Below, in pieces: positions 1 to 64,000 of a stretch of DNA of 64,000 nucleotides (positions within the stretch are counted from its first letter, which is position 1; the number at the start of each line of letters is the position of its first letter). The stretch comes from an uncultured archaeon (GTDB lineage: Archaea > Aenigmatarchaeota > Aenigmatarchaeia > QMZP01 > JAFGSV01). The stretch lies in the NCBI GenBank assembly GCA_964559215.1, contig CAZLFZ010000003.1:18779-82778 (forward strand). The letters are read 5' to 3'. Below the pieces are notes generated by a model. It made no database searches. It worked only from the letters and a program-made list of their open reading frames with translations, and was not told the origin of the DNA. The position numbers were made by a program, and so were the translations under genes.

Positions 1-3000
1 TCTAAATCACCATTAACATAGTAGTTACCCTTCCCTGCCGATTTCTTGTACCAGATTCTGAAGTCAAAGTAAGTGTTGGGAGAATACGTTTTTGTAGTGT
101 CCTCAAAAGCGGTCTGGTTAAGATATTTTATTTTGCCGTCAGAACAGAACAAGATAGTCAATCTTCTGTTATTCTGCTCGCCGAAATAGTTTGAGAAAAC
201 ATTTTTATCCGTTTGACTCGCATCCCCTTTGAATTCCACGACATAATCCCCATCCGGTTCCAACATTGTGTGATGAACCTGCTTCCAGTATGCCCCGGTA
301 GATGACCCAGAACTTATTTTCAACTGGTTATTTTCAACACTTGAATATGCCTCATAACCACCATCTTCTATCCAGTCATTTCCAACTGTGGCATTGTCAG
401 GTCTTTTGAAATCGTCGCCGAAAACGAATGTCCCGCTTATGTTGCTCTCGCTGGCAGCATCTGGATTTCCATAGTACATGTAAATCGAAAGGTTCGAATT
501 TTCCTGCAGCAGGGGAATTTTAACCCACACGGTTGTGTTGCCTTGGTTGCAGTCGTCGCCAATCCAATGATAAAGTCTTGTGTTTCCTCCCTTGCTTACC
601 GAATCATTGAAAAATACGAACCTGACATCACTACAGTCATTATTCATCCTGTTTCTTTGTATAAAATCAGTGGTGTTCAGGGTTATGTTCACCTGATAGT
701 CCGTCAGATTGCTTCCAGACTCTTCGGTTATGTTGATTTTTATCCTCCACTCCCAAGATTTGTTCCACCAATTTTGGGTATCGATGGAAACATACTGATT
801 CGGGCCATAGATTGTTTCTTCGGTCTGCAAGTCGATACTCGCATTCACCCTCAGATAAAACTCCTCAGGCGAACCCGAAGTCTCGTTAGCGAAATCCATC
901 GTATTGTTCGCCCAAATCCAGTACGAATAATCACCCCAGTCCCATATGCTCTCAAACACACCTGAATAGATATTCCCTGATCCGGAATAATCCAAGTCCA
1001 GCCATGTCCAGGTGCCGTTGGGGTATGTGACGTTCGCCCTGACCGTGTCTATCTCGACCCTTGACCAGACATCCGCAGATATTGTTACGTTCTGAGCATA
1101 ACCTTGAATTTGTGGTATCGCAACAACATTATCTATGGTAATCTCGTCTTGGACACTTACACTTACAGAATCATTCTGTTTCGAATTGGTATATACCAAA
1201 TCAGAGCCAGCATAACTAGCATTAACCGTGTTGGAGCCAATGTTAGCATCGTAAGGAATCATAGTGTGCAGAGCAGCATAACCACTACTATTCGTATCGT
1301 CAGAACCCAACACATTCCCATTTAACTTAAACGTTATCGATTCGCCTGTCACGGGGGAGGAATTGTCGTACAAAAGCCTTGCCTGGATTAGGATAGATCC
1401 GTTCCTGTACGGGTTCGTATCGTTGACCAGAACAATAGGTATCGATGTGTTTGCATAAACCGTTACACTTTTTGTGTCCCAGTCAGCTTCTTCTTCCTCG
1501 GACTCCGATCTCAGCTCTATTTCCTTTTGTCCAAGTCCCGCATCGTAAGACAGGTTCGCAGTTATGTTATTCCACAACAGACAGCCTGCACATAAAGTCT
1601 CATTGGAAATATTCATATCTCCCGTTATGTTCGTCCATTCAGGCGGAAGGGTCCAGTTAAGGGTTACGTTGTTCGTAATCTCCTCTCCTGTGTTGTTAAC
1701 ATAACCCTTTAACACATAACTCTGACCTCTCGTAACCTTTACAGAATACGCACTTATGTTAACGCTTAGCTTGGTCGGTCCCCTCACGCTTAGTATCTGG
1801 TTTTGCTGTTCGGCTAAAGACCTTTCCTCAAGACCGGGATTTGTATAGTTGACTGTGGCGGTGATGTCATACTCACCGGGCACGGTCGAGGAATTCGTTG
1901 TAATGTTGAAGGACGCTGTTTTATTCTCGGTGCTTGAGACATTGCCCAAATAACAATAACCTATCTGGTTTAGTTGCCCTGCCAAGGAGCAGTTACAGGT
2001 CATATTCACATCACAGCCAATCGTAACATTCACAGAAGTCATGTTGAGCGACCAGGGATTGACTATCGTTATATTGTAAACGGCTGACTGGTTCTGCTGT
2101 ACTTTACTTGGAGATATAACCGAGGACAGATTATCAGGTACATGGTGAATGATGAACGTGCTCGTTGCATTGTAATTGGGCGGAGAGCCGCCGCCGGACC
2201 AGTTAATCGTCACATTCCAGGTATATGTCCCTGGGTCAGCACCTGTCTGTATGGTGTCCTGAGCAAACTGGACTTCACAAGTCTCCCCCACAGACAGCGA
2301 ACCGCATAAGATTGACTGCTCATCAAACCATGCCGCCAGATCATTCTGCGGATCCAGCAAATTCAAGGTCACGTTCACATCATAAGCCGTGGATCCACCA
2401 GTGTTGTTGACCGTAACGTTGGCCCAGTCAATCGTATCCCCAGTCTCGTACTCATTGACAGAATTATCATACTCGTTCTCATGCTCCAGCTCAGTCACGT
2501 TCAAATCAGGGACGAGTATGGTCAAGGTAGTATACGCATTGTCAACCGAGCTCGCGCTGTAATACAAACTCGAATTGTCACCTATGGTGCAGTTGACCGT
2601 GTGCATCCCACCATCGACATCGCTCGTGTTCCACTCATAAACGGCATAACCGCTCTGGTTCGTGTAATTCGCACCGAGCTGCCCACCCTCGTGCCAGAAC
2701 ATGACAGAATAATCCTCAATTCCCGTCGAATAATTCGCATCACCGACCAGACATGTCAGGTTGATGACAGAACCCCTGGGACAGCTCCCGTCGTCAGGAT
2801 CAATCCAGGTCACGTTAGACCATCCGTAAACATCCCATGTAACCACAGAACCGTTATCCACATTAGCAGAAGAATCGTTCGCATAAACCGTTACGTTGTA
2901 GGTGCCCCTCTCCGTCGATTTATAGGTCAAATTATACGTATCACCAGACAGTAAAGTCAATGACCTGTTATCATCAAAACCACCACTTGGCATACCAATA

Positions 3001-6000
3001 TAAGCCCAGCTGGCATTCACACCGCCAGAATTGTCCGTTATATCAGCCGTTATGTTAACAGTCTGGTTTATGTTAATCAAGTCAGGGGTCACATCCTCGT
3101 TGGAGATCACAGGTGGGGTCACGTCCTGAATGTTTACGTATTTCATATCCGTCGTGTTGGAGTTCCCTTTCGTGTCATTCGCCACGAATCTGTATGCTAT
3201 GGTTTTCAGTTCAGCAGAACTTGGAATCTGCCTCGTTATGTTGCTCCAGTCAGGATTTCCAATGAACGAGCCAGAACCGTTCTGTTCCATAGACCCGGAA
3301 ACATTCCACTCAAAAACCCACGAATCCAGCTCACCGTTATCCGACCAGTTGCAGTAAAACTTGATCCATTCCAAAGGCTTAGGATTCGTGTTGTTTGCCC
3401 CCAGATTGTTCCATTCAGGTTCATCCCGGTCAATATAGAACGTATAATAACCCGAAATGTTATCTCCCGTATCATTTGTCAAAACATTTCCGTAAGGGTC
3501 TGTCAAAGTCACTAAAACGTTGTAATAGCCAGTCCCGTTTTTTGTTGTGTTCCACGGATTGGCATTCCAGACGCTTGCTATATCCAAAGTCTTACCGGCA
3601 CTCACATTCCTCTTCGTCTCTGTCTGAGCATCATCCACCTGCGTCGCGATAATCTCCCCAGTATCATTGACCTGTACCTGCATCAGGAAGTAAAGAGAAA
3701 TGTTCGTAGTCCCTGTATTTTTCACAGACGCCGCCGATAAGTTGACTAACCCGTCATCACCATAAACCGAATATTCAGTAGTGAGGTTCACCGTGACGTT
3801 GGCCCTCACAGAAAACTGATAGTTCGACGAAGTTTCATTTGCATCCCCGAAATTGTCCTGAGCCCATATGGAATAGTTGTAATCCCCCCACTGCCATGTA
3901 TAGCTGAAATTACAAGCCCAGGTATCACCTTGTGTGTTCACCATATCCACTGAGGTAGTAGAACTGTTGGGGTAAATTATATTGATTTTGGCCTGAGCTA
4001 CACCTGCACTGTCCGTGATTGTTGCCGATATCGTCAAATTCTGGTCATAACCAATTATTTGCGGCGTTGCCGTCACATCTGCAATATCAGGTCCTTCCAC
4101 CTCAATTCTGAATACATCACTTCCGTTAATAAAACCACCACTGTCGTTTTTCAGAACAGCTCCATCCAACCCTCTGAAGGCGGTGTAAACCCTGTAATAT
4201 CCGGTTGTGTTTCCGGTGGTATTCCAAGGGTCAGAATTCCAGATGTTGACAAGATTCAAACTATCACCTGCATTTATAGTTCTGGTAAATGTTTCATCCG
4301 CAACTACGCCTATGACCTCCCAATACCCACTTCCATTGCCCTCCACCTGCATCAACAAATACCCGGAGATGTTTAACGACCCCGTGTTTCTTATGCTGTT
4401 CCCAGCAATCTCCTCGCTCATGTTCGAAACCGTAGGATATGTGCTTAAAAACTGCCGACCGTATATCTCTACAGGTCCGGCAAATACCATCCAGCCGACG
4501 GTTTCATCTGCACCACCCTTTTCAGTACCAGAGCATGGATCTTCCTCCACTCCGAAATCTACAGAGCTTGTGGTCGGGTTGTTATATCTAATATAAGCAT
4601 TATCCCCACCTCCTACGGTTTGCATATTGGCTATGAGAACAGGTGGGTTGGTTACGGGGATCGAGAATGTCTGGGTTGCCCAGGGGCATTCATAAGGCGA
4701 TGCACAGTAATCAATATATCTGTCAGCTACTGTTGTTCCAAAATTGTAATCAACACCATTAACAGAACCGTTTCCAGGCTCGACTGCGATCCACCCAACC
4801 ATTTCGGGGCCATGGATATCTGACTGGCCCTCGTCCTCGTTGTGGGAAATCCGGAAGCTGCTTGAAGTTACGTCCATCATCCTTGTTTTATCATAGTCTG
4901 AATCGTCATAGCCCATTGTCTGTGAGACGACGACAGGCGCAGAAGAAAAGCTCATTCTGTACGATATAAGGTCATAAGCAGCGGGGTCAGCAGTATTATC
5001 ACCACCTATAGCCCTCCCGGTGGTTGTAGAGGTGGAATAATTACCCGCCTCTAATTTACGTCCGTCCGACAACACCCATGAGCCGTTCTCGACGACTATG
5101 TAGCTTATATTCTCGTCTGGGTGCACGTCGTCTCTGCAACCTCCCTCATTTGGCTCCTGCAACTTGAATTCAAACCCGTCCGAAGACACATTTGTTACCC
5201 TGCCAACAACTTCCTCATCCTGATTGGCATCGAAGTCGGCCGGACCGTGAACCACAACCGGTGTGGTATAGCTGTGTTTCAGACTAATTGTATGCCACGT
5301 CGTGTTGACCTTTGTTACGTTGGCCTCGCCAATGACTTTCCATGCGGCTGTGAAGTTGCTTTTGTTCTCAGCGTCAAGATTGCCGTAATACATGTAAATC
5401 GTCTGATTTGACAAAGCATCGAGTGATGGTATTTTTACCCATATTGAGGTATTGGTGTCATTGCAATCCGATTCGAGCCAGAATGGCAGCTCATCTCCGG
5501 TTGAGTTTGTAAATCTGATGTCGCTACATGAACCGTTCATCTTGCCCTGTGAAATCAGGTCTTTTGTATTGACGGAAATGTTCAATGCATACTCGACCAA
5601 GTCTGCACCCGAATTTTCGCTTATGTTAAACGGCATCCTGTAAGGCCAGTCTAAATCCAACCAAGTTTGATTGTCGAGCAAAACATTTTGGTTTGAACCA
5701 TAAAGATATTTTTCTGTCTGGACACCAACGCTCGCATTAGCCCTGAGATAAAAGGTCTCAGGCGAACTTGACGTATCGTTCCCAAAATCCACCGTGTTGT
5801 TTGCCCAGATCCAGTACGAGTAATCCCCCCAGTCCCAGATCCCAGCAAAAACACCGGAGTAGGAATTCCCGGACCCCGAGTAACCCATATCAACCCAGGT
5901 CCAGGAACCATTGGGATATGTCACGTTCGCCCTCACGATACCTATCTCAATCCTTGACCACACATCCGCAGATATGGTCACGTTCTGGCCATAACCCTGA

Positions 6001-9000
6001 ATCTGAGGCGTCGCAGCGACGTTGCCTATGCTGATATCATCCTGTACGCTGGCAACGAGAGAATCGTTGTATCTGGGATTCGTATAGATCGAACCAGAGC
6101 CTGCATAGGTTGCATTTACCTTTTTTGAGCCAAGGCCCGCATCGTACGGAACAGTAGCATAAAGAACAGCATAACCGGTGCTGTTCGTGGAGTTGGAGCC
6201 GAGCACGGTATCATTCAGCTTGAACATTATAGACTCCCCTGTGACGGGACTCGAGTTGTCATACAAAAGCCTTGCCATAATCTTGACAGAACTATTCCTG
6301 TAAGGATTGGTGTCATTCACCCAAACCTCGGGTATCGACGTGTTCGCATAAACGGTCACGGTTTCCGTTTTCCAGTCAGGCTCCTCTTCCTCAGACCCCG
6401 CTCTCAGTTCTATTTTCTGCTCACCAAGTTCAGCATCATAAGAAAGATTGGCGGTTATGTTGTTCCACAGCAAACAATCAGCACACAACGTTTCGTTCGA
6501 AACGTTCATATCCCCTGTTATATTCGTCCACTCAGGGGGCAGGGTCCAGTTAAGAGTCACCTGATTCGTGACCTGCGTCCCCGTGTTGTTCACATAACCC
6601 CTCAGACCCGTCGCAGAACCCCTCGTCACCTTTACCGAAAAGACCGTTACATTGACCCTCAATTTCGTCGGCCCTCTGACACTCAGTATCTGATTTTCCT
6701 GCTCAGTCCACGACCTCAACTCAAGTCCGGGATTCGTATAATTAACATTTGCATTGATGTCGTACTCCCCAGGCACGGTTGACGAATTCGTCGTGACATT
6801 GAACGATACCGTTTCATTTCCGCCATCAGAAACATTCCCCAGATAACAATAATTCAACTGATCCGTCTGTCCCGCCAACGAACAGTTGCAGGTCATATTC
6901 GAATGACAGCCAATCGTAACATTCACAGAGGTCACGTTCAGCGACCAGGGATTGACTATCGTTATATTGTAAATCACCGACTGCTTCTGCAGAATCTTGG
7001 TCGGAGATAATGATGAAGACAGATTATCAGGCACGTGATGTACAAAGAATGTGCTTGACGTGTTGTAATTTGGGGGACTGCCACCGCCAGACCAGTTAAT
7101 CGTAACGTTCCATGTATAAGTCCCGGGATCAGCACTTTCGAGTATCGTGTCACCCGAAAACTGAACCTCGCACACCTCCGAAACAGACAGCGAACCGCAC
7201 TCCTCAACCTGCTCGTCAAACCAGGTTGCCAAATCCCCAGCCGGATCCAGCAAATTCAAGGTCACGTTAACCTCGTAAGCGGTCGATCCTCCCGTATTGT
7301 TTACCGTAACGTTCACCCAGTCGATAGTATCCCCTGTCTCGTACTCATTCACAGAATGGTCATGCTCGTTCTCATGTTCGAGTACCGTCACGTTCAAATC
7401 AGGCACAAGCACCGTCACACTAGTGTACGCATTGTCAACCGCCGAAGCGTTGTAATACAAACTCGAATTGTCACCTATGGTGCAGTTGACCGTATGCAAC
7501 CCACCATCGACATTACTCGTGTTCCACTCGTACAAGGCATAACCGCTCTGGTTCGTGTAATTCGCTCCAAGTTGGCCGCCCTCATGCCAGAATGTGACAT
7601 AATAATCCGAAATCGCACCTGAGTAATTCGCATCCTCAACCAGGCAAATCAGGTTTATGACGCTCCCCCTTGGATAGCTTCCATCATCGGGATCAATCCA
7701 GCTCACGTTTGACCATCCATAGACATCCCAAAACACAACGGAACCATTATCAGCATTCCCTGACGAATCATTCGCATAAACCGTAGCGTTATACGTTCCC
7801 CTCTCCGTCGACTTATAGCTCAAGTTATACGTGTTCCCCGACAATAGGGTCATGGTCTCATTCTCATAACCGTCTCCAGGCACCCCTATGTACATCCAGC
7901 TCGTATTCACCGCCCCCGAATTATCCGTCACATCGGCCGTTATGTCAACACTCTGATTTATGTTGATCATACCAGGACTGACATACTCGTTCGATATCAC
8001 CGGGGGCGTCACGTCCTGCACATCGATATACTTCGTATCGGTCGTGTTATCATTGCCCTCGGTATCATTGGCGACGAACCTGTAAGCAATCGTGCGTATC
8101 TCCATCGAGCTCGGGATCTGCCTCGTTATGTTGCTCCAGTCAGGATTTCCAATGAACGAGCCAGAACCGTTCTGTTCCATAGACCCGGAAACATTCCACT
8201 CAAAAACCCACGAATCCAGCTCACCGTTATCCGACCAGTTGCAGTAAAATTCGACAAATTCCAAGGGCTTCGGATTGGTGTTGTTCGCTCCCAGATTATT
8301 CCATTCAGGCTCAGCCCTGTCGATGTATAAAGTATAATAACCCGTTATGTTATCTCCCGTATCATTTACCAGAACATTCCCGTCCAGATCAGTCAGGACA
8401 ACCAAAACGTTGTAATAACCCGTGCCATAATCATCGGTGTTCCAAGGATTCGCATTCCAGATGGGGCCCAACTCCAAATAACCCCCGGTGCTCACGTTCC
8501 TCATCGTCTGGGTTTGACTGTCATTCACTTGGGTCGCAATTACTTCCCCAGTATCGTTATCCGTAACCTGCATCAGCAGGTATCCAGAGGTATCAGTCGT
8601 ACCTTCATTATCAACAAGATTTGTAAGTTCTTCTTCACCTAGATTCATAACGGATGGAGCCTGTTCCACATATTTTCTCCCGTAGATTGTTGAAGTGTTA
8701 TCTATAGCAAACCAGCCAACGGGCTCTATTCCGTGACCTCCCGTGAAATCTGGGGTTTCCTCTATGGTTATATCGAATTGTGCAGTGCCAACATCCTTCA
8801 TTCTTGTGTTCGAATTATCTGTATAACCGTTTTCGTTCATCATCGCCCCTATCATACCGGGAGTATCACCAAAATTATTTGTGAACGACAGGGTCAGCCA
8901 TGCAGGCGAACTTCCAAGATCCGGCCCACAATCGTCCCAGCCGGTTTCAAAGTAAACACCATTTGTATAGGTTGTATTGGCAACGCCTTCTTCAATCGCC

Positions 9001-12000
9001 AAATAACCGATAGTTTCATAAGTATGGGAGCCGCTATCATTTGCTTCCTCAACCCTTATCTCCATGCTTGAAGATGTGGGGTTGTTTTGCCTGGTGTGGG
9101 CTCCTGCTTCAGCAGTCCCTGAATCACCCCCCTCGTTGTAGGATTGTATATCCGATATAACAGCTGGCGTGGAGCCGAAATCAAATCCAAAGTTTACCGT
9201 TTTATAGTTACTGTCTATTGAATCGGTTCCAACATCAGCCCTTAAATTTCCTATTATCCAACTCCCATTTTTTAAGGCAACCCACCCAAAGATCTCTGTT
9301 CCATGCGGACCATCCAAATTGTGGTATTCTTCCACCCTGACATCAAAACCACCTTTTCTGGTTGCGTTTATCCTTGCAGACATTTTCGCGTTGTCATTAT
9401 AAGTCATGGCATCAGCAAAAACCACAGGCGCTTCGGAATACATATAATTGAAATTAACAGTTTTCCAGTTATGATCGGTATCAATCGTTCCGGCCTCACC
9501 AACGATTTCGTATGTTGAACTGATGTTGCTTTTACTTCCCGCCTGCTTGTAACCATAATACATGTAAATAGTCTGTTTTGCTGAACCCTGCAGTAATGGT
9601 AGTTTGACCCACACCTTCGTATCGGTTGTGTTGCAACCCGATTCCAGCCAGAATGATAACTCGTCATTACTTGAATTTACAAATCTTATGTCGTTACAAG
9701 AGCCGTTCATTTTCCCCTGAGAAATCAAAGACTTTGTGTCGACAGAGATGTTTACCTGATAATTTGTAAGGTTGACTCCGAGATTTTCGGAAATGTTTAT
9801 CGGCATCCTGTAAGGCCAAGATTTGTTCATCCAGCCTGCCCATTCCGTGAGATATACATTTTTATTCGCACTATAAGTTTCTTTTTCTGTGTTTACCAGC
9901 ACAGTTGCGTTCACCCTTATTGAGAAATTTTCTGGATTATCAGAACTTGAGACTGGGAGTGCCGATGTGTCTTCTGCCTGCACAAAATACGAATACTTTC
10001 CCCATTGCCATGTATCGTTGAAATCCAGCTCCCAGATGTCACCCGACTTGTAGCCCATATTAAGAAGGACCGAGGAATTGTTTGGAAAAGTTACATTTGT
10101 TTTGACACTGCCCGAATCCACACCTACATTATCAGTAATATTCGTGGCTATGGTCACGGTTTGTCCATAACCAGTTATATTGGGTGTCGCGTTGAACCAA
10201 TTTATTTGGGGCGGTTCGGCATCAATTTTCGACTGTACCGATATAGTTTTTATATCGGTTGCGTTTAGATTCCCCCGGGTGTCATTTGCGTAAAATCTGT
10301 ATCCAATGATTTTTCCAGCAGAGTACGCTGGAATTTGCAGCGTTTTGTTTGACCATTTTCCTGTACCAGAAAAGCTCTCTGCTGACTTGTTCTCCCAAGA
10401 ATCATCTACCGTAGCATTCCAGGAAAATATCCATGATGAGAGATTGTAATCATCCTCCCAGTAAGCGTAGAATTTAACATAATCGTCAATCGATGGGTTC
10501 GTTTCGTTGGCACCGACATTTGACCAGGCAGGTGCTGCCGGATCATAAACCGTGAGCAATCTCGGGGTCGAATTTGATTCGCCTGCGTTTGATGCATTGC
10601 ACTGAACCCTGAAGTAATAGTTGCCTGTTACCGGAGCGGTTATGTTGAAATAATTCTCTGATGTCGTACTTGCTGTTATATTTCCTACAAAATAATAAGT
10701 AGCGTTCGAATAGATATCCTGTCCGCTTGTGGGCGTGTCGTTCCAAACTTCGGTGCGGTTGTCCTGCAGAATTATATAGACGTCCGTTGCGTTGGTGTCT
10801 CCGTCCACTTCTGAACAGTTTCCCTGAAAAAAGACGCTCTGGTTGAAAGCGATTGAAGGAAGACCGATGAAATCCCCTTCCGCAGTAAGGTTTGTCGGGT
10901 ATTCGATAGTCTCGTTCGAATAGATGAAACCGCTGCTTGAGTTGAAGAAAATCGCGAGCCACGGCTCGGCAATATGGCCCTGCTCAGCATCCCCGTTCTG
11001 ATCCTCTTCTGCGAGGAAATAACACATGTTGCTGCCGGCGTCATAATCCCCTGCTGGATACAGGCCGTTCCCCCCGTCTATCTCTGTGCTTGAACCGAAG
11101 CACGCCCCGTCAGCATAACTGGCAGAAAGGGTGACGTAATAGCTTCCGATATCGTACGGGTCGTTCTGGGAACCCAGGACACTGTCCGACTCCCAGCAGA
11201 GTTCGTATGTGTACGTGTCCGTCCCGTTACCCGTCTCATAAGTGTTGCACGCCTCGCTGTTGTAGTCGTCGTTTATTTCCCATGCAATGTAACCGCCTTC
11301 CTCATCCAGGGTATGCAATGCGCAGGGGTTGTAGCTCCCCTGGCACTCGAGGCCGTTAAGTCCTATCTCGACGCAGGAATTGTCCCATACGTTGGCCTGG
11401 GTGCCGCACTGGTGTATGTACCAGATTATGGTGTCGTCGTCGTCGGCTGTCTGGACCGAGGCCAGGACCGCCGGCCTGTAAGTCCACGAATACTGGAAAC
11501 TCCTTTCGTTCTGTACGTAATTCCAGCCGGAGGGGGTTCCCGCCCCGCTGCCGCAGTAGTCCTTGTCAAGCGTGAAATTCTGAACCTCGACCATCCTGGA
11601 ATTCCCTCCGTCATTGTCCGTTACATTGTGGATGCCCTTCTTCATTGCCATCCAGTACATGCCGACTCCCGTCGAGGGACAGTCATCGTCCTCGGTACCG
11701 GAGTCCCACGACTCCGCCCTGGCATAAAACCCTTCCTTGGTGACGTTCTTTATCCTCGTGGCGCACGGGTTGTCGTCATAGTTATAATCATATTCCACGT
11801 AGTGGACTACAACGGGAATACCATCAAACTCATTTTTGAATTTCACTTCAGTCCATGAACCTTGCTGCAAATCCGTTTCATGACCCCACTCACCAACAAT
11901 CTTCCTTTCTGTTGCCTTGTTGCGTGCATACGCGACATACTCGCCGAACCTGAATTCAAGGGTATGCACCCCAGGCGTCAGGACCTTGCTGATCTCATAG

Positions 12001-13736
12001 CCTGTTTCATTGCATGAGTAGTTTTCTATAAATACCGATGAATTACCAGGGCCGTTGTCGATCCATTGGTATTCCAGCACAGCGTAACCGCATTTTATTC
12101 CCAAAAATTTCAAATCATAATCTTCATTGACGTTGCTCCAAGTAGTTCCGTTTACCGCTGTAATCGTGAGATTCGCGGTTCCATTCGTCTCGAAAATCAC
12201 GGTCCATTTCCCACCTACTGTCGGATAGGATTGGACGTTTATTATGTTTATGTCCGCTCCTGCGTATCCACTGAATTCCGTAACTGTAAAAGTCACATGA
12301 GTCCCGTTCTCTGTGAAAGGCATGCCCGTTTCAGTCCATTCCCCTTCACATTCAAAATTGTCAAAGTCCCAGTCGTCGCATCTCAATATCATGCTGACAG
12401 GACCGTGCTTAGGCAGGGTGATTTCAGCATCCGAGAAATTTATGGGATTGACGGCAATCACTTCCGTGTTTATCACTTTCTCTTCCACTTTCTCTCTCAC
12501 AAGTCCGGTCTGGATGTTCTTTAACTCGGAAATGTTCCTCAGGCCGAATAATCTTATCAAACCACCCCTCCCTCCAACACTTCCGTCAAACTGGACATCG
12601 AGATTGAATCTCTCACCAATCTTCTTTAGTTCACCAAACTCTATTTTTTTAGAGTGTTTTCCTAATCTGAGTGTGCTGAGACTGTTCTTGAGCCGAGCCA
12701 TTTCCATTTCTGCAGCCGTGATGTTTTCGGCAGATGGAACGACAATCTCTTCCAGCATGGAATAAACTATCTCATAAATTTCCAACCTTGTTCCAGGCTC
12801 GACTTCGAAAACTAGTATGTAAGAGCTTTCCTTGAATCCAAACAGCGAGCATGTCTCAATGCACTCCTCATCAAATGTTATGACAAATTCTTCGGTTATG
12901 TTCGGCATTTCTGTTACATTCTCTGTTATGTTTTCCAGAAGGGTAACATTTTCAATGACAGTCGGAACCGTTAAATTCTTGGCGACGGTCACATTTTTGG
13001 ATGATGTAAGATTGGTCTCATTTTGATTCGTTACATTTTCGATTAAAGGCACCGTGACATTCGTTACATTTTCTATTGTCACGTTTTCGATTATCGGGGC
13101 GGTAAAATTCGTCACATTCCCCCCCGTTTCATTCAACGTTTCATCAATTTCTTCTTCGTCTTCTCCATTCCCGGTATTATCTGTTTCATTCGTCAACGTT
13201 TCATTTATTGTAACATTAGTCAAATTTGATTCATTAGAACTGATTATAAAACCTGTTACAGAGATGGTGTTTCCAGCCAGTCTGTATTTGTTACCCATTC
13301 CGGAACTGTCAAGAACCAAGTATCTTTCACCGTCTTTTTCAAGATAAACCCTGACGGTTCCGTTCCCTTCAATTTTCCCATTCAACTTTAAAGATACAAG
13401 TTCTCCTGCATTCTCCGGCTTCCATAAGTATTCTCTAGGCTCTTCATATGAAAGCCCCAGTTTATCAACATGAATTGTTTCCCTTTCTTGAATAAAAAGC
13501 CCGGTAAAGTTGATGCTAAAGATTCCAAAGAAAGTTGTGGAAATGGAGATAACCAAAATTAATAATAAAACCCTTTTGTTCCACTGACCCGCAAAATTTC
13601 TAATTCTCAAAGTAGTGGGAGAAGGGGGTTTTGTACCAAGATATTTTGTTTTAACTTTATCTCCCACCCTATAATTTTCATAGTAATAAGGACCGAAAAC
13701 CTTGTTGCCACGCTTTATGTATTTCTTGTGGACCAA
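1..13736 (-). CDS. giant N-glycosylated cell-surface protein, 5' portion of gene (TTG start at 13736 preceded by in-frame TGA; reading frame open to position 1, >4570 codons; 3' end outside window)
   Basis: Hand translation of large parts of one minus frame gave no stop; the ORF track shows only short out-of-frame ORFs on either strand here. N-terminus (L)VHKKYIKRGNKVFGPYYYENYR followed by a hydrophobic signal-anchor is paralogous to the N-terminus of the 19813-25857 product. There are hundreds of NxS/T sequons. The segment ..NVQSYPTVGGKWTVIFETNGTANLTITAVNG..ENYSCNETGYEISKVL..HTLEFRFGEYVAYA is about 60% identical to the protein encoded at about 62790-63090 on the plus strand. Confidence 0.75.
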   Translation of the reverse strand, partial: MVHKKYIKRGNKVFGPYYYENYRVGDKVKTKYLGTKPPSPTTLRIRNFAGQWNKRVLLLILVISISTTFFGIFSINFTGLFIQERETIHVDKLGLSYEEPREYLWKPENAGELVSLKLNGKIEGNGTVRVYLEKDGERYLVLDSSGMGNKYRLAGNTISVTGFIISSNESNLTNVTINETLTNETDNTGNGEDEEEIDETLNETGGNVTNFTAPIIENVTIENVTNVTVPLIENVTNQNETNLTSSKNVTVAKNLTVPTVIENVTLLENITENVTEMPNITEEFVITFDEECIETCSLFGFKESSYILVFEVEPGTRLEIYEIVYSMLEEIVVPSAENITAAEMEMARLKNSLSTLRLGKHSKKIEFGELKKIGERFNLDVQFDGSVGGRGGLIRLFGLRNISELKNIQTGLVREKVEEKVINTEVIAVNPINFSDAEITLPKHGPVSMILRCDDWDFDNFECEGEWTETGMPFTENGTHVTFTVTEFSGYAGADINIINVQSYPTVGGKWTVIFETNGTANLTITAVNGTTWSNVNEDYDLKFLGIKCGYAVLEYQWIDNGPGNSSVFIENYSCNETGYEISKVLTPGVHTLEFRFGEYVAYARNKATERKIVGEWGHETDLQQGSWTEVKFKNEFDGIPVVVHYVEYDYNYDDNPCATRIKNVTKEGFYARAESWDSGTEDDDCPSTGVGMYWMAMKKGIHNVTDNDGGNSRMVEVQNFTLDKDYCGSGAGTPSGWNYVQNERSFQYSWTYRPAVLASVQTADDDDTIIWYIHQCGTQANVWDNSCVEIGLNGLECQGSYNPCALHTLDEEGGYIAWEINDDYNSEACNTYETGNGTDTYTYELCWESDSVLGSQNDPYDIGSYYVTLSASYADGACFGSSTEIDGGNGLYPAGDYDAGSNMCYFLAEEDQNGDAEQGHIAEPWLAIFFNSSSGFIYSNETIEYPTNLTAEGDFIGLPSIAFNQSVFFQGNCSEVDGDTNATDVYIILQDNRTEVWNDTPTSGQDIYSNATYYFVGNITASTTSENYFNITAPVTGNYYFRVQCNASNAGESNSTPRLLTVYDPAAPAWSNVGANETNPSIDDYVKFYAYWEDDYNLSSWIFSWNATVDDSWENKSAESFSGTGKWSNKTLQIPAYSAGKIIGYRFYANDTRGNLNATDIKTISVQSKIDAEPPQINWFNATPNITGYGQTVTIATNITDNVGVDSGSVKTNVTFPNNSSVLLNMGYKSGDIWELDFNDTWQWGKYSYFVQAEDTSALPVSSSDNPENFSIRVNATVLVNTEKETYSANKNVYLTEWAGWMNKSWPYRMPINISENLGVNLTNYQVNISVDTKSLISQGKMNGSCNDIRFVNSSNDELSFWLESGCNTTDTKVWVKLPLLQGSAKQTIYMYYGYKQAGSKSNISSTYEIVGEAGTIDTDHNWKTVNFNYMYSEAPVVFADAMTYNDNAKMSARINATRKGGFDVRVEEYHNLDGPHGTEIFGWVALKNGSWIIGNLRADVGTDSIDSNYKTVNFGFDFGSTPAVISDIQSYNEGGDSGTAEAGAHTRQNNPTSSSMEIRVEEANDSGSHTYETIGYLAIEEGVANTTYTNGVYFETGWDDCGPDLGSSPAWLTLSFTNNFGDTPGMIGAMMNENGYTDNSNTRMKDVGTAQFDITIEETPDFTGGHGIEPVGWFAIDNTSTIYGRKYVEQAPSVMNLGEEELTNLVDNEGTTDTSGYLLMQVTDNDTGEVIATQVNDSQTQTMRNVSTGGYLELGPIWNANPWNTDDYGTGYYNVLVVLTDLDGNVLVNDTGDNITGYYTLYIDRAEPEWNNLGANNTNPKPLEFVEFYCNWSDNGELDSWVFEWNVSGSMEQNGSGSFIGNPDWSNITRQIPSSMEIRTIAYRFVANDTEGNDNTTDTKYIDVQDVTPPVISNEYVSPGMININQSVDITADVTDNSGAVNTSWMYIGVPGDGYENETMTLLSGNTYNLSYKSTERGTYNATVYANDSSGNADNGSVVFWDVYGWSNVSWIDPDDGSYPRGSVINLICLVEDANYSGAISDYYVTFWHEGGQLGANYTNQSGYALYEWNTSNVDGGLHTVNCTIGDNSSLYYNASAVDNAYTSVTVLVPDLNVTVLEHENEHDHSVNEYETGDTIDWVNVTVNNTGGSTAYEVNVTLNLLDPAGDLATWFDEQVEECGSLSVSEVCEVQFSGDTILESADPGTYTWNVTINWSGGGSPPNYNTSSTFFVHHVPDNLSSSLSPTKILQKQSVIYNITIVNPWSLNVTSVNVTIGCHSNMTCNCSLAGQTDQLNYCYLGNVSDGGNETVSFNVTTNSSTVPGEYDINANVNYTNPGLELRSWTEQENQILSVRGPTKLRVNVTVFSVKVTRGSATGLRGYVNNTGTQVTNQVTLNWTLPPEWTNITGDMNVSNETLCADCLLWNNITANLSYDAELGEQKIELRAGSEEEEPDWKTETVTVYANTSIPEVWVNDTNPYRNSSVKIMARLLYDNSSPVTGESIMFKLNDTVLGSNSTNSTGYAVLYATVPYDAGLGSKKVNATYAGSGSIYTNPRYNDSLVASVQDDISIGNVAATPQIQGYGQNVTISADVWSRIEIGIVRANVTYPNGSWTWVDMGYSGSGNSYSGVFAGIWDWGDYSYWIWANNTVDFGNDTSSSPETFYLRANASVGVQTEKYLYGSNQNVLLDNQTWLDLDWPYRMPFNISENSGADLVEYALNISVNTKDLISQGKMNGSCSDIRFTNSTGDELPFWLESDCNDTNTSIWVKIPSLDALSNQTIYMYYGNLDAENKSNFTAAWKVIGEANVTKVNTTWHTISLKHSYTTPVVVHGPADFDANQDEEVVGRVTNVSSDGFEFKLQEPNEGGCRDDVHPDENISYIVVENGSWVLSDGRKLEAGNYSTSTTTGRAIGGDNTADPAAYDLISYRMSFSSAPVVVSQTMGYDDSDYDKTRMMDVTSSSFRISHNEDEGQSDIHGPEMVGWIAVEPGNGSVNGVDYNFGTTVADRYIDYCASPYECPWATQTFSIPVTNPPVLIANMQTVGGGDNAYIRYNNPTTSSVDFGVEEDPCSGTEKGGADETVGWMVFAGPVEIYGRQFLSTYPTVSNMSEEIAGNSIRNTGSLNISGYLLMQVEGNGSGYWEVIGVVADETFTRTINAGDSLNLVNIWNSDPWNTTGNTTGYYRVYTAFRGLDGAVLKNDSGGFINGSDVFRIEVEGPDIADVTATPQIIGYDQNLTISATITDSAGVAQAKINIIYPNSSTTSVDMVNTQGDTWACNFSYTWQWGDYNYSIWAQDNFGDANETSSNYQFSVRANVTVNLTTEYSVYGDDGLVNLSAASVKNTGTTNISLYFLMQVQVNDTGEIIATQVDDAQTETKRNVSAGKTLDIASVWNANPWNTTKNGTGYYNVLVTLTDPYGNVLTNDTGDNISGYYTFYIDRDEPEWNNLGANNTNPKPLEWIKFYCNWSDNGELDSWVFEWNVSGSMEQNGSGSFIGNPDWSNITRQIPSSAELKTIAYRFVANDTKGNSNTTDMKYVNIQDVTPPVISNEDVTPDLININQTVNITADITDNSGGVNASWAYIGMPSGGFDDNRSLTLLSGDTYNLTYKSTERGTYNVTVYANDSSANVDNGSVVTWDVYGWSNVTWIDPDDGSCPRGSVINLTCLVGDANYSTGIEDYSVMFWHEGGQLGANYTNQSGYAVYEWNTSDVDGGMHTVNCTIGDNSSLYYSASSVDNAYTTLTILVPDLNVTELEHENEYDNSVNEYETGDTIDWANVTVNNTGGSTAYDVNVTLNLLDPQNDLAAWFDEQSILCGSLSVGETCEVQFAQDTIQTGADPGTYTWNVTINWSGGGSPPNYNATSTFIIHHVPDNLSSVISPSKVQQNQSAVYNITIVNPWSLNMTSVNVTIGCDVNMTCNCSLAGQLNQIGYCYLGNVSSTENKTASFNITTNSSTVPGEYDITATVNYTNPGLEERSLAEQQNQILSVRGPTKLSVNISAYSVKVTRGQSYVLKGYVNNTGEEITNNVTLNWTLPPEWTNITGDMNISNETLCAGCLLWNNITANLSYDAGLGQKEIELRSESEEEEADWDTKSVTVYANTSIPIVLVNDTNPYRNGSILIQARLLYDNSSPVTGESITFKLNGNVLGSDDTNSSGYAALHTMIPYDANIGSNTVNASYAGSDLVYTNSKQNDSVSVSVQDEITIDNVVAIPQIQGYAQNVTISADVWSRVEIDTVRANVTYPNGTWTWLDLDYSGSGNIYSGVFESIWDWGDYSYWIWANNTMDFANETSGSPEEFYLRVNASIDLQTEETIYGPNQYVSIDTQNWWNKSWEWRIKINITEESGSNLTDYQVNITLNTTDFIQRNRMNNDCSDVRFVFFNDSVSKGGNTRLYHWIGDDCNQGNTTVWVKIPLLQENSNLSIYMYYGNPDAASESNISGTFVFGDDFKRPDNATVGNDWIEDGGYEAYSSVENNQLKISSGSSTGAYWKQVHHTMLEPDGDYVVEFKGDASQTDKNVFSNYFGEQNNRRLTILFCSDGKIKYLNQTAFEDTTKTYSPNTYFDFRIWYKKSAGKGNYYVNGDL
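240..10300. repeat. intragenic tandem super-repeats (at least 3 units of about 4.2-4.9 kb) within the giant gene; unit junction landmarks '..a(t/a)tacatgtaaat(c/a)g' near 475, 5388 and 9557
   Basis: DNA self-similarity at offset of about 4.9 kb, e.g. 990-1170 vs 5880-6070 (about 80% identical) and 700-900 vs 5600-5800. A block of about 130 bp at 3228-3360 is essentially identical to 8119-8250. Antisense artefact ORFs 2481-2954 and 7356-7622 in the track encode near-identical peptides, which confirms the duplication. Confidence 0.7.
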
Positions 13737-14200
13737 TCACTTCACCAGTTAACCTATAGGTGGCATGCTACCGATTTATAATTGGAATAAATCAGTTAAC
13801 CTACACTATATTATTCGGGAAGGTTGCTTAATAATATAGCTTAAGAAAAAACCAGAAACATGACGAAATGTTCGGAAAAGATCTGATCAAAACGGAAATT
13901 TGTTTTACCCAGCAGGATGGTTCGAATGAAATTTAAGTTCGGAAAGCCTTATAGAATACTTGGCAGGGGAGTAGAAGTTATTTCGGGACAACGCACGTGA
14001 AAAGGCGGACAGTTAACTTTTTAAAGCTTTGCTTACATCCATATAGATTAGAACTGGAAAATACTGCTCCTTCTAGGCAGGTTAACCAGAGCATAAAGAA
14101 TATGCGAAAACAATAAGAACAATGAGAAAATAAAACATATTGAGAACAAGATTAAGATTAAATATAAAATCATGATTATCGATTAAGGAGATGATAAAGT

Positions 14201-16003
14201 ATGATAAATGCAAAGAAGATAGTCCCGGACACCAGCGTCCTAATTCCTGGGACAGTATCGGGACTCATAAAAGCTGGTAAAATCAAGCGCGCCAGGGTGA
14301 TAATACCAATGGCCGTTGTCGACGAACTGCAGGCGCAGGCCTCGAGGCACAGGGACATCGGCTTTTCCGGCCTTGCTGAGATAAAGAAAATCAGGGAAGT
14401 TGGAGAAAAGCAAGGCGTGCGTATAGAATTCGTGGGTGAGCGGCCCACCATGGAAGAGATACAGCTTGCCAAGAAGGGCAGGATAGACGCGCTAATCAGG
14501 GACGTCGCCAAGCACGAGCATGCGATGCTGCTAACGTCTGACTATGTGCAGGCATTGGTGGCCGAGGCAGAGAACATCGAGGTAAAGTACCTACCAAAGG
14601 AACCATTGAGAAGAATCAGACTCGAATCCTTTTTCACCCCGGACACACAATCGGTTCACCTGAAGGTCGGGGTTAATCCTATGGCCAAAAAAGGCAGGCC
14701 CGGCAACGTGAACCTCGTGAACATCCGGAACAAGAAATGCACAGAGGAGGAAATAAAGGGCATAATAAACCAGGTCATGTCCAAGGCCAGGACAGATCAG
14801 GAGTCATTCATAGAAATAAGCAAACAGGGAGCCTTGGTTGTGCAGCTCGGAGATTACCGAATAGCCATAACCAGGCCTCCGTTTTCGGATGCGCTCGAGT
14901 TGACAGCCGTCAGGCCTATTGCGAAAGTCCGGCTAGCCGACTACAAGATGCACAAGCAATTGGAAAAGGACATAGTCGAAAAGTCTAGCGGCGTGCTCAT
15001 AGCAGGCCCTCCCGGTTCAGGGAAGTCGACTTTTGCCGCGAGCCTGGCCGATTACCTTGTTTTCCACAACAAGATAGTCAAGACATTCGAGCAGCCCAGG
15101 GATTTGCAGGTAGGGCCAGAGGTGACGGAGTATGCTCCCCTGGAGGGAGACTGGGAGAAGACGGCAGAGCTGCTGCTGCTTGTCAGGCCCGACTATACGA
15201 TATTCGACGAGATCAGAAAAACAAAGGACTTCAGGGTTTTCGGGGACATGCGCCTTGCCGGCGTTGGCATGATAGGCGTGGTTCATTCCACCGGCCCTGT
15301 CTCGGCGATACAAAGATTCATAGGCAGGCTTGAGCTGGGCATAATACCCCATGTCATAGATACCGTCATCTACATAAAGGACGGGCATATAGAAGAGGTT
15401 TACGCCCTTTCGCTCACGGTTAAGATACCGACGGGCATGCAGGACGAGGACCTCACCAGGCCAGTTGTGGAGATCAGGGATTTCGAAACCAAGGAGCTCA
15501 AGTATGAGATATACACATACGGTGAGGAGAACGTAATAGTTCCTGTCCAGGCAGATGAAAAGGAATCGTCCCTCAAGAAACTCGCGAAGGAATCCATATA
15601 TTCCAAGCTCAGGCACTGGGACCCGGCCATGCAAGTAGAATTCCTGAGTGAAAACCGGATAGCTATAAGGGTAAGAAACGACGTTATAGCCAAACTGATA
15701 GGCAAAAAAGGCAAGAACATAGAGCAGATAGAGAAACAGCTGGGCGTGCGTATATCTGTGGAGCCCAAGCAGGCAACGCTGAAGGGTGAGATAGACTTCG
15801 ACTGGGAAGAGACGGGCGCCAATTTCTACCTGCTGGTGGACCCGAAACTCACGGGCAAGAACTTGGACATATACGACGGCGAAGACTTTCTATTCTCTGC
15901 GATAGCTGGCAGAAACGGCAGGATAAAAATCAGGAAAAGGACCGAGCTGGGAAGAAAGGCCCTGCAGGCGTATCTGAGCAAGAACCTGAGGGTACTAGTC
16001 TGA
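14201..16003 (+). CDS. PIN-domain / PhoH-PilT-like P-loop ATPase / KH-domain protein (COG1855-type)
   Basis: N-terminal PIN-like acidic residues (IVPDTSVLIPG.. AVVDELQ). Walker A GPPGSGKSTF. C-terminal KH motif IGKKGKNIEQIEKQLGV. GGAG upstream of the ATG. Confidence 0.88.
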   Translation: MINAKKIVPDTSVLIPGTVSGLIKAGKIKRARVIIPMAVVDELQAQASRHRDIGFSGLAEIKKIREVGEKQGVRIEFVGERPTMEEIQLAKKGRIDALIRDVAKHEHAMLLTSDYVQALVAEAENIEVKYLPKEPLRRIRLESFFTPDTQSVHLKVGVNPMAKKGRPGNVNLVNIRNKKCTEEEIKGIINQVMSKARTDQESFIEISKQGALVVQLGDYRIAITRPPFSDALELTAVRPIAKVRLADYKMHKQLEKDIVEKSSGVLIAGPPGSGKSTFAASLADYLVFHNKIVKTFEQPRDLQVGPEVTEYAPLEGDWEKTAELLLLVRPDYTIFDEIRKTKDFRVFGDMRLAGVGMIGVVHSTGPVSAIQRFIGRLELGIIPHVIDTVIYIKDGHIEEVYALSLTVKIPTGMQDEDLTRPVVEIRDFETKELKYEIYTYGEENVIVPVQADEKESSLKKLAKESIYSKLRHWDPAMQVEFLSENRIAIRVRNDVIAKLIGKKGKNIEQIEKQLGVRISVEPKQATLKGEIDFDWEETGANFYLLVDPKLTGKNLDIYDGEDFLFSAIAGRNGRIKIRKRTELGRKALQAYLSKNLRVLV

Positions 16004-16004
16004 T

Positions 16005-16268
16005 TCACCCCCTTTTTGAATAGTGATATTTCATCAAAATCAGCGTCACGTTTAGAACAACACCTACAATATTGGCCACCACGACGGCGAAGCTGCCTAT
16101 ACCAAGGCCATAGACGAGCCACATCAGCATGCCGAAACCCAACAATATGTTAAGCCAATATGACAGATCGTGAAGACTCTTCGTTTTGTATCCCCTTACG
16201 ATTTGGGGCAGGAAGCCCGATGTTGTTATGGCGGCAGCAAACAGACCGAACAGTTCCCAGTTAATCAT
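16005..16268 (-). CDS. SemiSWEET (PQ-loop/MtN3 half-transporter), 87 aa, 3 TM
   Basis: FLPQIVRGYKTKS PQ-loop motif; ..WLVYG.. and ANIVGVVLNVTLILMKY align closely with bacterial SemiSWEETs (e.g. FLPQVLRV..TK..D.S..W..YG..ANV..LYYKL). Confidence 0.8.
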   Translation of the reverse strand: MINWELFGLFAAAITTSGFLPQIVRGYKTKSLHDLSYWLNILLGFGMLMWLVYGLGIGSFAVVVANIVGVVLNVTLILMKYHYSKRG

Positions 16269-16382
16269 ATTAAAAATATGATTCGCACTTATATTATTTC
16301 ACCACAGTTTAACACGCATGTTGCCAATCGTTAACATCGATCGGATCTTAAGCTTAAAAAACCACCCAACAATAATAAAACC

Positions 16383-17282
16383 ATGAGAAAATCACCTAAG
16401 CTTGTTGCTTGGACATTGGCGATTTTTTTATTCTTCGTTCCCCTTTCCAGCGCTAGCTCATACACATTTTACTTGGAACCGACGGATGGGATGGTCGAGC
16501 TGGAAATAAGACAGCCGGGGGTTTCCCTGAAAAGGATGTATTTCAACATTCCAGGGCAGAACAAGAGATTCGTGGTGAGGGTTGACAGGATAGACGCCGA
16601 TGTAGACTGGGTTTACGATTATTTCATGATCTCCAGCACGGGTATGCAGGGCGAACCGGAGTCTGTTGCTTTTGACATCAGGGTGAACAAATCATGGGTC
16701 AGCGATAACAACATAGACCTGAAAACGATCGCCCTTGGCATCTACGACGAAGATTGGACCAGGCTGTCTGTTATACCGGTCTCGGAAGATGCCGATTTCT
16801 TGCACTACAGAGCGGATCCGCCAAAACTGGAGGGTTTGTTTGCCCTGTCGGGAGAGCCGGTGCTTGTAGACATACGAGTCACAAGCCCCTGCAACGAGAA
16901 CGATGTTTGCGAGCCGGAACGCGGGGAAGACAGGGAAAACTGCCCTGACTGCATCAGGATCGTCCCAGGCAGATGCGTCCCCTCGGAAAAATACTGCATT
17001 GATGACTACCTTTTCAGGTGCAGCGCCGACGGCTCGGAATACAGCCTCGAGAGGTGCGAATTTGGGTGCGCTGGCGATACGTGCCTGTTAGCGGCAGGCG
17101 GAACGTCGGCCGGTATGGCCATTGCGCTGAATCCTGTATTCGTTTCTGTGCTGGCTGTCTTGCTGACTGTTGTAATTTACCTGGCATTGCTGGTAAAAAG
17201 GATGAGGAATGAATTGCTGAACGTAGAGGAAGTAAAAATCTCGCACGAAGACGTCAAGAAAATCGTAAAAAGAAAAGCGTGA
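16383..17282 (+). CDS. secreted Cys-rich protein with N-terminal signal peptide and C-terminal TM anchor plus basic tail
   Basis: Signal peptide MRKSPKLVAWTLAIFLFFVPLSSASS; Cys-rich block CNENDVCEPERGEDRENCPDCIRIVPGRCVPSEKYCIDDYLFRCSADGSEYSLERCEFGCAGDTC; C-terminal hydrophobic helix followed by KRMRNE. Confidence 0.6.
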   Translation: MRKSPKLVAWTLAIFLFFVPLSSASSYTFYLEPTDGMVELEIRQPGVSLKRMYFNIPGQNKRFVVRVDRIDADVDWVYDYFMISSTGMQGEPESVAFDIRVNKSWVSDNNIDLKTIALGIYDEDWTRLSVIPVSEDADFLHYRADPPKLEGLFALSGEPVLVDIRVTSPCNENDVCEPERGEDRENCPDCIRIVPGRCVPSEKYCIDDYLFRCSADGSEYSLERCEFGCAGDTCLLAAGGTSAGMAIALNPVFVSVLAVLLTVVIYLALLVKRMRNELLNVEEVKISHEDVKKIVKRKA

Positions 17283-17312
17283 ATCCCTTTTTGGCAGAAA
17301 ACAAAGCCAAGT

Positions 17313-18317
17313 TCAGATAATTTCCCTTCTTTTCTCGATGTCCGCACTGTAATCTGCCAACATGTTAAGGTTCTTCATCAGAGAAGTTTTCATATCTTCC
17401 TTTGTGCAAAAGAAAATGCCCTTGACATCGCTTTTTCTCAGCTTGTTGATAAGCGAGTGGGCAAATCTTATTACCATCTCCTCGTCCTGATACGCCAGCA
17501 AAGTTGAAATCGAATCGAAGATCAACCCGTCAAACCTTTTGCTTTGCAGGCATTTTTCTACCGACAGCAAAATTTCGGTCATGTCAGATGGACCCGTGAG
17601 TTTTTCATAGTTTTTGCCCTTGGAAACGGTTTCACCCTCAGAAGAAGCATCTATGAAATAGAAACAGTCGGTCTTTATCCCGTTGTTTTTCAGGATTTCT
17701 ATTATCGAAAAATACGGCTTGTTAACCGTAACGAATATGATTCTTGGAATGGCCTTGGTGACAGCCTTTATTATCGACAGGGAATCCACCGGATATAGCG
17801 CGTTTGATATCAAGAAAGTCAGTACCTGGTTTTTTTCGGTTTCCCTTTTAAGGTCTATCGAGTGCCTTCTGACCAAGACCTTGAGATCCCTGTAGGAGCT
17901 TAAACTAACACTCTCTTCTTTGAATTCCTCGTCCATGGCAGTGATGATGTCGGTGGTGGTTATTATGCCAGACAGTTTCCCCTTCTTCATCACAGGCAGT
18001 TTTTTTATGTCATTCGCTTTCATCAGCTTTACGGCCTCTTGCAAGGTCCTGCCTTCGTCAATGGTTATGACGTTTTTAGACATAACCTCCCTTATTTTTA
18101 TATTGTCCGGATTTTTTGCAGACATCACTACCTTGCTGAGTATGTCTCTTTCAGTGATGATGCCAACGACATCAACCCCCTCGACTATCACTATCGAGCC
18201 CATCCAGTATTTGGACATCTTCTCTGCGGCCCGCTTTATCGTATCATCAGGGCCCAGGGTCCTTACATTCTTGTTCATTTCCTGCTTTACAAGGGCAACC
18301 ATAACAAATAATATCAA
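17313..18317 (-). CDS. CBS-pair fused to Walker-less KaiC/RecA-fold (MEDS-like) domain protein
   Basis: Two CBS motifs (..GIITERDIL.., ..GIITTTDII..). The C-terminal 180 aa are paralogous to the small proteins at 26862-27410, 27541-28089 and 34872-35444 (FIDA/FIDC ... (I/L)FDSIS(T/A)LL ...). The probable true start is an internal Met (MNKNVRTLGPDD, about 18278). Confidence 0.75.
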   Translation of the reverse strand: MILFVMVALVKQEMNKNVRTLGPDDTIKRAAEKMSKYWMGSIVIVEGVDVVGIITERDILSKVVMSAKNPDNIKIREVMSKNVITIDEGRTLQEAVKLMKANDIKKLPVMKKGKLSGIITTTDIITAMDEEFKEESVSLSSYRDLKVLVRRHSIDLKRETEKNQVLTFLISNALYPVDSLSIIKAVTKAIPRIIFVTVNKPYFSIIEILKNNGIKTDCFYFIDASSEGETVSKGKNYEKLTGPSDMTEILLSVEKCLQSKRFDGLIFDSISTLLAYQDEEMVIRFAHSLINKLRKSDVKGIFFCTKEDMKTSLMKNLNMLADYSADIEKRREII

Positions 18318-18527
18318 TTCCTTCTTAAAAAGCTGACTATTTCAACTTCAAAATTTGTAGAATTCCCGAAAATTTCAAATCATAAAAATTTGTCAAAGAA
18401 CTATTTTAATAGATGGCGGATTTCTCATGATACTTTATATCAAGGTATCAAGGTTTCGGATAGGAAAACAAAATAAATCTTCTGTCACTAGCGAAAATTC
18501 GACGGAAACACAGCTTTTCAGAACAAG

Positions 18528-19028
18528 CTACTGTCGAATTTTGTACAATTTTCTTTGACACTTCAGTTCTGATACCAAAACCCCCCTTAGTTCTATCTCA
18601 CGCAGATATTCGCTGCACCCAGTCCTCGATAATTTCAGCAATTCGCTCAGTTGGGGGGCACCCAAGCTTCCATGCTGCTGAATTAACATGATTATCATTT
18701 CTTTTACCCTCATTTTTCTGACGCTCGGGCTGGTTTTCCCTTGACTGTTCGACTGGTACAAAAACATCAATTCGTCCATTTTCTCGGCAACTTCCTCGAG
18801 TCTGGTGTTCATCTCGTTAGTTCTGTCTTCAAGGCCGTGCTCCCTCACGTTGCCACTCCTGATGTTGTAGAGAACAATGACACCATCAGCCAGGAACTCC
18901 TCCACTCCTGTTGGACTGTATATCTTCGGGTCCTGGTTGGTCTCTGATATGAGGAACGTGTTGACATTCATCTCCTCGAAGAATCTGAAAAGCCGGTTTA
19001 TGTACAGCCTGTAGGTCTCGCCCTTCAT
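18528..19028 (-). CDS. chimeric ORF: C-terminal about 65 aa of a KaiC-like ATPase fused to the wHTH C-terminal domain of the 55679-56140 family (probable recombination remnant)
   Basis: Residues 1-66 (ETYRLYINRLFRFFEEMNVNTFLISETNQDPKIYSPTGVEEFLADGVIVLYNIRSGNVREHGLE) match the C-terminal third of the KaiC at 41728-42585. Residues 67-166 are about 88% identical to the C-terminal 100 aa of 55679-56140. The ATGA overlap with the KaiC stop at 19025-19028 indicates translational coupling. Confidence 0.6.
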   Translation of the reverse strand: MKGETYRLYINRLFRFFEEMNVNTFLISETNQDPKIYSPTGVEEFLADGVIVLYNIRSGNVREHGLEDRTNEMNTRLEEVAEKMDELMFLYQSNSQGKTSPSVRKMRVKEMIIMLIQQHGSLGAPQLSELLKLSRTGCSEYLREIELRGVLVSELKCQRKLYKIRQ

Positions 19029-19780
19029 GTCTTACGCATCGTTGCTATAGTCGGCGTCTTTATCTTAAGCAACTCCAGTCCCTTTTTGGTTATGGCAAAG
19101 GGGTGGATAAATGTTGAATGATCTGTTCTTCTCATCTTACTGATTAGCATAGTTCTGTTGTAGCGCTCTGCAACAGGAACGAACTCGAGGCCGATGACAG
19201 CATCCACAACGAATTCGGTCAATGCCTCCTCACCAAGAATTACCCCTTGTTCTGCTATCCCTTCTGTGAACATGGTCGTTACTCCAAGTTTCTTTAACAA
19301 TTTAGTAAGACTCATCAACGTAACTCTTGACGTGTATCGGTTCTGTATAAACATTTGCAGAATCGACACAGAATCGATAACCACCCGCTGCGCTTTCATC
19401 GATTTAACATCTTCAGCTATTTTATTGGTGAATTCAGATATGTACGCTTTTATGAGGCGGTCAGTCTTTTCCTCTTTGCCAGCAGCTAGGGGCATTACTG
19501 ATACGAACTTCAACAGCCCCTTTTTCTCCAAGGATTTCAGGTCCCAGCCAAACATCTTTTTAATATCCATCCGAATGTCATCCTCTTCTTGCTCGGTGGT
19601 GACATACAATCCCGGTTCTTTATTCAAAGCACCAGCATACAAGAAGGAAGAGCAGAAAGCGGTCTTCCCCGTCCCTGCTTTGCCCCTAATCAAAACAACA
19701 CTGTTATTTACAAATCCGCCTTCTATCTTTTCGTCGAAACCGATTACCCCGCTCTTCAGTCTTTCCTCACCCTCAGCCAT
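19025..19780 (-). CDS. single-domain KaiC-like RecA-superfamily ATPase
   Basis: Walker A GKAGTGKTAF, Walker B-like VVIDSVS, and an overall KaiC/RadA (COG0467) pattern; 251 aa. Confidence 0.9.
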   Translation of the reverse strand: MAEGEERLKSGVIGFDEKIEGGFVNNSVVLIRGKAGTGKTAFCSSFLYAGALNKEPGLYVTTEQEEDDIRMDIKKMFGWDLKSLEKKGLLKFVSVMPLAAGKEEKTDRLIKAYISEFTNKIAEDVKSMKAQRVVIDSVSILQMFIQNRYTSRVTLMSLTKLLKKLGVTTMFTEGIAEQGVILGEEALTEFVVDAVIGLEFVPVAERYNRTMLISKMRRTDHSTFIHPFAITKKGLELLKIKTPTIATMRKT

Positions 19781-19812
19781 AATATTTTTTACTCTAGATG
19801 ATTAAAATAGTT

Positions 19813-20540
19813 TTATTTCTTACCCTTGTTTTTCCCCACATCTTTCGCTTTTTTCTTTTTCTCTTTCCGCTGCTTGCCATAGTCCTTTTGCACGCGCTTT
19901 GTGTCCTCAGCGGTTTCCAGCAGTTTAGCCATACTCTTTTCTGCCTGTTCTTCTTTCTCAGCTTCTTCCTTGATGTGTTTCTCAATCGCCCTTACATCCT
20001 CCAGCTCCTCGAGCAATTCCAATCCCTTTTTTTGTTCTTCAGCATCTTTTTTGGTAAGCTTTGGGAGCTTTTTCAACTCCCCCTTTTTCTTCTCGTAGTC
20101 CTTTTGCACGCGTTTTATGTCCTCTAACTTTTCCATTAGTTCGTTTTCCCTCTTCCATATTTTTTCCTGCTTCTCGGCCTTCTGTTCGGACTCTTTTTCC
20201 AGGGCCTTGGTATTCTCCAGCTCCTCGAGCAGCTTCAGCTCTTTGTCCCTCTTCTCGATTTCTGATTTCTTCAGTTTCTTTACCTTTATCCTTGTTCCGG
20301 TCTTTTTCAACCATTTATCGTATTGTTTCTGTACCCCCTTCATATCCTCAGCTTTTTCGAGCACAGCAAACCATCTTTTCTCTTTCCTTCTCTTAACTTT
20401 CCTGTCAGTTTCTTTCTGAACGGCTTTTACATCTTCAAGCTCTTCAAGCATCTGCTCTGTTGCTATTTGCTTTGCCTTCTCCTTCTTTCTCGGCTCCCTT
20501 GTTTTTTTCGGCAAGCCGGAGGGGAGTCTCGCCCCTGACA
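19813..20540. repeat. tandem coding repeats of about 215-220 bp (6 copies of the LEELEDxKxVQKDY motif) in the cytoplasmic tail
   Basis: Recurring DNA strings ctccagctcctcgagca (about 19995, 20215), gtccttttgcacgcg (about 19883, 20098) and tcttcaagctcttcaagca (about 20437). These generate the low-complexity artefact ORFs seen on the plus strand. Confidence 0.6.
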
Positions 20541-23500
20541 GTTTCCAGGCCCACAATATCCAGAAAATGAATGCAAGTGCTATGAGTATGAACTGCCACA
20601 GTTCGTCAGGGATGTGTGTCACTATTTCCCATGTGTAGGTTTTCTCGATCCAGACGATACCGGCGATCATTGCCAGATTGCTGAGATGCATGAGCGGCAG
20701 GCCAATGACCAATCCCAGCGCCCTCTTTCTGCCCGTGACACCCACCGTAGCTAATACAAGCGCTGCGTAGATGAGTAGGGACTCCAATCCCGTCACCTGC
20801 ACAGCTCTGGTGACGGCATCAGCAAGTGGGATGAAACCCAGCACATTCGTGATGAAAAGTACTTCTTCCCTGACGACTGCCTGCACAATGCTCATGTCGG
20901 GACGCAGCCAGCGTATAAGATACACCGGGATGCAGAACACGAGAAGCCGGAGCGCAAAGTACAAGAGGTATACCCCCTTCCGCTGCATCGCACTCGATTT
21001 CGTTGAGGCGATGGCCCACCTGAGCGAACGTAAAATCAGTACGGGGAACTTAAAGAGCTGCGAAAGAATGTACCGGGGCCGCACGATTTCGTGTAGCTTC
21101 TTTCCATTTTCCTCTATTAGACTGCTTATCTCAAGCAGCCTGTCATGCTCTTTGGTGATTATCTTCAGGTACGTGGCTTTATCGATTTGCCTGGTGAAAT
21201 ACTGAGCCTCTGTTGATTCTTCTGTTTTGGCAGTTATTTTTGCCTCTTCTCCCAACTTCCTGGTCTCTTTTTTCAGCCTGTAGAGGGGGATGAAGAGCTG
21301 GGTTGTAAAGAAGCTTGCGAAGAAGATGGCAAGTGCTATTCCTGTGATGTACCATTTGTTCTCAAACAGGAACTTTTGAATCCCCACCCTGGCTAATCCA
21401 AGTCCAATTTCATTAATCCCCATTTCTATCCTGGAAATTGAAATCCTTAATTCTTCCAGATCGTCCATTTTTATAGCATCCATTGACTCCGAAATCGTTT
21501 TTTCGATGTTCTTTACCTTTCCATGCAAGGCGCCAACATCAACGCCTGCCTTGGCATACTCATTGACCCTTAAAACCAAGTCTGGTACCTGTTTTTCCAG
21601 CCCATTTAAAGAAGTAATCAAGGGGTTTTCAAGCACAACGATATTTACACTTTTACTTTTCTCCAAATCAGCAGTGCCTATTCTAACAGTTAGCAAATAC
21701 TCTCTCAACTCTGTGTTAAGGGGCACGTGGATAATTACCGAAAAATCTATTTCGCCCTTAACGGGCAAATAAAATTCTTTGTCTATGAAGACAGCACAAC
21801 ACTCCTTTGTTATGTTAGAGCTCAGGTTGAGATCAAGGTTTCCCATGTTAGCAATGGAGCCGATAACCGTCCCGTTCTCACCCCCAACTATTTCAATAAC
21901 CCTGGTGTCAACTGTCACGTTAAAATTCTCAGTCCAAATTATGCATGCCGGGTCTCTGGCACAGTCTGTGTCACCGCAATCCACAAATCCGTCACAATCG
22001 TTGTCAAGCCCATCAGAGCAATTCTTTGGAGTTGGGACACATGTAACATTGCTTATGTTGCCGACAATGCTGGGTCCTCTTCCCCTACTTGGCGGGGGCT
22101 CTGCGGCTTCCTCGGCTTTCGTTTTAAGTGATAAAGAGCCAGGTCCTGTGTTGTTATACTCGTCTGTTGCATTAGCCGTCAAGTAAAATTCGATTCCTGG
22201 TGTTGAGGATGACCTGCAGTCAGCGGAAATGTTGTAATACAAATCACCGGTTCTTTCCAGTGAAAAATTGCCGTTGGGGCAAAACAGGGCCACGTTCACG
22301 GTGTAACCCAATAGTTCATTTCTTGAGTTATACACCTCTATCTGGGGTATGGGGGATATCCCGGAATTGGCAGAATACTCGGTCCCGGCAGGGGGCTGGG
22401 TGAATACGGGAAGCAGGCTGGAGCTTACGTTGAAATACCATGTACCGTTTCCCCTATTCTCCTGTTTTGACACATTTGCAAACATGGTGCAGTTTCCAGC
22501 TGGGTCGCTTTCATTTATCTGATAAGTATAGGTTGTGTTGGTTTCGTTGAATATCATTGCTTCGCTCTGGTTATATCTCGTCAGATTAACGGTCCAATTA
22601 ACCGAACTTACCAAATTGTCATTAACATCATAAACCTTGAGTGTCAGGGTTTCCCCTCTGCTATAAACAGATTCGTTCGTGGTCAGATTTAACGTGTACG
22701 AATCACTGACGTAGAAGGTGAGATTTTCCGGACAGCCCACATCCTCCCCGCTCTTTTTTTCATTATTGCCAATATCTACCGCTGTTATTCTTATCGTACA
22801 ATTCCCTGTTCGGTTTAATTCAAGGTTTTCTACATTATTTCCAGCACCGAATTTAAATTGCCAGATATCACTCGAAATCTTTTCCAAAGTCCCATTAACG
22901 CTGATGTTATCAGGATAGGTGATGTTGGCTCTTACAGATACGAGACTCACGTCATCTGTGGCATTCACAAAAATTGAAAGGGAAGTGAAAAGATTTGTTT
23001 TGTTCACCCCTATCCCACTGTAGTTGAACCAGAAATCGGTCACATTTGGTGGTATGGGGTCTTCCAGTATAACATCTATTGACAGTGAAGAATAGTTAAA
23101 CCCTCCCTCTCTGGTGCTGGAATTCACATAAGTCGTTGTGTTTGTCACGCCAACAGCACTTGCGTTTATGCTCCAATTAACAGAAGAAGAGGAGCCACTC
23201 GGGATAAAAGATATGTTTTTCGTCCAATTTTCACCAGCGCTTATGTTCAAGATAGTCTGATTCTCGATACTAAGGTTTATGGTTAAATTCCTGAGATCGC
23301 CATTGTCCGCGGAAACCAGGGTTTTGTACGTCTTTGTTTCGCCCTTAATTATGACTTCCGGCGCATCTATCGACACCAGGGACTCTCCAAAATTGACCAC
23401 AAAGCTTGCATTATTCCTGACAGAACTATCCTGGGTGTAAACGGTGGCGTTAACGATGTGAGCACCGGACAGTGTTATGTTCGTGTAATTAAACTCATAG

Positions 23501-25857
23501 ACATAGCACATGGAAACTCTTTCCTCTGCTGTAAATAATCTGAACTCATAGATTATCAGGACAGCTGACGAGGAGTGATTTACCCTTATTTGGTTTGTTC
23601 TGAAGGGCGAGAATCCGGAAAATTCAGTCAAATTCTTGTCGTCGGGCGGGTTCACATCGGTGAAAAGAGGCATCCATGCACCGCTTTTTTTGTATAAAAT
23701 AGAAACATTTGCCTGACCGGCGCCATCCTCCCATAAGGCCTCGATTCTATCAAAGGTATAGCTGTCATTCAGCGTTATCTCAAGCCATGATGGGGTTTCA
23801 TCGCCAATCCAGGCAGTGTCAGTATTGTTGTCTATAGACAAGTTGCAGGACCCGACGTTGCAATTACCGCTTGTCCCTAAGTCAAGTAGCGCAACATTTT
23901 GACCTGTTCCTGTCCCAGCTTCTACACATTCGCTTTCATTTAGAATAGCAACCAATGCAGAGCTTGTGAAATCAACCCCAGCTAAATAGGGCTTTTCTAT
24001 GCTGAAGTTCAGCATATTTATGGGTGTCACATTTCCCACCACCTCTGTCCTTAGGGTTGTGTCGCCTGTGATGTTTATTGTGCTTGGAAATACAGTAATG
24101 TCTGGTAAAATAACTTCGTGTGAAATAGAATCCTCAGCACCAGTGCCATTGGCAGGGGTTGCATGCAAAGAGACACGTGTAAATCCTTCCTGTTTTGACT
24201 CTGCTTCCCATTTCACCGTTATTGTTGTCCCGTTTGTAATATTATACAGCTCCGGTTTGGACCACGTTCCCCCGGGGGTGAGGTTCAGAACACTTCGGTC
24301 CGTGATATTTAAAGTCAAATTCACCTGCATCAAATCCCCGTTTATAGCGGTAACGTTTACAGTGATGTTGCACGTTTGATTAGCAAGAATTCTGAAATTT
24401 GGAAAGATGAACTGGAGCTCAGTTGAGCCAAAACCCACCTCAAAGGAAAGATTGGTATAATCTTCAAAGTTTATATTCCCCAGGGTATCGTTTGCCCAGA
24501 CTTGCATTACATTATATGTTCCTAGCTGAGAAGTATCGTTCCACTCATAGATCCAGAAATCAGTGCCACTAGAATTAGAAAGAGTTACATTAACCTCTGT
24601 CCCATTTGGATACATAAAAGTCGCATTAACCGCGCTAACACCACTCGTGTCGTTTACTGTTACATTGAACAACACTCCATGACCAGGCTGGATTTTCGTC
24701 TCGTTCAACTGCGGGTTTGAAATTGTTGGACCTGTTGTATCATAGCTTAGTGTCTTCCATGCAGTACAATTATAGGTACCAGAGCAGTAGAATTCCATCT
24801 TTACTGGTATACCACCAACCCATTCAAGACACTCCCATTGTTGACAGACCTTCTTTGTTTCATCCCAAAAACTACAGTTCCATCTGTCACAGTAGTAGTC
24901 TGTTTCTGAGAATGCTCCATCGATTGAGCCTAAACACTCCCATTGATCGCAATAATTTCCATTCCAAGCAGAGCAATTCCATCCATTTGAACAATACCTG
25001 TCATACTCCTCTGAACTTTCAGCCCATGCTGTGCAGTTCCAAGCCTCGCAAACATCTCCATTCCAAACTATACAATCCCATACACCAGAACAATAAGAGT
25101 CTGCCTTTTGAGTTGATCCCTGAGCCCATTCGGTGCAATTCCAAATGTCACAATTAGTTCCGTTCCAGTTTGTACAGTTCCAGATGCCAGTAGAATAGTA
25201 ATCAGAGTCGTCATTTTCACTAAGAGACCAAGCTGTACAGTTCCAGTATCCACAATACCCCCCATTCCACTCTAGGCAATCCCAGTCACCAGAACAATAC
25301 ATAAGTCGTCTATCTTTTCCGCTGTTTGTCCACCCCTCGCACTTGTATTCTGCACAAGTAACCCCATTCCAACGTGTGCAGTTCCAGTTGCCTATACAGT
25401 ATTTTGACTGCTTGTCATCATCATATGTCCATGCCGTGCAGTTCCATAATTCACACTTCTCTGTAGTCTGTCCATAATCATTTAACTGGATTGGGGATTC
25501 ATCAAAATTATTGCCATCTGCCGGTCCCTTATCACTTACCCAAAAACCTTCAGACGACATAAAGAATGCGAGTGTCGCTTTTGGAGTAGCTGATACTAAA
25601 GGAATAAAGAAAAAAATGGTAAATAAAGAAATTAAGAAAACACCGAAAAACATACCTCCTTTTTTTCTACGCAGGATGTTTCTAAAAGGTCTCCGCCTGG
25701 GCTTGTGTTTCTTTCTAATTTCTTTCAACTTTTTTGTTGCCCCAGAGAAATCCTGACCAAGATAAACGTTGATGACCCGGCCATCCTTGTCCCTGAAGCT
25801 TTCATAATAATAAGGCCCGTGAATTTTTTTGCCTCTTTTTATATACTTCTTGTACAC
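19813..25857 (-). CDS. giant cell-surface glycoprotein (2014 aa): cytoplasmic N-terminal motif, signal-anchor, Cys/Trp repeat array, sequon-rich Ig/CARDB-like region, multi-TM segment and Lys/Glu-rich cytoplasmic repeat tail
   Basis: Complete ORF in the track. N-terminus MYKKYIKRGKKIHGPYYYESFRDKDG followed by TM FFGVFLISLFTIFFFIPLV. About 7 copies of WNCTAW..YCSG.W(N/D)C..WNG..C. More than 100 NxS/T sequons. About 7 predicted TM helices near the C-terminus, then LEELEDVKAVQK(D/E)Y repeats. Confidence 0.85.
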   Translation of the reverse strand: MYKKYIKRGKKIHGPYYYESFRDKDGRVINVYLGQDFSGATKKLKEIRKKHKPRRRPFRNILRRKKGGMFFGVFLISLFTIFFFIPLVSATPKATLAFFMSSEGFWVSDKGPADGNNFDESPIQLNDYGQTTEKCELWNCTAWTYDDDKQSKYCIGNWNCTRWNGVTCAEYKCEGWTNSGKDRRLMYCSGDWDCLEWNGGYCGYWNCTAWSLSENDDSDYYSTGIWNCTNWNGTNCDIWNCTEWAQGSTQKADSYCSGVWDCIVWNGDVCEAWNCTAWAESSEEYDRYCSNGWNCSAWNGNYCDQWECLGSIDGAFSETDYYCDRWNCSFWDETKKVCQQWECLEWVGGIPVKMEFYCSGTYNCTAWKTLSYDTTGPTISNPQLNETKIQPGHGVLFNVTVNDTSGVSAVNATFMYPNGTEVNVTLSNSSGTDFWIYEWNDTSQLGTYNVMQVWANDTLGNINFEDYTNLSFEVGFGSTELQFIFPNFRILANQTCNITVNVTAINGDLMQVNLTLNITDRSVLNLTPGGTWSKPELYNITNGTTITVKWEAESKQEGFTRVSLHATPANGTGAEDSISHEVILPDITVFPSTINITGDTTLRTEVVGNVTPINMLNFSIEKPYLAGVDFTSSALVAILNESECVEAGTGTGQNVALLDLGTSGNCNVGSCNLSIDNNTDTAWIGDETPSWLEITLNDSYTFDRIEALWEDGAGQANVSILYKKSGAWMPLFTDVNPPDDKNLTEFSGFSPFRTNQIRVNHSSSAVLIIYEFRLFTAEERVSMCYVYEFNYTNITLSGAHIVNATVYTQDSSVRNNASFVVNFGESLVSIDAPEVIIKGETKTYKTLVSADNGDLRNLTINLSIENQTILNISAGENWTKNISFIPSGSSSSVNWSINASAVGVTNTTTYVNSSTREGGFNYSSLSIDVILEDPIPPNVTDFWFNYSGIGVNKTNLFTSLSIFVNATDDVSLVSVRANITYPDNISVNGTLEKISSDIWQFKFGAGNNVENLELNRTGNCTIRITAVDIGNNEKKSGEDVGCPENLTFYVSDSYTLNLTTNESVYSRGETLTLKVYDVNDNLVSSVNWTVNLTRYNQSEAMIFNETNTTYTYQINESDPAGNCTMFANVSKQENRGNGTWYFNVSSSLLPVFTQPPAGTEYSANSGISPIPQIEVYNSRNELLGYTVNVALFCPNGNFSLERTGDLYYNISADCRSSSTPGIEFYLTANATDEYNNTGPGSLSLKTKAEEAAEPPPSRGRGPSIVGNISNVTCVPTPKNCSDGLDNDCDGFVDCGDTDCARDPACIIWTENFNVTVDTRVIEIVGGENGTVIGSIANMGNLDLNLSSNITKECCAVFIDKEFYLPVKGEIDFSVIIHVPLNTELREYLLTVRIGTADLEKSKSVNIVVLENPLITSLNGLEKQVPDLVLRVNEYAKAGVDVGALHGKVKNIEKTISESMDAIKMDDLEELRISISRIEMGINEIGLGLARVGIQKFLFENKWYITGIALAIFFASFFTTQLFIPLYRLKKETRKLGEEAKITAKTEESTEAQYFTRQIDKATYLKIITKEHDRLLEISSLIEENGKKLHEIVRPRYILSQLFKFPVLILRSLRWAIASTKSSAMQRKGVYLLYFALRLLVFCIPVYLIRWLRPDMSIVQAVVREEVLFITNVLGFIPLADAVTRAVQVTGLESLLIYAALVLATVGVTGRKRALGLVIGLPLMHLSNLAMIAGIVWIEKTYTWEIVTHIPDELWQFILIALAFIFWILWAWKLSGARLPSGLPKKTREPRKKEKAKQIATEQMLEELEDVKAVQKETDRKVKRRKEKRWFAVLEKAEDMKGVQKQYDKWLKKTGTRIKVKKLKKSEIEKRDKELKLLEELENTKALEKESEQKAEKQEKIWKRENELMEKLEDIKRVQKDYEKKKGELKKLPKLTKKDAEEQKKGLELLEELEDVRAIEKHIKEEAEKEEQAEKSMAKLLETAEDTKRVQKDYGKQRKEKKKKAKDVGKNKGKK
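24750..25440. repeat. array of about 34-residue Cys/Trp-rich repeats (WNCTAW..(x11)..YCSGxW(N/D)CxxWNGxxC) within the giant protein
   Basis: Visible in the translation: WNCTAWTYDDD.., WNCTRWNGVTC, WDCLEWNGGYCGYWNCTAWSL.., WNCTNWNGTNCDIWNCTEWAQ.., WDCIVWNGDVCEAWNCTAWAE.., WNCSAWNGNYCDQWECLG.., WNCSFWDE... Each unit carries an N-C-T sequon. Confidence 0.65.
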
Positions 25858-26083
25858 CAGCTCACCAACTACTTGCCTTATTTTCGCATCCAGGAATAGC
25901 TAATTGATAGCTAATTATTACTAATTATTATATTGTAAGTAACCTTTAATAAAGAGCTGGTTAAACCCACATGTTTGGTGAGCTTTCATTACCTCATAAT
26001 CGGGCGCATTCACCTGTTACTTACATTAATGGAATGGGTAAGAAACTGAAATGTTCGACGACTGAAACGTTATCAATTGGATG

Positions 26084-26854
26084 CTATTGTTTGTCAAAAA
26101 GGCTCTGCGCCTGGACATCTATCCCTTTGTTGGTAATCGTGAAATTGTAATACCCTTCGGTGAACGCAGAGCCACGTATCTTTTGTATGCTCAATCCCCT
26201 ATATGCTTTCCCCTCGCTATGCACATAGTCTAATTGTATGACCCCGTCAGCAATGAATTTCAACTGTTGCCAGTAGCCTGTTTCCGCCTCAACGGTAACC
26301 AGGGCGGTGACACCCAATTTTGCTATGTGTTTAAAGAAGGTCATGGCTCCCATCCTCGCCAGCGACTCAGAATCTGCCATCAAACTGATCGCGGTCAGGG
26401 GGTCTATGACCAAGCGTCGTGCACCAATTTCATTGACCGCCTCCTTGATAAGTTCAATGAGCGTATTGGTCGAAAGAAAATGGACACTTTTTTGGGCTTG
26501 TGACGTTGAACTAGTATATGCCGATAAAGCATTCTCAATATCACTAGAGACCGCCCTTATGTAAGGGATCACGCGGACCAAGTTTTCCCTTTCCAGTTTC
26601 TCTAGATCCCAGCCAAAGGATTTGATATTGCTTAACATCTTTGGCTTATCTTCTTCCAGATTGACGAGGACGCCCGGCTCCTTGAACTTGGCTGCACCAT
26701 TATAGATGAACTCCAACCCAAATATAGTCTTCCCTGTTCCGCAACCGCCAGTAATCACATAGATTTTCTTTTCTGGCAACCCTCCGTTTAAGAGTTCATC
26801 TAACCCTGCTATCCCGGTTTTGACCCGTTTCGGACCTGGTCTTTTTTCGCCCAT
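26084..26854 (-). CDS. single-domain KaiC-like ATPase
   Basis: GIAGLDELLNGGLP, Walker A GGCGTGKTIF, ..LVIDPLTA..; 256 aa. Confidence 0.9.
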   Translation of the reverse strand: MGEKRPGPKRVKTGIAGLDELLNGGLPEKKIYVITGGCGTGKTIFGLEFIYNGAAKFKEPGVLVNLEEDKPKMLSNIKSFGWDLEKLERENLVRVIPYIRAVSSDIENALSAYTSSTSQAQKSVHFLSTNTLIELIKEAVNEIGARRLVIDPLTAISLMADSESLARMGAMTFFKHIAKLGVTALVTVEAETGYWQQLKFIADGVIQLDYVHSEGKAYRGLSIQKIRGSAFTEGYYNFTITNKGIDVQAQSLFDKQ

Positions 26855-26861
26855 TTTCCCT

Positions 26862-27410
26862 TCACCTACCCTTTTCCTTACCCGTAAATATAATTTTATC
26901 AGAAAACATGCCCAAGTTTTTTATGAAATCTTCGTGCGCATCTTCTTCGAGACAGATAAAAATGCACCCCTTCTCAGATATTCTAAGCTTCGATACCAGC
27001 AAGTGCGTGAACTTGATGGCACTTGCCTGACTCCCATAGACCAAAAGGGTGGACAAGGAATCAAACAAGATGCAATCCACGTGCATGAGCAATGCCTTGG
27101 TAACCGTTATGCTCAATTCGGTGAGCGCATCAGGAGAAGATACAAATAACACCTGCCCTTCTTTCTGTTTTTCATCTACCCCCTTTACACAATCTATAAA
27201 AAGTATCTTCTTCGTATCGATTCCTCCCCCTTTAAATTCCTTTGTCAAGGTCGTGTACGGCTTGTTAAGAGACAAGTAACATATCATATTATGAATCTTT
27301 GTAGCAGCGCCAACAATCTCCTCTAGGGCGGTTCTATAGTTTTTGCTGGGAACAACAAAAACAACGACTTGATTTTCCTTCATCTCCATCTCTAGGTTTA
27401 TTTTCAGCAT
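26862..27410 (-). CDS. Walker-A-less KaiC/RecA-fold small protein (MEDS-like), 182 aa; operon partner of the KaiC at 26084-26854 (7-nt gap)
   Basis: Aligns along the KaiC core, but the P-loop is replaced (VVVFVVPSKNYRTALEEI). Conserved FIDCV ... ILFDSLSTLLVY ... FICLEED shared with three paralogs in the window. Confidence 0.75.
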   Translation of the reverse strand: MLKINLEMEMKENQVVVFVVPSKNYRTALEEIVGAATKIHNMICYLSLNKPYTTLTKEFKGGGIDTKKILFIDCVKGVDEKQKEGQVLFVSSPDALTELSITVTKALLMHVDCILFDSLSTLLVYGSQASAIKFTHLLVSKLRISEKGCIFICLEEDAHEDFIKNLGMFSDKIIFTGKEKGR

Positions 27411-27540
27411 CGTTACCTCGCGCTTCTACAGATCACGATTCGTGTTATGTTTTTCGTATTTTATTTTTATATGCTCTGCTTAATTAAGTTTTGGTAAGAA
27501 GCCTCATATTTATTAACGAAGAGAATACTTAAGATTTAAT

Positions 27541-28089
27541 ATGAAAAGTTTGGAAAGTTTAAACAAAATCCTTGAAAATGTGCTGAAAAAGAGGGCAATA
27601 ATTCTGCTCTCGTTTCTAAGCAAGGAATACAGAACTGGGATGACGAATCTAATAGCCTTTGCGACACACACGTTCAATAAGACCTGCTACGTCACGCTTA
27701 ATGATCCCTACGAAAGTATAGCCAGCAGGCTGGATGAGGAGCAGAAGTCCAAGCTGTTCTTCATAGACTGCATGACGGCTACGATCAAAACACCGGAGAC
27801 AAAAGAAAATGTGGTTTTCGTGTCGTCACCCCACGCTTTGACGGAGATGAGCATAGCATTAAAAAAAGTCATGGAAAAGGAAAAAATTGATTTTGTCATA
27901 TTTGATTCAATTTCAGCTTTGCTGGTTTATGAACAACCCTTATCGGTCCTGAAATTCGTTCATAGCCTAATCCTGATGTCCAGGGAAGCGAATCTGGGTA
28001 ACTCTTTTGTAATCCTGAAGGAGGATGTCAGCGAGCAATTGATGAAAGACCTGGCCATGTTTGTTGACAAAATTGTGGAGGTGGTATGA
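27541..28089 (+). CDS. Walker-A-less KaiC/RecA-fold small protein (MEDS-like), 182 aa
   Basis: Paralog of 26862-27410 (FFIDCMTA .. VIFDSISALLVYEQ .. VILKEDV). The stop TGA at 28087-89 is immediately followed by the GTG start of the PAS protein. Confidence 0.75.
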   Translation: MKSLESLNKILENVLKKRAIILLSFLSKEYRTGMTNLIAFATHTFNKTCYVTLNDPYESIASRLDEEQKSKLFFIDCMTATIKTPETKENVVFVSSPHALTEMSIALKKVMEKEKIDFVIFDSISALLVYEQPLSVLKFVHSLILMSREANLGNSFVILKEDVSEQLMKDLAMFVDKIVEVV

Positions 28090-28998
28090 GTGGTCGAAGG
28101 GATTGAAGATTTGATGAAAACCAGGGAAATCTACAGGGAACTCGCCGATACAGAGGGTGACGCAATTATAATTTTGGATTCAAAGGGCAAATTTGTGTTT
28201 TTGAACAAAGAGGTTGAGATAAAGACTGGTTATACGGAAAGCGAATTGATAGGAAAAGTGTTTACGAAGCTGTTGACGAAGCCCAGTGTATTAAAAGCTC
28301 TCTCCACTTCCCGAAAGGCTTTGTCAGGTGCACGGGTTAACCCGTATGAAATCGAAATCAAAAAAAAGGACGGAAGCATTATACCTGTGGAGGTTCAGGC
28401 AACGCCGATAAAGAGGAAAGGCAAAGTAATCGGGTTTCTGGTGATTGCAAGGGATCTCACCGAACGGAAGAAAGTAGAGGAGGAACTGAGGATTAAGGAA
28501 AGCGCCATAAAATCGTCCATCGATGCCATTGCAATGTCAGACCTTAATGGCAATCTGACATACGTGAATCCATCCTTTCTCAAGATGTGGGGATATGATA
28601 ACGAAAAGGAGGTTCTGGGGAAGCCAGCTGTAGGGTTTTGGCAGACGGAAGAGAAGGCTTCAGAGGTAGTAGTGGCCTTGCGTGACACGGGAAGCTGGAA
28701 GGGTGAACTGGTCGCCAAAAAAAAGGACGGCTCAATGTTATATGTCCAGCTTTTGGCAAGCATGACTAAAGACGAGAATGGCAAACCCATCTCCATGATG
28801 TCTTCATTTATAGACACCACTGCTCGCAAGAGGGCTGAGGAGGAGCTAAAGAAAAAGACAGAAGAACTGGAGAAATCGAAGAAAGAACTGGAAGCAAAGA
28901 TTCATGACCTCGAAAGGTTCAGCAAGATGTCTGTCGGCAGGGAACTGAAGATGGTTGAATTGAAGAAGAGGATAAAGGAATTGAAAAACGGGGGATAA
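28090..28998 (+). CDS. double PAS (S-box) domain protein with C-terminal coiled-coil module and no recognisable output domain
   Basis: Two PAS-like blocks (..ADTEGDAIIILDSKGKFVFLNKEVEIKTGYTESELIGK.., ..IDAIAMSDLNGNLTYVNPSFLKMWGYDNEKEVLGK..); C-terminal ELEKSKKELEAKIHDLERFSKMSVGRELKMVELKKRIKEL. Confidence 0.85.
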   Translation: MVEGIEDLMKTREIYRELADTEGDAIIILDSKGKFVFLNKEVEIKTGYTESELIGKVFTKLLTKPSVLKALSTSRKALSGARVNPYEIEIKKKDGSIIPVEVQATPIKRKGKVIGFLVIARDLTERKKVEEELRIKESAIKSSIDAIAMSDLNGNLTYVNPSFLKMWGYDNEKEVLGKPAVGFWQTEEKASEVVVALRDTGSWKGELVAKKKDGSMLYVQLLASMTKDENGKPISMMSSFIDTTARKRAEEELKKKTEELEKSKKELEAKIHDLERFSKMSVGRELKMVELKKRIKELKNGG

Positions 28999-29064
28999 TA
29001 ATAAGTAAATAATATTAATTAATATTATATTAATAATTATTTAAACAAAGTATAACAAAGTATA

Positions 29065-30462
29065 ATGAGGGGCGTCAATATGAGCAGGGAGGTAAAAACA
29101 ATTGCCTTTTTCGCATTGCTTTTTTTAACAATATTCATATCGGGATGTGTAACTCAGGAAGATGTTTCCCTTGGGGCTGGAGAAACGCAACAGCCAGAGG
29201 TTCAGGAAAAAACAAAACTTGTCTATGCAGTCCACTGGATGGATGAAACCCAGATAAACGGAACTTATGAGAATGGTGAACTGAAATCAAAGGGTTTAGT
29301 ACATTATCTGAACGAATATGAGGAATTGCACCCCGAAATAGAATTCGAGATAATGCAAATTACATACTCAGAATATGAAAGCAAACTCAGAATCCTGCAT
29401 GAACTTGATGAGGTTCCCGACATTTATCAGGTTTATTCTACATGGGGGGTTTCTCACCAAAACTTAGGCATATTGGACGAACCGCCTCAGGAGATAAAGG
29501 ATGATGTTGCCCAAAATTACACATCAACCGCGGGTGTTACAATAAATGGTGATACATGGGGTATTCCCACGGAAATCAACGTCTTCGCCCTCCTTTATAA
29601 CAAGGCGCTTTTCAAGGAAGCAGGAGTTATTGATGAGCAAGGGGAGCCAAAGATCCCCGTGACCTGGAATGAACTGATTGATGCGGCATCGAAAATAACA
29701 AAAAAAGACAGCGAGGGCAATATTATACAATATGGTTTTGCTTTCTCAAAAGGAATGGACTGGGGTGTGGTAGATCCTTTCCTATGCCTGTTAGTCAGTA
29801 ACGGCGGAAAATATCTATCGGATGATAACAGCCAGTGTCTTGTCAATAGTTCAGAGGGTGTCGAGGCACTGGAAAAGATATTGGAATTGTTTAGCAAAGG
29901 TGGAACTGATGCGTACGGTGATGTTATCAGTGGTTTCGGAGAAGGCAAGACAGCGATGATTTTAATGCCTCCTTGGGTGGAAGGAATGTTTAGGGACGCC
30001 CTTGGTGATAAATTTGATACGGATGTGGGCGTTGCCCCTGTTCCCTATCTGAAAAAACCCGGTACTTTGCAGTATAGCTGGTTCATGGGCGTATTGAGTA
30101 AAAGTAAACATAAAAAGGAGGCGTGGGAGTTCCTTAGGTGGTTCACTTCAGAGATTCAGCCAAAGACAGGTACGACAAGGTATGGTGATCTGTTAACAGA
30201 TCCTATTGGCGCTATCCCAAGCAGGAGGTCAGATATTGAGGGTAATAAGGATAAACTAAATACACCATTCAAGAGGGTATTTGTTGAAGAACTAGAAAAT
30301 TCTGTCCCAGAGCCAAACATAATGCAGGCTTCCCAAGTAAAGAATATATTGATGGGCGAGATTGAGTCGGCATGGGCTGGTGAAAAAACTGCTAAAGAAT
30401 CTTTGGACTCAGCGTGTGCTAAAATAAATGAAATTCTGGCGAAGTATTATCCGCAAAAGTGA
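29065..30462 (+). CDS. extracellular solute-binding protein (ABC-type, family 1/MalE-like), lipoprotein-like signal (…ISGC)
   Basis: Signal peptide plus Cys; 465 aa with the typical SBP_bac_1 architecture (..WGIPTEINVFALLYNK.. ..MPPWVEG..). An alternative start is at 29080. Confidence 0.8.
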   Translation: MRGVNMSREVKTIAFFALLFLTIFISGCVTQEDVSLGAGETQQPEVQEKTKLVYAVHWMDETQINGTYENGELKSKGLVHYLNEYEELHPEIEFEIMQITYSEYESKLRILHELDEVPDIYQVYSTWGVSHQNLGILDEPPQEIKDDVAQNYTSTAGVTINGDTWGIPTEINVFALLYNKALFKEAGVIDEQGEPKIPVTWNELIDAASKITKKDSEGNIIQYGFAFSKGMDWGVVDPFLCLLVSNGGKYLSDDNSQCLVNSSEGVEALEKILELFSKGGTDAYGDVISGFGEGKTAMILMPPWVEGMFRDALGDKFDTDVGVAPVPYLKKPGTLQYSWFMGVLSKSKHKKEAWEFLRWFTSEIQPKTGTTRYGDLLTDPIGAIPSRRSDIEGNKDKLNTPFKRVFVEELENSVPEPNIMQASQVKNILMGEIESAWAGEKTAKESLDSACAKINEILAKYYPQK

Positions 30463-31451
30463 GAAATTTGAAATTCAAAATAGGCAGGTTAACGATTAAA
30501 ATAACTCTTTTCATAATCTCTTTGATATTCCTGTCTTTATTTGTTTTTTCCTTTGTTTTTTTACTGTCTGAGCAGAACAAAATGTCCGAGGAAATACTGG
30601 AAGATGGGCTGATTTTCGCAGAGTTCATTACGCGTTCTATATATGATGACTATGTGAGGGAGTATACCCATATTCATTCGCAGGAAGGTTTCGATGGATT
30701 TAAGGAGGGTGTAGAGCAAAAACTGGACAAAAACAAGGATGTAACCAAAGTCTCTTTAGTTGGTATAAACGGAAAAGTTATTTTCGATTCTGATGAATTC
30801 AAAGAAGGCAAAAAATATAACGGGTCGGGGAGATTTATTGAGGATTCTGTTACTTTGGGGCTTCTTAAAAACGAAGATGTGTCTTACTTGAAAAGGCAAT
30901 TAAATGGCGAAGATATCATTGAAATAGTCATGCCGATAGAGGAAACGTCAGGAGGCCATCTCATGTCAATGAGATATATCGTTTCTTATAATTCTCTTAT
31001 AGAAAGAATGGCTGAAGTATACCAGCAAATTCTTTTGATAATTGTGCCCATATTCATAATTACTTTTGTTTTGACAATCACCTTTTCGATAAGTTTAACC
31101 AAACCAATTATTATGTTAAGGGGGTTGACCGAAAAGGTAAGAAAAGGTAATCTGAGTGTGAAAATTAATCTAAAAACCCGTGACGAGATAGGAGAGCTCG
31201 CATCCTCATTCAACCAGATGACAAAGGACCTGAAGGAGTCTAGGAAAGGGCTGGAAGAATACAGCAAGGACCTGGAAAAAGAAGTAAAAGAGAGGACTGT
31301 TGAACTTGAGAAATCCAAAAAAGAGCTGGAAGCAAGAAACGAGGAGCTCGAACGGTTCAACAAGATGGCGGTGGGCAGGGAACTGAAGATGGTTGAATTG
31401 AAGAAGAGGATAAAGGAATTGGAAAACGAACTTAAAAAGAAGCAGAAATAG
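30459..31451 (+). CDS. membrane sensor: TM - extracytoplasmic domain - TM - HAMP - coiled coil, no kinase domain
   Basis: GTGA overlap with the upstream stop. HAMP: IIMLRGLTEKVRKGNLSVKINLKTRDEIGELASSFNQMTKDL. The C-terminal ELEKSKKELEARNEELERFNKMAVGRELKMVELKKRIKELE is almost identical to the C-terminus of 28090-28998. Confidence 0.8.
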   Translation: MRNLKFKIGRLTIKITLFIISLIFLSLFVFSFVFLLSEQNKMSEEILEDGLIFAEFITRSIYDDYVREYTHIHSQEGFDGFKEGVEQKLDKNKDVTKVSLVGINGKVIFDSDEFKEGKKYNGSGRFIEDSVTLGLLKNEDVSYLKRQLNGEDIIEIVMPIEETSGGHLMSMRYIVSYNSLIERMAEVYQQILLIIVPIFIITFVLTITFSISLTKPIIMLRGLTEKVRKGNLSVKINLKTRDEIGELASSFNQMTKDLKESRKGLEEYSKDLEKEVKERTVELEKSKKELEARNEELERFNKMAVGRELKMVELKKRIKELENELKKKQK

Positions 31452-31525
31452 TATCAAGCTGCGTTTAAACAAATTCTATTCGTGTTTATTTAAATATCAT
31501 ATAAAACAAAAATATTATAGGTAAC

Positions 31526-32623
31526 ATGGTAGCAGAAAAATTGGCTAGTGGTTATGGAAAAGTCATAATACCTGTCATATTGATATTGATTATCGTTGCT
31601 GCAGTTTCGTCTTTTTATCTGTTACCTTTCGGTGAGGAAGGACCGCAATCAGCGAGTGGAACTTCGGGGGTGCCTGCACAAAAATTCAAAATTCTTCATA
31701 TCATGAGTTACCACTCTCCTTGGAAATGGACCGACGATCAGCTTGATGGATTCAAGGATGCCATGGCTGGCATAGATGCGGAATATCGGGTATTCCAGAT
31801 GGACACCAAGCGGAAAAGTAGTGAGGAATGGATGCAAGAAGCCGCCCGGCAGGCGCGAGAATTAATCGATACGTGGCAGCCTGATTTGGTATACACAAAC
31901 GATGATAATGTCCAGGAGTATGTTGTCAAACATTATGTAAATTCTGATACACCGTTCGTATTCAGTGCGGTCAACGCGGATCCGTCTGTTTACGGGTTTA
32001 CAGGAAGCAGCAATGTTGCCGGGATACTTGAGGAGGAGCATTTCGTGCAGACTGTGAATTTGCTGAGACAAATTGTGCCAAATGTCAAGAAGATAGCGGT
32101 TATTTTTGACGAGGGCTTGACATGGATAGGGGTACGTCAAAGGATGGAAGAAAAGGCGCCAAAACAGCTTCAAGATATAGAGTTCGTAAGCTGGGACACG
32201 ATTCACACCTTTGAAGAGTACAAGCAGAGAATAGGGGAGCTCCAAAACGAGGCGGATGCGATCGCACTTCTGGGTATATTCACGTTCAAGGACGAGAACG
32301 GCACCAATGTCCCCTATCAGGACGTGCTGGAATGGACGGCTGAGAACAGCAACCTGCCCGACTTCAGCTTCTGGGAAGACCGCATATCTTATGGTACACT
32401 ATGTGCCGTAACTGTTTCGGGGTATGAGCAGGGCCTGGCGGCAGGTGAGATCGCAAGGGGCATTCTGGTTGATGGCAAAAGCCCGCCAAGCTTCCCATTC
32501 GAGCCAACAGTCAAGGGAGAGCCGGTCATAAGCCTTGCAAGGGCGAATAAATTGGGACTCCAAATAAGCAGCGAACTGCTTTTGTCTGCGGATATCATCG
32601 AAACGTTTGAATGGGAGAAGTAA
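31526..32623 (+). CDS. ABC-type substrate-binding-like protein (COG2984/PF04392-type), the kind commonly paired with sensor kinases
   Basis: N-terminal TM; periplasmic-binding-protein-like fold signature; the stop TAA abuts the ATG of the histidine kinase at 32624. Confidence 0.7.
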   Translation: MVAEKLASGYGKVIIPVILILIIVAAVSSFYLLPFGEEGPQSASGTSGVPAQKFKILHIMSYHSPWKWTDDQLDGFKDAMAGIDAEYRVFQMDTKRKSSEEWMQEAARQARELIDTWQPDLVYTNDDNVQEYVVKHYVNSDTPFVFSAVNADPSVYGFTGSSNVAGILEEEHFVQTVNLLRQIVPNVKKIAVIFDEGLTWIGVRQRMEEKAPKQLQDIEFVSWDTIHTFEEYKQRIGELQNEADAIALLGIFTFKDENGTNVPYQDVLEWTAENSNLPDFSFWEDRISYGTLCAVTVSGYEQGLAAGEIARGILVDGKSPPSFPFEPTVKGEPVISLARANKLGLQISSELLLSADIIETFEWEK

Positions 32624-34351
32624 ATGAAGAACCTTAGCGTTCGCGCTAAGATAATTTCGATTTCAACACTAATAATGCTTTTTGCACTTAGCTTAAACAG
32701 TTTTTATAGCGGTAATTTCTTCGCGGCTGAATATTCCAAAGCCCTCCATTCAAAGTCATTAAACGTAGGGCAGGTTTTAACGCAACGCTTAGGCGTCTTG
32801 CTTGAATTGGGAATAGACATAAATGGAATTGTGGGTTTCGAAAAACAATGCAAAGATGTAGTCGAGAACTACGAGGAAATCTCGTATGCCATGGTCGTGG
32901 ATTTAGACGGCAAGATAATTTTTCACAACGACCCTTCCCAACACGGCAAAACATTGACTAATCATGAAGTTCTAATGGTGATAAAAACCGAGAATAGTAC
33001 CACTAGACAGCACTCCATTGAAGGGGAGAAATTCTATGGCAGCTTTGTCCCTGTCTTTGGCAAAGATAAAAACCACATCGCAGCAATTATGGTAGGGGTT
33101 CCTGTGAGTTTTATTGAAGAAAAGATGCGAAACATGTTCATGAACTCTCTCATGGTTACGATTTTATTTCTGGTTATTGGCATATTGTTGTTGATTACTA
33201 CGCTTTCCATGTGGGTAACAAAACCGCTTGGAAAATTGGTCGATGTGATTCGGGAAATAGGGGAGAAGGGCAAACTTAGCAAAAAGGTTAGAATCAATTC
33301 CGATGACGAGATAGGACAGCTCGCCTCCGCATTCAACCAGATGATAGATGATTTAAAGGGGTCGAGGATTAAGCTAGAGGAATACAGCAGGTCTCTGGAA
33401 AAAAGGGTCACCGAGAGGACAAATGAACTGAATAAAAAAGTCGAGGAAGTGACAAAGACGAAAACGGCCATAATGAACATGATGGAAGATACGGACGAGG
33501 CGAACAAACAGCTTATAAAAACCCAGAAGGAACTGAAGGAAAGCTTGAGGGAACTGAGAGAAATGGACATAAAGAAGGATCAGTTCATATCAATCGCAGC
33601 GCATGAACTCAAGACTCCACTGACATCCATTCACGGATTCTCGCAGTTGCTTCAAGATAGGAAAATTGCAAATAAGTTCACGAGGAGGAACAGATACCTT
33701 AAGATAATGGAACATGAAAGCAAAAGGCTTGCCGGGCTTGTGAGCAATATTCTTGACCTATCCAGGCTAGACCTCGGGACGGTGAAGCTCAGTCTTGAAC
33801 CAGTTGATATGAACGAACTAATGGAGGATTTAAAAAAGGAAATGAGTATACCGGTAGAGGAGAAGGGGCTGGAATCGAAATATGAAATAGAAAAAGAGTT
33901 GCCAAAAATTTTAACAGACAGGGAGAGGGTGACCGAGATATTGATAAACTTCATAAACAACGCTTTGAAGTACACGTCGAAAGGTAAAATAACGGTAAAG
34001 GTTTCCAGGGAAAAGAAAAATCTGCATTTCATGGTCAAGGACACGGGAATAGGCATATCAAAAGAGAACCACGAAAAGATATTCCAGAGGTTCTATCAGG
34101 TGGATTCATCCTATACAAGAAAGGCAGGGGGGACAGGTCTTGGCCTGTCCTTGTGCAGGGAATTCCTAAAAATACTCGGCGGGGAGATATGGGTAAAGAG
34201 CGAACTGGAAAAGGGGAGTGAATTCCACTTTACACTGCCCATCAGAGGCGTTTCAAAAGAGCATCTCTGGGAGGAGGAAGCAAAGGCTAAAGAGAGTCTC
34301 AAAAAAGCAGAGGAAGTGATAAAAAGTGTGGAAATACTGAGCGGAAAATAA
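32624..34351 (+). CDS. sensor histidine kinase (TM-sensor-TM-HAMP-coiled coil-HisKA-HATPase_c)
   Basis: HAMP KPLGKLVDVIREIGEKGKLSKKVRINSDDEIGQLASAFNQMIDDL; H-box ISIAAHELKTPLTSIHGF; N/G-boxes ..INNALKYT.. DTGIGIS..GGTGLGLSLC. Confidence 0.9.
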   Translation: MKNLSVRAKIISISTLIMLFALSLNSFYSGNFFAAEYSKALHSKSLNVGQVLTQRLGVLLELGIDINGIVGFEKQCKDVVENYEEISYAMVVDLDGKIIFHNDPSQHGKTLTNHEVLMVIKTENSTTRQHSIEGEKFYGSFVPVFGKDKNHIAAIMVGVPVSFIEEKMRNMFMNSLMVTILFLVIGILLLITTLSMWVTKPLGKLVDVIREIGEKGKLSKKVRINSDDEIGQLASAFNQMIDDLKGSRIKLEEYSRSLEKRVTERTNELNKKVEEVTKTKTAIMNMMEDTDEANKQLIKTQKELKESLRELREMDIKKDQFISIAAHELKTPLTSIHGFSQLLQDRKIANKFTRRNRYLKIMEHESKRLAGLVSNILDLSRLDLGTVKLSLEPVDMNELMEDLKKEMSIPVEEKGLESKYEIEKELPKILTDRERVTEILINFINNALKYTSKGKITVKVSREKKNLHFMVKDTGIGISKENHEKIFQRFYQVDSSYTRKAGGTGLGLSLCREFLKILGGEIWVKSELEKGSEFHFTLPIRGVSKEHLWEEEAKAKESLKKAEEVIKSVEILSGK

Positions 34352-34363
34352 AATCAGCCTGAT

Positions 34364-34732
34364 TTACTCCAGCGCTTTCTTTACCCTTTTGACGAGGTCC
34401 TGGTTGTCAAAAGGTTTCGTGATGTAATCCAGAACATCCATCTTTTCCAGAACATCCTTCCCCGCCTCTGAGAATTTTGCCACAGTGAGGAATGCGATTT
34501 TCAAGTCCTTTGTTTCAGGGTCCTTCCTTATACTTTCACAGACTTCCCTTCCACTCATCCCTGGCATCATCATATCAAGCAAGATGAGATCGGGTTTCAC
34601 CGTTTTCAGTTTTTCCAGGCATTCCTTTCCGCTCATGGCCGGGATTACTTCGTAGTTCTCTTGTTCCATAAGCGCCTTAACAAGCTCGACCAAACTTTCC
34701 TCATCATCCACGATCATTATTTTTTTTGCCAT
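34364..34732 (-). CDS. single-domain response regulator (CheY-like receiver)
   Basis: IMIVDDEE ... DLILLDMMMPGMSG ... KIAFLTVAK; 122 aa. Confidence 0.9.
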   Translation of the reverse strand: MAKKIMIVDDEESLVELVKALMEQENYEVIPAMSGKECLEKLKTVKPDLILLDMMMPGMSGREVCESIRKDPETKDLKIAFLTVAKFSEAGKDVLEKMDVLDYITKPFDNQDLVKRVKKALE

Positions 34733-34774
34733 GTTATCATTTAGTTATTGAATTAAAGTATATAAATTCTTTAT

Positions 34775-34870
34775 GCTCGGGTACCTGATGTGTCCCAATA
34801 CCGCTCGGGTGTCCATTACACGCATCAGGTCTTCAGTTCCCTGGATCCTAGCCTGATGTGTCCCAATGCC
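34775..34870. promoter_or_regulatory. upstream element of the response-regulator gene: 16-bp direct repeat cctgatgtgtcccaat (about 34784 and 34852) plus an 8-bp-arm inverted repeat acctgatg..(26 nt)..catcaggt; TATA-like tatataaa at about 34759-34768
   Basis: Read directly from the intergenic sequence between the MEDS-like gene stop (34872) and the RR start (34732). Confidence 0.3.
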
Positions 34871-34871
34871 C

Positions 34872-35444
34872 CTAATCCGGCTTCTCTGTCATGTCAACAG
34901 TAGTGTCAGCAAACATACACAAGTCTTTTATCATACCCTGATTTTCTCCACCTGGCAAACCACTTCCTTTAAGGACGATGTAGATTTTCTTGGTTTTTTC
35001 CTGCATCTTGTCAGTCATTATTTCGTGCGTGAACCTAACGATGGAATAGCTCTCCTGGTATATCAGCAGGGACGAGATGGTATCAAATATTATCACGCTG
35101 CATTTTTTCTCCATGATGACCTTTTCTATCGCCAGTCTTATCGAAACCAGTTCTGGTGGTGCTTCCAAAAAGATGCAGTTTTTAACGGGTTTTGGCTTAA
35201 AGTAATGCGAGCTAAGGATATCTATGAAGAAGAAGTTTTTGTCATTGACGCCTATTCTCTTTAAATCCTCAATAACATCCTTGTAGGGTTTTGACAGGCA
35301 GACATAGCATATTTTTGTTTTGGTTTCCCCTATGTTTTTTACTATATCTTTCAATTTCATTTCATACTGCTTCTCTTCAAGCAGCAGCATCAGAAACCTT
35401 GACTTGGTTATTTCTTGCAGCAAATTCATACCATCCTGCTCCAT
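34872..35444 (-). CDS. Walker-A-less KaiC/RecA-fold small protein (MEDS-like), 190 aa
   Basis: Paralog of 26862-27410 and 27541-28089 (FFFIDILS .. IIFDTISSLLIYQE .. IYIVLKGS). Confidence 0.75.
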   Translation of the reverse strand: MEQDGMNLLQEITKSRFLMLLLEEKQYEMKLKDIVKNIGETKTKICYVCLSKPYKDVIEDLKRIGVNDKNFFFIDILSSHYFKPKPVKNCIFLEAPPELVSIRLAIEKVIMEKKCSVIIFDTISSLLIYQESYSIVRFTHEIMTDKMQEKTKKIYIVLKGSGLPGGENQGMIKDLCMFADTTVDMTEKPD

Positions 35445-35543
35445 CTTTATTATGTGATATATTTTTATTTAAAAGAGCTTCTATTTAAAATAAGTTTAAA
35501 CATATAATAAAAATATTTAACTAATTATAACAATTATTAAAAC

Positions 35544-36665
35544 ATGACTCGATTCTCTGATATCAAGATTCACGATACCACCCTCAGAGACGGCGAACAG
35601 ATGCCTGGTGTTGTCTTTGATTTTAACGAAAAAATCAAGCTTGCTGAAAAAATAATGCAATTTGACGCGGATTTGATTGACATAATGCCCGTGGTTTCCG
35701 ATTCAGAGTTCAGGGTCACAAAAGAACTCACGGATATGTTTGGTGATAAGGTTTCTGCTACATGCAGAATCAAAAAATCGGATGTAGATATAGCCATGGA
35801 TGCGGGTGCCGAAAGGGTCACACTGTTCACACCGCTTTCTGATTTGCACATAACCCACAAACTGCGGATAAGCAGAGAGGAAAATCTCAAAAAGACGTCT
35901 GAAATGGTTGATTATGCAAGAGCCCACGGACTGATCGTGGATTTCGCAGGGGAAGACACGAGCAGGGCCGACTTCAATTATTTTAAGCGATTTTTAAAAG
36001 AAATCCACAACAGGATATCCGTATTCTTCATAGCCGATACTGTCGGCTGTCTTACCCCCAAATCTACAAGAAACTTGGTCTCTTACCTTAAAAAGAATCT
36101 CAACTGTCAGGTCGGAATCCACACGCACAACGATTTCGGCATGGCAACCGCAAACGCCGTGGAGGGCGTGCTTGCGGGGGCTGATTATTTTTCAGGAACC
36201 TTTACGGGGATTGGAGAAAGGGCTGGAAACGCAGCAATCGAAGAGGTCTGCATCGCATTGAAGCACTTGCATGGAAGGGACCTTAAAGTGAAGTCCGAAA
36301 TGCTGCTGGAAATATGTGACATGGTCCAGGAATTCTCAGGTGTGAAGATTCAGCGACACAAACCTGTTATAGGGGAAAATGCCTTTGCCCACGAATCAGG
36401 GATTCACGTAGATGGGGTTCTTAAAGATCCGAGAACTTATGAGTTTTTTGAACCGGAATCGGTAGGGCAGAAAAGAAAGATTTGCATGGGCAAGCATAGC
36501 GGGAGGAGTATTCTGAAGCACATGTTCGGTGGGGGAATCCTTCAGGATTCCAGCGTTGCCATCAAGGAGATAAAAGCCATCTATGAGGCCAAGGATGTTC
36601 CTTTCTCACGCAAAGATGCTGCTATCAAGTTGTCATGGGTGAAGAAGCGTCTGGTGACTGTATGA
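35544..36665 (+). CDS. HMGL-like DRE-TIM metallolyase: short-form 2-isopropylmalate/homocitrate/citramalate synthase family
   Basis: IHDTTLRDGEQMPG, HTHNDFGMATANAVEGV, GIGERAGNAAIEEV. 373 aa, lacking the LeuA C-terminal regulatory domain. Confidence 0.85.
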   Translation: MTRFSDIKIHDTTLRDGEQMPGVVFDFNEKIKLAEKIMQFDADLIDIMPVVSDSEFRVTKELTDMFGDKVSATCRIKKSDVDIAMDAGAERVTLFTPLSDLHITHKLRISREENLKKTSEMVDYARAHGLIVDFAGEDTSRADFNYFKRFLKEIHNRISVFFIADTVGCLTPKSTRNLVSYLKKNLNCQVGIHTHNDFGMATANAVEGVLAGADYFSGTFTGIGERAGNAAIEEVCIALKHLHGRDLKVKSEMLLEICDMVQEFSGVKIQRHKPVIGENAFAHESGIHVDGVLKDPRTYEFFEPESVGQKRKICMGKHSGRSILKHMFGGGILQDSSVAIKEIKAIYEAKDVPFSRKDAAIKLSWVKKRLVTV

Positions 36666-37474
36666 AGGGTAAGGCTGTTTGGCTCGTCTACAGGAAGCTG
36701 AGGCCGGCATTCGGGATATCTTTCGCCTTCATACTCCTGTCGGGAGTGTTCTTGGGAGTCATGAATTTCAAGGTCATCATGGCTGCACTGGGGTTCCTTT
36801 TCATAGAGCTTTTCGCGGCTTTCTACAACGACTACTGGGATTTTTCCGATGACATAAAGAACGAGAGAAAGGACAAATTCACGACCCTTGGCCTCATGAG
36901 CACGAGGTCGTGCCTGTACCTGTCCCTCATCCTGGCATGCCTGTCCTTGATCTTCCTTATGTTCACAGACACATCTTTCCTGATGATTGGTATACCGTAC
37001 CTAGCGCTTGGGTTCCTCTATTCCCACAAGAGGGTCAGGCTGAAGGGGACGATCACCGGTTATGCTATCCTCTCATCCCCCTTCTTTATCCTCCCGCTAC
37101 TCATCGCGGGTGCAAATGGCATTCCGCTGACGAGAGCCATGCCCATATCCACCTTCCTCTTCTTCCAGTACATGTACATACTCTGCCAAAAGGATTCGAC
37201 AGACATGAGGGACAAGAAGAATGTCTTCATGGTCTATGGCTGGAAGAGAACGAGTATGTCTGTAACCCTTTTCAGTATCTCGGCTTCTATTTCGTTGTTC
37301 ATCATTTCTTTATCGTTTCCCCCATTGATGCTGATATGGTTATTCAATACGGCACTGAAGTCACTCAACATAAAAGACATAGCAAAGGGCACCGTAACGA
37401 GAGGAAGGCGGGGCAGAATCATTCTGCTCGACTATACCACAGAATACCTTTATATCTTAGGTGGATTACTGTGA
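36662..37474 (+). CDS. UbiA-family prenyltransferase (ATGA overlap with the upstream stop)
   Basis: NDYWDFSDDIKNERKD (NDxxDxxxD motif); about 8 TM helices. Start moved to the ATG at 36662 (MKGKAVWLVYRKL) overlapping the TGA at 36663-65. Confidence 0.8.
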   Translation: MKGKAVWLVYRKLRPAFGISFAFILLSGVFLGVMNFKVIMAALGFLFIELFAAFYNDYWDFSDDIKNERKDKFTTLGLMSTRSCLYLSLILACLSLIFLMFTDTSFLMIGIPYLALGFLYSHKRVRLKGTITGYAILSSPFFILPLLIAGANGIPLTRAMPISTFLFFQYMYILCQKDSTDMRDKKNVFMVYGWKRTSMSVTLFSISASISLFIISLSFPPLMLIWLFNTALKSLNIKDIAKGTVTRGRRGRIILLDYTTEYLYILGGLL

Positions 37475-38235
37475 TTAACGAAATGCTGGATTTCATCAGA
37501 TTCAGGATATGCCTCACTATCTTTTTCACCTCCGCATCCGGATACCTTTTGTTCAATCCGGTGGGCTTGAATTTGCTCATTGCTGCCTTGAGCTCTTTTT
37601 TTGTTTTCTCGGGAGGATATGCATACAATAACATATTTGACAGGAAGGAGGACATCATAAACAGAGGGAGAATAAACCCTTTCGTCAAAAGCGGGAAGAG
37701 CTACCCCATAGTGTTTCTTTGCTTCGCCGCTGGGTTCCTGCTTTCCCTGCTTTTGCCCCCACATTCCATTCCTTTCTTCATTCTGATGTTAGGAGCAAAC
37801 ATTTTCTATTCGTTACTCAGAATCAAAAGATACACCCTTTTGAAAAATTTGTACACAGGTTTCGGCATATCACTAGCCTTCCTCTTCGGTGCCATAACGG
37901 GTTTTGAGCTCAACGTTGAGGTCATGGCATATTATTTTCTGATGTCGCTCCTGATTTTCATTGGAAGTGTGATCTCGGACCTGAGGGACTACGATGGCGA
38001 TGAAAAGGCAGGCATAAATACGATTCCCGTGACCTTTGGTTTCCACAAGACAAAAAATATGGTATACATACTCCTTGCACTGCTTTCCTTCCTGGTCGTA
38101 TTCTTCCACAGGGTTATTGTCCTGCTTCCATTCGTGTTCGCAACATTCATTTATCTATATAAAAACAAGATCTCATTTGCACACTCGTTCGGAGGGCTCT
38201 CCTTGATAGCTTTGAGCATATGGTTATTGCTGTAA
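37471..38235 (+). CDS. second UbiA-family prenyltransferase (GTGA overlap; alternative ATG at 37483)
   Basis: YNNIFDRKEDIINRGRINP and DLRDYDGDEKAGINTIP Asp-rich motifs; polytopic membrane protein. The track ORF 36910-38235 has an unrealistically early start in this frame. Confidence 0.8.
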   Translation: MINEMLDFIRFRICLTIFFTSASGYLLFNPVGLNLLIAALSSFFVFSGGYAYNNIFDRKEDIINRGRINPFVKSGKSYPIVFLCFAAGFLLSLLLPPHSIPFFILMLGANIFYSLLRIKRYTLLKNLYTGFGISLAFLFGAITGFELNVEVMAYYFLMSLLIFIGSVISDLRDYDGDEKAGINTIPVTFGFHKTKNMVYILLALLSFLVVFFHRVIVLLPFVFATFIYLYKNKISFAHSFGGLSLIALSIWLLL

Positions 38236-38278
38236 AGCTGAATTCATATTTTGTTGATGGTTCGTCATCGGAGAATCT

Positions 38279-39289
38279 CTACCGTGAGAAGACTATCTCG
38301 AGGTTCCTGTACGACTCCTTTACGTTCGATATTTTCAGTTTGTTGTCTATTAACCACAGATACCCCAAGATAACATTTATCAGGAAAGTCCAATCATCCT
38401 TTTCCCTTTGCAATCCGTAAGGTGGGTTGTAAATACTGAATGTTATCTTGCTGCTCAGCTTTATTTTTATGGTCCCCCAACCAGTAGAGTGTAGAACGTT
38501 TTTCAGCAAATTCAGCTTTTTGTCATCTGTCGTATCCTTATCTACTATCTCTCTGAAAAATTCATGTGAAAGGAAAGGGACACTATCCAACAGGACACTC
38601 TCGGCTGAAAAGAGATGAAAAAGAGTGTTTTCTATAGGAATGAGGGATTTCCCTCGGAAATACATCCTGTTGTTTTGTTTCAACTGAATGATTCCGGCCT
38701 TAAGAGCCTTTTTGAGGGTAACCCCACCCCCACTCTTAAATTGGTTCAATCTTATGTAAAGGTCCTTGTCTTTGGATTCCATGTCTTCGAAAGGACTTTC
38801 CCCCAACGAAAATACATAAGTGCATTTCTCCTTTTTTTGAGCGGCTTCAATACGCTTGAATTCCAAGTTGAAATAAAGCCTCAGAAAAGCGCCCCACCCA
38901 CCTACTGAGAACCTGTTTTTACCTATAACCCTCGTGATGTACTCATTTCTCGTTTCTATTTTGATGTTATTCTCTTTCTTTTCCACTTTGAGATTATCCA
39001 TCAGCCCTATGTTCGTCCAGATCTTTTTCCCGATCTGATTAAATAAGAAACCCAAGGGCAATTTATTGAAAGTATGAGGAAGGAAGCACTTCGCTGTCAG
39101 ATACATCCATTTGTTACCGACCCTTTCAGTCATCTCTTCTTGACCAGCCTTTTCACATTCCAATATGTATTTGGCTAAGATGTCCTCGAAGAACAGAATA
39201 TCTCTCCTGCTTTTCACCTTGAACTTGTTTATAATACCCCCGACTACGGTCTCCATAATACCCCTTCTCAAAGATTCCGACAGCCTCAT
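38279..39289 (-). CDS. hypothetical protein, possibly V4R (4-vinyl-reductase-like) domain containing
   Basis: C-terminal ..STGWGTIKIKLSSKITFSIYNPPYG...FLINVILGYL resembles the V4R pattern G.G.l.......i.f.v.n......C.f..G.l.G; weak. Confidence 0.55.
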   Translation of the reverse strand: MRLSESLRRGIMETVVGGIINKFKVKSRRDILFFEDILAKYILECEKAGQEEMTERVGNKWMYLTAKCFLPHTFNKLPLGFLFNQIGKKIWTNIGLMDNLKVEKKENNIKIETRNEYITRVIGKNRFSVGGWGAFLRLYFNLEFKRIEAAQKKEKCTYVFSLGESPFEDMESKDKDLYIRLNQFKSGGGVTLKKALKAGIIQLKQNNRMYFRGKSLIPIENTLFHLFSAESVLLDSVPFLSHEFFREIVDKDTTDDKKLNLLKNVLHSTGWGTIKIKLSSKITFSIYNPPYGLQREKDDWTFLINVILGYLWLIDNKLKISNVKESYRNLEIVFSR

Positions 39290-39325
39290 GTTTAACTTTT
39301 TTATCCAGATGTTTAAATTTTATAT

Positions 39326-40453
39326 GTGAATAGGTACTTTTTCAGCAAGGCTGTAGAAAAAATCCAGTTCTCCAAGGCGACTGGTTATTTTGGAAAGGTT
39401 CACAGAGATATTGTGGATTTTTCCTTAGGAGAACCAAAAGACAGGCCTCCAGATTCAGTGATAAGAACATACGTGGAATCCTTGCAAGACGGGAGTAACA
39501 GATACGCCCCTGTTCAGGGATTAACAGAACTGAGGGAAAAGGTTGCGGAAAAGCTCAAAGAGCAAAATAAAATCGATGCAAATCCCGAAGAGATTTTTAT
39601 AAGTGTTGGGGCCACCGAGGGTATAGCTTTCTCAATCATGTCTTTGATAAACAAATCTGATGAAGTGATAATAATGGAACCGAGCTATCCCATAATAGCC
39701 CCTATGGTAAGTTTCTGTGGAGGAAAACCCATCAGCCTTTTCCTAAAAGATGAAAACAGCTTTTGCCCGGACCTTGAAAAACTAAAGGAAATGGTCAACA
39801 ATCGCACGAAAATGGTGGTGCTAAACACACCTCATAACCCGACAGGTTATGTGTTTGATAAAAAATATCTAAAAGCGATATCCGAGATATTCGGGGGGCT
39901 GATACTTATGGACGAGGTTTACGAGAATTTCGTTTATGGAGCGGAACACCGTTCGCTAGCTTCCCTTGCGGATATACCTGAAAACATCATTACAGCCAAC
40001 TCGTTCTCAAAGACCTATTGCATGTGTGGCTACAGGGTTGGCTATCTGCACGCAAGAAAGGATATAATAAAGCAGTTACTAAAGCTTAAACTTTGCATAT
40101 CGACCTGTACCAGCAACCCTGCCCAGCGGGCTGCCATAGCCGCACTGGAAGATAAGGATTTCCCTAAAATGATAAGGAAAAAGTTCGAGCTAAGGAGAAA
40201 CCTGATGGTGAGGGGACTCAAAGCACTCAAGATGCCGCTAGTTGAGCCAAAGGGCGCATTTTACGTCTTCCCTGATATAACAGAATTCGGCAGCGATGAG
40301 GAGGCTTTCGATCTTTTCCTAAAAGCAGGTGTTCTAACAATGCCAGGAAGCGTGTTCCACAGCAACTGTAACAAATATGTGAGATTCAGCTTTGTCAGCG
40401 ACGTGAACGAAATCATGAATGGGATCGAAAGGCTTGAAGGTGTTTTGGCATAG
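39326..40453 (+). CDS. class I/II pyridoxal-phosphate aminotransferase (aspartate-aminotransferase family)
   Basis: NTPHNPTG, SFSKTYCMCGYRVGY (PLP-Lys), ..GAFYVFPD..; 375 aa. Confidence 0.85.
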   Translation: MNRYFFSKAVEKIQFSKATGYFGKVHRDIVDFSLGEPKDRPPDSVIRTYVESLQDGSNRYAPVQGLTELREKVAEKLKEQNKIDANPEEIFISVGATEGIAFSIMSLINKSDEVIIMEPSYPIIAPMVSFCGGKPISLFLKDENSFCPDLEKLKEMVNNRTKMVVLNTPHNPTGYVFDKKYLKAISEIFGGLILMDEVYENFVYGAEHRSLASLADIPENIITANSFSKTYCMCGYRVGYLHARKDIIKQLLKLKLCISTCTSNPAQRAAIAALEDKDFPKMIRKKFELRRNLMVRGLKALKMPLVEPKGAFYVFPDITEFGSDEEAFDLFLKAGVLTMPGSVFHSNCNKYVRFSFVSDVNEIMNGIERLEGVLA

Positions 40454-40622
40454 GAAAGAAAATTTGTAAGATAGATAGACTTAAAAAATTCAGTCCCTTT
40501 TTACTAAAGTGTTATGAAATCGGACACTTTGCTGATGAAGAAAATGATAGCTAAATTGAGCAGTATAGAGAAGGAAATAATAACAAACAAAAAAATCGAC
40601 GGTCTGCAGAAGATGTTGAAGC

Positions 40623-41297
40623 CTAGATGACCTTGGTTTCTGTAAGTCTTATGTATTTGTTATCTATTAAAAGCTCGTGGGGCAGCTTGGCATCGAAATT
40701 TGTGTATCTCATCTTATGCACTACCAAGGCCCGCATGGGCTTCTCCTCGAGCTCCAGGAATATCAACTGCATCACGCCATCACATTCAAATGATTCATGA
40801 CCGCTTGAATCCAACTTTTCATCAGAGTCTGTTTCGCACAAAAGCAGCGAGGATTTTGCGTTTTTCAGGCTGTTGATAAGCTCTATGAAGTAGGCCCTGT
40901 AAGATTTCTTGCTCTCAGAGAACATCAGCAGCTTGTTGACATTATCTATCACTATTCTGTCTATTTTTGGGTAGCTCGAGATAATGTCTATAAACCTCTT
41001 CATGGACAAATTGCTCTGAGCCATTGGTATGTATTCTATGGCCAGGTTTTTCCCCATGTATTTTTTCACACTGTTCAGGGATTTTACGGACTCGCATGCC
41101 TTGATTAACTCCTCTTTGTTTTCATTTAGCGTTATGTAACAACATTTCTCACCTTTTTTGGAACCCTCTAGCATAAATTTTAGACCCAGCAGCGTTTTTC
41201 CAGTTCCCGGACCTCCGGAAAGCAAAATGACCGACTTTTCTGGGAACCCTCCGGCTAGCATGCTGTCCAGTTTTTTCAGGCCTGTTGTGACTCTCAT
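40623..41297 (-). CDS. single-domain KaiC-like ATPase (start at internal ATG with GAGGAGGA SD; track ORF extends to a TTG at 41327)
   Basis: GLKKLDSMLAGGFP, Walker A GGPGTGKTLL, ..IVIDNVNK.. Confidence 0.85.
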   Translation of the reverse strand: MRVTTGLKKLDSMLAGGFPEKSVILLSGGPGTGKTLLGLKFMLEGSKKGEKCCYITLNENKEELIKACESVKSLNSVKKYMGKNLAIEYIPMAQSNLSMKRFIDIISSYPKIDRIVIDNVNKLLMFSESKKSYRAYFIELINSLKNAKSSLLLCETDSDEKLDSSGHESFECDGVMQLIFLELEEKPMRALVVHKMRYTNFDAKLPHELLIDNKYIRLTETKVI

Positions 41298-41298
41298 A

Positions 41299-41628
41299 TC
41301 AATCCTCCTCAAATTTTGGTATACCAAGCCTGGAGCTTTTTATTTTTATCAGCAGGAATGCGTCACCGTCCAAGGCAAAGATGTTTGATGGCACTTTCTT
41401 TTCCATCATTTCAATGCCGAATTTTCCCAGTATCTTTTTTGGCAACATTATCCTGTTGCTGTTGCCTAATTTCCCTGTTGTGAGGCTGTAAGTGAGCGAG
41501 TCTTTCCCGCAAGGCAGGAGAAGAATGTCAGTCACGTGATCTTTCAGAATTTTATATTCAGCCATGTTGATGGAAAGCTTTATTTCAATCCCACCGTCAT
41601 GCATATTAATGCCTTTTATCTCGGCCAT
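41299..41628 (-). CDS. small protein with C-terminal AbrB/SpoVT/MazE-like swapped-hairpin motif, immediately upstream of the KaiC gene
   Basis: ..GNSNRIMLPKKILGKFGIEMMEKKVPSNIFALDGDAFLLIKI resembles the AbrB-N consensus (GRivIPkeiRkkLgi..gd.v.i...d..i.L.k). Its stop lies 1 nt before the KaiC ATG. Confidence 0.55.
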   Translation of the reverse strand: MAEIKGINMHDGGIEIKLSINMAEYKILKDHVTDILLLPCGKDSLTYSLTTGKLGNSNRIMLPKKILGKFGIEMMEKKVPSNIFALDGDAFLLIKIKSSRLGIPKFEED

Positions 41629-41727
41629 AGTAGATTAAAACACCCAAAAGATTTAAACTTTTCTGTTTTTTGTATATTTTTTCGATTTAAATAAAAATCT
41701 TTTTAATCCCAAAACGAATTATTATTC

Positions 41728-42585
41728 ATGCTAAAAACAATAAAGGGGGGGGAGGTGCAGGAATTAAAACCCGAAAACGAAAGGGCGCCAGCACAGAAAA
41801 AAAGGACCGCTAATAAAAAAAAGGTACCAGAAGCGAAACTTCAGCAAAAAACAGATCAGCACGAGTTCATAAAAACAGGCATACCGGGCCTCGACGCCCT
41901 CTTTGAACACGGGATACCAAAAAAATCTAGCGTGCTTATTGCTGGCGGTGCCGGTTCCGGCAAGACCCTGCTCTGCTTGCAGATTATGGTCAATGCTGCC
42001 AAGGCCGGCAAGAAATGCATGTACATGTCCTTTGAGGAGTCCGCCGCCAGGCTGAAAAACCACATGGAAGAATTTGGCTGGATTTTAGGGAAATATGAAA
42101 AGAACGTTGTTATAGAGAGGTTCAACCTGTTCGACATTACCAGAGTCATAGATGCGCTGCTTGCGAAGCAATCAGGGGATTTGCTTATAGATGTTAAGCC
42201 TGTCCTATTCCCGGAAAATTTCAAGCCGGATATTATAGTTATTGATTCTCTGACAGCCATAGCTTCCGCTTTTAGCAAAAGAGAAGAAACCTACCGGATA
42301 TATATAGAACAGCTTTTCAATTATTTCGAAGAGTTGGGGGTTAGTACATTCCTTATATCAGAGACTGAGCAGGAGCCTAGAATATTCAGTCCAACGGGGG
42401 TAGAAGAGTTCCTCGCTGATGGGGTCATTATTCTTTACAGCATAAGAAAAGCAAATGTCAGGGAAAATGGACTTGAAGTACTCAAGATGCGGGGCGCGAA
42501 GCACAAGAAAAAAATCGTGGCCATGCAGATACTTGATAAGATAGGCATAGAGGTTTATCCGGAGCAGGAAGTTTTCGGCGTGTGA
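41728..42585 (+). CDS. single-domain KaiC-like ATPase with Lys-rich N-terminal extension
   Basis: GIPGLDALFEHGIP, Walker A GGAGSGKTLL, ..IVIDSLTA.., C-terminal ..LEVLKMRGAKHKK. Confidence 0.9.
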   Translation: MLKTIKGGEVQELKPENERAPAQKKRTANKKKVPEAKLQQKTDQHEFIKTGIPGLDALFEHGIPKKSSVLIAGGAGSGKTLLCLQIMVNAAKAGKKCMYMSFEESAARLKNHMEEFGWILGKYEKNVVIERFNLFDITRVIDALLAKQSGDLLIDVKPVLFPENFKPDIIVIDSLTAIASAFSKREETYRIYIEQLFNYFEELGVSTFLISETEQEPRIFSPTGVEEFLADGVIILYSIRKANVRENGLEVLKMRGAKHKKKIVAMQILDKIGIEVYPEQEVFGV

Positions 42586-42667
42586 GCTTTCTCTGTGTTA
42601 ACTGTGTTAAAACTGAATGCTAATTTTTATAAATAGCAAATTGTAGAATTTTTTCAGGCAAGAATTT

Positions 42668-42907
42668 TCATAAAACATTCTTTAATTTTATGTACCAACG
42701 TCCTGTCTCGCTTCTCTTGACTTTCCCTGTCAGGGTGTATTTGCCTTTACGTAACTCCTCCATGCTGCTTACCAATATCTGGCCTGTTTGATCTTTAAGC
42801 TTGTACCAGTAAACAACAGCTTCGCCTATTTTTATTTGCTTGAAAAGCTGCATGTTACCTTTTAACACGACCTCTTTTTCAACCATCGGGGTGGCCTTTG
42901 CAAGCAA
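42668..42907 (-). CDS. small hypothetical protein (OB-fold-like pattern), 79 aa
   Basis: ORF only; weak V.LkG.v......D.TGqI.V pattern; no strong signal. Confidence 0.35.
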   Translation of the reverse strand: MLAKATPMVEKEVVLKGNMQLFKQIKIGEAVVYWYKLKDQTGQILVSSMEELRKGKYTLTGKVKRSETGRWYIKLKNVL

Positions 42908-42998
42908 ATCGGAAATTTTTACGATTTTGGGTTTGGTAGGTAGGGTTTCGGCCCCTCTAACGAAACGGGGTGACGCACCTTATAGCCAGGCCCTGTCT

Positions 42999-45900
42999 TT
43001 ACTTTGGGGATCGGTTTGGCTTTATGCGTTTTAGTTGAGGTTTTTTAACTTTAGCCTTGCGTGGTTCACGCCTTTCCTTTTTCACTTTTTCAGGGACTGG
43101 TTTTTCAGCCCGGGGCAACCTGTATTCGCGGTGTTCTTTCTTGAGTATCTTGACTTTTTCAGCTTCCAGCCTCTCCATCGTCCTGCCAAGTTCTTTTTTG
43201 TATTTTTTCATCCGGGTTTCATAGTCTTTTTTGCCCAAGCTTTTCTTGTTGAAATAACCTTCCTGCAAGGTCTTCATCGAGTTTTTTATGTTGTCGACCT
43301 CATTCTCCAAGCTTTTCATCATGCGGGCTTTTTTCACTTTTTTCAGCTTTACGAAAGCAGGAACAGACGCTAAAACAAGCAAAACAACGCAGGCAGATAT
43401 AATCAGCCTGTGTGCATAAATCATTTTACCAAATACATCAACGAGATTCTCTCTTGCAGCCATGGAAAGTGCGGCCTCCCTTTCAATAGAGTCCAACCTG
43501 TCCATCGCCTGGGTCAGCAATGTCTCTGCCTTTTCATAATTTTCTTTAGCAAATTCGTCTACTCCATTGCGGAACAAATTCCTAGACTCAGAGACATCGT
43601 GACCCTCGGAAGAAAGCTCATGCATTCTCAGCTCCACATCGTCTATCATTTCGTCAACTACGATTGCTTTCTGTTTTATCACAAAAACGTACCTTGCTGT
43701 GGTCAAAGCAAGGTCGTACTTCCCGCGTAAAAGCAGCACCTTGGCTTCTCCCAGCGTGTGATTGGCATATTCTGTTCCAAAGCCAAGAGCTTTCATTTCG
43801 TCTATAACTGTTTCGGCCTGAGTCATGGCAGCCGTAGCATCCTCTTCCGTCACGTTTTCCAGGGCTTCCAAAACAGAGGGGAAGACCGCCACACAAGCCA
43901 ACAAAACCAAAAACCAAATCACACCCTTAGATCGTTTTGGTTTTTTAAGCTTGCTTAAATCTCTTTCTATTTCTGCAAGCTCCCCCTGCAGCTCTTTGAT
44001 GGTTTCTTTGTACTCGCTCTTGCTTATTTTTCCAAATTCGAAATAGTCACGTTGCAGGTCTTTCATCCTCTTTCCCACCTCATTCTTCTCCCTGTTAAGG
44101 CTTTCTCTCCTGTCTCTGCCTTTCATCATTGCGATTTTTGTGGCGAGTTTTAGCTCGAGTGAGCCTAGTTTGGCAAGCCTTTTTTCGTAATTCCGTTTCC
44201 TCATGTCATAATCAAGCATTGATATTTTTTTCCTGTTGAAATAATCATCCTGCAAGTCATGTATGAGCTTTTTCAGACTCCTTTTATCCCCCCTTATACT
44301 TTCCAGTTTCATTTCCATTGACCTTATTTTCAACCTTCCTCTGAGAAAAATGGATATTATCGCTGCCGATAAGAGCAAAGTAACAATTGCGTACCAGTAT
44401 TTGTAGAGGAACTTGATCAAGGGCAAGATATATTTGGTCTCAAGCTGGTATGCATTTATCGCTGCCTGGATCCTTTCCTCAGCCCTTTCATAGTCGCCCC
44501 TGTCGAAGGCGGATTTCGCCAAGTCCTGCATCTTTTTTGCTCCCTCAACTCTTACACCGTATCTGGCGGCATCTGCTATCATGTTTGCAGACTGTTTAAT
44601 GAGATCAAATACAATAAAGGCCTTTTCCTTGAGTTCGATTATTTCATTTGCTATTTCCTTGGCTTTGTCGAAATTCAAGCCAGAATAAGCCTTTCTAGCA
44701 TCTTGCAGCATTGAGGCCAGGACAGAAACGCTGAAGTTCATGCCTTTCATGTCTTCCAATGCGATTTCGGCACTCTTTATAGAGCTGAAGCTCACGTTTT
44801 CGACTACACCATGAACCGAAAATACAATCTTGCCAGAACTCAGTAAAGAGCTGTTACCGGCAGCGTAATAGCCAATCGCTGAAAGGGAGATGTCCACTAT
44901 ATAGTCCCTTCCTTCGATATAGGTTGGTGCACTGATTTCCAGGTAAAAGGTTTTGGTTTGATTAGGAGCAATGTACTTAATTGTGCTCGGTATTTTTTTA
45001 ATCAGGGTTTCAGGATAACCGCTTATTTCAAGATTGACTTGTGTGAGGTTTGTGTTTTCTACAGTATTCGTTACTTCTATGGTGAAGTTGTAGAAACCGC
45101 CTTTTAGGAGATCAATCCTATCAGGCATCGCGACATCCATTCTCGGTTCTTTTATGATAACCTCACCAATGCCTACGTATTCAGTCACCCCCCTCCCAAC
45201 GCTTGGTCCTTCGCAGTCAATGTCTGTGAAATAGTTGCAACCCGCTCCACAGACACCATCCGAATTCGAGCAACTAACCTGTACGATATCACAGTCAGAG
45301 CTGCTCAGGTTCCCTTTACCACTGGCATTCACGCATACACTTGATATCCCGCTTAAAGCTGATGAACTTACTGCCACAACCAGATCGCTTGTGTTTGTTG
45401 ACTTGGAAGTGATATTACCAATGTACAGGTTCACGTTTCCGCTGGTGTTTGTCCAACCAACTGGAAGCGTCCAGTTAAACCAGACATCTTCAGCAGTTTC
45501 ATTGCCAATGTTTTTAACAGTGGCACTCAAGTTTACACCTGTTGTGCTCTGCGTCACTGAAACAGGACACGTAACAATGTTTAGATGAGGATAAGGCCCG
45601 CCGCTATAGGAATTCATGGTCACGGTGGTATTCAATGCACTTGGTGTCGCGGTTTTTTCAGGGGCAGAGGGCTCAGCGGACATCGTTATTGTCATATTCT
45701 TTACGCTGTCAGAACTTGCATATTCGGCAGTGACGTTGATGCCTATTACGCTTTTCCCATCTATTGCGAATTGTTCCGTTGTGTTATAGTAAACATCTAG
45801 CAAAGGCCGCCAGTCGTCCGTTAGGGTGATTATGAGAGTGTCGTCTCCGGTATTGTTTACGGTTATAATCCCTACGTTGCTTATACTATTCACAAGCCCG

Positions 45901-47267
45901 TATGCATCAATAGAGGAAGGGTTTCTATTCCATGAGTAATCCCAGGTGACATTCACGCTGTCGTTTTGACAGGTGTTGGCGCGTCCTAGGGTGTCATTTG
46001 ACCATATCCTGTAATAATATAGCCTTTCAGAGGATATGGTGGTAAAAGACGCATTCCATAAATTGGTGCCTATTTTGCTCATAGTCAAGTTGATCCAGTC
46101 TACATCGTATTTGTATTGAAATATCGCACCGCTTACATTGCTGGGGTCTGTTATTTCGGCGGTGACATTTATCGTTACACTGGGGTCAATATCGGCAGCG
46201 GAACTTGGGGACATGTTGATGTAATTTACAACAGGACCGGAGAAGACATCTACACTGAAGGTATAGTTGTCGATGTACCATGATTTCTGGGACTCGTTGT
46301 CATAAACCAAACAATTCCAGGTATAAGTCCCGTCAGGGATGCCGGTCAAAGTCCAGTTTGCAGATTTATTTCTGTAATCACCAAAGGCTTTCATGTAAGA
46401 AGCGTTTATCTCGTCTGGGCTTTTTGGTATGTTGGATATTCTGAGTTCATCAAAAGTGGAATACGCTTGATAGTACTTGTTTGAATCACTTCCAAGATAC
46501 ATGTCATTTCCAAATGGAGCGTAAGAATAGAATCCACCAGAGTATATGACAGAATCATTGGAGCCGTCCAGGAAAAGATCCAGTATTCTCCCGCTGCCGA
46601 CCAAGTTATACACATCCCATATGCCTGCCACATGGTGCCATTCTCCAGGATTCCAGGTGCTTATATCCCTGTACGCGGTTGTTTGAGAAGCGTAGTCATC
46701 GTTATAGTAAAAATACAGTGTTCCATAATCAGCGTATAATTGAATTTCGTCCGTGCCTGTTTTACCCGTTGAGAAAAGCCAAGCCGTATCAGAATAAGGA
46801 TCGAAACCGACCTTTAACCAGAATTCGACAGTGCCCTGAGCGGAGTTTATGTTATTTGAAGTTTGATATTTCAAGGAATCCGATTCATCATTTATCATGA
46901 CCCCTTGCATGAACTTGCCGGTCACGAAGCCGGTGGAATCGTTCACACCCACCTCCCCGTCCTCACATGTATAGTCGCCATTAAAATGGCAAAGAAGCAT
47001 GGTGTCTGAATCGGGATCAAACTCCATTGTCCGCTTTGTGCCATGGAAATCAAAGGTGCCGTTTATATCATGGTAAAAAGAGAAACTGAGCACATTTTCG
47101 TCATCCGTTCCGTTGCAAATAAAGGTTAGGTTATTTGTAGAGGTAGAAACATTCCCATCAACCGGTGAAACCAGGGTAACATTGGGATAATTGGAAGCTG
47201 CAACGCTAGGTAAAAATGGGAATAGAAGTAGTATTAGAACTAAGATGGAGAGATATCCGTTAGCCAT
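42999..47267 (-). CDS. giant cell-surface glycoprotein (1422 aa): signal peptide, LamG/ConA-like domain, Ig/CARDB-like domains, then 3 TM helices alternating with helical ecto-domains and cytoplasmic (L/M)xxLQxDYF coiled-coil repeats
   Basis: Signal MANGYLSILVLILLLFPFLPSVAAS; LamG-like ..GTVEFWLKVGFDP..AWLFSTG..LDLFLDGSND..; many NxS/T; C-terminal motifs LQDDYFNRKKIS, LQRDYFEFGKIS, LQEGYFNKKSLG and a basic tail. Confidence 0.85.
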   Translation of the reverse strand: MANGYLSILVLILLLFPFLPSVAASNYPNVTLVSPVDGNVSTSTNNLTFICNGTDDENVLSFSFYHDINGTFDFHGTKRTMEFDPDSDTMLLCHFNGDYTCEDGEVGVNDSTGFVTGKFMQGVMINDESDSLKYQTSNNINSAQGTVEFWLKVGFDPYSDTAWLFSTGKTGTDEIQLYADYGTLYFYYNDDYASQTTAYRDISTWNPGEWHHVAGIWDVYNLVGSGRILDLFLDGSNDSVIYSGGFYSYAPFGNDMYLGSDSNKYYQAYSTFDELRISNIPKSPDEINASYMKAFGDYRNKSANWTLTGIPDGTYTWNCLVYDNESQKSWYIDNYTFSVDVFSGPVVNYINMSPSSAADIDPSVTINVTAEITDPSNVSGAIFQYKYDVDWINLTMSKIGTNLWNASFTTISSERLYYYRIWSNDTLGRANTCQNDSVNVTWDYSWNRNPSSIDAYGLVNSISNVGIITVNNTGDDTLIITLTDDWRPLLDVYYNTTEQFAIDGKSVIGINVTAEYASSDSVKNMTITMSAEPSAPEKTATPSALNTTVTMNSYSGGPYPHLNIVTCPVSVTQSTTGVNLSATVKNIGNETAEDVWFNWTLPVGWTNTSGNVNLYIGNITSKSTNTSDLVVAVSSSALSGISSVCVNASGKGNLSSSDCDIVQVSCSNSDGVCGAGCNYFTDIDCEGPSVGRGVTEYVGIGEVIIKEPRMDVAMPDRIDLLKGGFYNFTIEVTNTVENTNLTQVNLEISGYPETLIKKIPSTIKYIAPNQTKTFYLEISAPTYIEGRDYIVDISLSAIGYYAAGNSSLLSSGKIVFSVHGVVENVSFSSIKSAEIALEDMKGMNFSVSVLASMLQDARKAYSGLNFDKAKEIANEIIELKEKAFIVFDLIKQSANMIADAARYGVRVEGAKKMQDLAKSAFDRGDYERAEERIQAAINAYQLETKYILPLIKFLYKYWYAIVTLLLSAAIISIFLRGRLKIRSMEMKLESIRGDKRSLKKLIHDLQDDYFNRKKISMLDYDMRKRNYEKRLAKLGSLELKLATKIAMMKGRDRRESLNREKNEVGKRMKDLQRDYFEFGKISKSEYKETIKELQGELAEIERDLSKLKKPKRSKGVIWFLVLLACVAVFPSVLEALENVTEEDATAAMTQAETVIDEMKALGFGTEYANHTLGEAKVLLLRGKYDLALTTARYVFVIKQKAIVVDEMIDDVELRMHELSSEGHDVSESRNLFRNGVDEFAKENYEKAETLLTQAMDRLDSIEREAALSMAARENLVDVFGKMIYAHRLIISACVVLLVLASVPAFVKLKKVKKARMMKSLENEVDNIKNSMKTLQEGYFNKKSLGKKDYETRMKKYKKELGRTMERLEAEKVKILKKEHREYRLPRAEKPVPEKVKKERREPRKAKVKKPQLKRIKPNRSPK

Positions 47268-47429
47268 ATTTATTATGTTTTCTTTTACCTAATATAACTA
47301 GGTTTAAACTTTACCTCTCTGGACCTCCCTGATATAGTTTATAATCTGACACGAATACCCAATCTAAGTTTAAATAATGCTGCATTTATCTTCCAAGAAA
47401 AGTAAAAATTCATTTACCTGATACCTGAT

Positions 47430-48881
47430 TCACTCCACCAAGAATTCATACAAATTTATCATGCTGCGCTTTATATGAACCCTCGGGTCGCGCTTAAAGC
47501 TGGAAACCAGCTTAAGTTTCAGCCCTTCGCATTTTTCATCCCCTGCTACGGAGAGAACTGTTTTATTCACCGAGAGAAATTCTTTTATCACTTCACAACC
47601 AGTTGTTGTGCTGGACACTTTCGTCAGGTTTACCTGGTAATAGGTAAAGTACTTATAGGCAAAACCGCTTAAAACGATAATGCTGTCTGGGCCGTAATTA
47701 GAATTAACGTAAGAAATGAGCTGAACTGGGGGAGCTGGTTTGGTGCTAATCTCAAATGCCAGAAAGAGGGAGTGGGTCAAAACAAGCACGATGAGAAAGC
47801 CAAACAACGCATATCTTTGAGTTGCCCTTTTCAAACTCCAGATGGCTTTTGTGAAAATCAAGGAAAGCAGGGGAACGAGGATTATAAGATACCTGGGATT
47901 GAAAGGAGGAAGGAGCATGAAAATCAGGAGCAAGTAAATAAAAATCCCTGAGGCAAAAAAGAGCGCCCTCTTGCCCCTTAGATTAATGTTTTTAAGACAA
48001 AAAATTGCCAGGACGGCCATTAAAAACAAAAGGATGATGCTGAATATCCCAAGACCGGCCAAGTTGATTCCATAGCCGCCCAGCAAAAAATAATAAAAGA
48101 AACCGAACAATTTCAAGGCTAGGATGTTCGAACTGTAATCAGTGCCAAGGAGTGAAATATCAGGTTTGCCGACCCTGAAACCAAACTGGTTTGATGCAGA
48201 AGAGACATACTCAGAAATGCCTGTTATCAATAACAAGGGCAGCAACCACGCCAAAATAGCGAGAAAAAAGAGGAGAAAACCCTTAAACCTAATTCGGGCG
48301 TCTTTTTTGTGCGATAAAGACACGTAAACAAGGACAGGCAACAGTATAAAAAATGTGTGAATTCTCACCCCCGTTGAGATTCCTGCCAGGAAGGCCCCAA
48401 GGTAAAAATGGCCAGGTTTCTCATACTTGACGTACTTGTAAATTAAAAGCATCGAAGCGAGTGTAAAAAAGAGCCCGGTGATATCAGACATCGCCTTTAC
48501 GCTGTTAAGCCAAAAAAGAGGCGTAAAAGCCATCAAAACGGATGAGGCCAAGGCTATTTCCATGTTGAGCATATCCTTGACCAGTAAATAGAAGACAAAA
48601 ACGGACAATGTGCCGAACAAGGCGCTCATAAATGTGAGGCTTAGCACCTCGTTTTTGAAGAATGTGTTAAAGAACATGCCCAATGCCATGTATACAGGAA
48701 ATCCGGGAGGGTGAGGCTGATACTTTGTCACATTGAACTCTTTAAGTCCCAAGGCGAAATGGACAGCATCTTCTTCATCCAAGGATACGCTAAGAGTTGA
48801 AATATAAATCAAAAAAATCAGTATGGAAAAAAGAACCGCAATCCTATCCAAGTCATTTTTTTTCAACATGCTTCTCCTCAT
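47430..48881 (-). CDS. GT-C fold polyprenyl-phosphate-sugar-dependent glycosyltransferase (PMT/ArnT GT39/GT83-like; N-terminal loop motif resembles the DUF2723/TMEM260 type)
   Basis: About 12 TM helices; first extracytoplasmic loop DEEDAVHFALGL..YQPHPPGFPVY; large C-terminal soluble domain. Confidence 0.8.
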   Translation of the reverse strand: MRRSMLKKNDLDRIAVLFSILIFLIYISTLSVSLDEEDAVHFALGLKEFNVTKYQPHPPGFPVYMALGMFFNTFFKNEVLSLTFMSALFGTLSVFVFYLLVKDMLNMEIALASSVLMAFTPLFWLNSVKAMSDITGLFFTLASMLLIYKYVKYEKPGHFYLGAFLAGISTGVRIHTFFILLPVLVYVSLSHKKDARIRFKGFLLFFLAILAWLLPLLLITGISEYVSSASNQFGFRVGKPDISLLGTDYSSNILALKLFGFFYYFLLGGYGINLAGLGIFSIILLFLMAVLAIFCLKNINLRGKRALFFASGIFIYLLLIFMLLPPFNPRYLIILVPLLSLIFTKAIWSLKRATQRYALFGFLIVLVLTHSLFLAFEISTKPAPPVQLISYVNSNYGPDSIIVLSGFAYKYFTYYQVNLTKVSSTTTGCEVIKEFLSVNKTVLSVAGDEKCEGLKLKLVSSFKRDPRVHIKRSMINLYEFLVE

Positions 48882-49125
48882 GTATAAGAATCAGGTTTCT
48901 TGTGTATATCAGTATGCCGAGACTCTGGCCTATGATAAACACGGGGTCCATTATGTGTATGGAGTAAATCAACAGCCCCAAGCCGCCAAGTGTACTCAAA
49001 TACCAGAAGTGTGTGGGAATTACGCTTTTCTTTCTCCGTTCGGATGCGATCCACTGAACAAAAAACCTGAGGAAAAAACAACCTTGCGCCGCAAGCCCGA
49101 AGATCAGCCAGAAGCTCATTTGCAT
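48853..49125 (-). CDS. LAB_N (lipid-A-disaccharide-synthase N-terminal domain-like, PF07578-type) small membrane protein
   Basis: FLRFFVQWIASERRKKSVIPTHFWYLSTLGGLGLLIYSIHIMDPVFIIGQSLGILIYTRNLIL matches the LAB_N consensus (FLVQW.ASE..KkSV.P..FW..S..G...Ll.Yai.r.DpVFi.GQ..G..iY.RNL.L). Confidence 0.75.
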   Translation of the reverse strand: MQMSFWLIFGLAAQGCFFLRFFVQWIASERRKKSVIPTHFWYLSTLGGLGLLIYSIHIMDPVFIIGQSLGILIYTRNLILIHEEKHVEKK

Positions 49126-49126
49126 T

Positions 49127-49810
49127 TTAACAGCACCTTAACAGTTCCCTGTGTTTAAATTTAACCATAAACAGTGTTTTAAGATTTCCGAACAAACGGT
49201 TACCTATGCCATATTTGGAGGTTCCATGAATGCGAGGATAGTGATTTACCTTGTACTCATTTATTCTGAAACCCTGCAACTTTATCATTGCTGGGATGAA
49301 TCTGTGAAAGTTTTCAAAGTACTGGATTTTTGAGACACACACTCTTCTAAAGACCTTTACGGGGCAGGTGTTGTCGTGCAAATTTACACCCAGCAGTTTA
49401 TTGTTAAAAGAGTTTCCAATCTTTGACGAGATATTTTTTATAAGACCATCCCTCCTCTTATACCTCCACCCAAAGACGCAGTCGTATCGAGTGCCGAGTA
49501 TCTTGACCATTCTGGGTATGTCCCTGGGGTCGTTCTGCCCGTCTGCGTCAATCGTGGCTATAATAGTACCCTTCGCCTTTTTCAACCCTTCGTACAGAGC
49601 AAAGGATTTCCCCCGATTTTTATTCAGTCTTATTATCTTGAGTCTCTTGTCTCGTATCTTTCTGATCTCAACACAGGTTTTGTCGGTAGAGCCGTCATCA
49701 ACGGCTATAATCTCGTAGTCTTTTCCTAGCATAGCTTTTTTAACCCTTTCGTACACCTGAATTATGTTCTCCTCTTCATTATAAGCCGTGGTTATTACAG
49801 ATACTTTCAT
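49127..49810 (-). CDS. GT2 family glycosyltransferase, dolichyl/polyprenyl-phosphate hexose synthase (DPM1/ArnC-like)
   Basis: VITTAYNEEENI, EIIAVDDGSTD, IDADGQNDP, ..GFRI.E.PV.H..R..G.SKY. Confidence 0.9.
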   Translation of the reverse strand: MKVSVITTAYNEEENIIQVYERVKKAMLGKDYEIIAVDDGSTDKTCVEIRKIRDKRLKIIRLNKNRGKSFALYEGLKKAKGTIIATIDADGQNDPRDIPRMVKILGTRYDCVFGWRYKRRDGLIKNISSKIGNSFNNKLLGVNLHDNTCPVKVFRRVCVSKIQYFENFHRFIPAMIKLQGFRINEYKVNHYPRIHGTSKYGIGNRLFGNLKTLFMVKFKHRELLRCC

Positions 49811-49962
49811 AATTTTTCGGTATCCTCCAGCTATGCATCAAATTCTTTCCCAGTTCTTTCACTTCTTTCTTGATTATCTTTTCAAACCAGATAATTAAAT
49901 TAATAACAATAATAACGAAATATAAATACCGAAATTCAGAAATTTCAAAAAATAAGCAAGAG

Positions 49963-49982
49963 TTTAAACAAATGGCGAATTT
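49963..49982. promoter_or_regulatory. palindrome GCGAATTT-ttat-AAATTCGC overlapping the TATA-like box about 28-35 bp upstream of the sulfatase-like gene ATG (50010)
   Basis: 8-bp perfect arms around tttataaa; divergent intergenic region 49811-50009. Confidence 0.3.
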
Positions 49983-50009
49983 TTATAAATTCGCAAAAAA
50001 ATATATGAC

Positions 50010-51503
50010 ATGAATTCAAGATTCTTAATTCCGGTGTTTGTTTTAATATTCATAGTTTTAATACCCACCAGCCTCTTTGGAGGTCTTGAGACAGCGAGGG
50101 AGATAGCAAAATTCTTCGCACCCCAAAATCATCCGGGTGTAAGCTACGCATGTCCAGACTGCAATCTACTCATCTTCACAATTGACACCCTCAGAGCTGA
50201 CCACATTTCATCTTATGATTATTTCCAAAAAACAAGCCCTGTTATCGATTCTGTTGCAGAGAAGGGAATAACCTTTACTAACGCATTTTCCCAAATTCCT
50301 CACACCCCCCCATCCCATTGGTCCATATTCACATCTCTTTATTCGTACAAGCATGAAAAATTCTTGCCTGGAGAAAACGGAACAGGACTCACCACCCTGT
50401 CCGATATTCTCAAAGATAACGGCTATTTGACAAGCGGTTTTATAAGCAGCTGGATACTTATCGGATTCAACGATGAATTTGATTATTTTAACGGGTACGG
50501 ATACAAGGACAAAAGAAGAAACAAGAGATTCCTTTCAAAGAAAGCGGTTGAAACTACCGAAGCTGTTCTGCCCTGGCTGGAAAACCACTCCGGTGAAAGA
50601 TTTTTCTTGTGGGTTCATTATTTCGACCCGCACAGCCCTTACGACCCGCCCGAGGAATATGACATCTACAATTACACCGTCACCAGTGTTTATTCTGATG
50701 CAAAATACGAGCAGATCGGCCTTTCAAGGACAGGACCAATAAGAGGAGACATAGCAAAATATGACGGTGAAGTGAGATATTCAGATGAAAACATAGGTAT
50801 TGTTCTCAAAAAACTGGAAGAGCTTGGGCTTATAAACAACACGCTTGTAATAATTACCGCTGACCATGGAGAATGCTTTGGTGAACACAATTTTTCCAAC
50901 TTCGGATACGAGGAGGAAAAGCCGTGCATTTTCCATGGAAAAACATTGTACGATGAAGAGATACACGTACCCTTTGTAATATTCAATCCGCACTCCCCGT
51001 CGAAGAACGTGAAAATAAACGATTTGGTGGAAACCGTAGACATTATGCCAACGGTTCTGGATATTCTGGGCATAACCAATGAGCCTGAAATTGACGGCGA
51101 AACTCTTGTTCCCCTTATCCGCGGGGTTAGAAAGACGAAGAATTACAGCATATCACAGACAAGGCCGATAAAGAACAGAGCCTTTTCGATAGGTATCAGA
51201 ACAAATGAGTGGAAGTTCGTGATCATGGCACCTGGTGAACTAGAACTGGAGAAAGACATTGCAGAACAGGAGGGTAAAAGTGTAAACTTCACAGATTATG
51301 AGGGGGAGGCGGGGGCTCCAGTAAAAAAATTATTATTCAATGTGAATGAAGGGGAAAATAAGAATTATGTTGAAGTCGAAAGAGACGTGGCCGGGGCTCT
51401 TGAAAGTCAACTGAGAGATGCGATTTCCGTTAGGGGATTTCCCAAAACAGTTTCAATTGATGAAAAAACGGAGGATTTGTTGAAATCGCTTGGTTACATT
51501 TAA
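50010..51503 (+). CDS. sulfatase-family (alkaline-phosphatase superfamily) protein with non-canonical active-site motif
   Basis: FTIDTLRADH (metal-binding Asp motif), ITADHGECFGEH. The position of the C-x-P-x-R formylglycine motif reads HTPPS instead. Confidence 0.82.
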   Translation: MNSRFLIPVFVLIFIVLIPTSLFGGLETAREIAKFFAPQNHPGVSYACPDCNLLIFTIDTLRADHISSYDYFQKTSPVIDSVAEKGITFTNAFSQIPHTPPSHWSIFTSLYSYKHEKFLPGENGTGLTTLSDILKDNGYLTSGFISSWILIGFNDEFDYFNGYGYKDKRRNKRFLSKKAVETTEAVLPWLENHSGERFFLWVHYFDPHSPYDPPEEYDIYNYTVTSVYSDAKYEQIGLSRTGPIRGDIAKYDGEVRYSDENIGIVLKKLEELGLINNTLVIITADHGECFGEHNFSNFGYEEEKPCIFHGKTLYDEEIHVPFVIFNPHSPSKNVKINDLVETVDIMPTVLDILGITNEPEIDGETLVPLIRGVRKTKNYSISQTRPIKNRAFSIGIRTNEWKFVIMAPGELELEKDIAEQEGKSVNFTDYEGEAGAPVKKLLFNVNEGENKNYVEVERDVAGALESQLRDAISVRGFPKTVSIDEKTEDLLKSLGYI

Positions 51504-51660
51504 TTTAATTTCATATTAAATTGTCGACCGACATTTGACATTGAGATTTGGTTTTCATGGAACTGTTTTTGAACCCATGTGAATCCATGTTTAATGTGTA
51601 TTATCCCATAACATTTCGGGACACCCCACAGTTTTTAATGCAGGAATCATAATGCAGAAA

Positions 51661-52545
51661 TCACATATACCCAAGCGACCGCAGTCGCCTCATCGTGAAC
51701 TCCCGCTCTTTGTCCTGCGCCCTGCCGGCTCTTTCAGGGGTTTTGGTAATTTCCAGTTCCTGGATTATCTCATCGATACTAGACGATGCCGATTTTATGG
51801 GTGATGTGCAGCACCGGCATCCGAGTGACCTGTACCGCAGGCCATTCCTCGCGAAGTAAAGTGGATTTACAGGAAGATTCTCCCGCTTCGTGTATCTCCA
51901 TACATCCAATTCAGTCCAGTGCAGTATTGGATGCACCCTAACATGTGAGCATTCTTCACCAAAGTCGGTCTGGTACAAGTTCCACAGCTCTACAGACTGC
52001 AGAGACTCAAACGGGGCATCACCCATTTCTCCCCTGGTTTTTGGCCTTACAATGTGCCATTTGAACTCTTTGTCTCTTGGCGAGAAATATCTTTCTATGT
52101 TTCTCATATAATGCTCGTCCCTTCTTATGGACAATATCAAAGCGTCGAAACCATGCTTTCTGAGAACCTGCTTTAGCGCTTCTGTTTTCAAAGCCGTGCA
52201 ACAGAAAAAATGGCCGTCCCTTTCTGGAGAAACGCCTCTTTTCATTGCTTCCCCGTTTTTCCCTATTATAAGATTAAGGTTCCATTCATTCGCTAGCGTG
52301 TCCCTGAACTCGTAAATCTCCGGGAACTTGCGTCCTGTATCCAAGTGTATGACGGGAAAGGGGATCTCACCAAAAAACGTACTCCTAATCAGATGGAGCA
52401 TGCACGTAGAGTCCTTGCCGGTTGACCAGAGCACCGCGGGATTCTTGAACCTTGATCTGACCTCTTTCAGTATGTACTCTGTCTTGGATATCAAATCTTT
52501 CATAGGTCCATTAGACTTTGTCCAAGCACTCATATTAACACCCAC
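51661..52545 (-). CDS. PAPS-reductase/ATP-sulfurylase-small-subunit family (PF01507-like) protein
   Basis: ..AVLWSTGKDSTCMLHLI.. (SGGKDS-type PP-loop), ..YRSLGCRCCT... The probable true start is at the internal Met (52533 or 52503). Confidence 0.8.
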   Translation of the reverse strand: MGVNMSAWTKSNGPMKDLISKTEYILKEVRSRFKNPAVLWSTGKDSTCMLHLIRSTFFGEIPFPVIHLDTGRKFPEIYEFRDTLANEWNLNLIIGKNGEAMKRGVSPERDGHFFCCTALKTEALKQVLRKHGFDALILSIRRDEHYMRNIERYFSPRDKEFKWHIVRPKTRGEMGDAPFESLQSVELWNLYQTDFGEECSHVRVHPILHWTELDVWRYTKRENLPVNPLYFARNGLRYRSLGCRCCTSPIKSASSSIDEIIQELEITKTPERAGRAQDKEREFTMRRLRSLGYM

Positions 52546-52549
52546 ATTT

Positions 52550-53326
52550 TTATAAAGTCAAGTAAAGTTTCAAAATCATCAATGCCCCAAGTGACGTTAT
52601 GAAAGCGCCCAGTATAGGTTTGCTGCGCTTGGATTCCATCCGCTTTGTCAATAATGTGCCAAAAGGCGTAGCGGCAATTGCGCCTATACATAACACAAAC
52701 AGCAACCCCCATTCTGCTATTCCATTCAAAAACACATAGGAGAGAAAGCCTGCGAGACATATAGGCGATTCAGCCACAGTCGTACATCCTATGGAATCCC
52801 TTTGGCGGTTTCCTGATATAATCTGACCTCCAGTGACTACCGGGCCAAAACCCCCGCCCGACAGACCTTTGTTGAATGCTGCCAGAATTCCAACACCTAT
52901 CATTTTTTTCCATGAAAAACTGAATTTTTTATTTATCAACATTATTATTCCCACCAACGTTACCAAGAGACCTATGTACGCCATCAGGACCGCCTTTGGG
53001 ATACTTACTGCGACAAATACAGAAATGATAGTCGCTGTTACACCAAACAACGTAAATATGCATACTATATAAGTATCCCTGGAATGCTTGCTGAAGTATA
53101 TGTTTTTGCGCTTGTGATGCAAAATTCCTGCCGCAAGGCCGCTCAGTCCCTGAGACAGAAGTAAAGAAGGTATTACAAGCAGGGGGTCAAAACCGGCAAT
53201 TATCAGTATCGGTGACAGCATGGTCCCATATCCCATCCCGAGCGAACAGTCAATGAGTTCTCCTATGAATGCCAAGATTGCAATCGCTATTTGCTCCATT
53301 AACTCCACCATCTTCACGTGTGCCAA
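52550..53326 (-). CDS. TauE/SafE family (sulfite/organosulfonate exporter-like) membrane protein
   Basis: Gly-rich TM repeats ..FNKGLSGGGFGPVVTGGQI.. and ..LSQGLSGLAAGIL..; 7-8 TM helices. Confidence 0.85.
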   Translation of the reverse strand: MAHVKMVELMEQIAIAILAFIGELIDCSLGMGYGTMLSPILIIAGFDPLLVIPSLLLSQGLSGLAAGILHHKRKNIYFSKHSRDTYIVCIFTLFGVTATIISVFVAVSIPKAVLMAYIGLLVTLVGIIMLINKKFSFSWKKMIGVGILAAFNKGLSGGGFGPVVTGGQIISGNRQRDSIGCTTVAESPICLAGFLSYVFLNGIAEWGLLFVLCIGAIAATPFGTLLTKRMESKRSKPILGAFITSLGALMILKLYLTL

Positions 53327-53451
53327 TTTGCACCCGATTTTTGCCTCATAACATCATATTGCTTGCCCTTTGACCAGAGCACCGCGGGATTCTTGAATCT
53401 CGATTTGACCTCTCTCAGTATGTACTCGGTTTTGGCTTCCAAATCCTTCAT
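53314..53451 (-). pseudogene. truncated duplicate of the 5' end of the PAPS-reductase-like gene (45 codons, then frameshifted/terminated)
   Basis: Encodes MKDLEAKTEYILREVKSRFKNPAVLWSKGK.., versus the intact gene's MKDLISKTEYILKEVRSRFKNPAVLWSTGKD. DNA at 53340-53451 is about 85% identical to 52420-52503. Its ATG overlaps the TGA of the phosphodiesterase gene. Confidence 0.6.
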
Positions 53452-55586
53452 TTGACCACCAGACTTTTCCCGTCCATTTCCTCTGGTGTATCCAGACCCA
53501 ACAGAGAAAGCACGGTCGGCGCTATATCGATGAGGCTTGGATTTTCTTTTTCGATTAGAAAGTTGGTAAATATCACCCCCGGAACATAATTCCTGTCAAT
53601 CAGGTGATCACCGGTCCACACCTTCTCATTATCAGAAAAAATTTCAGGGCTTACCCCTCCAATCGCATTCTGCCAGGATATCCTGTAGCCCGGCTTAAAA
53701 CCAATGACAATATCCGGAGCATCTTTTGCATACTCCCCCCTGTAAATCTCCTCCTTCCTGTAAAGGTTCGCAATTGCCCTCATGCCCGTTTTTGGGTCGG
53801 TCAACCCCTTTAACCTTTCAATGATCTCGTTAATAAGCCGGTCCTTGTCCTGGTCTTCGACTATTCCTTTCCCTTCCCTATCTTTCAGGTTGATGTATAA
53901 GCTGGCGAATCCCAGCGAGTATGCCTTGGTTTTGCTCCAATCTACGTATTTAAACAGGTTGCCGGAGTCGTTTTCTTCGGGCTTTTTAGTTAATGTCATG
54001 TATCCATTCTTAACCAACCACGTGTTGATGCTAACAGCCCTTTCAAAGGAGCTGAATCCGTGGTCTGAGAAAACTAACAGATAAGTGTTATTGTCTATCC
54101 TGTCAAGCACTTTGCCTAGGAATGAATCTTTCTCTTTGTAATAGTCTTCTATAGCCTTTGATATTTTCAATTCACTTTTGTTCCCGGTCAGGTCCTTATT
54201 TTCCCAGCAAATGTGCTGCAGCCTGTCGCCAGCATCAAAGGCAAACGCATAAACCCCTCCGGTAAACCTGTCAAATTCGTACCAAAACATCTTTGTCCTC
54301 TCATCTTCGATATGTTTAACCTGATTCAGGAACACATCTTTACCGATTCTGCCTTCTTCCAAGGCTTTTGTGTCTTCAGGGATACCCATAGTATAGAACA
54401 GCCCTATTTCATTTGCAAGTTCTTTGCCGTATTCCCTTGGATAGGTGATGTCAACTACCGGATTCACCGGGTCTATCTGTACGGATGTTACATACATGTT
54501 AAACTCTGGCTCGATACCCAGCAGGTAGACTTTGAATATCCCGTAAACATCTGTCAGGAAATCGATTTTGAATTTAACCCTTATCCAGTCACTCCAGTTC
54601 TTGGCTCCAACTTTATACGCTGCCTCATCAATCTCTATTACTGCATAATCATCGTGCAATTTAATTTTAATCGGGACAGCGGATTCAACTATATCTTTCC
54701 CACTTTTAACGAGAGGTCCGAATATCTCGGTTTCAATCTCCCTATTATGTTCGCTTACCTTAATCACCTTCCCTACATCATCCCGATTTTTTTCATAATC
54801 CCCACTAGTGTAAAAAGAGTAGCTGTTCAAGAACCCTTTGATATCCACAACACCCAATCCGGAGAGCATTCTCCCCGTAACTTTTTCGGGTGGGAAGGTG
54901 GCGGGCCACCTTATCACAGTGGTTGGGATGCCCCCTTCACTTGTTATTCGCCAGAAGGGTATCCCCTTCATTGCGGATTTGTATGTCGTCCCAAGCAACC
55001 CTTTGCTTTGTTCGGCCAGGCTTAATTTCGGCAAATAAGTAGCAGTGTCCCTGCCAACATAATCAAATATGCCATACTTGCCTGGATTGGAACCTGTGGC
55101 AGCCGCGCTCCATGCAACGGGGGATTCAGGAGGGATGGTAGTTTCTAACCTAGAGTAATCTCCCCCTTCTTTCAGTTTTTTGAAATTCGGCAACTTGCCG
55201 TCTGCTACCATCTTTTCAACAACTTTTGGGTCCATTGCGTCAATTCCTATGACGAGCACCTTCTTTCCCGAAAAGGCCATTTCCTCCCCACCACCAAAAG
55301 TTCCTATAAAACTCTTTGTAATCCAGATATTATAGGCAGCAATTGTTATAATTATAATTATTATGATCAGAGTAAAGATAAACTTTCCCTTCTCCCCCCC
55401 TGACAATTTCCTGAGAAACCTGACAATTTTCGTTAACGCCTTTTTTAACGGTTTGAAAAAATAGGTCATTAAGAAAGCACCGACCAACGCCAAAATGCCG
55501 GCAACAAGACCCCACAAAGAACTAAACACAAGCCCCGCTGTTCCGGGGTCTATGTAAGCAAATGGGCAATGCGCTTTCGGAATCAT
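53448..55586 (-). CDS. type I phosphodiesterase/nucleotide pyrophosphatase (alkaline-phosphatase family, PF01663-like) with N-terminal membrane anchor
   Basis: ..KVLVIGIDAMDP.. ..PPESPVAWSAAATGSNPGKYG..; N-terminus MIPKAHCPFAYIDPGTAGLVF plus 2 TM helices. Start placed at the internal ATG (the track ORF reaches a TTG at 55667). Confidence 0.82.
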   Translation of the reverse strand: MIPKAHCPFAYIDPGTAGLVFSSLWGLVAGILALVGAFLMTYFFKPLKKALTKIVRFLRKLSGGEKGKFIFTLIIIIIIITIAAYNIWITKSFIGTFGGGEEMAFSGKKVLVIGIDAMDPKVVEKMVADGKLPNFKKLKEGGDYSRLETTIPPESPVAWSAAATGSNPGKYGIFDYVGRDTATYLPKLSLAEQSKGLLGTTYKSAMKGIPFWRITSEGGIPTTVIRWPATFPPEKVTGRMLSGLGVVDIKGFLNSYSFYTSGDYEKNRDDVGKVIKVSEHNREIETEIFGPLVKSGKDIVESAVPIKIKLHDDYAVIEIDEAAYKVGAKNWSDWIRVKFKIDFLTDVYGIFKVYLLGIEPEFNMYVTSVQIDPVNPVVDITYPREYGKELANEIGLFYTMGIPEDTKALEEGRIGKDVFLNQVKHIEDERTKMFWYEFDRFTGGVYAFAFDAGDRLQHICWENKDLTGNKSELKISKAIEDYYKEKDSFLGKVLDRIDNNTYLLVFSDHGFSSFERAVSINTWLVKNGYMTLTKKPEENDSGNLFKYVDWSKTKAYSLGFASLYINLKDREGKGIVEDQDKDRLINEIIERLKGLTDPKTGMRAIANLYRKEEIYRGEYAKDAPDIVIGFKPGYRISWQNAIGGVSPEIFSDNEKVWTGDHLIDRNYVPGVIFTNFLIEKENPSLIDIAPTVLSLLGLDTPEEMDGKSLVVK

Positions 55587-55678
55587 TAAGAAGTTTAAGT
55601 TTTTGTTTAATATTAATATAAAGGCAAAAGGCAATTTAGAGCTGGATATGGATAGGAAATAACACAAAATTCAAAATT

Positions 55679-56131
55679 CTACTGTCGAATTTTGTACAAT
55701 TTTCTTCGACACTTAAGTTCGGACTCTAAAACACCCTTCAATCCCATCTCCTTCAAATATTCGCTACACCTAGTCCTTGATAAATTCAGCAATTCGCTCA
55801 GTTGGGGGGCACTCAAGCTTCCATGCTGCTGAATTAACATGGTTATCATTTCTTTTACCCTCATTTTTCTGATGCTCGGGCTGGTTTTTCCTCGACTGTT
55901 AGATTGATATAAAAACATCAATTCATCCATTTTTTCTGCAACTTCCTCGAGTCTGGTGTTCATCTTGTTGATCCTGTCTTCAAGGCCTATCTCCTTGAAC
56001 TTTTTGAAAATTATGCTTTCTAGCCTCTGGTTTACGGATTTTTGCTTTTCCAGCTCCCGGATTTTTTCCAGCTCCGAAACAGAATCGAGCTTTTCCTTGT
56101 CCATTTTACGCAACTTAAGAAACTTCATCAT
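55679..56131 (-). CDS. coiled-coil plus winged-HTH putative transcriptional regulator
   Basis: C-terminal ..MITMLIQQHGSLSAPQLSELLNLSRTRCSEYLKEMGLKGVLESE..KLYKI (wHTH). Its C-terminal 100 aa are duplicated in 18528-19028. ATG at 56131 (the track ORF starts at a TTG at 56140). Confidence 0.75.
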   Translation of the reverse strand: MMKFLKLRKMDKEKLDSVSELEKIRELEKQKSVNQRLESIIFKKFKEIGLEDRINKMNTRLEEVAEKMDELMFLYQSNSRGKTSPSIRKMRVKEMITMLIQQHGSLSAPQLSELLNLSRTRCSEYLKEMGLKGVLESELKCRRKLYKIRQ

Positions 56132-56140
56132 ACTATCCAA

Positions 56141-56154
56141 TTGTCGGTCGACAA
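56141..56154. promoter_or_regulatory. palindrome TTGTCG-GT-CGACAA at the start of the wHTH gene in a divergent promoter region; a related palindrome TGTCG-AC-CGACA lies at about 51522-51533
   Basis: Perfect 6-bp arms; lies between the divergently transcribed regulators (55679-56131 - and 56213-57295 +); TATA-like aatataaaa at about 56178. Confidence 0.3.
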
Positions 56155-56212
56155 TTTAAACTTTTCCCTGTTAACAGAATATAAAAGGTTCGACAGTTAT
56201 TGACATTAATAG

Positions 56213-57295
56213 TTGTGTACATTAATGTATAAACTGTCAGACAGGTGCGCGCGTTTGACGAACAATCCAAATTCTACAGACCTCAGGAAGGCTATAATAG
56301 ATGCATTGCGCCAGCATCCCGAGGGCCTGACACTCAGGGACATAGCAGAAATCGTGGGCAGGCACAGGCACACGATAACGAAATACGTGTACGAGTTGAT
56401 TGGGGCGCGGGTTATCTACCAGAGGGACGTTGGTGCCGCCAAGCTATGCTACCTGAAGGAGAATTACAACGGCCCAGAGAAAGGGAAGGGCGTGAAAATT
56501 TTTAGCAACATGTCTAAGGGACAGGTCCAGCTGATGGCGCTTTTCATGCTGCTTTTGCTGGTGCCTGCAACGGTTATCGTTGCCCAAAATGTGACAAATT
56601 CTTCAAGTGGCCTTGAAGGGATGGCAACGGCTATGGACATAGAACTTAATGAAACGCTCGATGACGTTTTGAATGAGACGATCCTGGATGAAAATGTATC
56701 AGGGGATATACCTGAAGGGGAAGCCAATCACCAAGTCCCGGGCAACACGACCGAAGAAGAAACATCCGAAGAGGAAACAGCCCCCCAAGAGCCCGATAAC
56801 GTGACCGAAGAAAATATAACAGAACCAGGACTCAACATCACACAGCCTTCCGTCAATGTCACAATCAATGTCACAATAAACGAAACCCAAGAAAACGCAA
56901 CCACGAATATCACACAGCCCGAGGAAAACGTAACGATGCCGGAAGAAAACGTTACCATAGTCAATGAAACCAACGTAACCTACCCTGAAGAAAACATAAC
57001 AATACCCGGGCCACTCGAACCGGAACTCTTTGTGAACATCACATCGCCGGATAATATCACAAGAGGGGAATCGGCAAGGCTTGAGGCGGTCATTGAAAAC
57101 ACAGGCGGCGAAGCCGAGGATGTAATCCTAGAATGGATACTGCCCGATTTCTTCGTTGTTGTCGCCGGGTCTGAGCGTGAAGAAGTAGGGACTTTGGCTG
57201 CAAATTCGTCTTTTGCATCTGAAATAACGGTTTCCAGCACGATCAATGTGAGTTTGGGCATAAACGAAATCAAGGTGAGGGTGAGCTATGAATAA
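56213..57295 (+). CDS. membrane-tethered winged-HTH protein: cytoplasmic wHTH - single TM - sequon-dense acidic stalk - C-terminal CARDB/Ig-like ectodomain
   Basis: N-terminal ..AIIDALRQHPEGLTLRDIAEIVGRHRHTITKYVYELIGARVIYQR..; TM LMALFMLLLLVPATVIVA; about 30 NxS/T in 150 aa; ..ITRGESARLEAVIENTGGEAEDVILEWILPDFF... A likely start is an internal Met (about 56227). Confidence 0.7.
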   Translation: MCTLMYKLSDRCARLTNNPNSTDLRKAIIDALRQHPEGLTLRDIAEIVGRHRHTITKYVYELIGARVIYQRDVGAAKLCYLKENYNGPEKGKGVKIFSNMSKGQVQLMALFMLLLLVPATVIVAQNVTNSSSGLEGMATAMDIELNETLDDVLNETILDENVSGDIPEGEANHQVPGNTTEEETSEEETAPQEPDNVTEENITEPGLNITQPSVNVTINVTINETQENATTNITQPEENVTMPEENVTIVNETNVTYPEENITIPGPLEPELFVNITSPDNITRGESARLEAVIENTGGEAEDVILEWILPDFFVVVAGSEREEVGTLAANSSFASEITVSSTINVSLGINEIKVRVSYE

Positions 57296-57791
57296 AAGAG
57301 AAATGGAAAAATTAATCGGAAAGGGGGAAAATCGGAAGCTGGAGTTCAAGCCTTCATTGTCACAATCCAACGAGATTATTGAAACAATTTCCGCGTTTTC
57401 AAACACAAACGGTGGGAAGATTTTAATTGGAATCTCTGATTCCGCTAAAATAGTTGGGATAAAAATAGGGAAAGATACGATAGAAAAATTAACAAACAAA
57501 ATTCTCGGCAACAGCGAACCCAAAATTTATCCCAAAATTTCAGTTGAGAAAATCGATGATAAGACCGTGATTGTAATCGAAGTCGAAGAGAAAAAGTTAA
57601 CAGAACTTAACGCACGGCAGAAAGGGGCGATGGATTACGTAAAGGAATGTGGAAAAATCAGTAGAAGGGAATATTGCGACATAAACAAAGTTTCTGTGAG
57701 AACAGCATTTCTAGATCTGAAAGATATGGCCAAGAAAGGCTTTTTGCGTGAGACTGGGAAAGGAAGGTCAGTTGTTTATGTATTCAGGTAA
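57288..57791 (+). CDS. AlbA_2 (Schlafen-like, PF04326-type) putative DNA-binding domain protein with C-terminal HTH-like region
   Basis: GENRKLEFKPSLSQ...ETISAFSNTNGGKILIGISD is the AlbA_2 signature; the ATGAATAA overlap with the upstream gene suggests co-translation. Confidence 0.8.
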   Translation: MNKREMEKLIGKGENRKLEFKPSLSQSNEIIETISAFSNTNGGKILIGISDSAKIVGIKIGKDTIEKLTNKILGNSEPKIYPKISVEKIDDKTVIVIEVEEKKLTELNARQKGAMDYVKECGKISRREYCDINKVSVRTAFLDLKDMAKKGFLRETGKGRSVVYVFR

Positions 57792-60700
57792 ACGATTAGG
57801 TAAACGGTTGGGTAAACGATTGGCTCAGATCCGTTTCGGTTGTGCACCAAGGCTGAAAAGCCAGAGCTCTGTCTATATACTCAGTTTCATCCTGTCGTTA
57901 ATGGCTGTTGCGGTGTCGCTTGTTGTCACTTATGCAATTCCAATTTTGATACTCACGCTTTGCCTGGCTTCAGGCCTGGCTTCAGGTTTGCTTCTTTTCA
58001 AAAAGAAGGGATCAAGCGGCCAGACCGAGATTCTTGTTTCGATTATTCTGATGCTACTTGCTGCGGGGTCTGTTGTCGCATACAGTGCGTACAACTCGAC
58101 GATAAACTCGAGTTTCACAGGGAATTTCCTCGCTGTGGGTGTAAATGGTACGCAAAATGAAACCCCAACAATAAAAATAATAGAAAAGACGAAAACGATA
58201 GAAGTCTGGGCCAACACGTCCTTGGAATTGGGCTATTTCAACAATTCGGTAAATACAAGACTGCTGCTGGATAATGGCTCAGCCGTGCCAAATCAGACAA
58301 TAAATTTTTATTTGAATAATTCTCTAATCGAATCGGATTTAACGGATTCTGACGGATATGCAGAGATTGGATTAAATCTGGAAAACGGGACGCATTTTAT
58401 TAGAGCGGAATTTACTGGAAATCCTAAGGAATATCTCAATCGAGCCCAGGCAGAAATTCAAGTAACAATCGGGTTGCCAGAAGAGGAAAATGAAACATGG
58501 CCGGATGTTGATTTATCTATCCCTGAAGAAGTGACCAGGGGAGAAAATTTAAGTATTACTGCGACAGTAGCTGGATTCAATGTCACAAATATCACTTTAG
58601 ATTTGATTTTGCCTGAAGATTTTGAATTGCTTTCAGGGAGCAAAACAATAATTTGCGACGTTATCGATTCCTGCATTAACAATCTTTTGGTTTCAACAGT
58701 AAACGCAAGTCTTGGCGAGAAAGAAGTAACAGCAACAGCTTCCTCGGGTAATTTGAACATTTCAAAAACAAAAACAATCAACGTGACAGAAAACATAACG
58801 CAACCGGAAATAAAAATATTGAAAATAGAAGCCCCTGATATAGTGAACCAATCAGAAGAATTTGAAATAAAAGCCTTTATCACTTCTCTTTACGCAGATT
58901 CAACAAATGTAACAGTCCAAATAGGAACATCTCCTGAATTTGAAGTTGATGAATCTGGAAAATTAATACAAGAAATAAAGGAAAACGAATCTGTTACTTT
59001 AACCTGGGCATTGAAAGCAAATTCTTGCGGAAATTATACACTCACTGTAAATGCAGAGAACCAAGATGGAAACAAAGATTCTAAGAGTTTTGAATTAGAA
59101 GTGAAATGTCTACCGGCAGAATATGATTGGATATCTTATGACACGGAAACTGACACAATAAGAATTGTCGGTGACGAATTACACTGCACTGCTTCTAATC
59201 CTTGTACATTAACTGACATTTATAATGCAGACCAAGCAAATGGGTGGAATCAAACTGAAAAATTAAACAGCTTCTTCAAGATTAATGCAAAATTAACAAT
59301 TGGAGATGGCATAAACGAAACAAGTGTTTCATCACAAAATAAATATATCTTCTTAAATAAACCGATAGAAGTACTCGCAAAGGGTGACTTAAAATTTGGA
59401 AATCCTATTACGGGACAGGGGTGTTGGTTAGATGTAAATGTTTCAGAAAACGATCAATTAGAATATGACTCGGCTATAATAGTTCGTGACGGAGGTTCCT
59501 TATCTTTCTTTGATTCAAGTTACAGAGTTTTTCATCCAGTTGAATCAAGATGCGCACCAGGATATCCGAATTGTACTTATGAAAGAGATATTTGGATAAT
59601 TTTGAATCAAGCCTCGATGAGTAACATATATGCTGAGGAAGGTGTAAAAGTAAAACTCAATAGATTTGACATGCAAAGAAATGAATTTAATTTTCCAACT
59701 GTTTTCTTCTTACCTTCGGACGCCGAAATTAATGACACTTTGTTTACTCACGGAGGAATGTACATAGAGTTAAATGGCACGGTTGATATAAACGATGTGA
59801 TTAACGAGATTAAAAATAGTGCGGTGTTCCCGAATAAAAAAAATAAGTCAGAGGGAGGACGATTTACTCTTGCAATCACGCAAACTGAAAATGAGAATAT
59901 ATATCCCAGAGAAGAGCTGGTTAACCCATTCGATCCAATTACAAAGAACACTATAGCTTGTGGTCCACCGATTGTAGTTACTGCTGGTACTGAATCCAAT
60001 CCTGAAACAATAGAGAATATAGCTGCGGCATGCGCTTCAGTAACTAAAAGTGGAAATTATTTTGAATTTAGTGCAAACTTGGAAGTTGGTAATGCTGCTG
60101 ATACAGTAAGCTGGCTTCAGTCATTAAATGATTTTATAAGAATAAACAACAATTGGCGAGTACTGGAAAATGCACATTTAATGTTTGGTAGTTTATCTGC
60201 TAGTGGGCAACCACAGCAAGGTTCTTCAATGGAAACTGTTGTTGGGACTCAAACCTGTGACCAGGCAGCTGTTTGTGCTTATGACGATTACAATGATGCT
60301 GATTCAGGGGGTGAAATACGATTATATGATACTAACTACGATGTTGCTCATACTACCAACAGAAACAACTTAGATGTTGGTTCAACAGATTCTATGGACA
60401 ATGAACCTTATGGTGGAGTGAGTACAGCGCAACTGAGAATAAAAAGATTTACGATGGAAAGATACGAGAAACATTACAATTATATGATTCTTTACGTCCC
60501 TTCGAACACAACCATGGACGATTACTCATTTTATAGTGGAAGATATGGTATGGAGATGGCGGGTGAACCAGTACAAGAATTTACCACCGTTAACATTCAC
60601 GATGCATGTGCAGGAATAAGGATATGTTATTCCAACGGAACAGTCAGAGGTTATAAGGGTTATGACAACTATCTGGACGTAAGAATGGGATTCCACCAGT

Positions 60701-63700
60701 TGATACTAAAAGATTCTGAAATTAACGAAAGCGGTTTATATGGGTGGGCACAATGTCCAGATACTACTAATTACGGTGATGCTTGGGATACTTGTGGTAC
60801 TGGCGCTTCTGGTGGTACTCGTTATAAAAGGCTTTTGAAATTACAGAATTCGTTCAATGTTAAGGTTAAAGACCTGTCAGGTATAGGTATAGTCAACACG
60901 TCCATAAAGGCACTGGACGTGAGAGGTGACACAAGTTTTGGTAACTTGACTGACAGTGACGGGATACTAGAGGAGCAGATGCTAAGTTACAGAATGTACT
61001 GGAATGATACAGATGATAACCCTGGTGGTTCAGCTGATGGACCAGTTTTTTTGAAAAGAGCAACTTATACTCCACATACGATAACTTATAAGAAATACGG
61101 TAAGATGTTTATCGAGGGTGTTCTATCTTTTTCAGGTCCGATAGCTCTCGAACAACAGCTCTTGGATAATCCGTATACAACATTACTAAGTGAAAGTGAA
61201 GCAAATGCGCAAACAGGAATAAAATACGACCCGCCTGGCATGGTAACATATTCTGATAATGAGTATGGGACGGTAAATGCTAGCTATCAAATTAAACTTG
61301 AAAACACGCCCGTTACACAGTCAGAGTTTCTATCTCTGTTGGACGAAAGTTGGCCATTGGAAGACGGTTACACGTATCAACAATCAAAGCAGGTCCCTGC
61401 AGGGAACATAACAGAAATAGACTATGAAACAGGTGTTGTTACTTTTACACCTGGATATGAGGGGAGGAGCGTAAGGGCTGTTTACTCACATGGGGGGAGC
61501 ATCAATATCACAGGAACCAAAAACACAAGCAACATCTATGACTATATGCAGGCAAATCTTTCAGACGTTTTCAGTGCATCCACGAAAACTATCTATAATT
61601 CTTATGTTGATATAATCTTGGGTAACTCTACGAATTCCGGAGTGATAAACGAGACCGAAGACATTACTATAAACATAAAGGAAGGTTATGGATTTTCCGC
61701 AAGTTCCCAAAATGGGACAATCGTGAATGTTCTATCGGGTGACTGGAACTTCAGATGGTTCGCGGATAACGGGACGTTTAGCAGGAAGTACACGCTTGAT
61801 GTGACAGTTCAGAACCCCGATGGAGAGCCCATAGAAGAGGCAAATGTCACTTTAAAGGATGAAAATGGTAATACTGTGTTTTCTATAAACACATCATCTG
61901 ATGGAACAATATCCCAACAAGCGGTTACTTATGCTGAGTATAATTATACAGGCAATCAAACCTTTTTCCCCTTTACCCTGAGCGTCACCAAAAGTCCATA
62001 TAACCCGTACAGCGCTCCCCTCGATCTGGACAGGAAAACGTCCACGACTGTAACTATGTCATTGCCCTGCGACCCAGATTTTAGCTACGAATATGAAGTC
62101 TTAACAGGCCAAGATGAAAACACGAACAGGAGCGCGGGTGCCCCCAATCTAACCTTGTCAGTCATTGTATATTCTGGGATGAAATTTGATTCGGAGAACC
62201 TAGAGCCGAATGGATTTGAAATCAAGGCTCCTAAAGCATCATGGACGAGTCCGGACCAGGAGCCAGGGGAACAGGAAGCGAAGGTGGGGGATTGTCCTAT
62301 CTTTGATTCACTTTTTGGCAGTTCAAATTCCTATCAAACAATTCCCGAAATTGAAGACCCATATCCCAAGTCTGAATTCGGCCAGACCTCAGAAGAAAAT
62401 GAAAAATCAAGCCCATTAAATCAAATCTTAGAATCTGCTTTTAAGTATATTGAAAAAGATATAACTACTCTTTTCAATTTCAATGAAGAGCTTACTGTAG
62501 AAGAAAAGCCAGCTTATCAGAAAAATGAAATTCTAATGGAGCCATTCGTCCCTAGACAAAGATATAAGAAAAGTGTGATTGTAAACTCAGACGAACACCA
62601 TGAAAATGTCGAAACTTATAGCAATATACCAGAAGAGCTTTCACAAGAAGGGTATACGATTAGACTTTATCACGTTGGAAACGATTCTAGAGTTGACATA
62701 ACCGACGATGAGAAATATAAAGTTTCCTTTATCGATTCTGATAGTAACGGTTTGATTGATAGAGTAGATTGGGTTATACCTCATCTGTCCGAAGAAAAAT
62801 TCGAGGTGGAAGCATATATCACAATTATCAATGTACAATCCTATCCAGCTCTTTATGGAAATTGGACTGTCAGGTTTAACACCACCGGCACGGCCAATTT
62901 GACGATTACGGCCATTGATGGAACTGCGTTTGGAAGGGACATAGAATTTTTAGAGTTAAGATGCGGAGACAATATTTTAACAACCGGGCTTACTGATGGG
63001 GTTATTTTTGTCGAAAACTATAGTTGCGATGAAACTGGATACGAAATCAGCAAAGTTCTTATAGCAGGCAAGCACACCTTAGAGTTCAGGTTCGGGGATG
63101 ATGTTGAGTATGCGTATAACAGCCCAGATGAACAGGCCACATATAATTCAACTCTGGGTGCACCTGAATGTACGACTGGAGAATCAGCTTGTACTGCTGG
63201 TTCATTAGTAATATGTATGGATAATACTCTTACTACTCCAGAACCAAACCAGCCAAATACAATAGATACTTGTACAGATTCTGCTGAAACAACTGAGAAT
63301 TGTGGAGAAACTCAAGAAGTAGATAACATTACAATAACAAAAACTGGTGGAGGTAATTTCAATCCTGGAGATGAAGTTACCATAAGTGCCATGGTTCACT
63401 GTGATGTTGCTTCAGATTGGGTGAATTTTTTCTACACAAATGATACCGGAACCATAAATTGGCAAGAATTATCTGTTGATCAAGGTGAAGATGGTTGTCC
63501 AGGTGCAGGTGATATGGAATTTACCAGAACTTTCAATCTTAACGATACAATAGGCAAACATGCCGTTAGGGCAGTTATTGTCTATAATGCACAAATAACT
63601 ATACCATGTCCCACTGAGTCTGACAGGGACGTAGATGACCTTGCCTTTCAAGTTATAGCTGCAGGAGCCCCGACCCTTGATAACATAACCATGAATGCTC

Positions 63701-64000
63701 CAACAACAGACTTGGTTATTAATGAAAGTGACAGCTTTGCAATGAACTGCACCGCTTTGGTTGGTCAGGATACGGGAGTTAACATGTCCTTCCAGTACAA
63801 TTACACAGGACAATCTAATTTTGTCAACATACCGACTTCTGGAGATAATTACATAGACTCCCCGAACCCTGAAGTTGATGTCAGTAACAACACGATGTAT
63901 AATCATACAGTTAAGTTAGGAATAAATGGTACTTATTATGTCAGATGTCAGATTTACAACAGCACATCAACACTCAACTCAACAGTGCGAAAAGTGACAG
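57778..64000 (+). CDS. giant N-glycosylated cell-surface protein, N-terminal part (>2030 codons; runs off the window); start at ATG 57778 or ATG 57901
   Basis: Frame open from 57778 to 64000 (hand-translated). N-terminus ..MAVAVSLVVTYAIPILILTLCLASGLASGLLLFKKKG.. is a signal-anchor. Contains a CarboxypepD_reg-like block (..DENGNTVFSINTSSDGTISQQAV..), probable beta-helix/Ig-like domains, and a domain shared with the 1-13736 gene product. Confidence 0.8.
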   Translation, partial: MYSGKRLGKRLGKRLAQIRFGCAPRLKSQSSVYILSFILSLMAVAVSLVVTYAIPILILTLCLASGLASGLLLFKKKGSSGQTEILVSIILMLLAAGSVVAYSAYNSTINSSFTGNFLAVGVNGTQNETPTIKIIEKTKTIEVWANTSLELGYFNNSVNTRLLLDNGSAVPNQTINFYLNNSLIESDLTDSDGYAEIGLNLENGTHFIRAEFTGNPKEYLNRAQAEIQVTIGLPEEENETWPDVDLSIPEEVTRGENLSITATVAGFNVTNITLDLILPEDFELLSGSKTIICDVIDSCINNLLVSTVNASLGEKEVTATASSGNLNISKTKTINVTENITQPEIKILKIEAPDIVNQSEEFEIKAFITSLYADSTNVTVQIGTSPEFEVDESGKLIQEIKENESVTLTWALKANSCGNYTLTVNAENQDGNKDSKSFELEVKCLPAEYDWISYDTETDTIRIVGDELHCTASNPCTLTDIYNADQANGWNQTEKLNSFFKINAKLTIGDGINETSVSSQNKYIFLNKPIEVLAKGDLKFGNPITGQGCWLDVNVSENDQLEYDSAIIVRDGGSLSFFDSSYRVFHPVESRCAPGYPNCTYERDIWIILNQASMSNIYAEEGVKVKLNRFDMQRNEFNFPTVFFLPSDAEINDTLFTHGGMYIELNGTVDINDVINEIKNSAVFPNKKNKSEGGRFTLAITQTENENIYPREELVNPFDPITKNTIACGPPIVVTAGTESNPETIENIAAACASVTKSGNYFEFSANLEVGNAADTVSWLQSLNDFIRINNNWRVLENAHLMFGSLSASGQPQQGSSMETVVGTQTCDQAAVCAYDDYNDADSGGEIRLYDTNYDVAHTTNRNNLDVGSTDSMDNEPYGGVSTAQLRIKRFTMERYEKHYNYMILYVPSNTTMDDYSFYSGRYGMEMAGEPVQEFTTVNIHDACAGIRICYSNGTVRGYKGYDNYLDVRMGFHQLILKDSEINESGLYGWAQCPDTTNYGDAWDTCGTGASGGTRYKRLLKLQNSFNVKVKDLSGIGIVNTSIKALDVRGDTSFGNLTDSDGILEEQMLSYRMYWNDTDDNPGGSADGPVFLKRATYTPHTITYKKYGKMFIEGVLSFSGPIALEQQLLDNPYTTLLSESEANAQTGIKYDPPGMVTYSDNEYGTVNASYQIKLENTPVTQSEFLSLLDESWPLEDGYTYQQSKQVPAGNITEIDYETGVVTFTPGYEGRSVRAVYSHGGSINITGTKNTSNIYDYMQANLSDVFSASTKTIYNSYVDIILGNSTNSGVINETEDITINIKEGYGFSASSQNGTIVNVLSGDWNFRWFADNGTFSRKYTLDVTVQNPDGEPIEEANVTLKDENGNTVFSINTSSDGTISQQAVTYAEYNYTGNQTFFPFTLSVTKSPYNPYSAPLDLDRKTSTTVTMSLPCDPDFSYEYEVLTGQDENTNRSAGAPNLTLSVIVYSGMKFDSENLEPNGFEIKAPKASWTSPDQEPGEQEAKVGDCPIFDSLFGSSNSYQTIPEIEDPYPKSEFGQTSEENEKSSPLNQILESAFKYIEKDITTLFNFNEELTVEEKPAYQKNEILMEPFVPRQRYKKSVIVNSDEHHENVETYSNIPEELSQEGYTIRLYHVGNDSRVDITDDEKYKVSFIDSDSNGLIDRVDWVIPHLSEEKFEVEAYITIINVQSYPALYGNWTVRFNTTGTANLTITAIDGTAFGRDIEFLELRCGDNILTTGLTDGVIFVENYSCDETGYEISKVLIAGKHTLEFRFGDDVEYAYNSPDEQATYNSTLGAPECTTGESACTAGSLVICMDNTLTTPEPNQPNTIDTCTDSAETTENCGETQEVDNITITKTGGGNFNPGDEVTISAMVHCDVASDWVNFFYTNDTGTINWQELSVDQGEDGCPGAGDMEFTRTFNLNDTIGKHAVRAVIVYNAQITIPCPTESDRDVDDLAFQVIAAGAPTLDNITMNAPTTDLVINESDSFAMNCTALVGQDTGVNMSFQYNYTGQSNFVNIPTSGDNYIDSPNPEVDVSNNTMYNHTVKLGINGTYYVRCQIYNSTSTLNSTVRKVT

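Follow-up and report, generated by a model that had tools for sequence, protein, structure and literature searches.

DUF2341 is known from secreted or surface proteins of very large size in both archaea and bacteria. For the arCOG03508-type DUF2341 proteins, whose genes lie in type IV pilus loci of Methanococci, an adhesin role was proposed from their analogy with PilY1 (PMC4858521), and the giant DUF2341/FhaB proteins of Patescibacteria were proposed to be host-interaction proteins of ultrasmall symbionts (PMC11809585). The protein analysed here shares with both its size, its predicted location and DUF2341, but it differs from them in having an N-terminal transmembrane anchor, three DUF2341 copies and H-lectin triplets. 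With the giant repeat adhesins of bacteria, such as Embp/Ebh, SiiE and the LapA/MpIBP-type RTX adhesins, it has in common a length of thousands of residues, tandem beta-sandwich modules and binding domains projected from the cell. The repeats of bacterial adhesins, however, are usually single domains of 80-170 aa, whereas the repeated block here comprises ~10 domains and 1,100-1,640 aa and stands in a context of archaeal anchoring and N-glycosylation. A protein of several thousand residues from a DPANN archaeon also brings to mind the SPEARE proteins of the episymbiotic Nanohaloarchaeum antarcticus, to which a role in host contact is ascribed; these have protease and endonuclease domains, neither of which was detected in Pfam domain scans of the protein analysed here. 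In Apilactobacillus kunkeei the diversity of the giant genes Giant1-5 is shaped by recombination, and no recent conversion between the paralogous genes was seen (PMC12863079). In contrast to A. kunkeei, the conversion described in the following would take place within one gene.

The window, i.e. the whole stretch of 64,000 nt of DNA that was analysed, cuts the gene at its 3' end. A sequence-only reading of the window had claimed a minus-strand frame open from 13736 to the window edge over more than 4570 codons, and indeed 4,578 codons without a stop extend from a TTG start codon at 13736 to base 3 (Table 1). The TTG aligns with the Met of the homologs (MVHKKYIKRG) and has GGTGA 5 nt upstream. 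The colinear ortholog L007 continues for 688 codons beyond the point equivalent to the window edge; by orthology, ~690 further codons are expected and the full protein would measure ~5,270 aa, of which at least 4,578 aa are seen. The region probably covers the 5' ~87% of one Aenigmatarchaeota (DPANN) gene of roughly 5,000 codons. The named proteins homologous to the adjacent PIN-KH ATPase (63-83% identity) all belong to Aenigm(at)archaeota with the single exception of a Nanoarchaeota entry that is last in the list (62%), and the unit homologs P0033 and P0036 are also from Aenigmatarchaeota. The other neighbouring genes encode KaiC-like ATPases, DUF7504, CBS and PAS proteins. Unlike in the arCOG03508 context, no type IV pilus genes were identified adjoining this gene: the PIN-KH ATPase scores 22.8 bits against T2SSE, below the cutoff of 24.9, and no pilin, PilC-like or other type IV pilus assembly gene was found among the ORFs of at least 150 aa scanned with Pfam, which are most of the ORFs of this size in the window. 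Of two homolog searches, one queried with the first 1,064 aa and the other with unit C and the C-terminal part, neither recovered the protein itself. An exact-pattern search with window bases 1-54 matched nothing in genome_contigs or metagenome_contigs, and the 134-nt exact island of Table 1 likewise matched nothing in metagenome_contigs.

Table 1 Features of the giant gene in the window (aa, residues of the encoded protein)
Feature	Position	Strand	Remark
Giant ORF	3..13736	-	no in-frame stop; 3' end cut by window edge
N-terminal leader motif KKYIKRGxKxFGPYYYExYR...KxKYLG	13632..13736	-	conserved; predicted cytoplasmic
Single hydrophobic transmembrane anchor, aa 55-81	13494..13574	-	read from sequence; follows a basic stretch
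Low-complexity stalk, sequon-rich	12867..13244	-	NVT/NET/NLT repeats, from sequence
H-type lectin domain, aa 629-680	11697..11852	-	Pfam PF09458, 49.2 bits for the whole protein, cutoff 24; best stretch
Short unit A, aa 1065-1400	9537..10544	-	diverged "third unit"
H-lectin-like triplet 1, aa 1401-1699	8640..9536	-	PF09458, 26.8 bits
Long unit B, aa 1700-2799	5340..8639	-	ends in DUF2341 #2
Exact 134-nt island, unit B copy	8116..8249	.	self-comparison
H-lectin-like triplet 2, aa 2800-3100	4437..5339	-	26-37% aa identity to triplet 1
Linker, aa 3101-3325	3762..4436	-	Ig-like domain and a further copy of the domain that opens the unit ("GYLLMQV")
Long unit C, aa 3326-4437	426..3761	-	paralog of unit B; ends in DUF2341 #3
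Exact 134-nt island, unit C copy	3226..3359	.	identical to unit B copy
Start of ConA/LamG-like domain (putative)	3..425	-	cut by window edge

The sequence-only reading had called the product a surface protein, and the N-terminal basic segment followed by a transmembrane helix, the density of N-X-S/T sequons (260 in the whole protein vs 82 expected from composition, ~3x) and the domain families present (Ig-like, PKD, CARDB, NPCBM_assoc, H_lectin, DUF2341) agree with that. By the positive-inside rule, we infer that the anchor is an N-in signal-anchor. The basic leader and the single helix would thus sit at the membrane, with the remaining, sequon-dense part of the chain predicted to be extracellular. 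A C-terminal transmembrane segment or sorting signal of the S-layer/PGF-CTERM type was not found in the orthologs L007 ("...KAVPHGQSP") and L008 ("...VVPKGYVP"), whose C-termini lack a hydrophobic tail; this comparison rests on orthologs, as the C-terminus of the protein itself lies outside the window. The leader motif is shared with a second giant ORF at 19813-25857. With the leader as query, 500 representative proteins were matched at E<=1e-3; of the 150 matches listed, nearly all start at residue 1. No Pfam or NCBIfam model matches the motif, the NCBIfam search of the protein gave no match either, and our literature search found no description of the motif. The "KKYIKRG-GPYYYE" leader may mark a whole class of DPANN surface proteins.

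In the putative extracellular part, Ig-, PKD- and CARDB-like beta-sandwiches would alternate with H-type lectin, DUF2341 and ConA/LamG-like modules. DUF2341 (PF10102) matches in three stretches with 172.4 bits against a cutoff of 23.4, the best stretch being aa 2736-2816 (DUF2341 #2). Triplet 1 consists of three internal repeats of ~90 aa each, and its AF2 model, built on a 3-sequence alignment, is all-beta but poor (pLDDT 49). Triplet 2 matches PF09458 weakly and below the cutoff (E 0.0096, 16.5 bits). The linker is 40% identical in amino acids to aa 3333-3447 and 39% identical to aa 4201-4318. The domain at the window edge is probably concanavalin-A/LamG-like: segments orthologous to it match PF13385 weakly and below threshold (E 0.019-0.12), the homolog L011 carries PF13385 and PF06439 domains after its DUF2341 domains, and BLASTP of the domain after DUF2341 #3 against the PF06439 domain of L011 is marginal (E 0.004). 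Among PDB sequences, phmmer found no match to the whole protein. Going by its domain families, the protein is probably a long multivalent glycan-binding adhesin or tether.

At least three tandem units of about 4.2-4.9 kb and about 80% identity, with junction landmarks near 475, 5388 and 9557, had been read from the DNA, and the absence of offset diagonals had been named as the test that could overturn this. Self-comparison shows such a diagonal at an offset of 4,893 nt, on which 767-3692 pairs with 5660-8582 over 2,931 nt. The nucleotide identity along it is 75.6%, and units B and C are 72-78% identical in amino acids in a chunked and masked protein self-comparison, which is below the identity claimed. 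The landmarks are real and correspond to the "IYMYYG" ends of the three DUF2341 domains, where the YMYYG motif lies at 9552-9566, 5382-5396 and 468-482 with spacings of 4,170 and 4,914 nt. The count of "at least three" units holds for the two long units, B and C, and overstates the third: only B and C align as long DNA units, whereas unit A shares only 267 nt at 71.5% (9553-9818 vs 5383-5648). At the protein level ~340-520 aa of unit A are shared at 40-50%. It contains a head domain ("PAWSNVGAN"), Ig-like domains and DUF2341 #1, is 40-52% identical to the head and tail of B and C, and represents a shortened head-plus-tail version without the ~600-aa central array. Units B and C, by comparison, measure ~3.3 kb each, and B has ~10 beta-sandwich domains (PKD, Big_7, CARDB, NPCBM_assoc). 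The H-lectin-like triplet makes up ~1.6 kb of each period, with 26-37% amino acid identity between periods. We propose a repeat hierarchy in which a period of ~1,400-1,640 aa, [Ig array]-DUF2341-[H-lectin x3], would occur once in short form (A) and twice in long form (B, C). Titin and nebulin, which are eukaryotic, intracellular and exon-based, are likewise built of multi-domain super-repeats of Ig/Fn-like domains; the likeness lies in the higher-order period of several different domains in tandem in a giant protein and implies no homology. Our literature search found no description of a super-repeat of this protein family.

Units B and C are old, because apart from a few patches their synonymous sites have reached saturation (pS 0.68, dS ~1.7, dN/dS 0.10), and both are functional, because the dN/dS of 0.10 indicates purifying selection. 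L007 is colinear with aa 1210-4578 at 55% identity and includes both long units. Recent unit turnover, which the sequence-only reading had suggested, is contradicted by this 55%-identical ortholog, which already has both units. One could still suppose that B and C are young copies in the course of diverging and that the 134-nt island is a remnant which has not yet mutated, since copies within a genome are closer to each other than to their orthologs. This is very unlikely in view of the saturated synonymous sites and the architecture common to L007; moreover, in the comparison across genomes the 3' ends of the units cluster according to position (bootstrap 100), and an unmutated remnant of 134 nt in a background of 75% identity has a vanishing probability. 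B and C would instead derive from an ancient tandem duplication that preceded the split from the lineage now at 55% identity.

Against this background the island stands out. An island of about 100% identity had been claimed for 3228-3360 vs 8119-8250, and it proved to be an exact run of 134 nt at 3226-3359 and 8116-8249. Shuffling the codons 5,000 times gave longest exact runs of 25.7 nt on average and of 56 nt at most. Its flanks form windows of 83-93% identity, and windowed dS falls to 0.27 in a low-dS tract vs saturation elsewhere. The island is the most recent gene-conversion tract, although its exactness, like the unit copy number, is known from assemblies, and the flanking windows together with the second low-dS patch would be older conversion tracts. 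A tandem array was rejected as an explanation of the island. Diversity-generating retroelements (DGRs) are known to target surface proteins in DPANN archaea, and 134 nt falls within the length range of DGR repeats. We considered whether the two copies are kept identical by selection on the nucleotides themselves, as a DGR template and variable repeat, an embedded RNA, or an internal promoter or binding site; the preprint 10.1101/2020.04.01.020958 is on the topic of DGRs that target DPANN surface proteins. Between genomes, however, identity across the island segment is no more than 68-72%. A Pfam scan of ORFs of at least 150 aa, which covered most of those in the window, detected no reverse transcriptase, and the copies show zero mismatches rather than adenine-specific ones. 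The RNA fold is unremarkable (z = -0.44), an Rfam search gave no match, and both copies occupy homologous positions of paralogous coding units with similar flanks. A DGR and an embedded RNA were rejected on these grounds, and nucleotide-level selection as a whole is scarcely credible.

The history of the units differs along their length. In the core, B and C are 72-92% identical to each other and the corresponding units of L007 (B7-C7) are 100% identical, vs 51-76% between genomes. At the 3' end the relation is reversed, with 64-70% for B-B7 and 44-61% for B-C. Neighbour-joining trees reflect this: in the core, bootstrap values are 99-100 for (ours_B, ours_C), 100 for (L007_B, L007_C) and 98-100 for (P0034, P0036), whereas the 3' end (aa 2650-2790) unites (ours_B, L007_B) with 100. 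Thus the unit cores group by genome and the unit 3' ends by position. In the pairs P0034/P0036 and L008/L010 the two partners belong to different bins, and these pairs weigh less as evidence for homogenisation within a genome. Conversion tracts are also seen in relatives, namely 2,301 nt in L007, exact and with abrupt edges, and 348 nt at 96.3% in L011. It might be argued that each lineage doubled its own long unit independently and that no conversion is needed for the similarity, since L011 has one full long unit only and unit number varies among lineages. Such parallel duplications have little probability, because positional orthology with L007 holds for both the flanks and the 3' ends of B and C, the boundaries of the homogenised region differ between this genome and L007, and the copies here are saturated at synonymous sites yet hold an exact tract. 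The sequence comparisons support the view that gene conversion within the gene keeps B and C alike, and the suggestion that it is ongoing is borne out by the exact island in a saturated background, the mosaic phylogeny and the independent tracts in relatives. We propose that non-reciprocal homologous recombination between B and C has overwritten their interiors many times, and separately in each lineage, and that the 3' (DUF2341) ends escaped conversion and would thereby keep positional orthology.

Non-reciprocal recombination between diverged repeats and mosaic tracts in a surface protein are also features of the Borrelia vlsE cassettes and the Mycoplasma genitalium MgPa repeats, where silent donor cassettes outside the expressed gene diversify the protein. 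In contrast to these systems, both partners here are expressed parts of one ORF and the net visible effect is homogenisation. B and C could nevertheless be imagined as an intragenic cassette pair, in which segmental conversion between two expressed but diverged lectin/Ig modules of ten domains, with occasional gain or loss of units, would continually reshuffle the surface of an episymbiont's host-contact protein, the leader possibly being linked to it. By analogy, this would be a self-contained archaeal counterpart of bacterial antigenic or host-range variation. We found no evidence for programmed variation and regard the cassette pair as unlikely. The process itself is a known one, concerted evolution, of which the locus is a clear example; it is neither a new mechanism nor a new kind of system.

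Repeats of this kind are prone to assembly errors, as had been foreseen, and the tandem units or the perfect island could have been made by the assembler through collapse or expansion, a strain chimera or bubble popping. Short-read metagenome contigs of the gene break repeatedly, and the homologs lie mostly on contigs of 1.3-5 kb. The 2,301-nt tract of L007 looks as if one graph edge had been traversed twice, and here above all, copies that are nearly identical could appear 100% identical through bubble popping or through passing twice along a collapsed edge. The independent Logan contig L001 (k=31), whose source sample may be the same as that of the window's assembly, matches 8220-18814 at 100% and breaks off at 8220, which lies 30 nt within the island. 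As it stops exactly k-1 nt into the island, there is a real branch in the read graph. Furthermore, ~24% of sites are different between B and C, their four flanks are distinct, an identity of 75% is far outside what assemblers merge, a colinear two-unit ortholog at 55% identity occurs in an independently assembled genome, and 4,578 codons are open with a dN/dS of 0.10. We consider an artefact improbable. A giant surface protein whose ancient units B and C are homogenised by intragenic gene conversion is likely the explanation of the whole.

A life attached to other cells is presumed for DPANN archaea such as Aenigmatarchaeota, with giant surface proteins as prime candidates for this contact. 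The locus, a well-supported example of concerted evolution, suggests that such a protein can be built of kilobase-scale multi-domain super-repeats which predate the split of lineages now 45% diverged in sequence, have been kept since then and are continually re-homogenised by intragenic recombination. The similarity of repeats is hence no guide to their age, and genes of this sort are systematically broken, and possibly mis-counted, in short-read MAGs. With population long-read data, gene-conversion rates and tract lengths could be measured directly at this locus in an uncultured archaeon. At 58-64 kb of the window, a region considered and rejected as non-coding DNA or a CRISPR array, another giant ORF runs off the right edge.

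Inspection of the minus strand confirmed the open frame reported by the sequence-only reading, which comprises 4,578 codons without a stop from position 13736 to the left window edge. The start codon is likely the TTG at 13736; GGTGA is located 5 nt upstream, and the N-terminus LVHKKYIKRGNKVFGPYYYENY can be aligned without gaps, position by position, to homologs that start with Met, e.g. MVHKKYIKRGNKIFGPYLY. In the ortholog L007 (contig CAZTJN010000014.1) the frame extends 688 codons past the equivalent of our window edge, which puts the probable full length of our gene at about 5,270 codons. Upstream, the stretch from a TATA-like 'TTATAAAT' to the start codon (13760-13800, minus strand) contains two copies of the 11-mer TAGGTTAACTG, spaced by ~47 nt, which could be a regulator binding site.

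Features of the giant surface protein in N- to C-terminal order, from masked, chunked protein self-comparison and Pfam scans, and low-dS patches of the B/C alignment
Feature	Residues (aa)	Window positions	Strand
Basic leader	1-54	13575-13736	-
TM helix	55-81	13494-13574	-
Sequon-rich low-complexity stalk	165-290	12867-13244	-
Unannotated domain	494-611	about 11904-12257	-
H-type lectin domain	629-680	11697-11852	-
Short unit A, DUF2341 #1 at its end	1065-1400	9537-10544	-
H-lectin-like triplet 1	1401-1699	8640-9536	-
Long unit B (PKD, Big_7, CARDB, NPCBM_assoc-like beta-sandwiches), DUF2341 #2 at its end	1700-2799	5340-8639	-
H-lectin-like triplet 2	2800-3100	4437-5339	-
Linker, a repeat of the unit's first domain	3101-3325	3762-4436	-
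Long unit C, DUF2341 #3 at its end	3326-4437	426-3761	-
Start of probable ConA/LamG-like domain (weak evidence)	4438-4578	3-425	-
Low-dS patch 1 (dS 0.27), holds the exact run	1816-1875		
Low-dS patch 2 (dS about 0.5)	2055-2144		

In the self-comparison of the protein, unit A is similar to B and C only at their head and tail (40-52% aa identity), and the two triplets share 26-37% identity. The protein contains 260 N-X-S/T sequons versus 82 expected from its composition, and a C-terminal hydrophobic segment is absent from the ends of orthologs. These features predict an extracellular protein with an N-terminal anchor and heavy glycosylation. The unannotated domain of ~115 residues, which has no Pfam match, shares 54% identity with a segment of a fourth giant ORF (its aa 1698-1805, encoded at about 62812-63135, plus strand) and matches several large proteins in NCBI, JGI and ENA at 41-67%, of which one is labelled Woesearchaeota and two simply "archaeon".

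At the DNA level, self-comparison of positions 1-14500 gave only two off-diagonal matches, namely 767-3692 versus 5660-8582 (75.6% identity, 2,931 nt, offset 4,893 nt) and 5383-5648 versus 9553-9818 (71.5%, 267 nt, offset 4,170 nt). The offset diagonals expected from the sequence-only reading are thus present, but its "at least three units at about 80%" was overstated. Its three junction landmarks coincide with a YMYYG motif (9552-9566, 5382-5396 and 468-482), the closing end of each of the three DUF2341 domains, and its "100% island" is an exact run of 134 nt common to units B and C (3226-3359 = 8116-8249). In 5,000 shuffles of the codon columns of the B/C alignment, the longest exact run had a mean of 25.7 nt and a maximum of 56 nt. 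The windows adjoining the island are 83-93% identical compared with a background of about 75%, which fits nested, older tracts.

That an assembly artefact made the repeat architecture is unlikely, because B and C differ at about a quarter of sites, all four flanks are distinct, the frame is intact and under selection, and a colinear ortholog was assembled independently; an assembler might nevertheless have rounded near-identity to exact identity, above all in L007. The locus is present on independent short-read contigs with 97.4-100% identity. Logan contig L001 (SRR9700624), exactly equal to window 8220-18814, ends 30 nt inside the island, the required stop of a k=31 de Bruijn unitig if reads join the island to two different right flanks. 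This endpoint supports a real repeat, although L001 and the window may stem from one and the same sample. The ends of three further independent contigs from two strains (L002, L013, L015) coincide at about 12304-12310 inside the giant gene, a region with no exact repeat of ≥20 nt elsewhere in the window, which may be the start of a segment hypervariable between strains.

The codon alignment of B and C gave pS = 0.68 and a dS near 1.7, in effect at saturation, with pN = 0.16, dN/dS = 0.10 and only two low-dS patches; judged by these values, both units are old and under purifying selection. Relatives were sought in one genome per GTDB species and six related loci were found. L007 follows our protein colinearly from aa 1210 to aa 4578 with 55% identity and has both long units and both triplets, which indicates that the two-unit architecture is ancestral. 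L011, a complete homolog of 5,812 aa, has only one full long unit, so unit number varies by lineage. The "recent unit turnover" suggested earlier is contradicted by the saturated dS and by the positional orthology of the units.

In a four-sequence sliding window of our units and those of L007 (B7, C7), identity in the unit core is 72-92% (B-C) and 100% (B7-C7) within genomes versus 51-76% between them. At the 3' (DUF2341) end, B-C falls to 44-61% versus 64-70% for B-B7, and in the 5' part in L007, B7-C7 is 56% versus 71% for C-C7. Neighbor-joining trees (200 bootstraps) agree: the core groups our B with our C (99-100), the two L007 units (100) and the homologous proteins P0034 and P0036 (98-100), while the 3' end groups our B with that of L007 (100). 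With cores grouping by genome and ends by position, this mosaic marks a duplication that is ancestral and was homogenised in its interior by each lineage independently. Parallel independent duplications in each lineage are contradicted, since the unit ends are orthologous and the boundaries of the homogenised region differ between the two genomes. The exact tract of L007 covers 2,301 nt (2009-4309 = 6821-9121), with identity falling abruptly to about 55% on either side; in L011, two units share a tract of 348 nt in their DUF2341 regions with 96.3% identity. It is very improbable that the island acts as a functional element at the nucleotide level or belongs to a DGR repeat pair, because its segment is just 68-72% identical between genomes, its fold is ordinary (z = -0.44) and it has no Rfam match; adenine-biased mismatches are absent, and no reverse transcriptase was found among the Pfam-scanned ORFs ≥150 aa (most such ORFs in the window).

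Giant repeat adhesins are already well known, as is conversion-driven mosaicism of surface proteins. Distinctive in this case are the scale of the unit (~10 different domains, 3.3 kb in a 4.2-4.9 kb period), the fact that it has persisted in lineages sharing only 55% identity, and the clean evidence for independent recurrent homogenisation within one ORF of an uncultured DPANN archaeon; our literature search found no description of such a multi-domain, self-homogenising unit. That inter-unit conversion acts as a surface-variation mechanism is unlikely.

The analysis established which domain families are present, that the anchor is N-terminal, that sequons are in excess and that selection is purifying. 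We infer that the giant protein serves at the cell surface as a long adhesin or tether with multivalent glycan binding, plausibly with a role in cell-cell contact in the DPANN lifestyle. The Ig-like arrays would serve as spacer and the lectin-type modules (H_lectin, DUF2341 with ConA-like) as binding sites. By analogy with PilY1, a putative adhesin role has been given to DUF2341 in large proteins that archaea encode in type IV pilus loci (PMC4858521), and the domain is also present in Patescibacteria in proteins >4,000 aa (PMC11809585). No pilus genes were identified alongside the giant gene among the Pfam-scanned ORFs ≥150 aa. The AF2 model of triplet 1 had a pLDDT of 49, and no PDB sequence relative of the giant protein was found.

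The giant ORF (leader at 13632-13736, minus strand) and a 2,014-aa ORF at 19813-25857 (leader at 25750-25857, minus strand) begin with a common leader, M-V-[YH]-K-K-Y-I-K-R-G-x-K-x-x-G-P-Y-Y-Y-E-x-[YF]-R...Y-L-G; after this leader come a basic stretch and a single TM helix. Neither Pfam nor NCBIfam has a model for the leader, and its motif strings did not occur in the literature searched. With aa 1-74 as query, phmmer matched 500 of 1.84 billion representatives at E≤1e-3. Nearly all of the 150 matches listed start at residue 1, in proteins of up to 3,256 aa; named sources are Aenigm-, Woese- and Pacearchaeota. The leader may serve to sort or anchor DPANN surface proteins, as a signal so far undescribed. 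The best unit homologs are from Aenigmatarchaeota, and so is every named homolog of the neighbouring PIN-KH ATPase (63-83% identity) except one Nanoarchaeota entry (62%) at the bottom of the list.

Giant surface-protein genes (3-13736, 19813-25857, 42999-47267 and the right-edge ORF) fill about 47% of the window. The right-edge ORF (about 57778-64000, plus strand) has an open frame of 2,093 codons, counted from 57721, and continues past the edge. In a sister strain (~97.5% identical), segment 19149-27200, which holds a KaiC-like gene, the 2,014-aa ORF and another KaiC-like gene, is absent or replaced: L014 joins 19149 to 27200 with an IS1595-family transposase between, and L013 has ATPase_2/DUF234 genes instead. 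The second giant gene is therefore part of an island that varies between strains. Genes for KaiC-like ATPases and DUF7504 proteins are unusually dense (at least 8 ORFs; regions 17313-19780, 26084-28089 and 40623-42585) and include two KaiC-like fragment ORFs (18528-18836 and 55679-55987) that are 88% identical in DNA. Two glycosyltransferases, one of the PMT family and one of GT2, and a sulfatase (47430-51503) adjoin a 1,422-aa LamG/NPCBM_assoc surface ORF, as would fit a local modification of glycans on the giant surface proteins.

Follow-up and report, generated by a model that had tools for sequence, protein, structure and literature searches.

Whether a gene in which part of a KaiC-like ATPase is joined to a DNA-binding domain represents a newly invented signalling protein or the debris of a genome rearrangement is the question raised by a 166-codon ORF of an uncultured archaeon of the Aenigmatarchaeota. 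The ORF lies in the window, by which the whole 64,000-nucleotide stretch of DNA analysed here is meant, directly behind the KaiC-like ATPase gene KaiC1 (Table 1). The ORF is genuine, but as a scar of rearrangement it is nothing unusual: the rear two-thirds of a winged helix–turn–helix (wHTH) regulator gene have been joined to an ATPase-dead scrap of KaiC. The fusion at this rearrangement breakpoint is probably a decaying gene remnant backed up by an intact paralogue, and not a new signalling protein.

Table 1. Features of the chimeric ORF, its neighbours and its relatives in the window
Feature	Position	Strand	Description
CBS-iKaiC, CBS-pair + inactivated KaiC-like (DUF7504) gene	17313..18317	(-)	Pfam; conserved downstream partner of wHTH in relatives
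Lineage-specific spacer, ~185 bp	18344..18527	(-)	Chimera stop to conserved CBS-iKaiC upstream region; 60-97 bp in relatives
Chimeric ORF	18528..19028	(-)	166 codons + stop (ORF list, translation)
wHTH-derived segment, codons 65-166	18528..18836	(-)	Equals codons 52-153 of the 55679-56140 ORF, ~49-150 of the 150-aa family
3' joint	18827..18836	(-)	GGCCTTGAAG (Gly-Leu-Glu) common to wHTH gene and, over 7-8 nt, KaiC2-family genes; in frame
KaiC2-family-derived segment, codons 2-67	18828..19025	(-)	Internal piece, after Walker B, before VLKMRG; without ATPase motifs
5' joint	19023..19028	(-)	ATGA start/stop overlap with KaiC1; KaiC2-family homology begins at GAAGGGCGAG
KaiC1	19025..19780	(-)	Complete 251-aa KaiC-like ATPase gene; Pfam PF06745 positions 2-229/231
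Colinearity break of all nine related metagenome contigs with window	19149..19150	.	
Resident KaiC2-family gene	41728..42585	(+)	Related to the fragment, not its donor; orthologue of P0020, L025, L026 by synteny
Intact wHTH paralogue	55679..56131	(-)	150 aa from MMKF start; ancestral upstream neighbours and control region kept
wHTH control region	56141..56260	.	Divergent, highly conserved; TTTAAAT box ~25 nt before ATG, TTGTCG-N2-CGACAA, palindrome CTGTTAACAG

The dual origin of the ORF is evident from BLASTP, in which residues 4–67 match residues 187–250 of the KaiC protein encoded at 41728–42585 (47/64 identical, 73 %, E=2e-33) and residues 62–166 match residues 49–153 of the wHTH protein encoded at 55679–56140 (89/105 identical, 85 %, E=5e-64). 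Judged from these alignments, both similarities are far above chance. The initial annotation, which described a chimera of a KaiC fragment and a wHTH domain, is borne out in this respect, as is the KaiC origin of the N-terminal part, whose failure it had named as a refutation. The 88 % identity that it gave for the regulator part holds at the nucleotide level, although not for amino acids, and the KaiC part is not, as stated there, the last about 65 residues of the protein but an internal piece, since the final 35 residues of KaiC (VLKMRG...EVFGV) are missing.

The same 166-codon fusion occurs, in the same reading frame at the joint, on nine contigs assembled independently from as many JGI metagenomes; downstream of 19149, all of them run colinear with the window at 95–99 % nucleotide identity. 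Three alleles are known in total (92–99 % amino acid identity), all of them intact, with no frameshift or premature stop. Misassembly of the contig near 18830, the other refutation named by the initial annotation, has a negligible probability and is ruled out by these nine contigs crossing the joint; moreover, KaiC1 of the window is unbroken across 19149 and colinear with its orthologue in the relative L012. Among 1.84 billion protein-cluster representatives scanned exhaustively with HMMER, and among 5.8 billion clusters, the chimera's own cluster (P0001/P0002) is the sole one to cross the junction, and the KaiC–HTH architecture does not recur in other lineages there. Within these databases, the fusion is unique to its source population.

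At the 3' joint, the chimera and the wHTH gene both read GGCCTTGAAGACAG, while the resident KaiC2 gene reads GGACTTGAAGTACT; in a further comparison the L025 KaiC gene reads GAGCACGGCCTTGAGG and the resident KaiC2 GGACTTGAAG, against the same wHTH sequence. The stretch common to both parents, which the initial annotation had correctly placed at the switch, amounts to 7–10 nt, depending on the KaiC relative compared, and the peptide across it is ...NVREHGLEDRTNEMN... At the 5' joint, the start ATG overlaps the TGA of KaiC1 (acATGAagg), and this ATG was created by the joint itself, because the KaiC2-family homology begins only at GAAGGGCGAG. The KaiC1 orthologue of L012 ends in ...CCGTGAAGTC and the P0020 gene contains ...GGGAAGGGCGAGACC, so that a GAAG microhomology of about 4 nt is possible at this site on sequence grounds. 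Neither joint disrupts the frame, and a start codon is present.

The KaiC-derived segment corresponds to residues about 184–250 of the 285 residues of KaiC2 and, in chimera residues 4–62, to positions 138–196 of the 231 positions of the Pfam KaiC model (PF06745). A KaiC-like ATPase comprises a complete RecA-like domain of ~230 residues, of which the chimera contains ~60 of 231 positions. Both Walker A (GGAGSGKT, KaiC2 residues ~73–80) and Walker B (IIVIDS, ~167–173) fall outside the retained piece, and the joint lies immediately N-terminal to the VLKMRG segment, which is missing together with the last strands. The piece should be unable to bind or hydrolyse ATP. Chimera residues 26–68 are modelled by AlphaFold2 with pLDDT below 50, and the KaiC piece is predicted to be disordered and probably does not fold. 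NCBIfam KaiC models score the chimera at 16–25 bits, against cut-offs of 249–546. Pfam by itself would name the chimera 'KaiC'.

The regulator-derived segment lacks the N-terminal 48–51 residues of its family but keeps the long helix and the winged helix, with helices at residues 101–119, 124–131 and 135–147 predicted at pLDDT 70–80 by AlphaFold2. These retained elements are plausibly enough for dimerisation and DNA binding. In the intact wHTH protein, helices 2–30, 33–48 and 50–80 precede a winged helix predicted at pLDDT above 90; the N-terminal helical region (residues 1–48), which contains 13 invariant columns among 15 members of the family, has been replaced in the chimera by KaiC-derived sequence. 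The Pfam HTH_24 match of the chimera is below its cut-off (19.0 versus 21.9 bits). The winged helix of the family yields generic ArsR/MarR matches in Foldseek, and a profile search against PDB sequences gave only marginal MarR/Lrp matches.

The position of the regulator half becomes clear from four related lineages (L015–L017, L018 and L106/L107), in which the intact 150-aa wHTH gene adjoins CBS-iKaiC, p300 and PIN/KH on their upstream side; L018, which is the complete 742-kb genome CP070804.1, has one more gene, of 364 aa, between wHTH and CBS-iKaiC. The chimera occupies this same position upstream of CBS-iKaiC, p300(-) and PIN/KH(-), and these neighbours are orthologous to those of the relatives (66–72 %, 39–67 % and 74–86 % amino acid identity, respectively), with CBS-iKaiC being 72 %, 66 % and 71 % identical to the gene downstream of the intact wHTH in L015, L018 and L106. 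The ancestral order was thus giant protein, p360-like HTH/surface protein (<-), 150-aa wHTH (->), CBS-iKaiC (->), p300 (<-) and PIN/KH (<-). The window aligns to L015 in two pieces (L015 4032–5013 to window 56676–55679, and L015 4704–5013 to window 18837–18528), with 310 bp of L015 covered by both; accordingly, the terminal ~310 bp of the wHTH gene occur twice in the window, on the same strand and 36.8 kb apart. The left half of the split locus, with the full-length wHTH gene and its conserved promoter/operator, is located at 55679–58217, and its homology with L015 stops at the wHTH stop codon; the right half is located at 14017–18837. The spacer behind the chimera was considered as a repeat or MITE, and no second copy of it was found in the window. 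Since an intact wHTH gene adjoins the same genes in four relatives, the wHTH part of the chimera stands in the ancestral position of the regulator and was not pasted from the 55679 copy.

On its other side, the chimera abuts KaiC1, the last gene of a block consisting of a DUF7504 gene, a KaiC gene, a gene for a 2014-aa giant protein and KaiC1. L012 has the same block with an 84 %-identical KaiC1 orthologue; next to the latter comes a convergent response regulator, and neither a wHTH gene nor a chimera is present there. In all nine metagenome contigs, an IS1595-family element or its end lies 121 bp upstream of the chimera, and KaiC1 is cut to its last 41 codons. The element is complete (977 bp) in L002–L005 and L009, where it stands in place of window positions 19150–27199, while L001 carries a 151-bp end of it; the window itself contains no copy. 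An IS-mediated 8-kb deletion polymorphism thus adjoins the chimera. Of the translational coupling with KaiC1 proposed in the initial annotation, the ATGA overlap is observed, but the coupling is a supposition, and in the strains of the nine contigs it is impossible because KaiC1 has been truncated by the IS element. The neighbourhood of the chimera is full of KaiC and iKaiC genes, the latter name, for inactivated KaiC-like (DUF7504) domains, being that used in PMC5847659, which cites Makarova et al. 2017.

The substitutions in the chimera suggest relaxed constraint, as far as such small counts in aligned sequences allow. In the KaiC part, the alleles differ by 0 synonymous and 4 nonsynonymous changes, which is improbable at the family omega of ~0.08 (P=0.003) and compatible with neutrality (P=0.39). 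In the wHTH part, polarised changes number 6 synonymous and 8 nonsynonymous in the chimera versus 7 and 2 in the intact copy, a difference that is not significant (Fisher p=0.2); with 6 of the 14 changes being synonymous, nonsynonymous ones are nevertheless rarer than expected under pure neutrality (P=0.04). The branch omega of about 0.2–0.3, which is based on small counts and confounded by mosaic, gene-conversion-like tracts, fits either some remaining function or a recent fusion preceded by a long functional past, and because of these tracts dN/dS was dropped as a clean test of function. All chimera alleles carry R137G, a non-conservative change in the LSRTRCSEYL motif at a residue that is invariant in 15 full-length homologues. 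Further family-invariant residues are altered, likewise non-conservatively, by R96Q and R158Q in the window and L009 alleles and by Q118L in the L001–L008 allele. The C-terminal 102 positions hold 38 family-invariant residues, which the chimera does not fully match, while the close intact paralogue shows 0 deviations. An intact ORF in three alleles has a chance of roughly one in three, given only 28 substitutions. As in a pseudogene, the chimera is truncated relative to both parental families and has lost its own promoter.

How the chimera arose may be explained in several ways. In the model derived from the initial annotation, recent microhomology recombination among resident paralogues placed copies of the tail of the KaiC gene at 41728–42585 and of the last 100 codons of the regulator gene (55679–56140) behind KaiC1. 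Both genes are indeed present in the window, each is similar to one half of the ORF, and a short common sequence marks the joint, but this origin is very improbable. The wHTH half lies in its ancestral place beside conserved downstream genes, and it keeps ancestral residues (SPSV, LKLS and VLVSE) that are altered in the 55679 copy. The KaiC half is only 72 % identical in nucleotides to the resident KaiC2 gene (dS about 2.0), compared to 82–83 % (dS about 0.9–1.1) to KaiC2-family genes of other species (P0020, P0019 and L025); at the amino acid level it reaches 88 % to P0020 residues 168–233 (tblastn) and up to 89 % within the KaiC2 family. The resident gene is ruled out as donor by this divergence. 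The two halves also differ unequally from their supposed donors (dS 0.46 versus 2.0), and what stands of the proposal is a genome rearrangement, though not a recent exchange between residents. In a metagenome scan, neither a near-identical donor nor further alleles were detected, nothing having emerged beyond the chimera contigs already described and KaiC genes of at most 86 % amino acid identity, and reciprocal products (the wHTH N-terminal part or KaiC N- or C-terminal pieces) were not found in the window. An alternative in which a segment of ~36.8 kb already carrying the KaiC/wHTH joint was inserted by a single, Campbell-type crossover in the wHTH gene would account for the direct wHTH 3' repeats (~310 bp) that flank the 36.8 kb at the very point of interruption of the ancestral locus, for the end of left-hand homology at the wHTH stop codon and for the lack of a resident donor of the KaiC piece. 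This homology-guided insertion is nonetheless unlikely, since the DNA between the repeats has genes for ordinary chromosomal functions and shows, in part, synteny with chromosomal blocks found in L012, L025 and L026, and since the repeats are 12 % diverged without a clean crossover pattern. No integrase or transposase was detected by Pfam in the 20 previously unscanned ORFs between the repeats, and there is no tRNA-type integration site, because Rfam and tRNA scans of the window returned no matches. The arrangement resembles attL/attR-type displaced partial copies in that intact and truncated 3' parts form direct repeats around a block interrupting a conserved locus; unlike such duplications, the repeats are diverged and enclose housekeeping-type genes, with no integrase or mobile-element genes.

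The question of function concerns the present state of the gene. A rewired regulator that binds DNA through its wHTH part and is expressed with the giant-protein/KaiC1 operon via the ATGA overlap, its KaiC N-terminus being tolerated or mildly useful, is conceivable but doubtful. Such a role would agree with the ORF being intact in three alleles, the in-frame joint with a start codon overlapping the KaiC1 stop, an omega of the wHTH part below neutrality, the predicted winged helix and the retained downstream partner CBS-iKaiC. However, R137G falls in an otherwise invariant recognition-helix motif and is accompanied by allele-specific R-to-Q or Q-to-L changes at invariant sites, the KaiC part has accumulated only nonsynonymous changes, the conserved promoter/operator is gone, KaiC1 is truncated in the nine metagenome contigs, an intact paralogue is present and the low omega is explicable by conversion tracts from functional homologues. 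A bolder variant regards the fusion as a young selected gene, in which the KaiC segment, a helix and two core strands normally packed inside the RecA fold, would dock onto, or complement the strands of, one of the many KaiC or iKaiC proteins encoded nearby, tethering wHTH output to a KaiC-like hub with expression stoichiometrically coupled to KaiC1 via the ATGA overlap. This would mean that KaiC-to-transcription wiring had been caught being invented in DPANN archaea, but we attach very little probability to it.

The preferred reading is a gene remnant in early decay at a rearrangement breakpoint. The right-hand wHTH copy lost its promoter and first ~51 codons and was joined in frame, within the Gly-Leu-Glu sequence GGCCTTGAAG, to a 66-codon KaiC2-family remnant, which in turn abuts the KaiC1 stop codon, and from that joint the ATG arises. 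As to the order and mechanism of the steps, we infer that the most economical path would begin with a duplication of the wHTH gene, continue with an insertion or rearrangement between the copies, and end with two short-homology deletions or illegitimate joins. Of a KaiC2-family paralogue, now lost, these joins would have left no more than a 195-bp piece, and the loss of this source would explain why no close KaiC donor exists. If made at all, after read-through from the KaiC1 operon and re-initiation, the product would be a wHTH protein with a replaced N-terminus and, given the intact paralogue, would presumably be redundant. By itself, one more rearrangement fusion ORF carries little weight, and annotators should call it a probable remnant, not 'KaiC'. 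Of modest value is the well-documented view that it gives of a small DPANN genome in flux, in which a conserved regulator locus has been split, one copy remaining intact with its highly conserved control region and the other being joined to what is left of a lost KaiC paralogue, with an IS-mediated deletion polymorphism alongside.

The chimera resembles prokaryotic gene remnants formed by short-homology joins, in which unrelated coding fragments are united at a few common bases (here 7–10 nt at the 3' and ~4 nt at the 5' joint), the N-terminus has gone together with the promoter while an intact paralogue exists elsewhere, and IS activity and strain-level structural polymorphism are found nearby. 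Unlike an obvious pseudogene, it keeps its frame and start codon in an intact ORF, with no disabling mutation yet. With archaeal KaiC-like ATPases and iKaiC proteins the chimera shares KaiC2-family homology and, with the latter, the lack of a working ATPase site, but iKaiC domains keep the whole fold, while the KaiC piece of the chimera is not predicted to fold.

The 150-aa wHTH family of Aenigmatarchaeota (HTH_24-type, with an ArsR/SmtB/MarR-like fold by Foldseek) shares with the chimera its genomic position, its downstream neighbours and the C-terminal 102 residues (67–85 % identical); the chimera differs in lacking the N-terminal ~48 residues, which form two helices, and the promoter/operator, and in R137G and the other changes at invariant sites. 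The ~120-bp promoter/operator region upstream of the intact gene is conserved across five lineages (the window copy and four others), and TTGTCG-N2-CGACAA within it is an inverted repeat. This region is missing 5' of the chimera, where KaiC1 coding sequence is found instead. Elsewhere in the window, including the surroundings of the chimera and CBS-iKaiC, matches to the operator motif are no more frequent than chance, and the sole exact copy is at 56141–56154. The comparison brings to light a conserved wHTH -> CBS-iKaiC module with a probable autoregulatory operator.

The 166-aa ORF overlaps, with its ATG, the TGA of the gene KaiC1 and had been described in the initial annotation as a KaiC fragment joined to a wHTH domain. 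This is borne out on both sides, since residues 4–67 match residues 187–250 of the resident KaiC2 (73 % aa identity, E=2e-33) and residues 62–166 match residues 49–153 of the intact wHTH paralogue (E=5e-64); the 88 % identity reported for the latter half holds for nucleotides, the amino acid value being 85 %. The short shared sequence proposed at the joint is also real, as the switch falls inside a Gly-Leu-Glu common to both parents, where the chimera and the wHTH gene read GGCCTTGAAGACAG and KaiC2 reads GGACTTGAAGTACT. The KaiC piece, however, is not C-terminal as claimed but internal (Pfam positions 138–196/231, the last 35 residues being absent), with Walker A, Walker B and VLKMRG all outside it. 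Chimera residues 26–68 are predicted by AlphaFold2 to be unstructured (pLDDT below 50).

Features of the window and their positions
Feature	Position	Strand	Remarks
PIN/KH gene	14201-16003
300-aa gene	16383-17282
CBS-iKaiC gene	17313-18317
Spacer	18344-18527		AT-rich
Chimeric ORF	18528..19028	-	166 aa
wHTH 3′ copies	18528-18837; 55679-55988	-
KaiC1	19025..19780	-	complete KaiC-like gene, 251 aa; Pfam KaiC positions 2-229/231
KaiC2	41728-42585	+	resident KaiC gene
Intact wHTH gene	55679-56140	-
Control region	56141-56260		divergent, ~120 bp
Match to L015 2879-5013	58217-55679		giant-protein start, divergent p360 gene, intergenic region, whole wHTH gene
Match to L015 4704-9071	18837-14017
Response regulator	34364-34732
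Giant proteins	19813-25857; 42999-47267; ~57855 to window end	-; -; +	rich in N-glycosylation sequons
KaiC paralogues near giant proteins	19025; 26084; 40623; 41728
DUF7504 genes near giant proteins	17313; 26862; 27541; 34872

Assembly error, named initially as a possible refutation, fails because the fusion is carried by nine contigs, each from a different JGI metagenome. From 19149 downstream, all nine follow the window colinearly (95–99 % nt identity), and they encode the only two full-length matches among 5.8 billion protein clusters (P0001, 99 %; P0002, 92 %), all other cluster matches covering one half only. When 1.84 billion cluster representatives were scanned exhaustively with HMMER, no junction-spanning cluster other than the chimera's own emerged. 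The fusion ORF is real, population-specific and sited at a rearrangement breakpoint. By the source names of its homologues and of locus L012, the organism belongs to the Aenigmatarchaeota (DPANN).

Judged from gene order, the regulator's ancestral position is that of the chimera's wHTH half, and the 55679 copy retains the ancestral upstream side. In related loci (L015–L017, L018 and L106/L107), an intact 150-aa wHTH gene is directly followed by a CBS-iKaiC gene (CBS pair plus inactivated KaiC-like domain), a 300-aa opposite-strand gene and a 600-aa PIN/KH gene, with one extra 364-aa gene between wHTH and CBS-iKaiC in L018 (complete genome CP070804.1); these three genes are orthologous to the chimera's downstream neighbours. 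L015 aligns to the window in two pieces overlapping by 310 bp. The overlap corresponds to the wHTH gene's 3′ part, of which the window thus has two copies. The two copies are 88 % identical in nucleotides and 36.8 kb apart, the intervening DNA interrupting a locus that is contiguous in four related lineages. The earlier idea of a pasted-in copy is contradicted, as the wHTH half already occupies the ancestral position.

Candidate paths to the two 3′ copies are tandem duplication plus insertion and a homology-guided insertion by which the 36.8 kb may have entered. This DNA encodes two-component systems, solute-binding proteins, HMGL-like, UbiA, aminotransferase, glycosyltransferases, sulfatase, PAPS reductase, TauE and phosphodiesterase, together with KaiC modules. 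Mobile-element integration is unsupported, because no integrase or transposase was found between the copies, nor any tRNA or Rfam match. A population-specific spacer of ~185 bp (60–97 bp in relatives) separates the chimera's stop codon from the conserved region upstream of CBS-iKaiC. The window holds no second copy of this spacer, and its TATA-like strings might provide an independent CBS-iKaiC promoter.

The best relatives of the KaiC fragment are KaiC2-family genes of other species (P0019/P0020, 88–89 % aa, 83 % nt; L025, 86 % aa, 82 % nt), which are orthologous to KaiC2 by synteny: a divergent AbrB-like gene is common to them, and L025 and L026 have KaiC3 in common with the window as well. 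Neither donor proposed initially holds: KaiC2 shows just 72 % nt identity to the fragment (dS ~2.0, vs 0.9–1.1 for the other species' genes), and the wHTH half sits at the regulator's ancestral position. No closer donor was found in the metagenome collection and no reciprocal pieces of the joint within the window. Compared with the P0019, P0020 and L025 homologues, the fragment has a dN of ~0.06–0.07 at a dS of ~1, indicating that it belonged to a constrained KaiC until recently. It is most simply read as what was left when a KaiC2-family paralogue was destroyed at this site.

Since KaiC2-family homology starts at GAAGGGCGAG, the fusion ATG was made by the joint, which lies between ...ACA and TGAAGGGC. 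In L012 (Aenigmatarchaeota SCS4bin.16), the KaiC1 orthologue (84 % aa) is the last gene of the same DUF7504, KaiC, giant protein and KaiC1 block, and the next gene is a convergent response regulator. The window orthologue of this regulator lies elsewhere, so synteny breaks exactly at the KaiC1 3′ end. Relative to this regulator gene, the block at window 19046–27410 is inverted or relocated compared with L012 (56–9127), making the KaiC1 3′ end the breakpoint of a second, independent rearrangement.

At this locus the ancestral wHTH regulator has lost both promoter and N-terminus, and short shared sequences now connect it to a non-functional KaiC2-family remnant that abuts KaiC1. We consider it fairly probable that the chimera is a gene remnant in early decay, redundant given the intact paralogue; the main alternative, that it still works as a regulator and has come to be expressed from the KaiC1 operon, appears rather unlikely. 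Upstream of the intact wHTH gene, the control region hardly varies across five lineages (window, L015 4430–4550, L106, L103 and L018), even though their coding dS is 0.8 or saturated. A TTTAAAT box lies ~25 nt ahead of the ATG, which suggests a leaderless transcript; the region further holds the inverted repeat TTGTCG-N2-CGACAA as well as the palindrome CTGTTAACAG, and the chimera has none of these three elements. A second TATA-like box is directed towards p360. The region probably serves as an autoregulatory operator or as shared control DNA.

Between the window and L001–L008 alleles, the KaiC part shows 0 synonymous and 4 nonsynonymous differences, a pattern with P=0.003 at the KaiC family's omega of ~0.08 and P=0.39 under neutrality. 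The 13 synonymous and 11 nonsynonymous differences in the wHTH part lie in conversion-like tracts, so dN/dS there is no clean test of function. This part (18528–18830 vs L001 10193–10501) is ~8 % diverged, compared with ~1.5 % in the flanks, and its differences form runs, including four consecutive third-position changes, that match the intact paralogue alternately, a mosaic that resembles those typically left by gene conversion or by recombination between wHTH homologues. When three outgroups are used to polarise the changes, the chimera branch has 6 synonymous and 8 nonsynonymous ones and the intact copy 7 and 2; the two do not differ significantly (Fisher p=0.2), and the chimera branch has fewer nonsynonymous changes than predicted under neutrality (P=0.04). 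Non-conservative changes affect residues that do not vary among 15 full-length homologues. All chimera alleles have R137G, within LSRTRCSEYL; the window allele also has R96Q and R158Q, and the other allele Q118L.

In all nine metagenome contigs, colinearity stops at 19149, 121 bp upstream of the chimera ATG. Five of them (L002–L005 and L009) carry at this site a complete 977-bp IS1595-family element with terminal repeats CGCTCTTCT, the copies being 99.9–100 % identical. Window homology returns beyond it at 27200; the element thus replaces 19150–27199 (8 kb), comprising most of KaiC1, the 2014-aa giant protein, a second KaiC and part of a DUF7504 gene. In L001 just the final 151 bp of the element are present, next to a different upstream flank, and L006–L008 end too near the site to show upstream sequence. 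The window contains no copy, and KaiC1 is unbroken across 19149 there and in L012, which identifies the window as the pre-IS state.

Three giant, sequon-rich proteins, probably surface proteins, are encoded in the window, each adjoining KaiC or inactivated KaiC genes. The same pairing occurs in L010 and L012, suggesting that a KaiC-like/surface-protein module recurs in this lineage.

Follow-up and report, generated by a model that had tools for sequence, protein, structure and literature searches.

The DNA analysed here, a window of 64,000 nt from an archaeal contig, encodes two giant surface proteins, p1 and p2, with unusual regions that an earlier note had described as cytoplasmic tails. We consider it reasonably probable that these regions lie inside the cell and belong to giant surface glycoproteins anchored by their C-termini, and that, in p1, the central element is not the Lys/Glu-rich tail but a hairpin next to the membrane, the likely docking site of a KaiC-like ATPase encoded by the adjacent gene. 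All features whose coordinates are given below lie on the minus strand.

The p1 open reading frame (19813-25857) encodes 2014 amino acids. From the N-terminus, the protein consists of a basic cytoplasmic segment, a transmembrane (TM) anchor, an ectodomain of ~1400 aa, a stalk, a TM helix, a cytoplasmic hairpin, an archaeosortase-like domain and the Lys/Glu tail. The N-terminal segment (25663-25857) carries the motif KKYIKRGxKxxGPYYYE...YLG, which is also found in the giant ORF 3-13736(-), and has a weak match to DUF6788 (E=0.06). A domain search detected an F5/8 type C domain in p1. The extracellular helical stalk (aa 1400-1503; 21349-21660) is the first part of a conserved C-terminal module, and is followed by the TM helix (aa 1504-1526; 21280-21348), with a conserved ENKW motif just before it. 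Identical copies of p1 are also present on other contigs.

Topology was deduced from hydropathy, charge, N-glycosylation sequons and one domain fusion. The ectodomain of p1 contains 87 sequons, and none are found in the loop or the tail. The excess of Lys and Arg in the p1 and p2 segments under study fits a cytoplasmic location according to the positive-inside rule. In addition, P0006, a member of the module family, has CBS domains C-terminal of the motif (Pfam, E=1e-35). A cytoplasmic location of the p1 tail and of the QxxYF motifs described below thus fits all the topology indicators used, in agreement with the side of the membrane to which the earlier note had assigned the repeats.

The hairpin (p1 aa 1527-1626; 20980-21279) is the region of p1 best conserved in its relative P0001 (61% identity). 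Its tip, TEAQYFTRQIDKATY (21163-21225), includes the literal sequence QYF after the first C-terminal TM helix of p1 (aa 1552-1554, nt ~21204); the QYF that had been placed near the first TM helix of p2 is actually this one. The family consensus is TEKQYFxRKIDExTF, in which Glu and Phe are invariant and Tyr, Arg, Ile and Asp are at least 90% conserved. In the AF2 model (hairpin pLDDT 88.6), the TM helix extends to F1554 and is followed by a 5-residue turn and a return helix. The modelled helix runs ~28 residues into the cytoplasm and stops exactly at E-x-Q-Y-F, a geometry by which the residues most conserved across the family sit at the tip, away from the membrane. A Foldseek search of the hairpin against the PDB retrieved generic helical hairpins only, none at E<=1e-3.

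When p1 was used as single query against a library whose entries are representatives of 50%-identity clusters, 210 proteins were retrieved at E<=1e-3. The stalk-TM-hairpin module is carried by 134 of the best 150 of these 210 proteins, nearly always near the C-terminal end, and query positions 1-200, a stretch that includes the stalk, were matched in about 134 proteins. Among archaeal representatives, the family thus has at least 134 members, with lengths of up to 6221 aa. The E value of p1 against the module profile (5e-60) is not independent evidence because p1 seeded that profile. A genome scan with the p1 sequence alone gave no matches; the profile used for the scan was built from an 8-sequence alignment, as a 37-sequence alignment was too diverse. 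Models covering the module were found neither in Pfam nor in NCBIfam. Judged by these profile matches, giant surface proteins of archaea that share this module form a large and as yet unnamed family. A definition of this family would improve the annotation of more than 100 cluster representatives (50% identity) that now appear as large 'hypothetical' proteins. Hence, a search for the motif in other archaeal surface proteins, as the earlier note had proposed, finds the QYF hairpin in a large family and, among the best 150 of the 210 representatives, the Lys/Glu tail in P0001 only.

The gene for a single-domain KaiC-family ATPase (19025-19780, PF06745) starts 32 nt past the p1 stop codon. Its product scores 200.3 bits against PF06745 (cutoff, 26.6), has a Walker A motif (GKAGTGKT) and a Walker B motif (VVIDS), and finds its closest solved structures in KaiC and PH0186 (E 1e-51 to 1e-72), even if it reaches no named NCBIfam subfamily cutoff. 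The pairing of the module with orthologs of this ATPase was examined in both directions. In the forward test, which counted only the 12 archaeal genome loci having downstream DNA, the gene that comes right after the module gene is, in 11, a close homolog of the window KaiC-like gene (E 1e-40 to 1e-80); at one module locus, L015, the KaiC gene is absent. For the reverse test, 68 metagenomic loci were picked by KaiC subfamily alone, and a module gene was found upstream in 52 of them; its end lies -19 to +113 nt ahead of the start of the KaiC gene, with one case at 370 nt. About a quarter of the KaiC-subfamily loci have no upstream module. After de-replication at 90%, there were 33 positive clusters, 13 negative clusters and 1 mixed cluster. 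The frequent overlap between the stop codon of the module gene and the start codon of the KaiC gene suggests matched expression. No conserved third gene was found downstream of the KaiC gene.

The conserved gene order shows a functional link between the module protein and the KaiC-like ATPase. Because the hairpin is common to the whole family and the tail is found, among the best 150 representatives, in p1 and one relative only, this link belongs to the hairpin. The coupling to KaiC that had been proposed for the tails therefore stands, as far as gene order is concerned, for the juxtamembrane hairpin and not for the tail. Upstream of p1 lie a KaiC-like paralog (26084-26854) and a DUF7504-like gene (26862-27410), and both are found in the same order at the locus of that relative (L098), which has the same synteny as the window.

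Between hairpin and tail, the "cluster of TM helices" mentioned in the earlier note turned out to be more than generic helices: TM helices are indeed present, and they make up a recognisable membrane domain of the archaeosortase/exosortase family (aa 1627-1776; 20530-20979), modelled by AF2 with a pLDDT of 85-94. Its match to TIGR04178 is below the cutoff (E=0.004, 17.4 bits; cutoff, 23), and it reaches no named Art or Xrt subfamily cutoff. However, phmmer relates it to 16 small stand-alone archaeosortases (E 1e-13 to 1e-20), with an alike helix layout; all 10 of these that were scanned score 51-65 bits against TIGR04178 and pass PF09721. A precomputed PF09721 match exists for P0001, and a sequence search among solved structures returned no relative of the exosortases. 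Unlike its free-standing relatives, the p1 domain is joined to the C-terminal end of a giant protein and lacks the catalytic Cys and Arg. The Cys, found in the stand-alone proteins within DCTGWKS, is replaced by Val in p1 (QVTGLES) and by Phe in P0001 (DFSGLGS). The conserved Arg (N..RI) is replaced in p1 (NLAMIA) and kept in P0001 (NLCRIL), and the conserved His (HD..WQ) aligns in p1 (THIPDELWQ) and was not seen by eye in P0001. Given the loss of the catalytic Cys, and in p1 of the Arg as well, the domain of the p1 lineage is predicted to be a pseudo-enzyme and probably serves for binding or as a scaffold, not as a peptidase. A targeted literature search found no description of a dead archaeosortase domain fused to a giant surface protein, and such an association is a further lead.

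The tail itself (aa 1777-2014; 19816-20529) contains 26% Lys and 19% Glu. Six repeats had been described at the C-terminus of p1, each ending in Tyr. Six half-units are indeed found within the last ~215 aa (starting at aa 1803, 1833, 1876, 1907, 1948 and 1979), with the pattern [LM]E.[LA]E[DN].[KR].[VILM][QE]K; however, they form three units of 72-75 aa, each made of an A and a B half-unit (19864-20451), and the Tyr is found in the three B half-units only. The latter end in [VI]QK[DQ]Y (Tyr 1846, 1921 and 1993), and the corresponding A sequences, without the Tyr, are VQKETD, LEKESE and IEKHIK. At the DNA level, tandem repeats of about 216 bp had been noticed, and a seed-based repeat search did find direct repeats spaced 216 and 225 nt apart with 62-77% identity, even though the 216-nt repeats were not called by Tandem Repeats Finder. 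Local alignments between units scored 102-165, compared with 39-56 ± 7 in composition-preserving shuffles, and none of 2000 shuffles reached the observed value.

AF2 models the tail as three long helices (aa 1800-1852, 1864-1929 and 1936-2013; pLDDT 70-86), the first two of which break 6-8 residues past the Tyr. The tails of p1 and P0001 are 49% identical. The repeat is thus conserved in a relative, and conservation is uneven: identity reaches 55-70% in the B half-units, compared with 40% elsewhere in the tail. A 13-residue stretch, QKQYDKWLKKTG plus a flanking residue, is nearly unchanged between the two proteins (50% identical overall), and the Tyr is retained in all three B units of both. 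No Pfam family matched the tail. The hairpin profile matched p1 at the hairpin itself, with no further match in the tail. A kinship between tail repeats and hairpin was also considered and rejected: a second match of the full-module profile, located in the tail, aligns to the stalk part and was read as an effect of coiled-coil composition.

The second protein, p2 (42999-47267), is 1422 aa long and comprises a signal peptide, a Laminin_G_3/NPCBM_assoc ectodomain, a TM helix, a cytoplasmic loop, a second TM helix, a helical ecto-domain, a third TM helix and a cytoplasmic tail. The three TM helices (aa 956-979, 1112-1139 and 1280-1311) and the cytoplasmic motifs attributed to p2 by the earlier note were both found. 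The motifs, of the form LQxxYF...[IL][SG]...Y, lie at residues 1006, 1072 and 1335 (nt ~43173-44261), and each sits in a stretch rich in Lys and Arg: motifs a (LQDDYFNRKKISMLDY) and b (LQRDYFEFGKISKSEY) in the loop (43962-44261), and motif c (LQEGYFNKKSLGKKDY) in the tail (43173-43274). They are conserved: an ortholog with 58% identity (P0160) keeps all three, including the Tyr. A word-index search with p2 gave a single hit. The idea of a motif common to the p1 and p2 tails found no statistical basis. BLASTP gave E values of 0.11-0.84, the best E value of a p2-motif profile was 0.12, and the module profiles gave no hit on p2 when filters were switched off and E values up to 10 were accepted; the notion that the motifs of p1 and p2 are homologous was therefore rejected as unprovable. 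Gene order is also of another kind in p2, as its neighbouring KaiC genes are convergent or about 1.7 kb away, and the gene directly downstream of the p2 ortholog is Ldh, not KaiC.

Other readings of the p1 region were weighed against docking of the ATPase to the hairpin. One is that the KaiC-like gene is co-transcribed with the module gene for another reason, such as aid in export or membrane insertion or transcriptional regulation, and that its product makes no contact with the hairpin. The evidence in hand for such a contact is gene order only, the partner gene is followed in the window by further KaiC-fragment, CBS and DUF7504 genes, and KaiC-like proteins are seen as general signalling hubs, at least as cited in PMC5847659. 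We nevertheless regard this explanation as unlikely: the ectodomains of the module proteins vary widely and the cytoplasmic hairpin is the part common to all the genes upstream of KaiC, stop/start overlaps point to matched expression, and no conserved third gene that might be the alternative partner was found downstream. A second reading starts from the conserved ENKW immediately before the TM helix and the basic residues after it: the ENKW-TM-basic region might be a sorting signal for small archaeosortases, with cleavage of the cytoplasmic part, and the dead domain of p1 might bind or mask this signal in cis. The fusion of anchor and archaeosortase-family domain in p1 and P0001 is a hint of the Rosetta-stone type in its favour. 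Yet known signals stop a few residues past the TM helix, and here ~100 well-conserved residues follow, which are the best-conserved part of the protein. Furthermore, no stand-alone archaeosortase was found in the window, in 13 genomic loci or in 80 metagenomic loci, the module gene is absent from the one stand-alone archaeosortase context examined, and neither p1 nor p2 matches an NCBIfam C-terminal sorting-domain model. We thus find the sorting-signal explanation very improbable.

For the tail, a possible explanation, albeit one that we hold with less than even expectation, is that it is a generic charged helical spacer, either an ER/K single alpha-helix or a loose coiled coil, which arose by recent tandem duplication, has no specific partner and carries the Tyr as a passenger. 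Its Lys and Glu content, the length of the second and third modelled helices (66 and 78 residues, of moderate confidence only), its restriction to p1 and one relative among the best 150 of 210 representatives, and the lack of a Pfam match are all compatible with a spacer; so are the long, unrelated, low-complexity basic tails that other family members have after the hairpin. What a passive spacer does not predict is the preferential conservation of the B half-unit cores over the rest of the tail, the almost invariant QKQYDKWLKKTG stretch, and the ending of the first two modelled helices directly after QK(D/Q)Y. Such helix ends might offer additional sites of interaction, or they might be no more than part of a spacer. 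KaiC-family proteins autophosphorylate on Ser/Thr, an observation that bears on the proposal of a signalling tail that is phosphorylated at the conserved Tyr residues. Conservation of the Tyr at the QYF tip (90% or higher), in all three B units of p1 and P0001 and in all three p2 motifs speaks for this proposal. However, no Tyr kinase was found among the window genes scanned against Pfam, the residues targeted by KaiC-family autophosphorylation are others, and both the invariant Phe next to the Tyr and the I-D-x-x-T-F pattern are compatible with a structural role in ending and capping the helix at the hairpin turn. Signalling by Tyr phosphorylation, which the earlier note had hinted at, can hardly be sustained.

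In the docking model that we favour, the hairpin tip would keep an oligomer of the KaiC-like ATPase at the membrane, and the nucleotide or phosphorylation states of the ATPase could be linked to whether the giant ectodomain is retained or clustered, or to the state that it adopts. Alternatively, signals might pass the opposite way, from the ectodomain to the ATPase. The repeats, their conservation, the domain identities, the gene order and the topology indicators are results of the analysis; that the two proteins physically dock, which way signals run and what the tail does are inferred. To this basic design the p1 lineage would add the archaeosortase-like membrane domain and a tail of three long charged helices. 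A bolder and rather tentative proposal is that the pair, seen here in genomes labelled Aenigmatarchaeota or Heimdallarchaeota together with many unclassified archaeal MAGs, is a widespread two-gene device of archaea in which the hairpin engages a dedicated KaiC-family ATPase ring and makes an integrin-like transmembrane link, with the dead archaeosortase domain and the QKDY tail as additional docking surfaces in the p1 lineage. If so, ATPase or phosphorylation state might govern adhesion or ectodomain conformation, or surface contact might be reported to the KaiC network. The conserved operon singles out a concrete pair: it assigns a partner to an orphan family of ATPases and points to an element that could couple the two sides of the membrane. 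It also bears on the control of attachment in archaea with giant surface proteins, many of which are episymbiotic DPANN lineages, and on the function of the expanded archaeal KaiC-like ATPases.

Known systems present both likenesses and differences. The p1 tail resembles ER/K single alpha-helices and coiled-coil tails in its Lys/Glu-rich composition and its long uninterrupted modelled helices, and differs from them in that conserved, non-charged cores (LEELED..., QKDY) recur along it and are preserved in P0001. The motif G-K-I-S-x-x-E-Y of p2 has what we take to be a resemblance to the SHOCT pattern, and the p1 hairpin is, like SHOCT, a short two-helix cytoplasmic element near the C-terminus. 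However, the SHOCT idea was rejected. The hairpin and tail of p1, the loop and tail of p2 and the medoid sequence of the family did not hit PF09851 at E<=10, nor did the complete p1 and p2 proteins at E<=1. SHOCT is a ~30-aa domain whose two helices flank a Gly and a Glu, both strongly conserved (PMC3581485). The defining Gly is not conserved in the consensus YFxRKIDExTF and is present in only one of the three p2 motifs.

A pairing of the hairpin with a KaiC gene was not found described in the literature searched, a set outside which lies the key survey by Makarova et al. (2017) of the genes around archaeal KaiC homologs. In PMC5847659, which cites Makarova, Galperin and Koonin (2017), archaeal KaiC-like ATPases are regarded as signalling hubs; to the extent of that citation, the window is alike, as expanded single-domain KaiC ATPases and inactivated DUF7504-like relatives sit beside sensor or membrane genes, with at least four such genes in the window. 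The closest mechanistic parallel may be the archaellum motor of crenarchaea, in which ArlX, a membrane protein with a single TM pass, uses its cytosolic domain to bind the KaiC-like ArlH (PMC8978795). Certain differences are evident: no sequence relation was found between ArlX and the module, ArlX is without a large ectodomain, the partner ATPase is much closer to KaiC proper and PH0186 than to ArlH (E 9e-7), and no genes of the ArlI/ArlJ type are adjacent to the window KaiC-like gene. The likeness lies in the architecture, as in ArlX-ArlH a helical cytosolic domain of a single-pass protein holds a single-domain KaiC-family protein at the membrane (PMC8978795), much as the hairpin of p1 may do.

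The C-terminal part of the giant surface protein p1 (2014 aa, encoded at 19813-25857(-)) was examined by an exhaustive HMMER search of a library of 50%-identity representatives with p1 aa 1400-1800 as query. The search yielded 210 proteins at E<=1e-3, and the matches split into two separate modules. In module A (p1 aa ~1400-1600), an extracellular stalk of helical structure leads into the TM helix 1504-1526, past which a conserved stretch lies in the cytoplasm. This module is present in 134 of the best 150 of the 210 matches, in proteins of up to 6221 aa, and most of these proteins terminate 60-100 residues past the motif. In the consensus, ENKW-(TM)-PYYRLGKEI...LV.aR.eTEKQYF.RKIDE.TF..IM.eKQ..IL..R, Pro, Glu and Phe show no variation, and Tyr, Arg, Ile and Asp are kept in at least 90%. 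No model in Pfam or NCBIfam covers the module. The motif is superficially like SHOCT, an identity that was rejected: the SHOCT model gives no match and the defining Gly is absent. An AF2 model of p1 aa 1490-1640 built with 17 homologs (mean pLDDT 88.6) predicts that the TM helix continues unbroken as far as F1554, where the chain turns within five residues (TRQID) and runs back as a helix at aa 1560-1592; a third helix covers aa 1594-1622, and the conserved residues are at the membrane-distal tip of the hairpin. Foldseek comparison of this hairpin with the PDB returned generic hairpins only.

The gene for a KaiC-like ATPase (19025-19780(-)) starts 32 nt past the p1 stop codon. When genomes, one per species, were scanned with the module A alignment, 13 archaeal loci were found (three labelled Aenigmatarchaeota, one Heimdallarchaeota, the rest unclassified archaea). 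Among the 12 with DNA downstream of the module gene, the next same-strand ORF is a close homolog of this KaiC-like gene in 11 (E 1e-40 to 1e-80), either overlapping the module gene or less than 100 nt downstream. In the reverse direction, a metagenome scan whose query alignment contained nothing but this KaiC subfamily gave 80 loci, 68 of them with at least 450 nt upstream of the KaiC gene. A module A gene lies upstream in 52/68, at a distance of -19 to +113 nt from its end to the KaiC start (370 nt in one case); after de-replication at 90% identity, the clusters are 33 positive, 13 negative and 1 mixed. The upstream genes of negative loci are unrelated, and no conserved third gene was found downstream of the KaiC partner. 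The partner itself, a single-domain protein of the KaiC family, scores 200 bits on PF06745 and has both Walker motifs (A and B); among solved structures, KaiC and PH0186 are closest and ArlH is distant. Gene order at the locus of P0001, a 50%-identical relative of p1, is that of the window: DUF7504-like gene, KaiC paralog, giant gene, KaiC partner.

Two further genes lie downstream. That at 18528-19028(-), which encodes a 166-aa protein, overlaps the end of the partner gene by 4 nt. The first ~60 residues of its product match the mid KaiC domain only and the C-terminal third looks like a candidate winged-helix DNA-binding domain; the protein is possibly a shortened KaiC joined to a transcription regulator. 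The gene at 17313-18317(-), two genes downstream of p1, encodes a protein in which a CBS pair is joined to a DUF7504/inactivated KaiC-like domain. As the family member P0006 carries CBS domains in its cytoplasmic tail, CBS thus occurs twice around the hairpin-KaiC system.

Topology was judged from three indirect indicators: charge, sequons and one domain fusion. The p1 ectodomain is acidic (82 K+R vs 175 D+E), as is that of p2, the second giant protein (1422 aa, 42999-47267(-)). The motif segments are basic, with K+R/D+E of 21/13 (loop) and 77/55 (tail) in p1 and of 39/24 (loop) and 42/16 (tail) in p2. All 87 N-x-S/T sequons counted in these regions of p1 fall in the ectodomain, with 0 in the loop and 0 in the tail; for p2 the counts are 39 (ectodomain), 0 (loop) and 2 (second helical ecto-domain). 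In P0006, the CBS domains are C-terminal to the motif (Pfam E=1e-35); such domains bind nucleotides inside the cell. The three indicators agree with a cytoplasmic location of the motif segments, the side to which the earlier note had assigned them.

The claim that p2 has three TM helices accompanied by YF motifs was borne out: a signal peptide is followed by helices at aa 956-979, 1112-1139 and 1280-1311, and three LQxxYF...[IL][SG]...Y motifs are found at aa 1006, 1072 and 1335. The QYF placed beside its first TM helix was misattributed, as the literal QYF belongs to p1 (aa 1552-1554). The sole detectable relative of p2 is its ortholog P0160 (NCBI label Candidatus Aenigmarchaeota archaeon, from the same assembly as P0001), which is 58% identical and keeps all three motifs nearly unchanged. 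Module A profiles do not match p2, not even at E<=10 without filters. BLASTP of the p1 and p2 C-termini gave no significant match, nor did a profile of the six p2-type motifs against the module A motif. The KaiC neighbours of p2 are convergent or ~1.7 kb off, and the gene after P0160 is an Ldh gene. p1 and p2 are alike in a short pattern: a helix that closes with Q-x-x-Y-F, followed, after a basic turn, by [IL]-[DS]-x-x-x-[FY]; the two may share an ancestor.

After its last TM segment (hydropathy places TM segments at aa 66-93, 1504-1526, 1627-1651, 1685-1709, 1713-1735 and 1749-1776), p1 continues as a tail of 238 aa, 26% of them Lys and 19% Glu. The six repeats described earlier correspond to six half-units (starts at aa 1803, 1833, 1876, 1907, 1948 and 1979) that pair into three A+B units of 72-75 aa, but the Tyr-bearing [VI]QK[DQ]Y occurs in the three B half-units only. 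The repeat is real despite its biased composition, since unit-to-unit alignment scores (102-165) exceed those of shuffled units (39-56 +/- 7) and 0/2000 shuffles scored as high. Tandem DNA repeats of about 216 bp had been proposed to encode the tail, and copies were indeed found at spacings of 216 and 225 nt with 62-77% identity, uncalled by Tandem Repeats Finder. In the AF2 model, the tail forms three long helices (pLDDT 70-86), and helices 1 and 2 break off 6-8 residues past QK(D/Q)Y.

Among the best 150 of the 210 matches, P0001 is the sole one whose tail is homologous (E=1e-39). The two tails are 49% identical overall, 55-70% in the B half-units and 40% outside the repeat cores; the hairpin is the best-conserved C-terminal region of the pair (61%). 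A hairpin profile matches p1 at the hairpin alone and nowhere in the tail. Other family members have long basic tails that are unrelated, with extra domains in a few. The p1 tail is a conserved addition to the family with a narrow distribution; on its own, it is a lineage-specific feature of modest interest. Four relatives (P0047, P0087, P0092 and P0112) carry a second similar motif, EAEKNYYS.IITQ.ELEQI, ~95 residues past the hairpin motif; therefore, repetition of Y-containing helix-end motifs in the tail may have more than one origin. In P0052, P0090 and P0123, the tail ends in a ~70-aa stretch with many beta-strand-type residues (…IKGK.SFI….DETG..Y.FS…), reminiscent of a small OB-like domain and a candidate further case of variable cytoplasmic output domains past the hairpin.

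Module B (p1 aa ~1620-1790) is archaeosortase-like; its matches are 16 stand-alone proteins with lengths of 130-409 aa. Ten of these were scanned, and all ten are bona fide exosortase/archaeosortase family members (TIGR04178 at 51-65 bits, cutoff 23; PF09721 passed), none reaching a named subfamily cutoff. Alignment sets their DCTGWKS, N..RI and HD..WQ against QVTGLES, NLAMIA and THIPDELWQ in p1. The same fusion exists in one library representative only, P0001 (1637 aa, 50% identity), with DFSGLGS, NLCRIL and a precomputed PF09721 hit. Since the catalytic Cys is lost in both, the domain (AF2 pLDDT 85-94 in p1) is read as a predicted pseudo-enzyme. One stand-alone archaeosortase, P0114 (locus L097, 10006-11455), lies near genes for LMWPc (low-molecular-weight phosphotyrosine phosphatase) and a prepilin peptidase-like protein and is directly followed by a gene for a 471-aa coiled-coil protein; no module A gene was found at this locus.

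Additional features of the giant proteins were noted. Directly before their first TM helix, p1 (25663-25857(-)) and the giant ORF 3-13736(-) (13540-13736(-)) share a basic N-terminal cytoplasmic motif, KKYIKRGxKxxGPYYYExxR...K..YLG, for which the sole Pfam hint is DUF6788 (E=0.06). The motif may provide these proteins with another cytoplasmic handle, at the N-terminal end. That ORF (at least 4578 aa, 260 sequons) and the open frame 57721-63999(+) (at least 2093 aa, 69 sequons) run off the window ends, leaving their C-termini outside. The p1 ectodomain contains eleven Cys-rich W(N/D/E)C..W repeats (aa 138-346, ~24790-25450(-)), mostly WNCT.W, 13-34 residues apart, most with an N-glycosylation sequon and without a family model match. 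At aa 1276-1305 (21940-22030(-)), it matches the Cu-binding MopE motif and the NCBIfam acidic double-disulfide repeat NF033662 (35.4 bits vs cutoff 41), both below threshold.

Altogether, the observation in the earlier note is essentially right and its interpretation partly right. Coupling to KaiC, which it had suggested, gains support from gene order, but the link belongs to the juxtamembrane hairpin and not to the Lys/Glu repeats. That the hairpin region is instead a sorting signal is unlikely because the best-conserved part of p1 lies past the TM helix and no active archaeosortase was found nearby. The idea that the conserved Tyr residues are phosphorylation sites found no support. On the best-supported reading, the giant surface protein and its co-encoded KaiC-like ATPase would cooperate through the tip of the hairpin. 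Of these findings, the conserved operon of hairpin protein and KaiC and the fusion with a dead archaeosortase merit follow-up. Archaeal KaiC-like ATPases have been proposed as signalling hubs, according to work cited in PMC5847659. The closest precedent for the hairpin-KaiC pairing is ArlX-ArlH, in which the single-pass membrane protein ArlX binds the KaiC-like protein ArlH through its cytosolic domain (PMC8978795).
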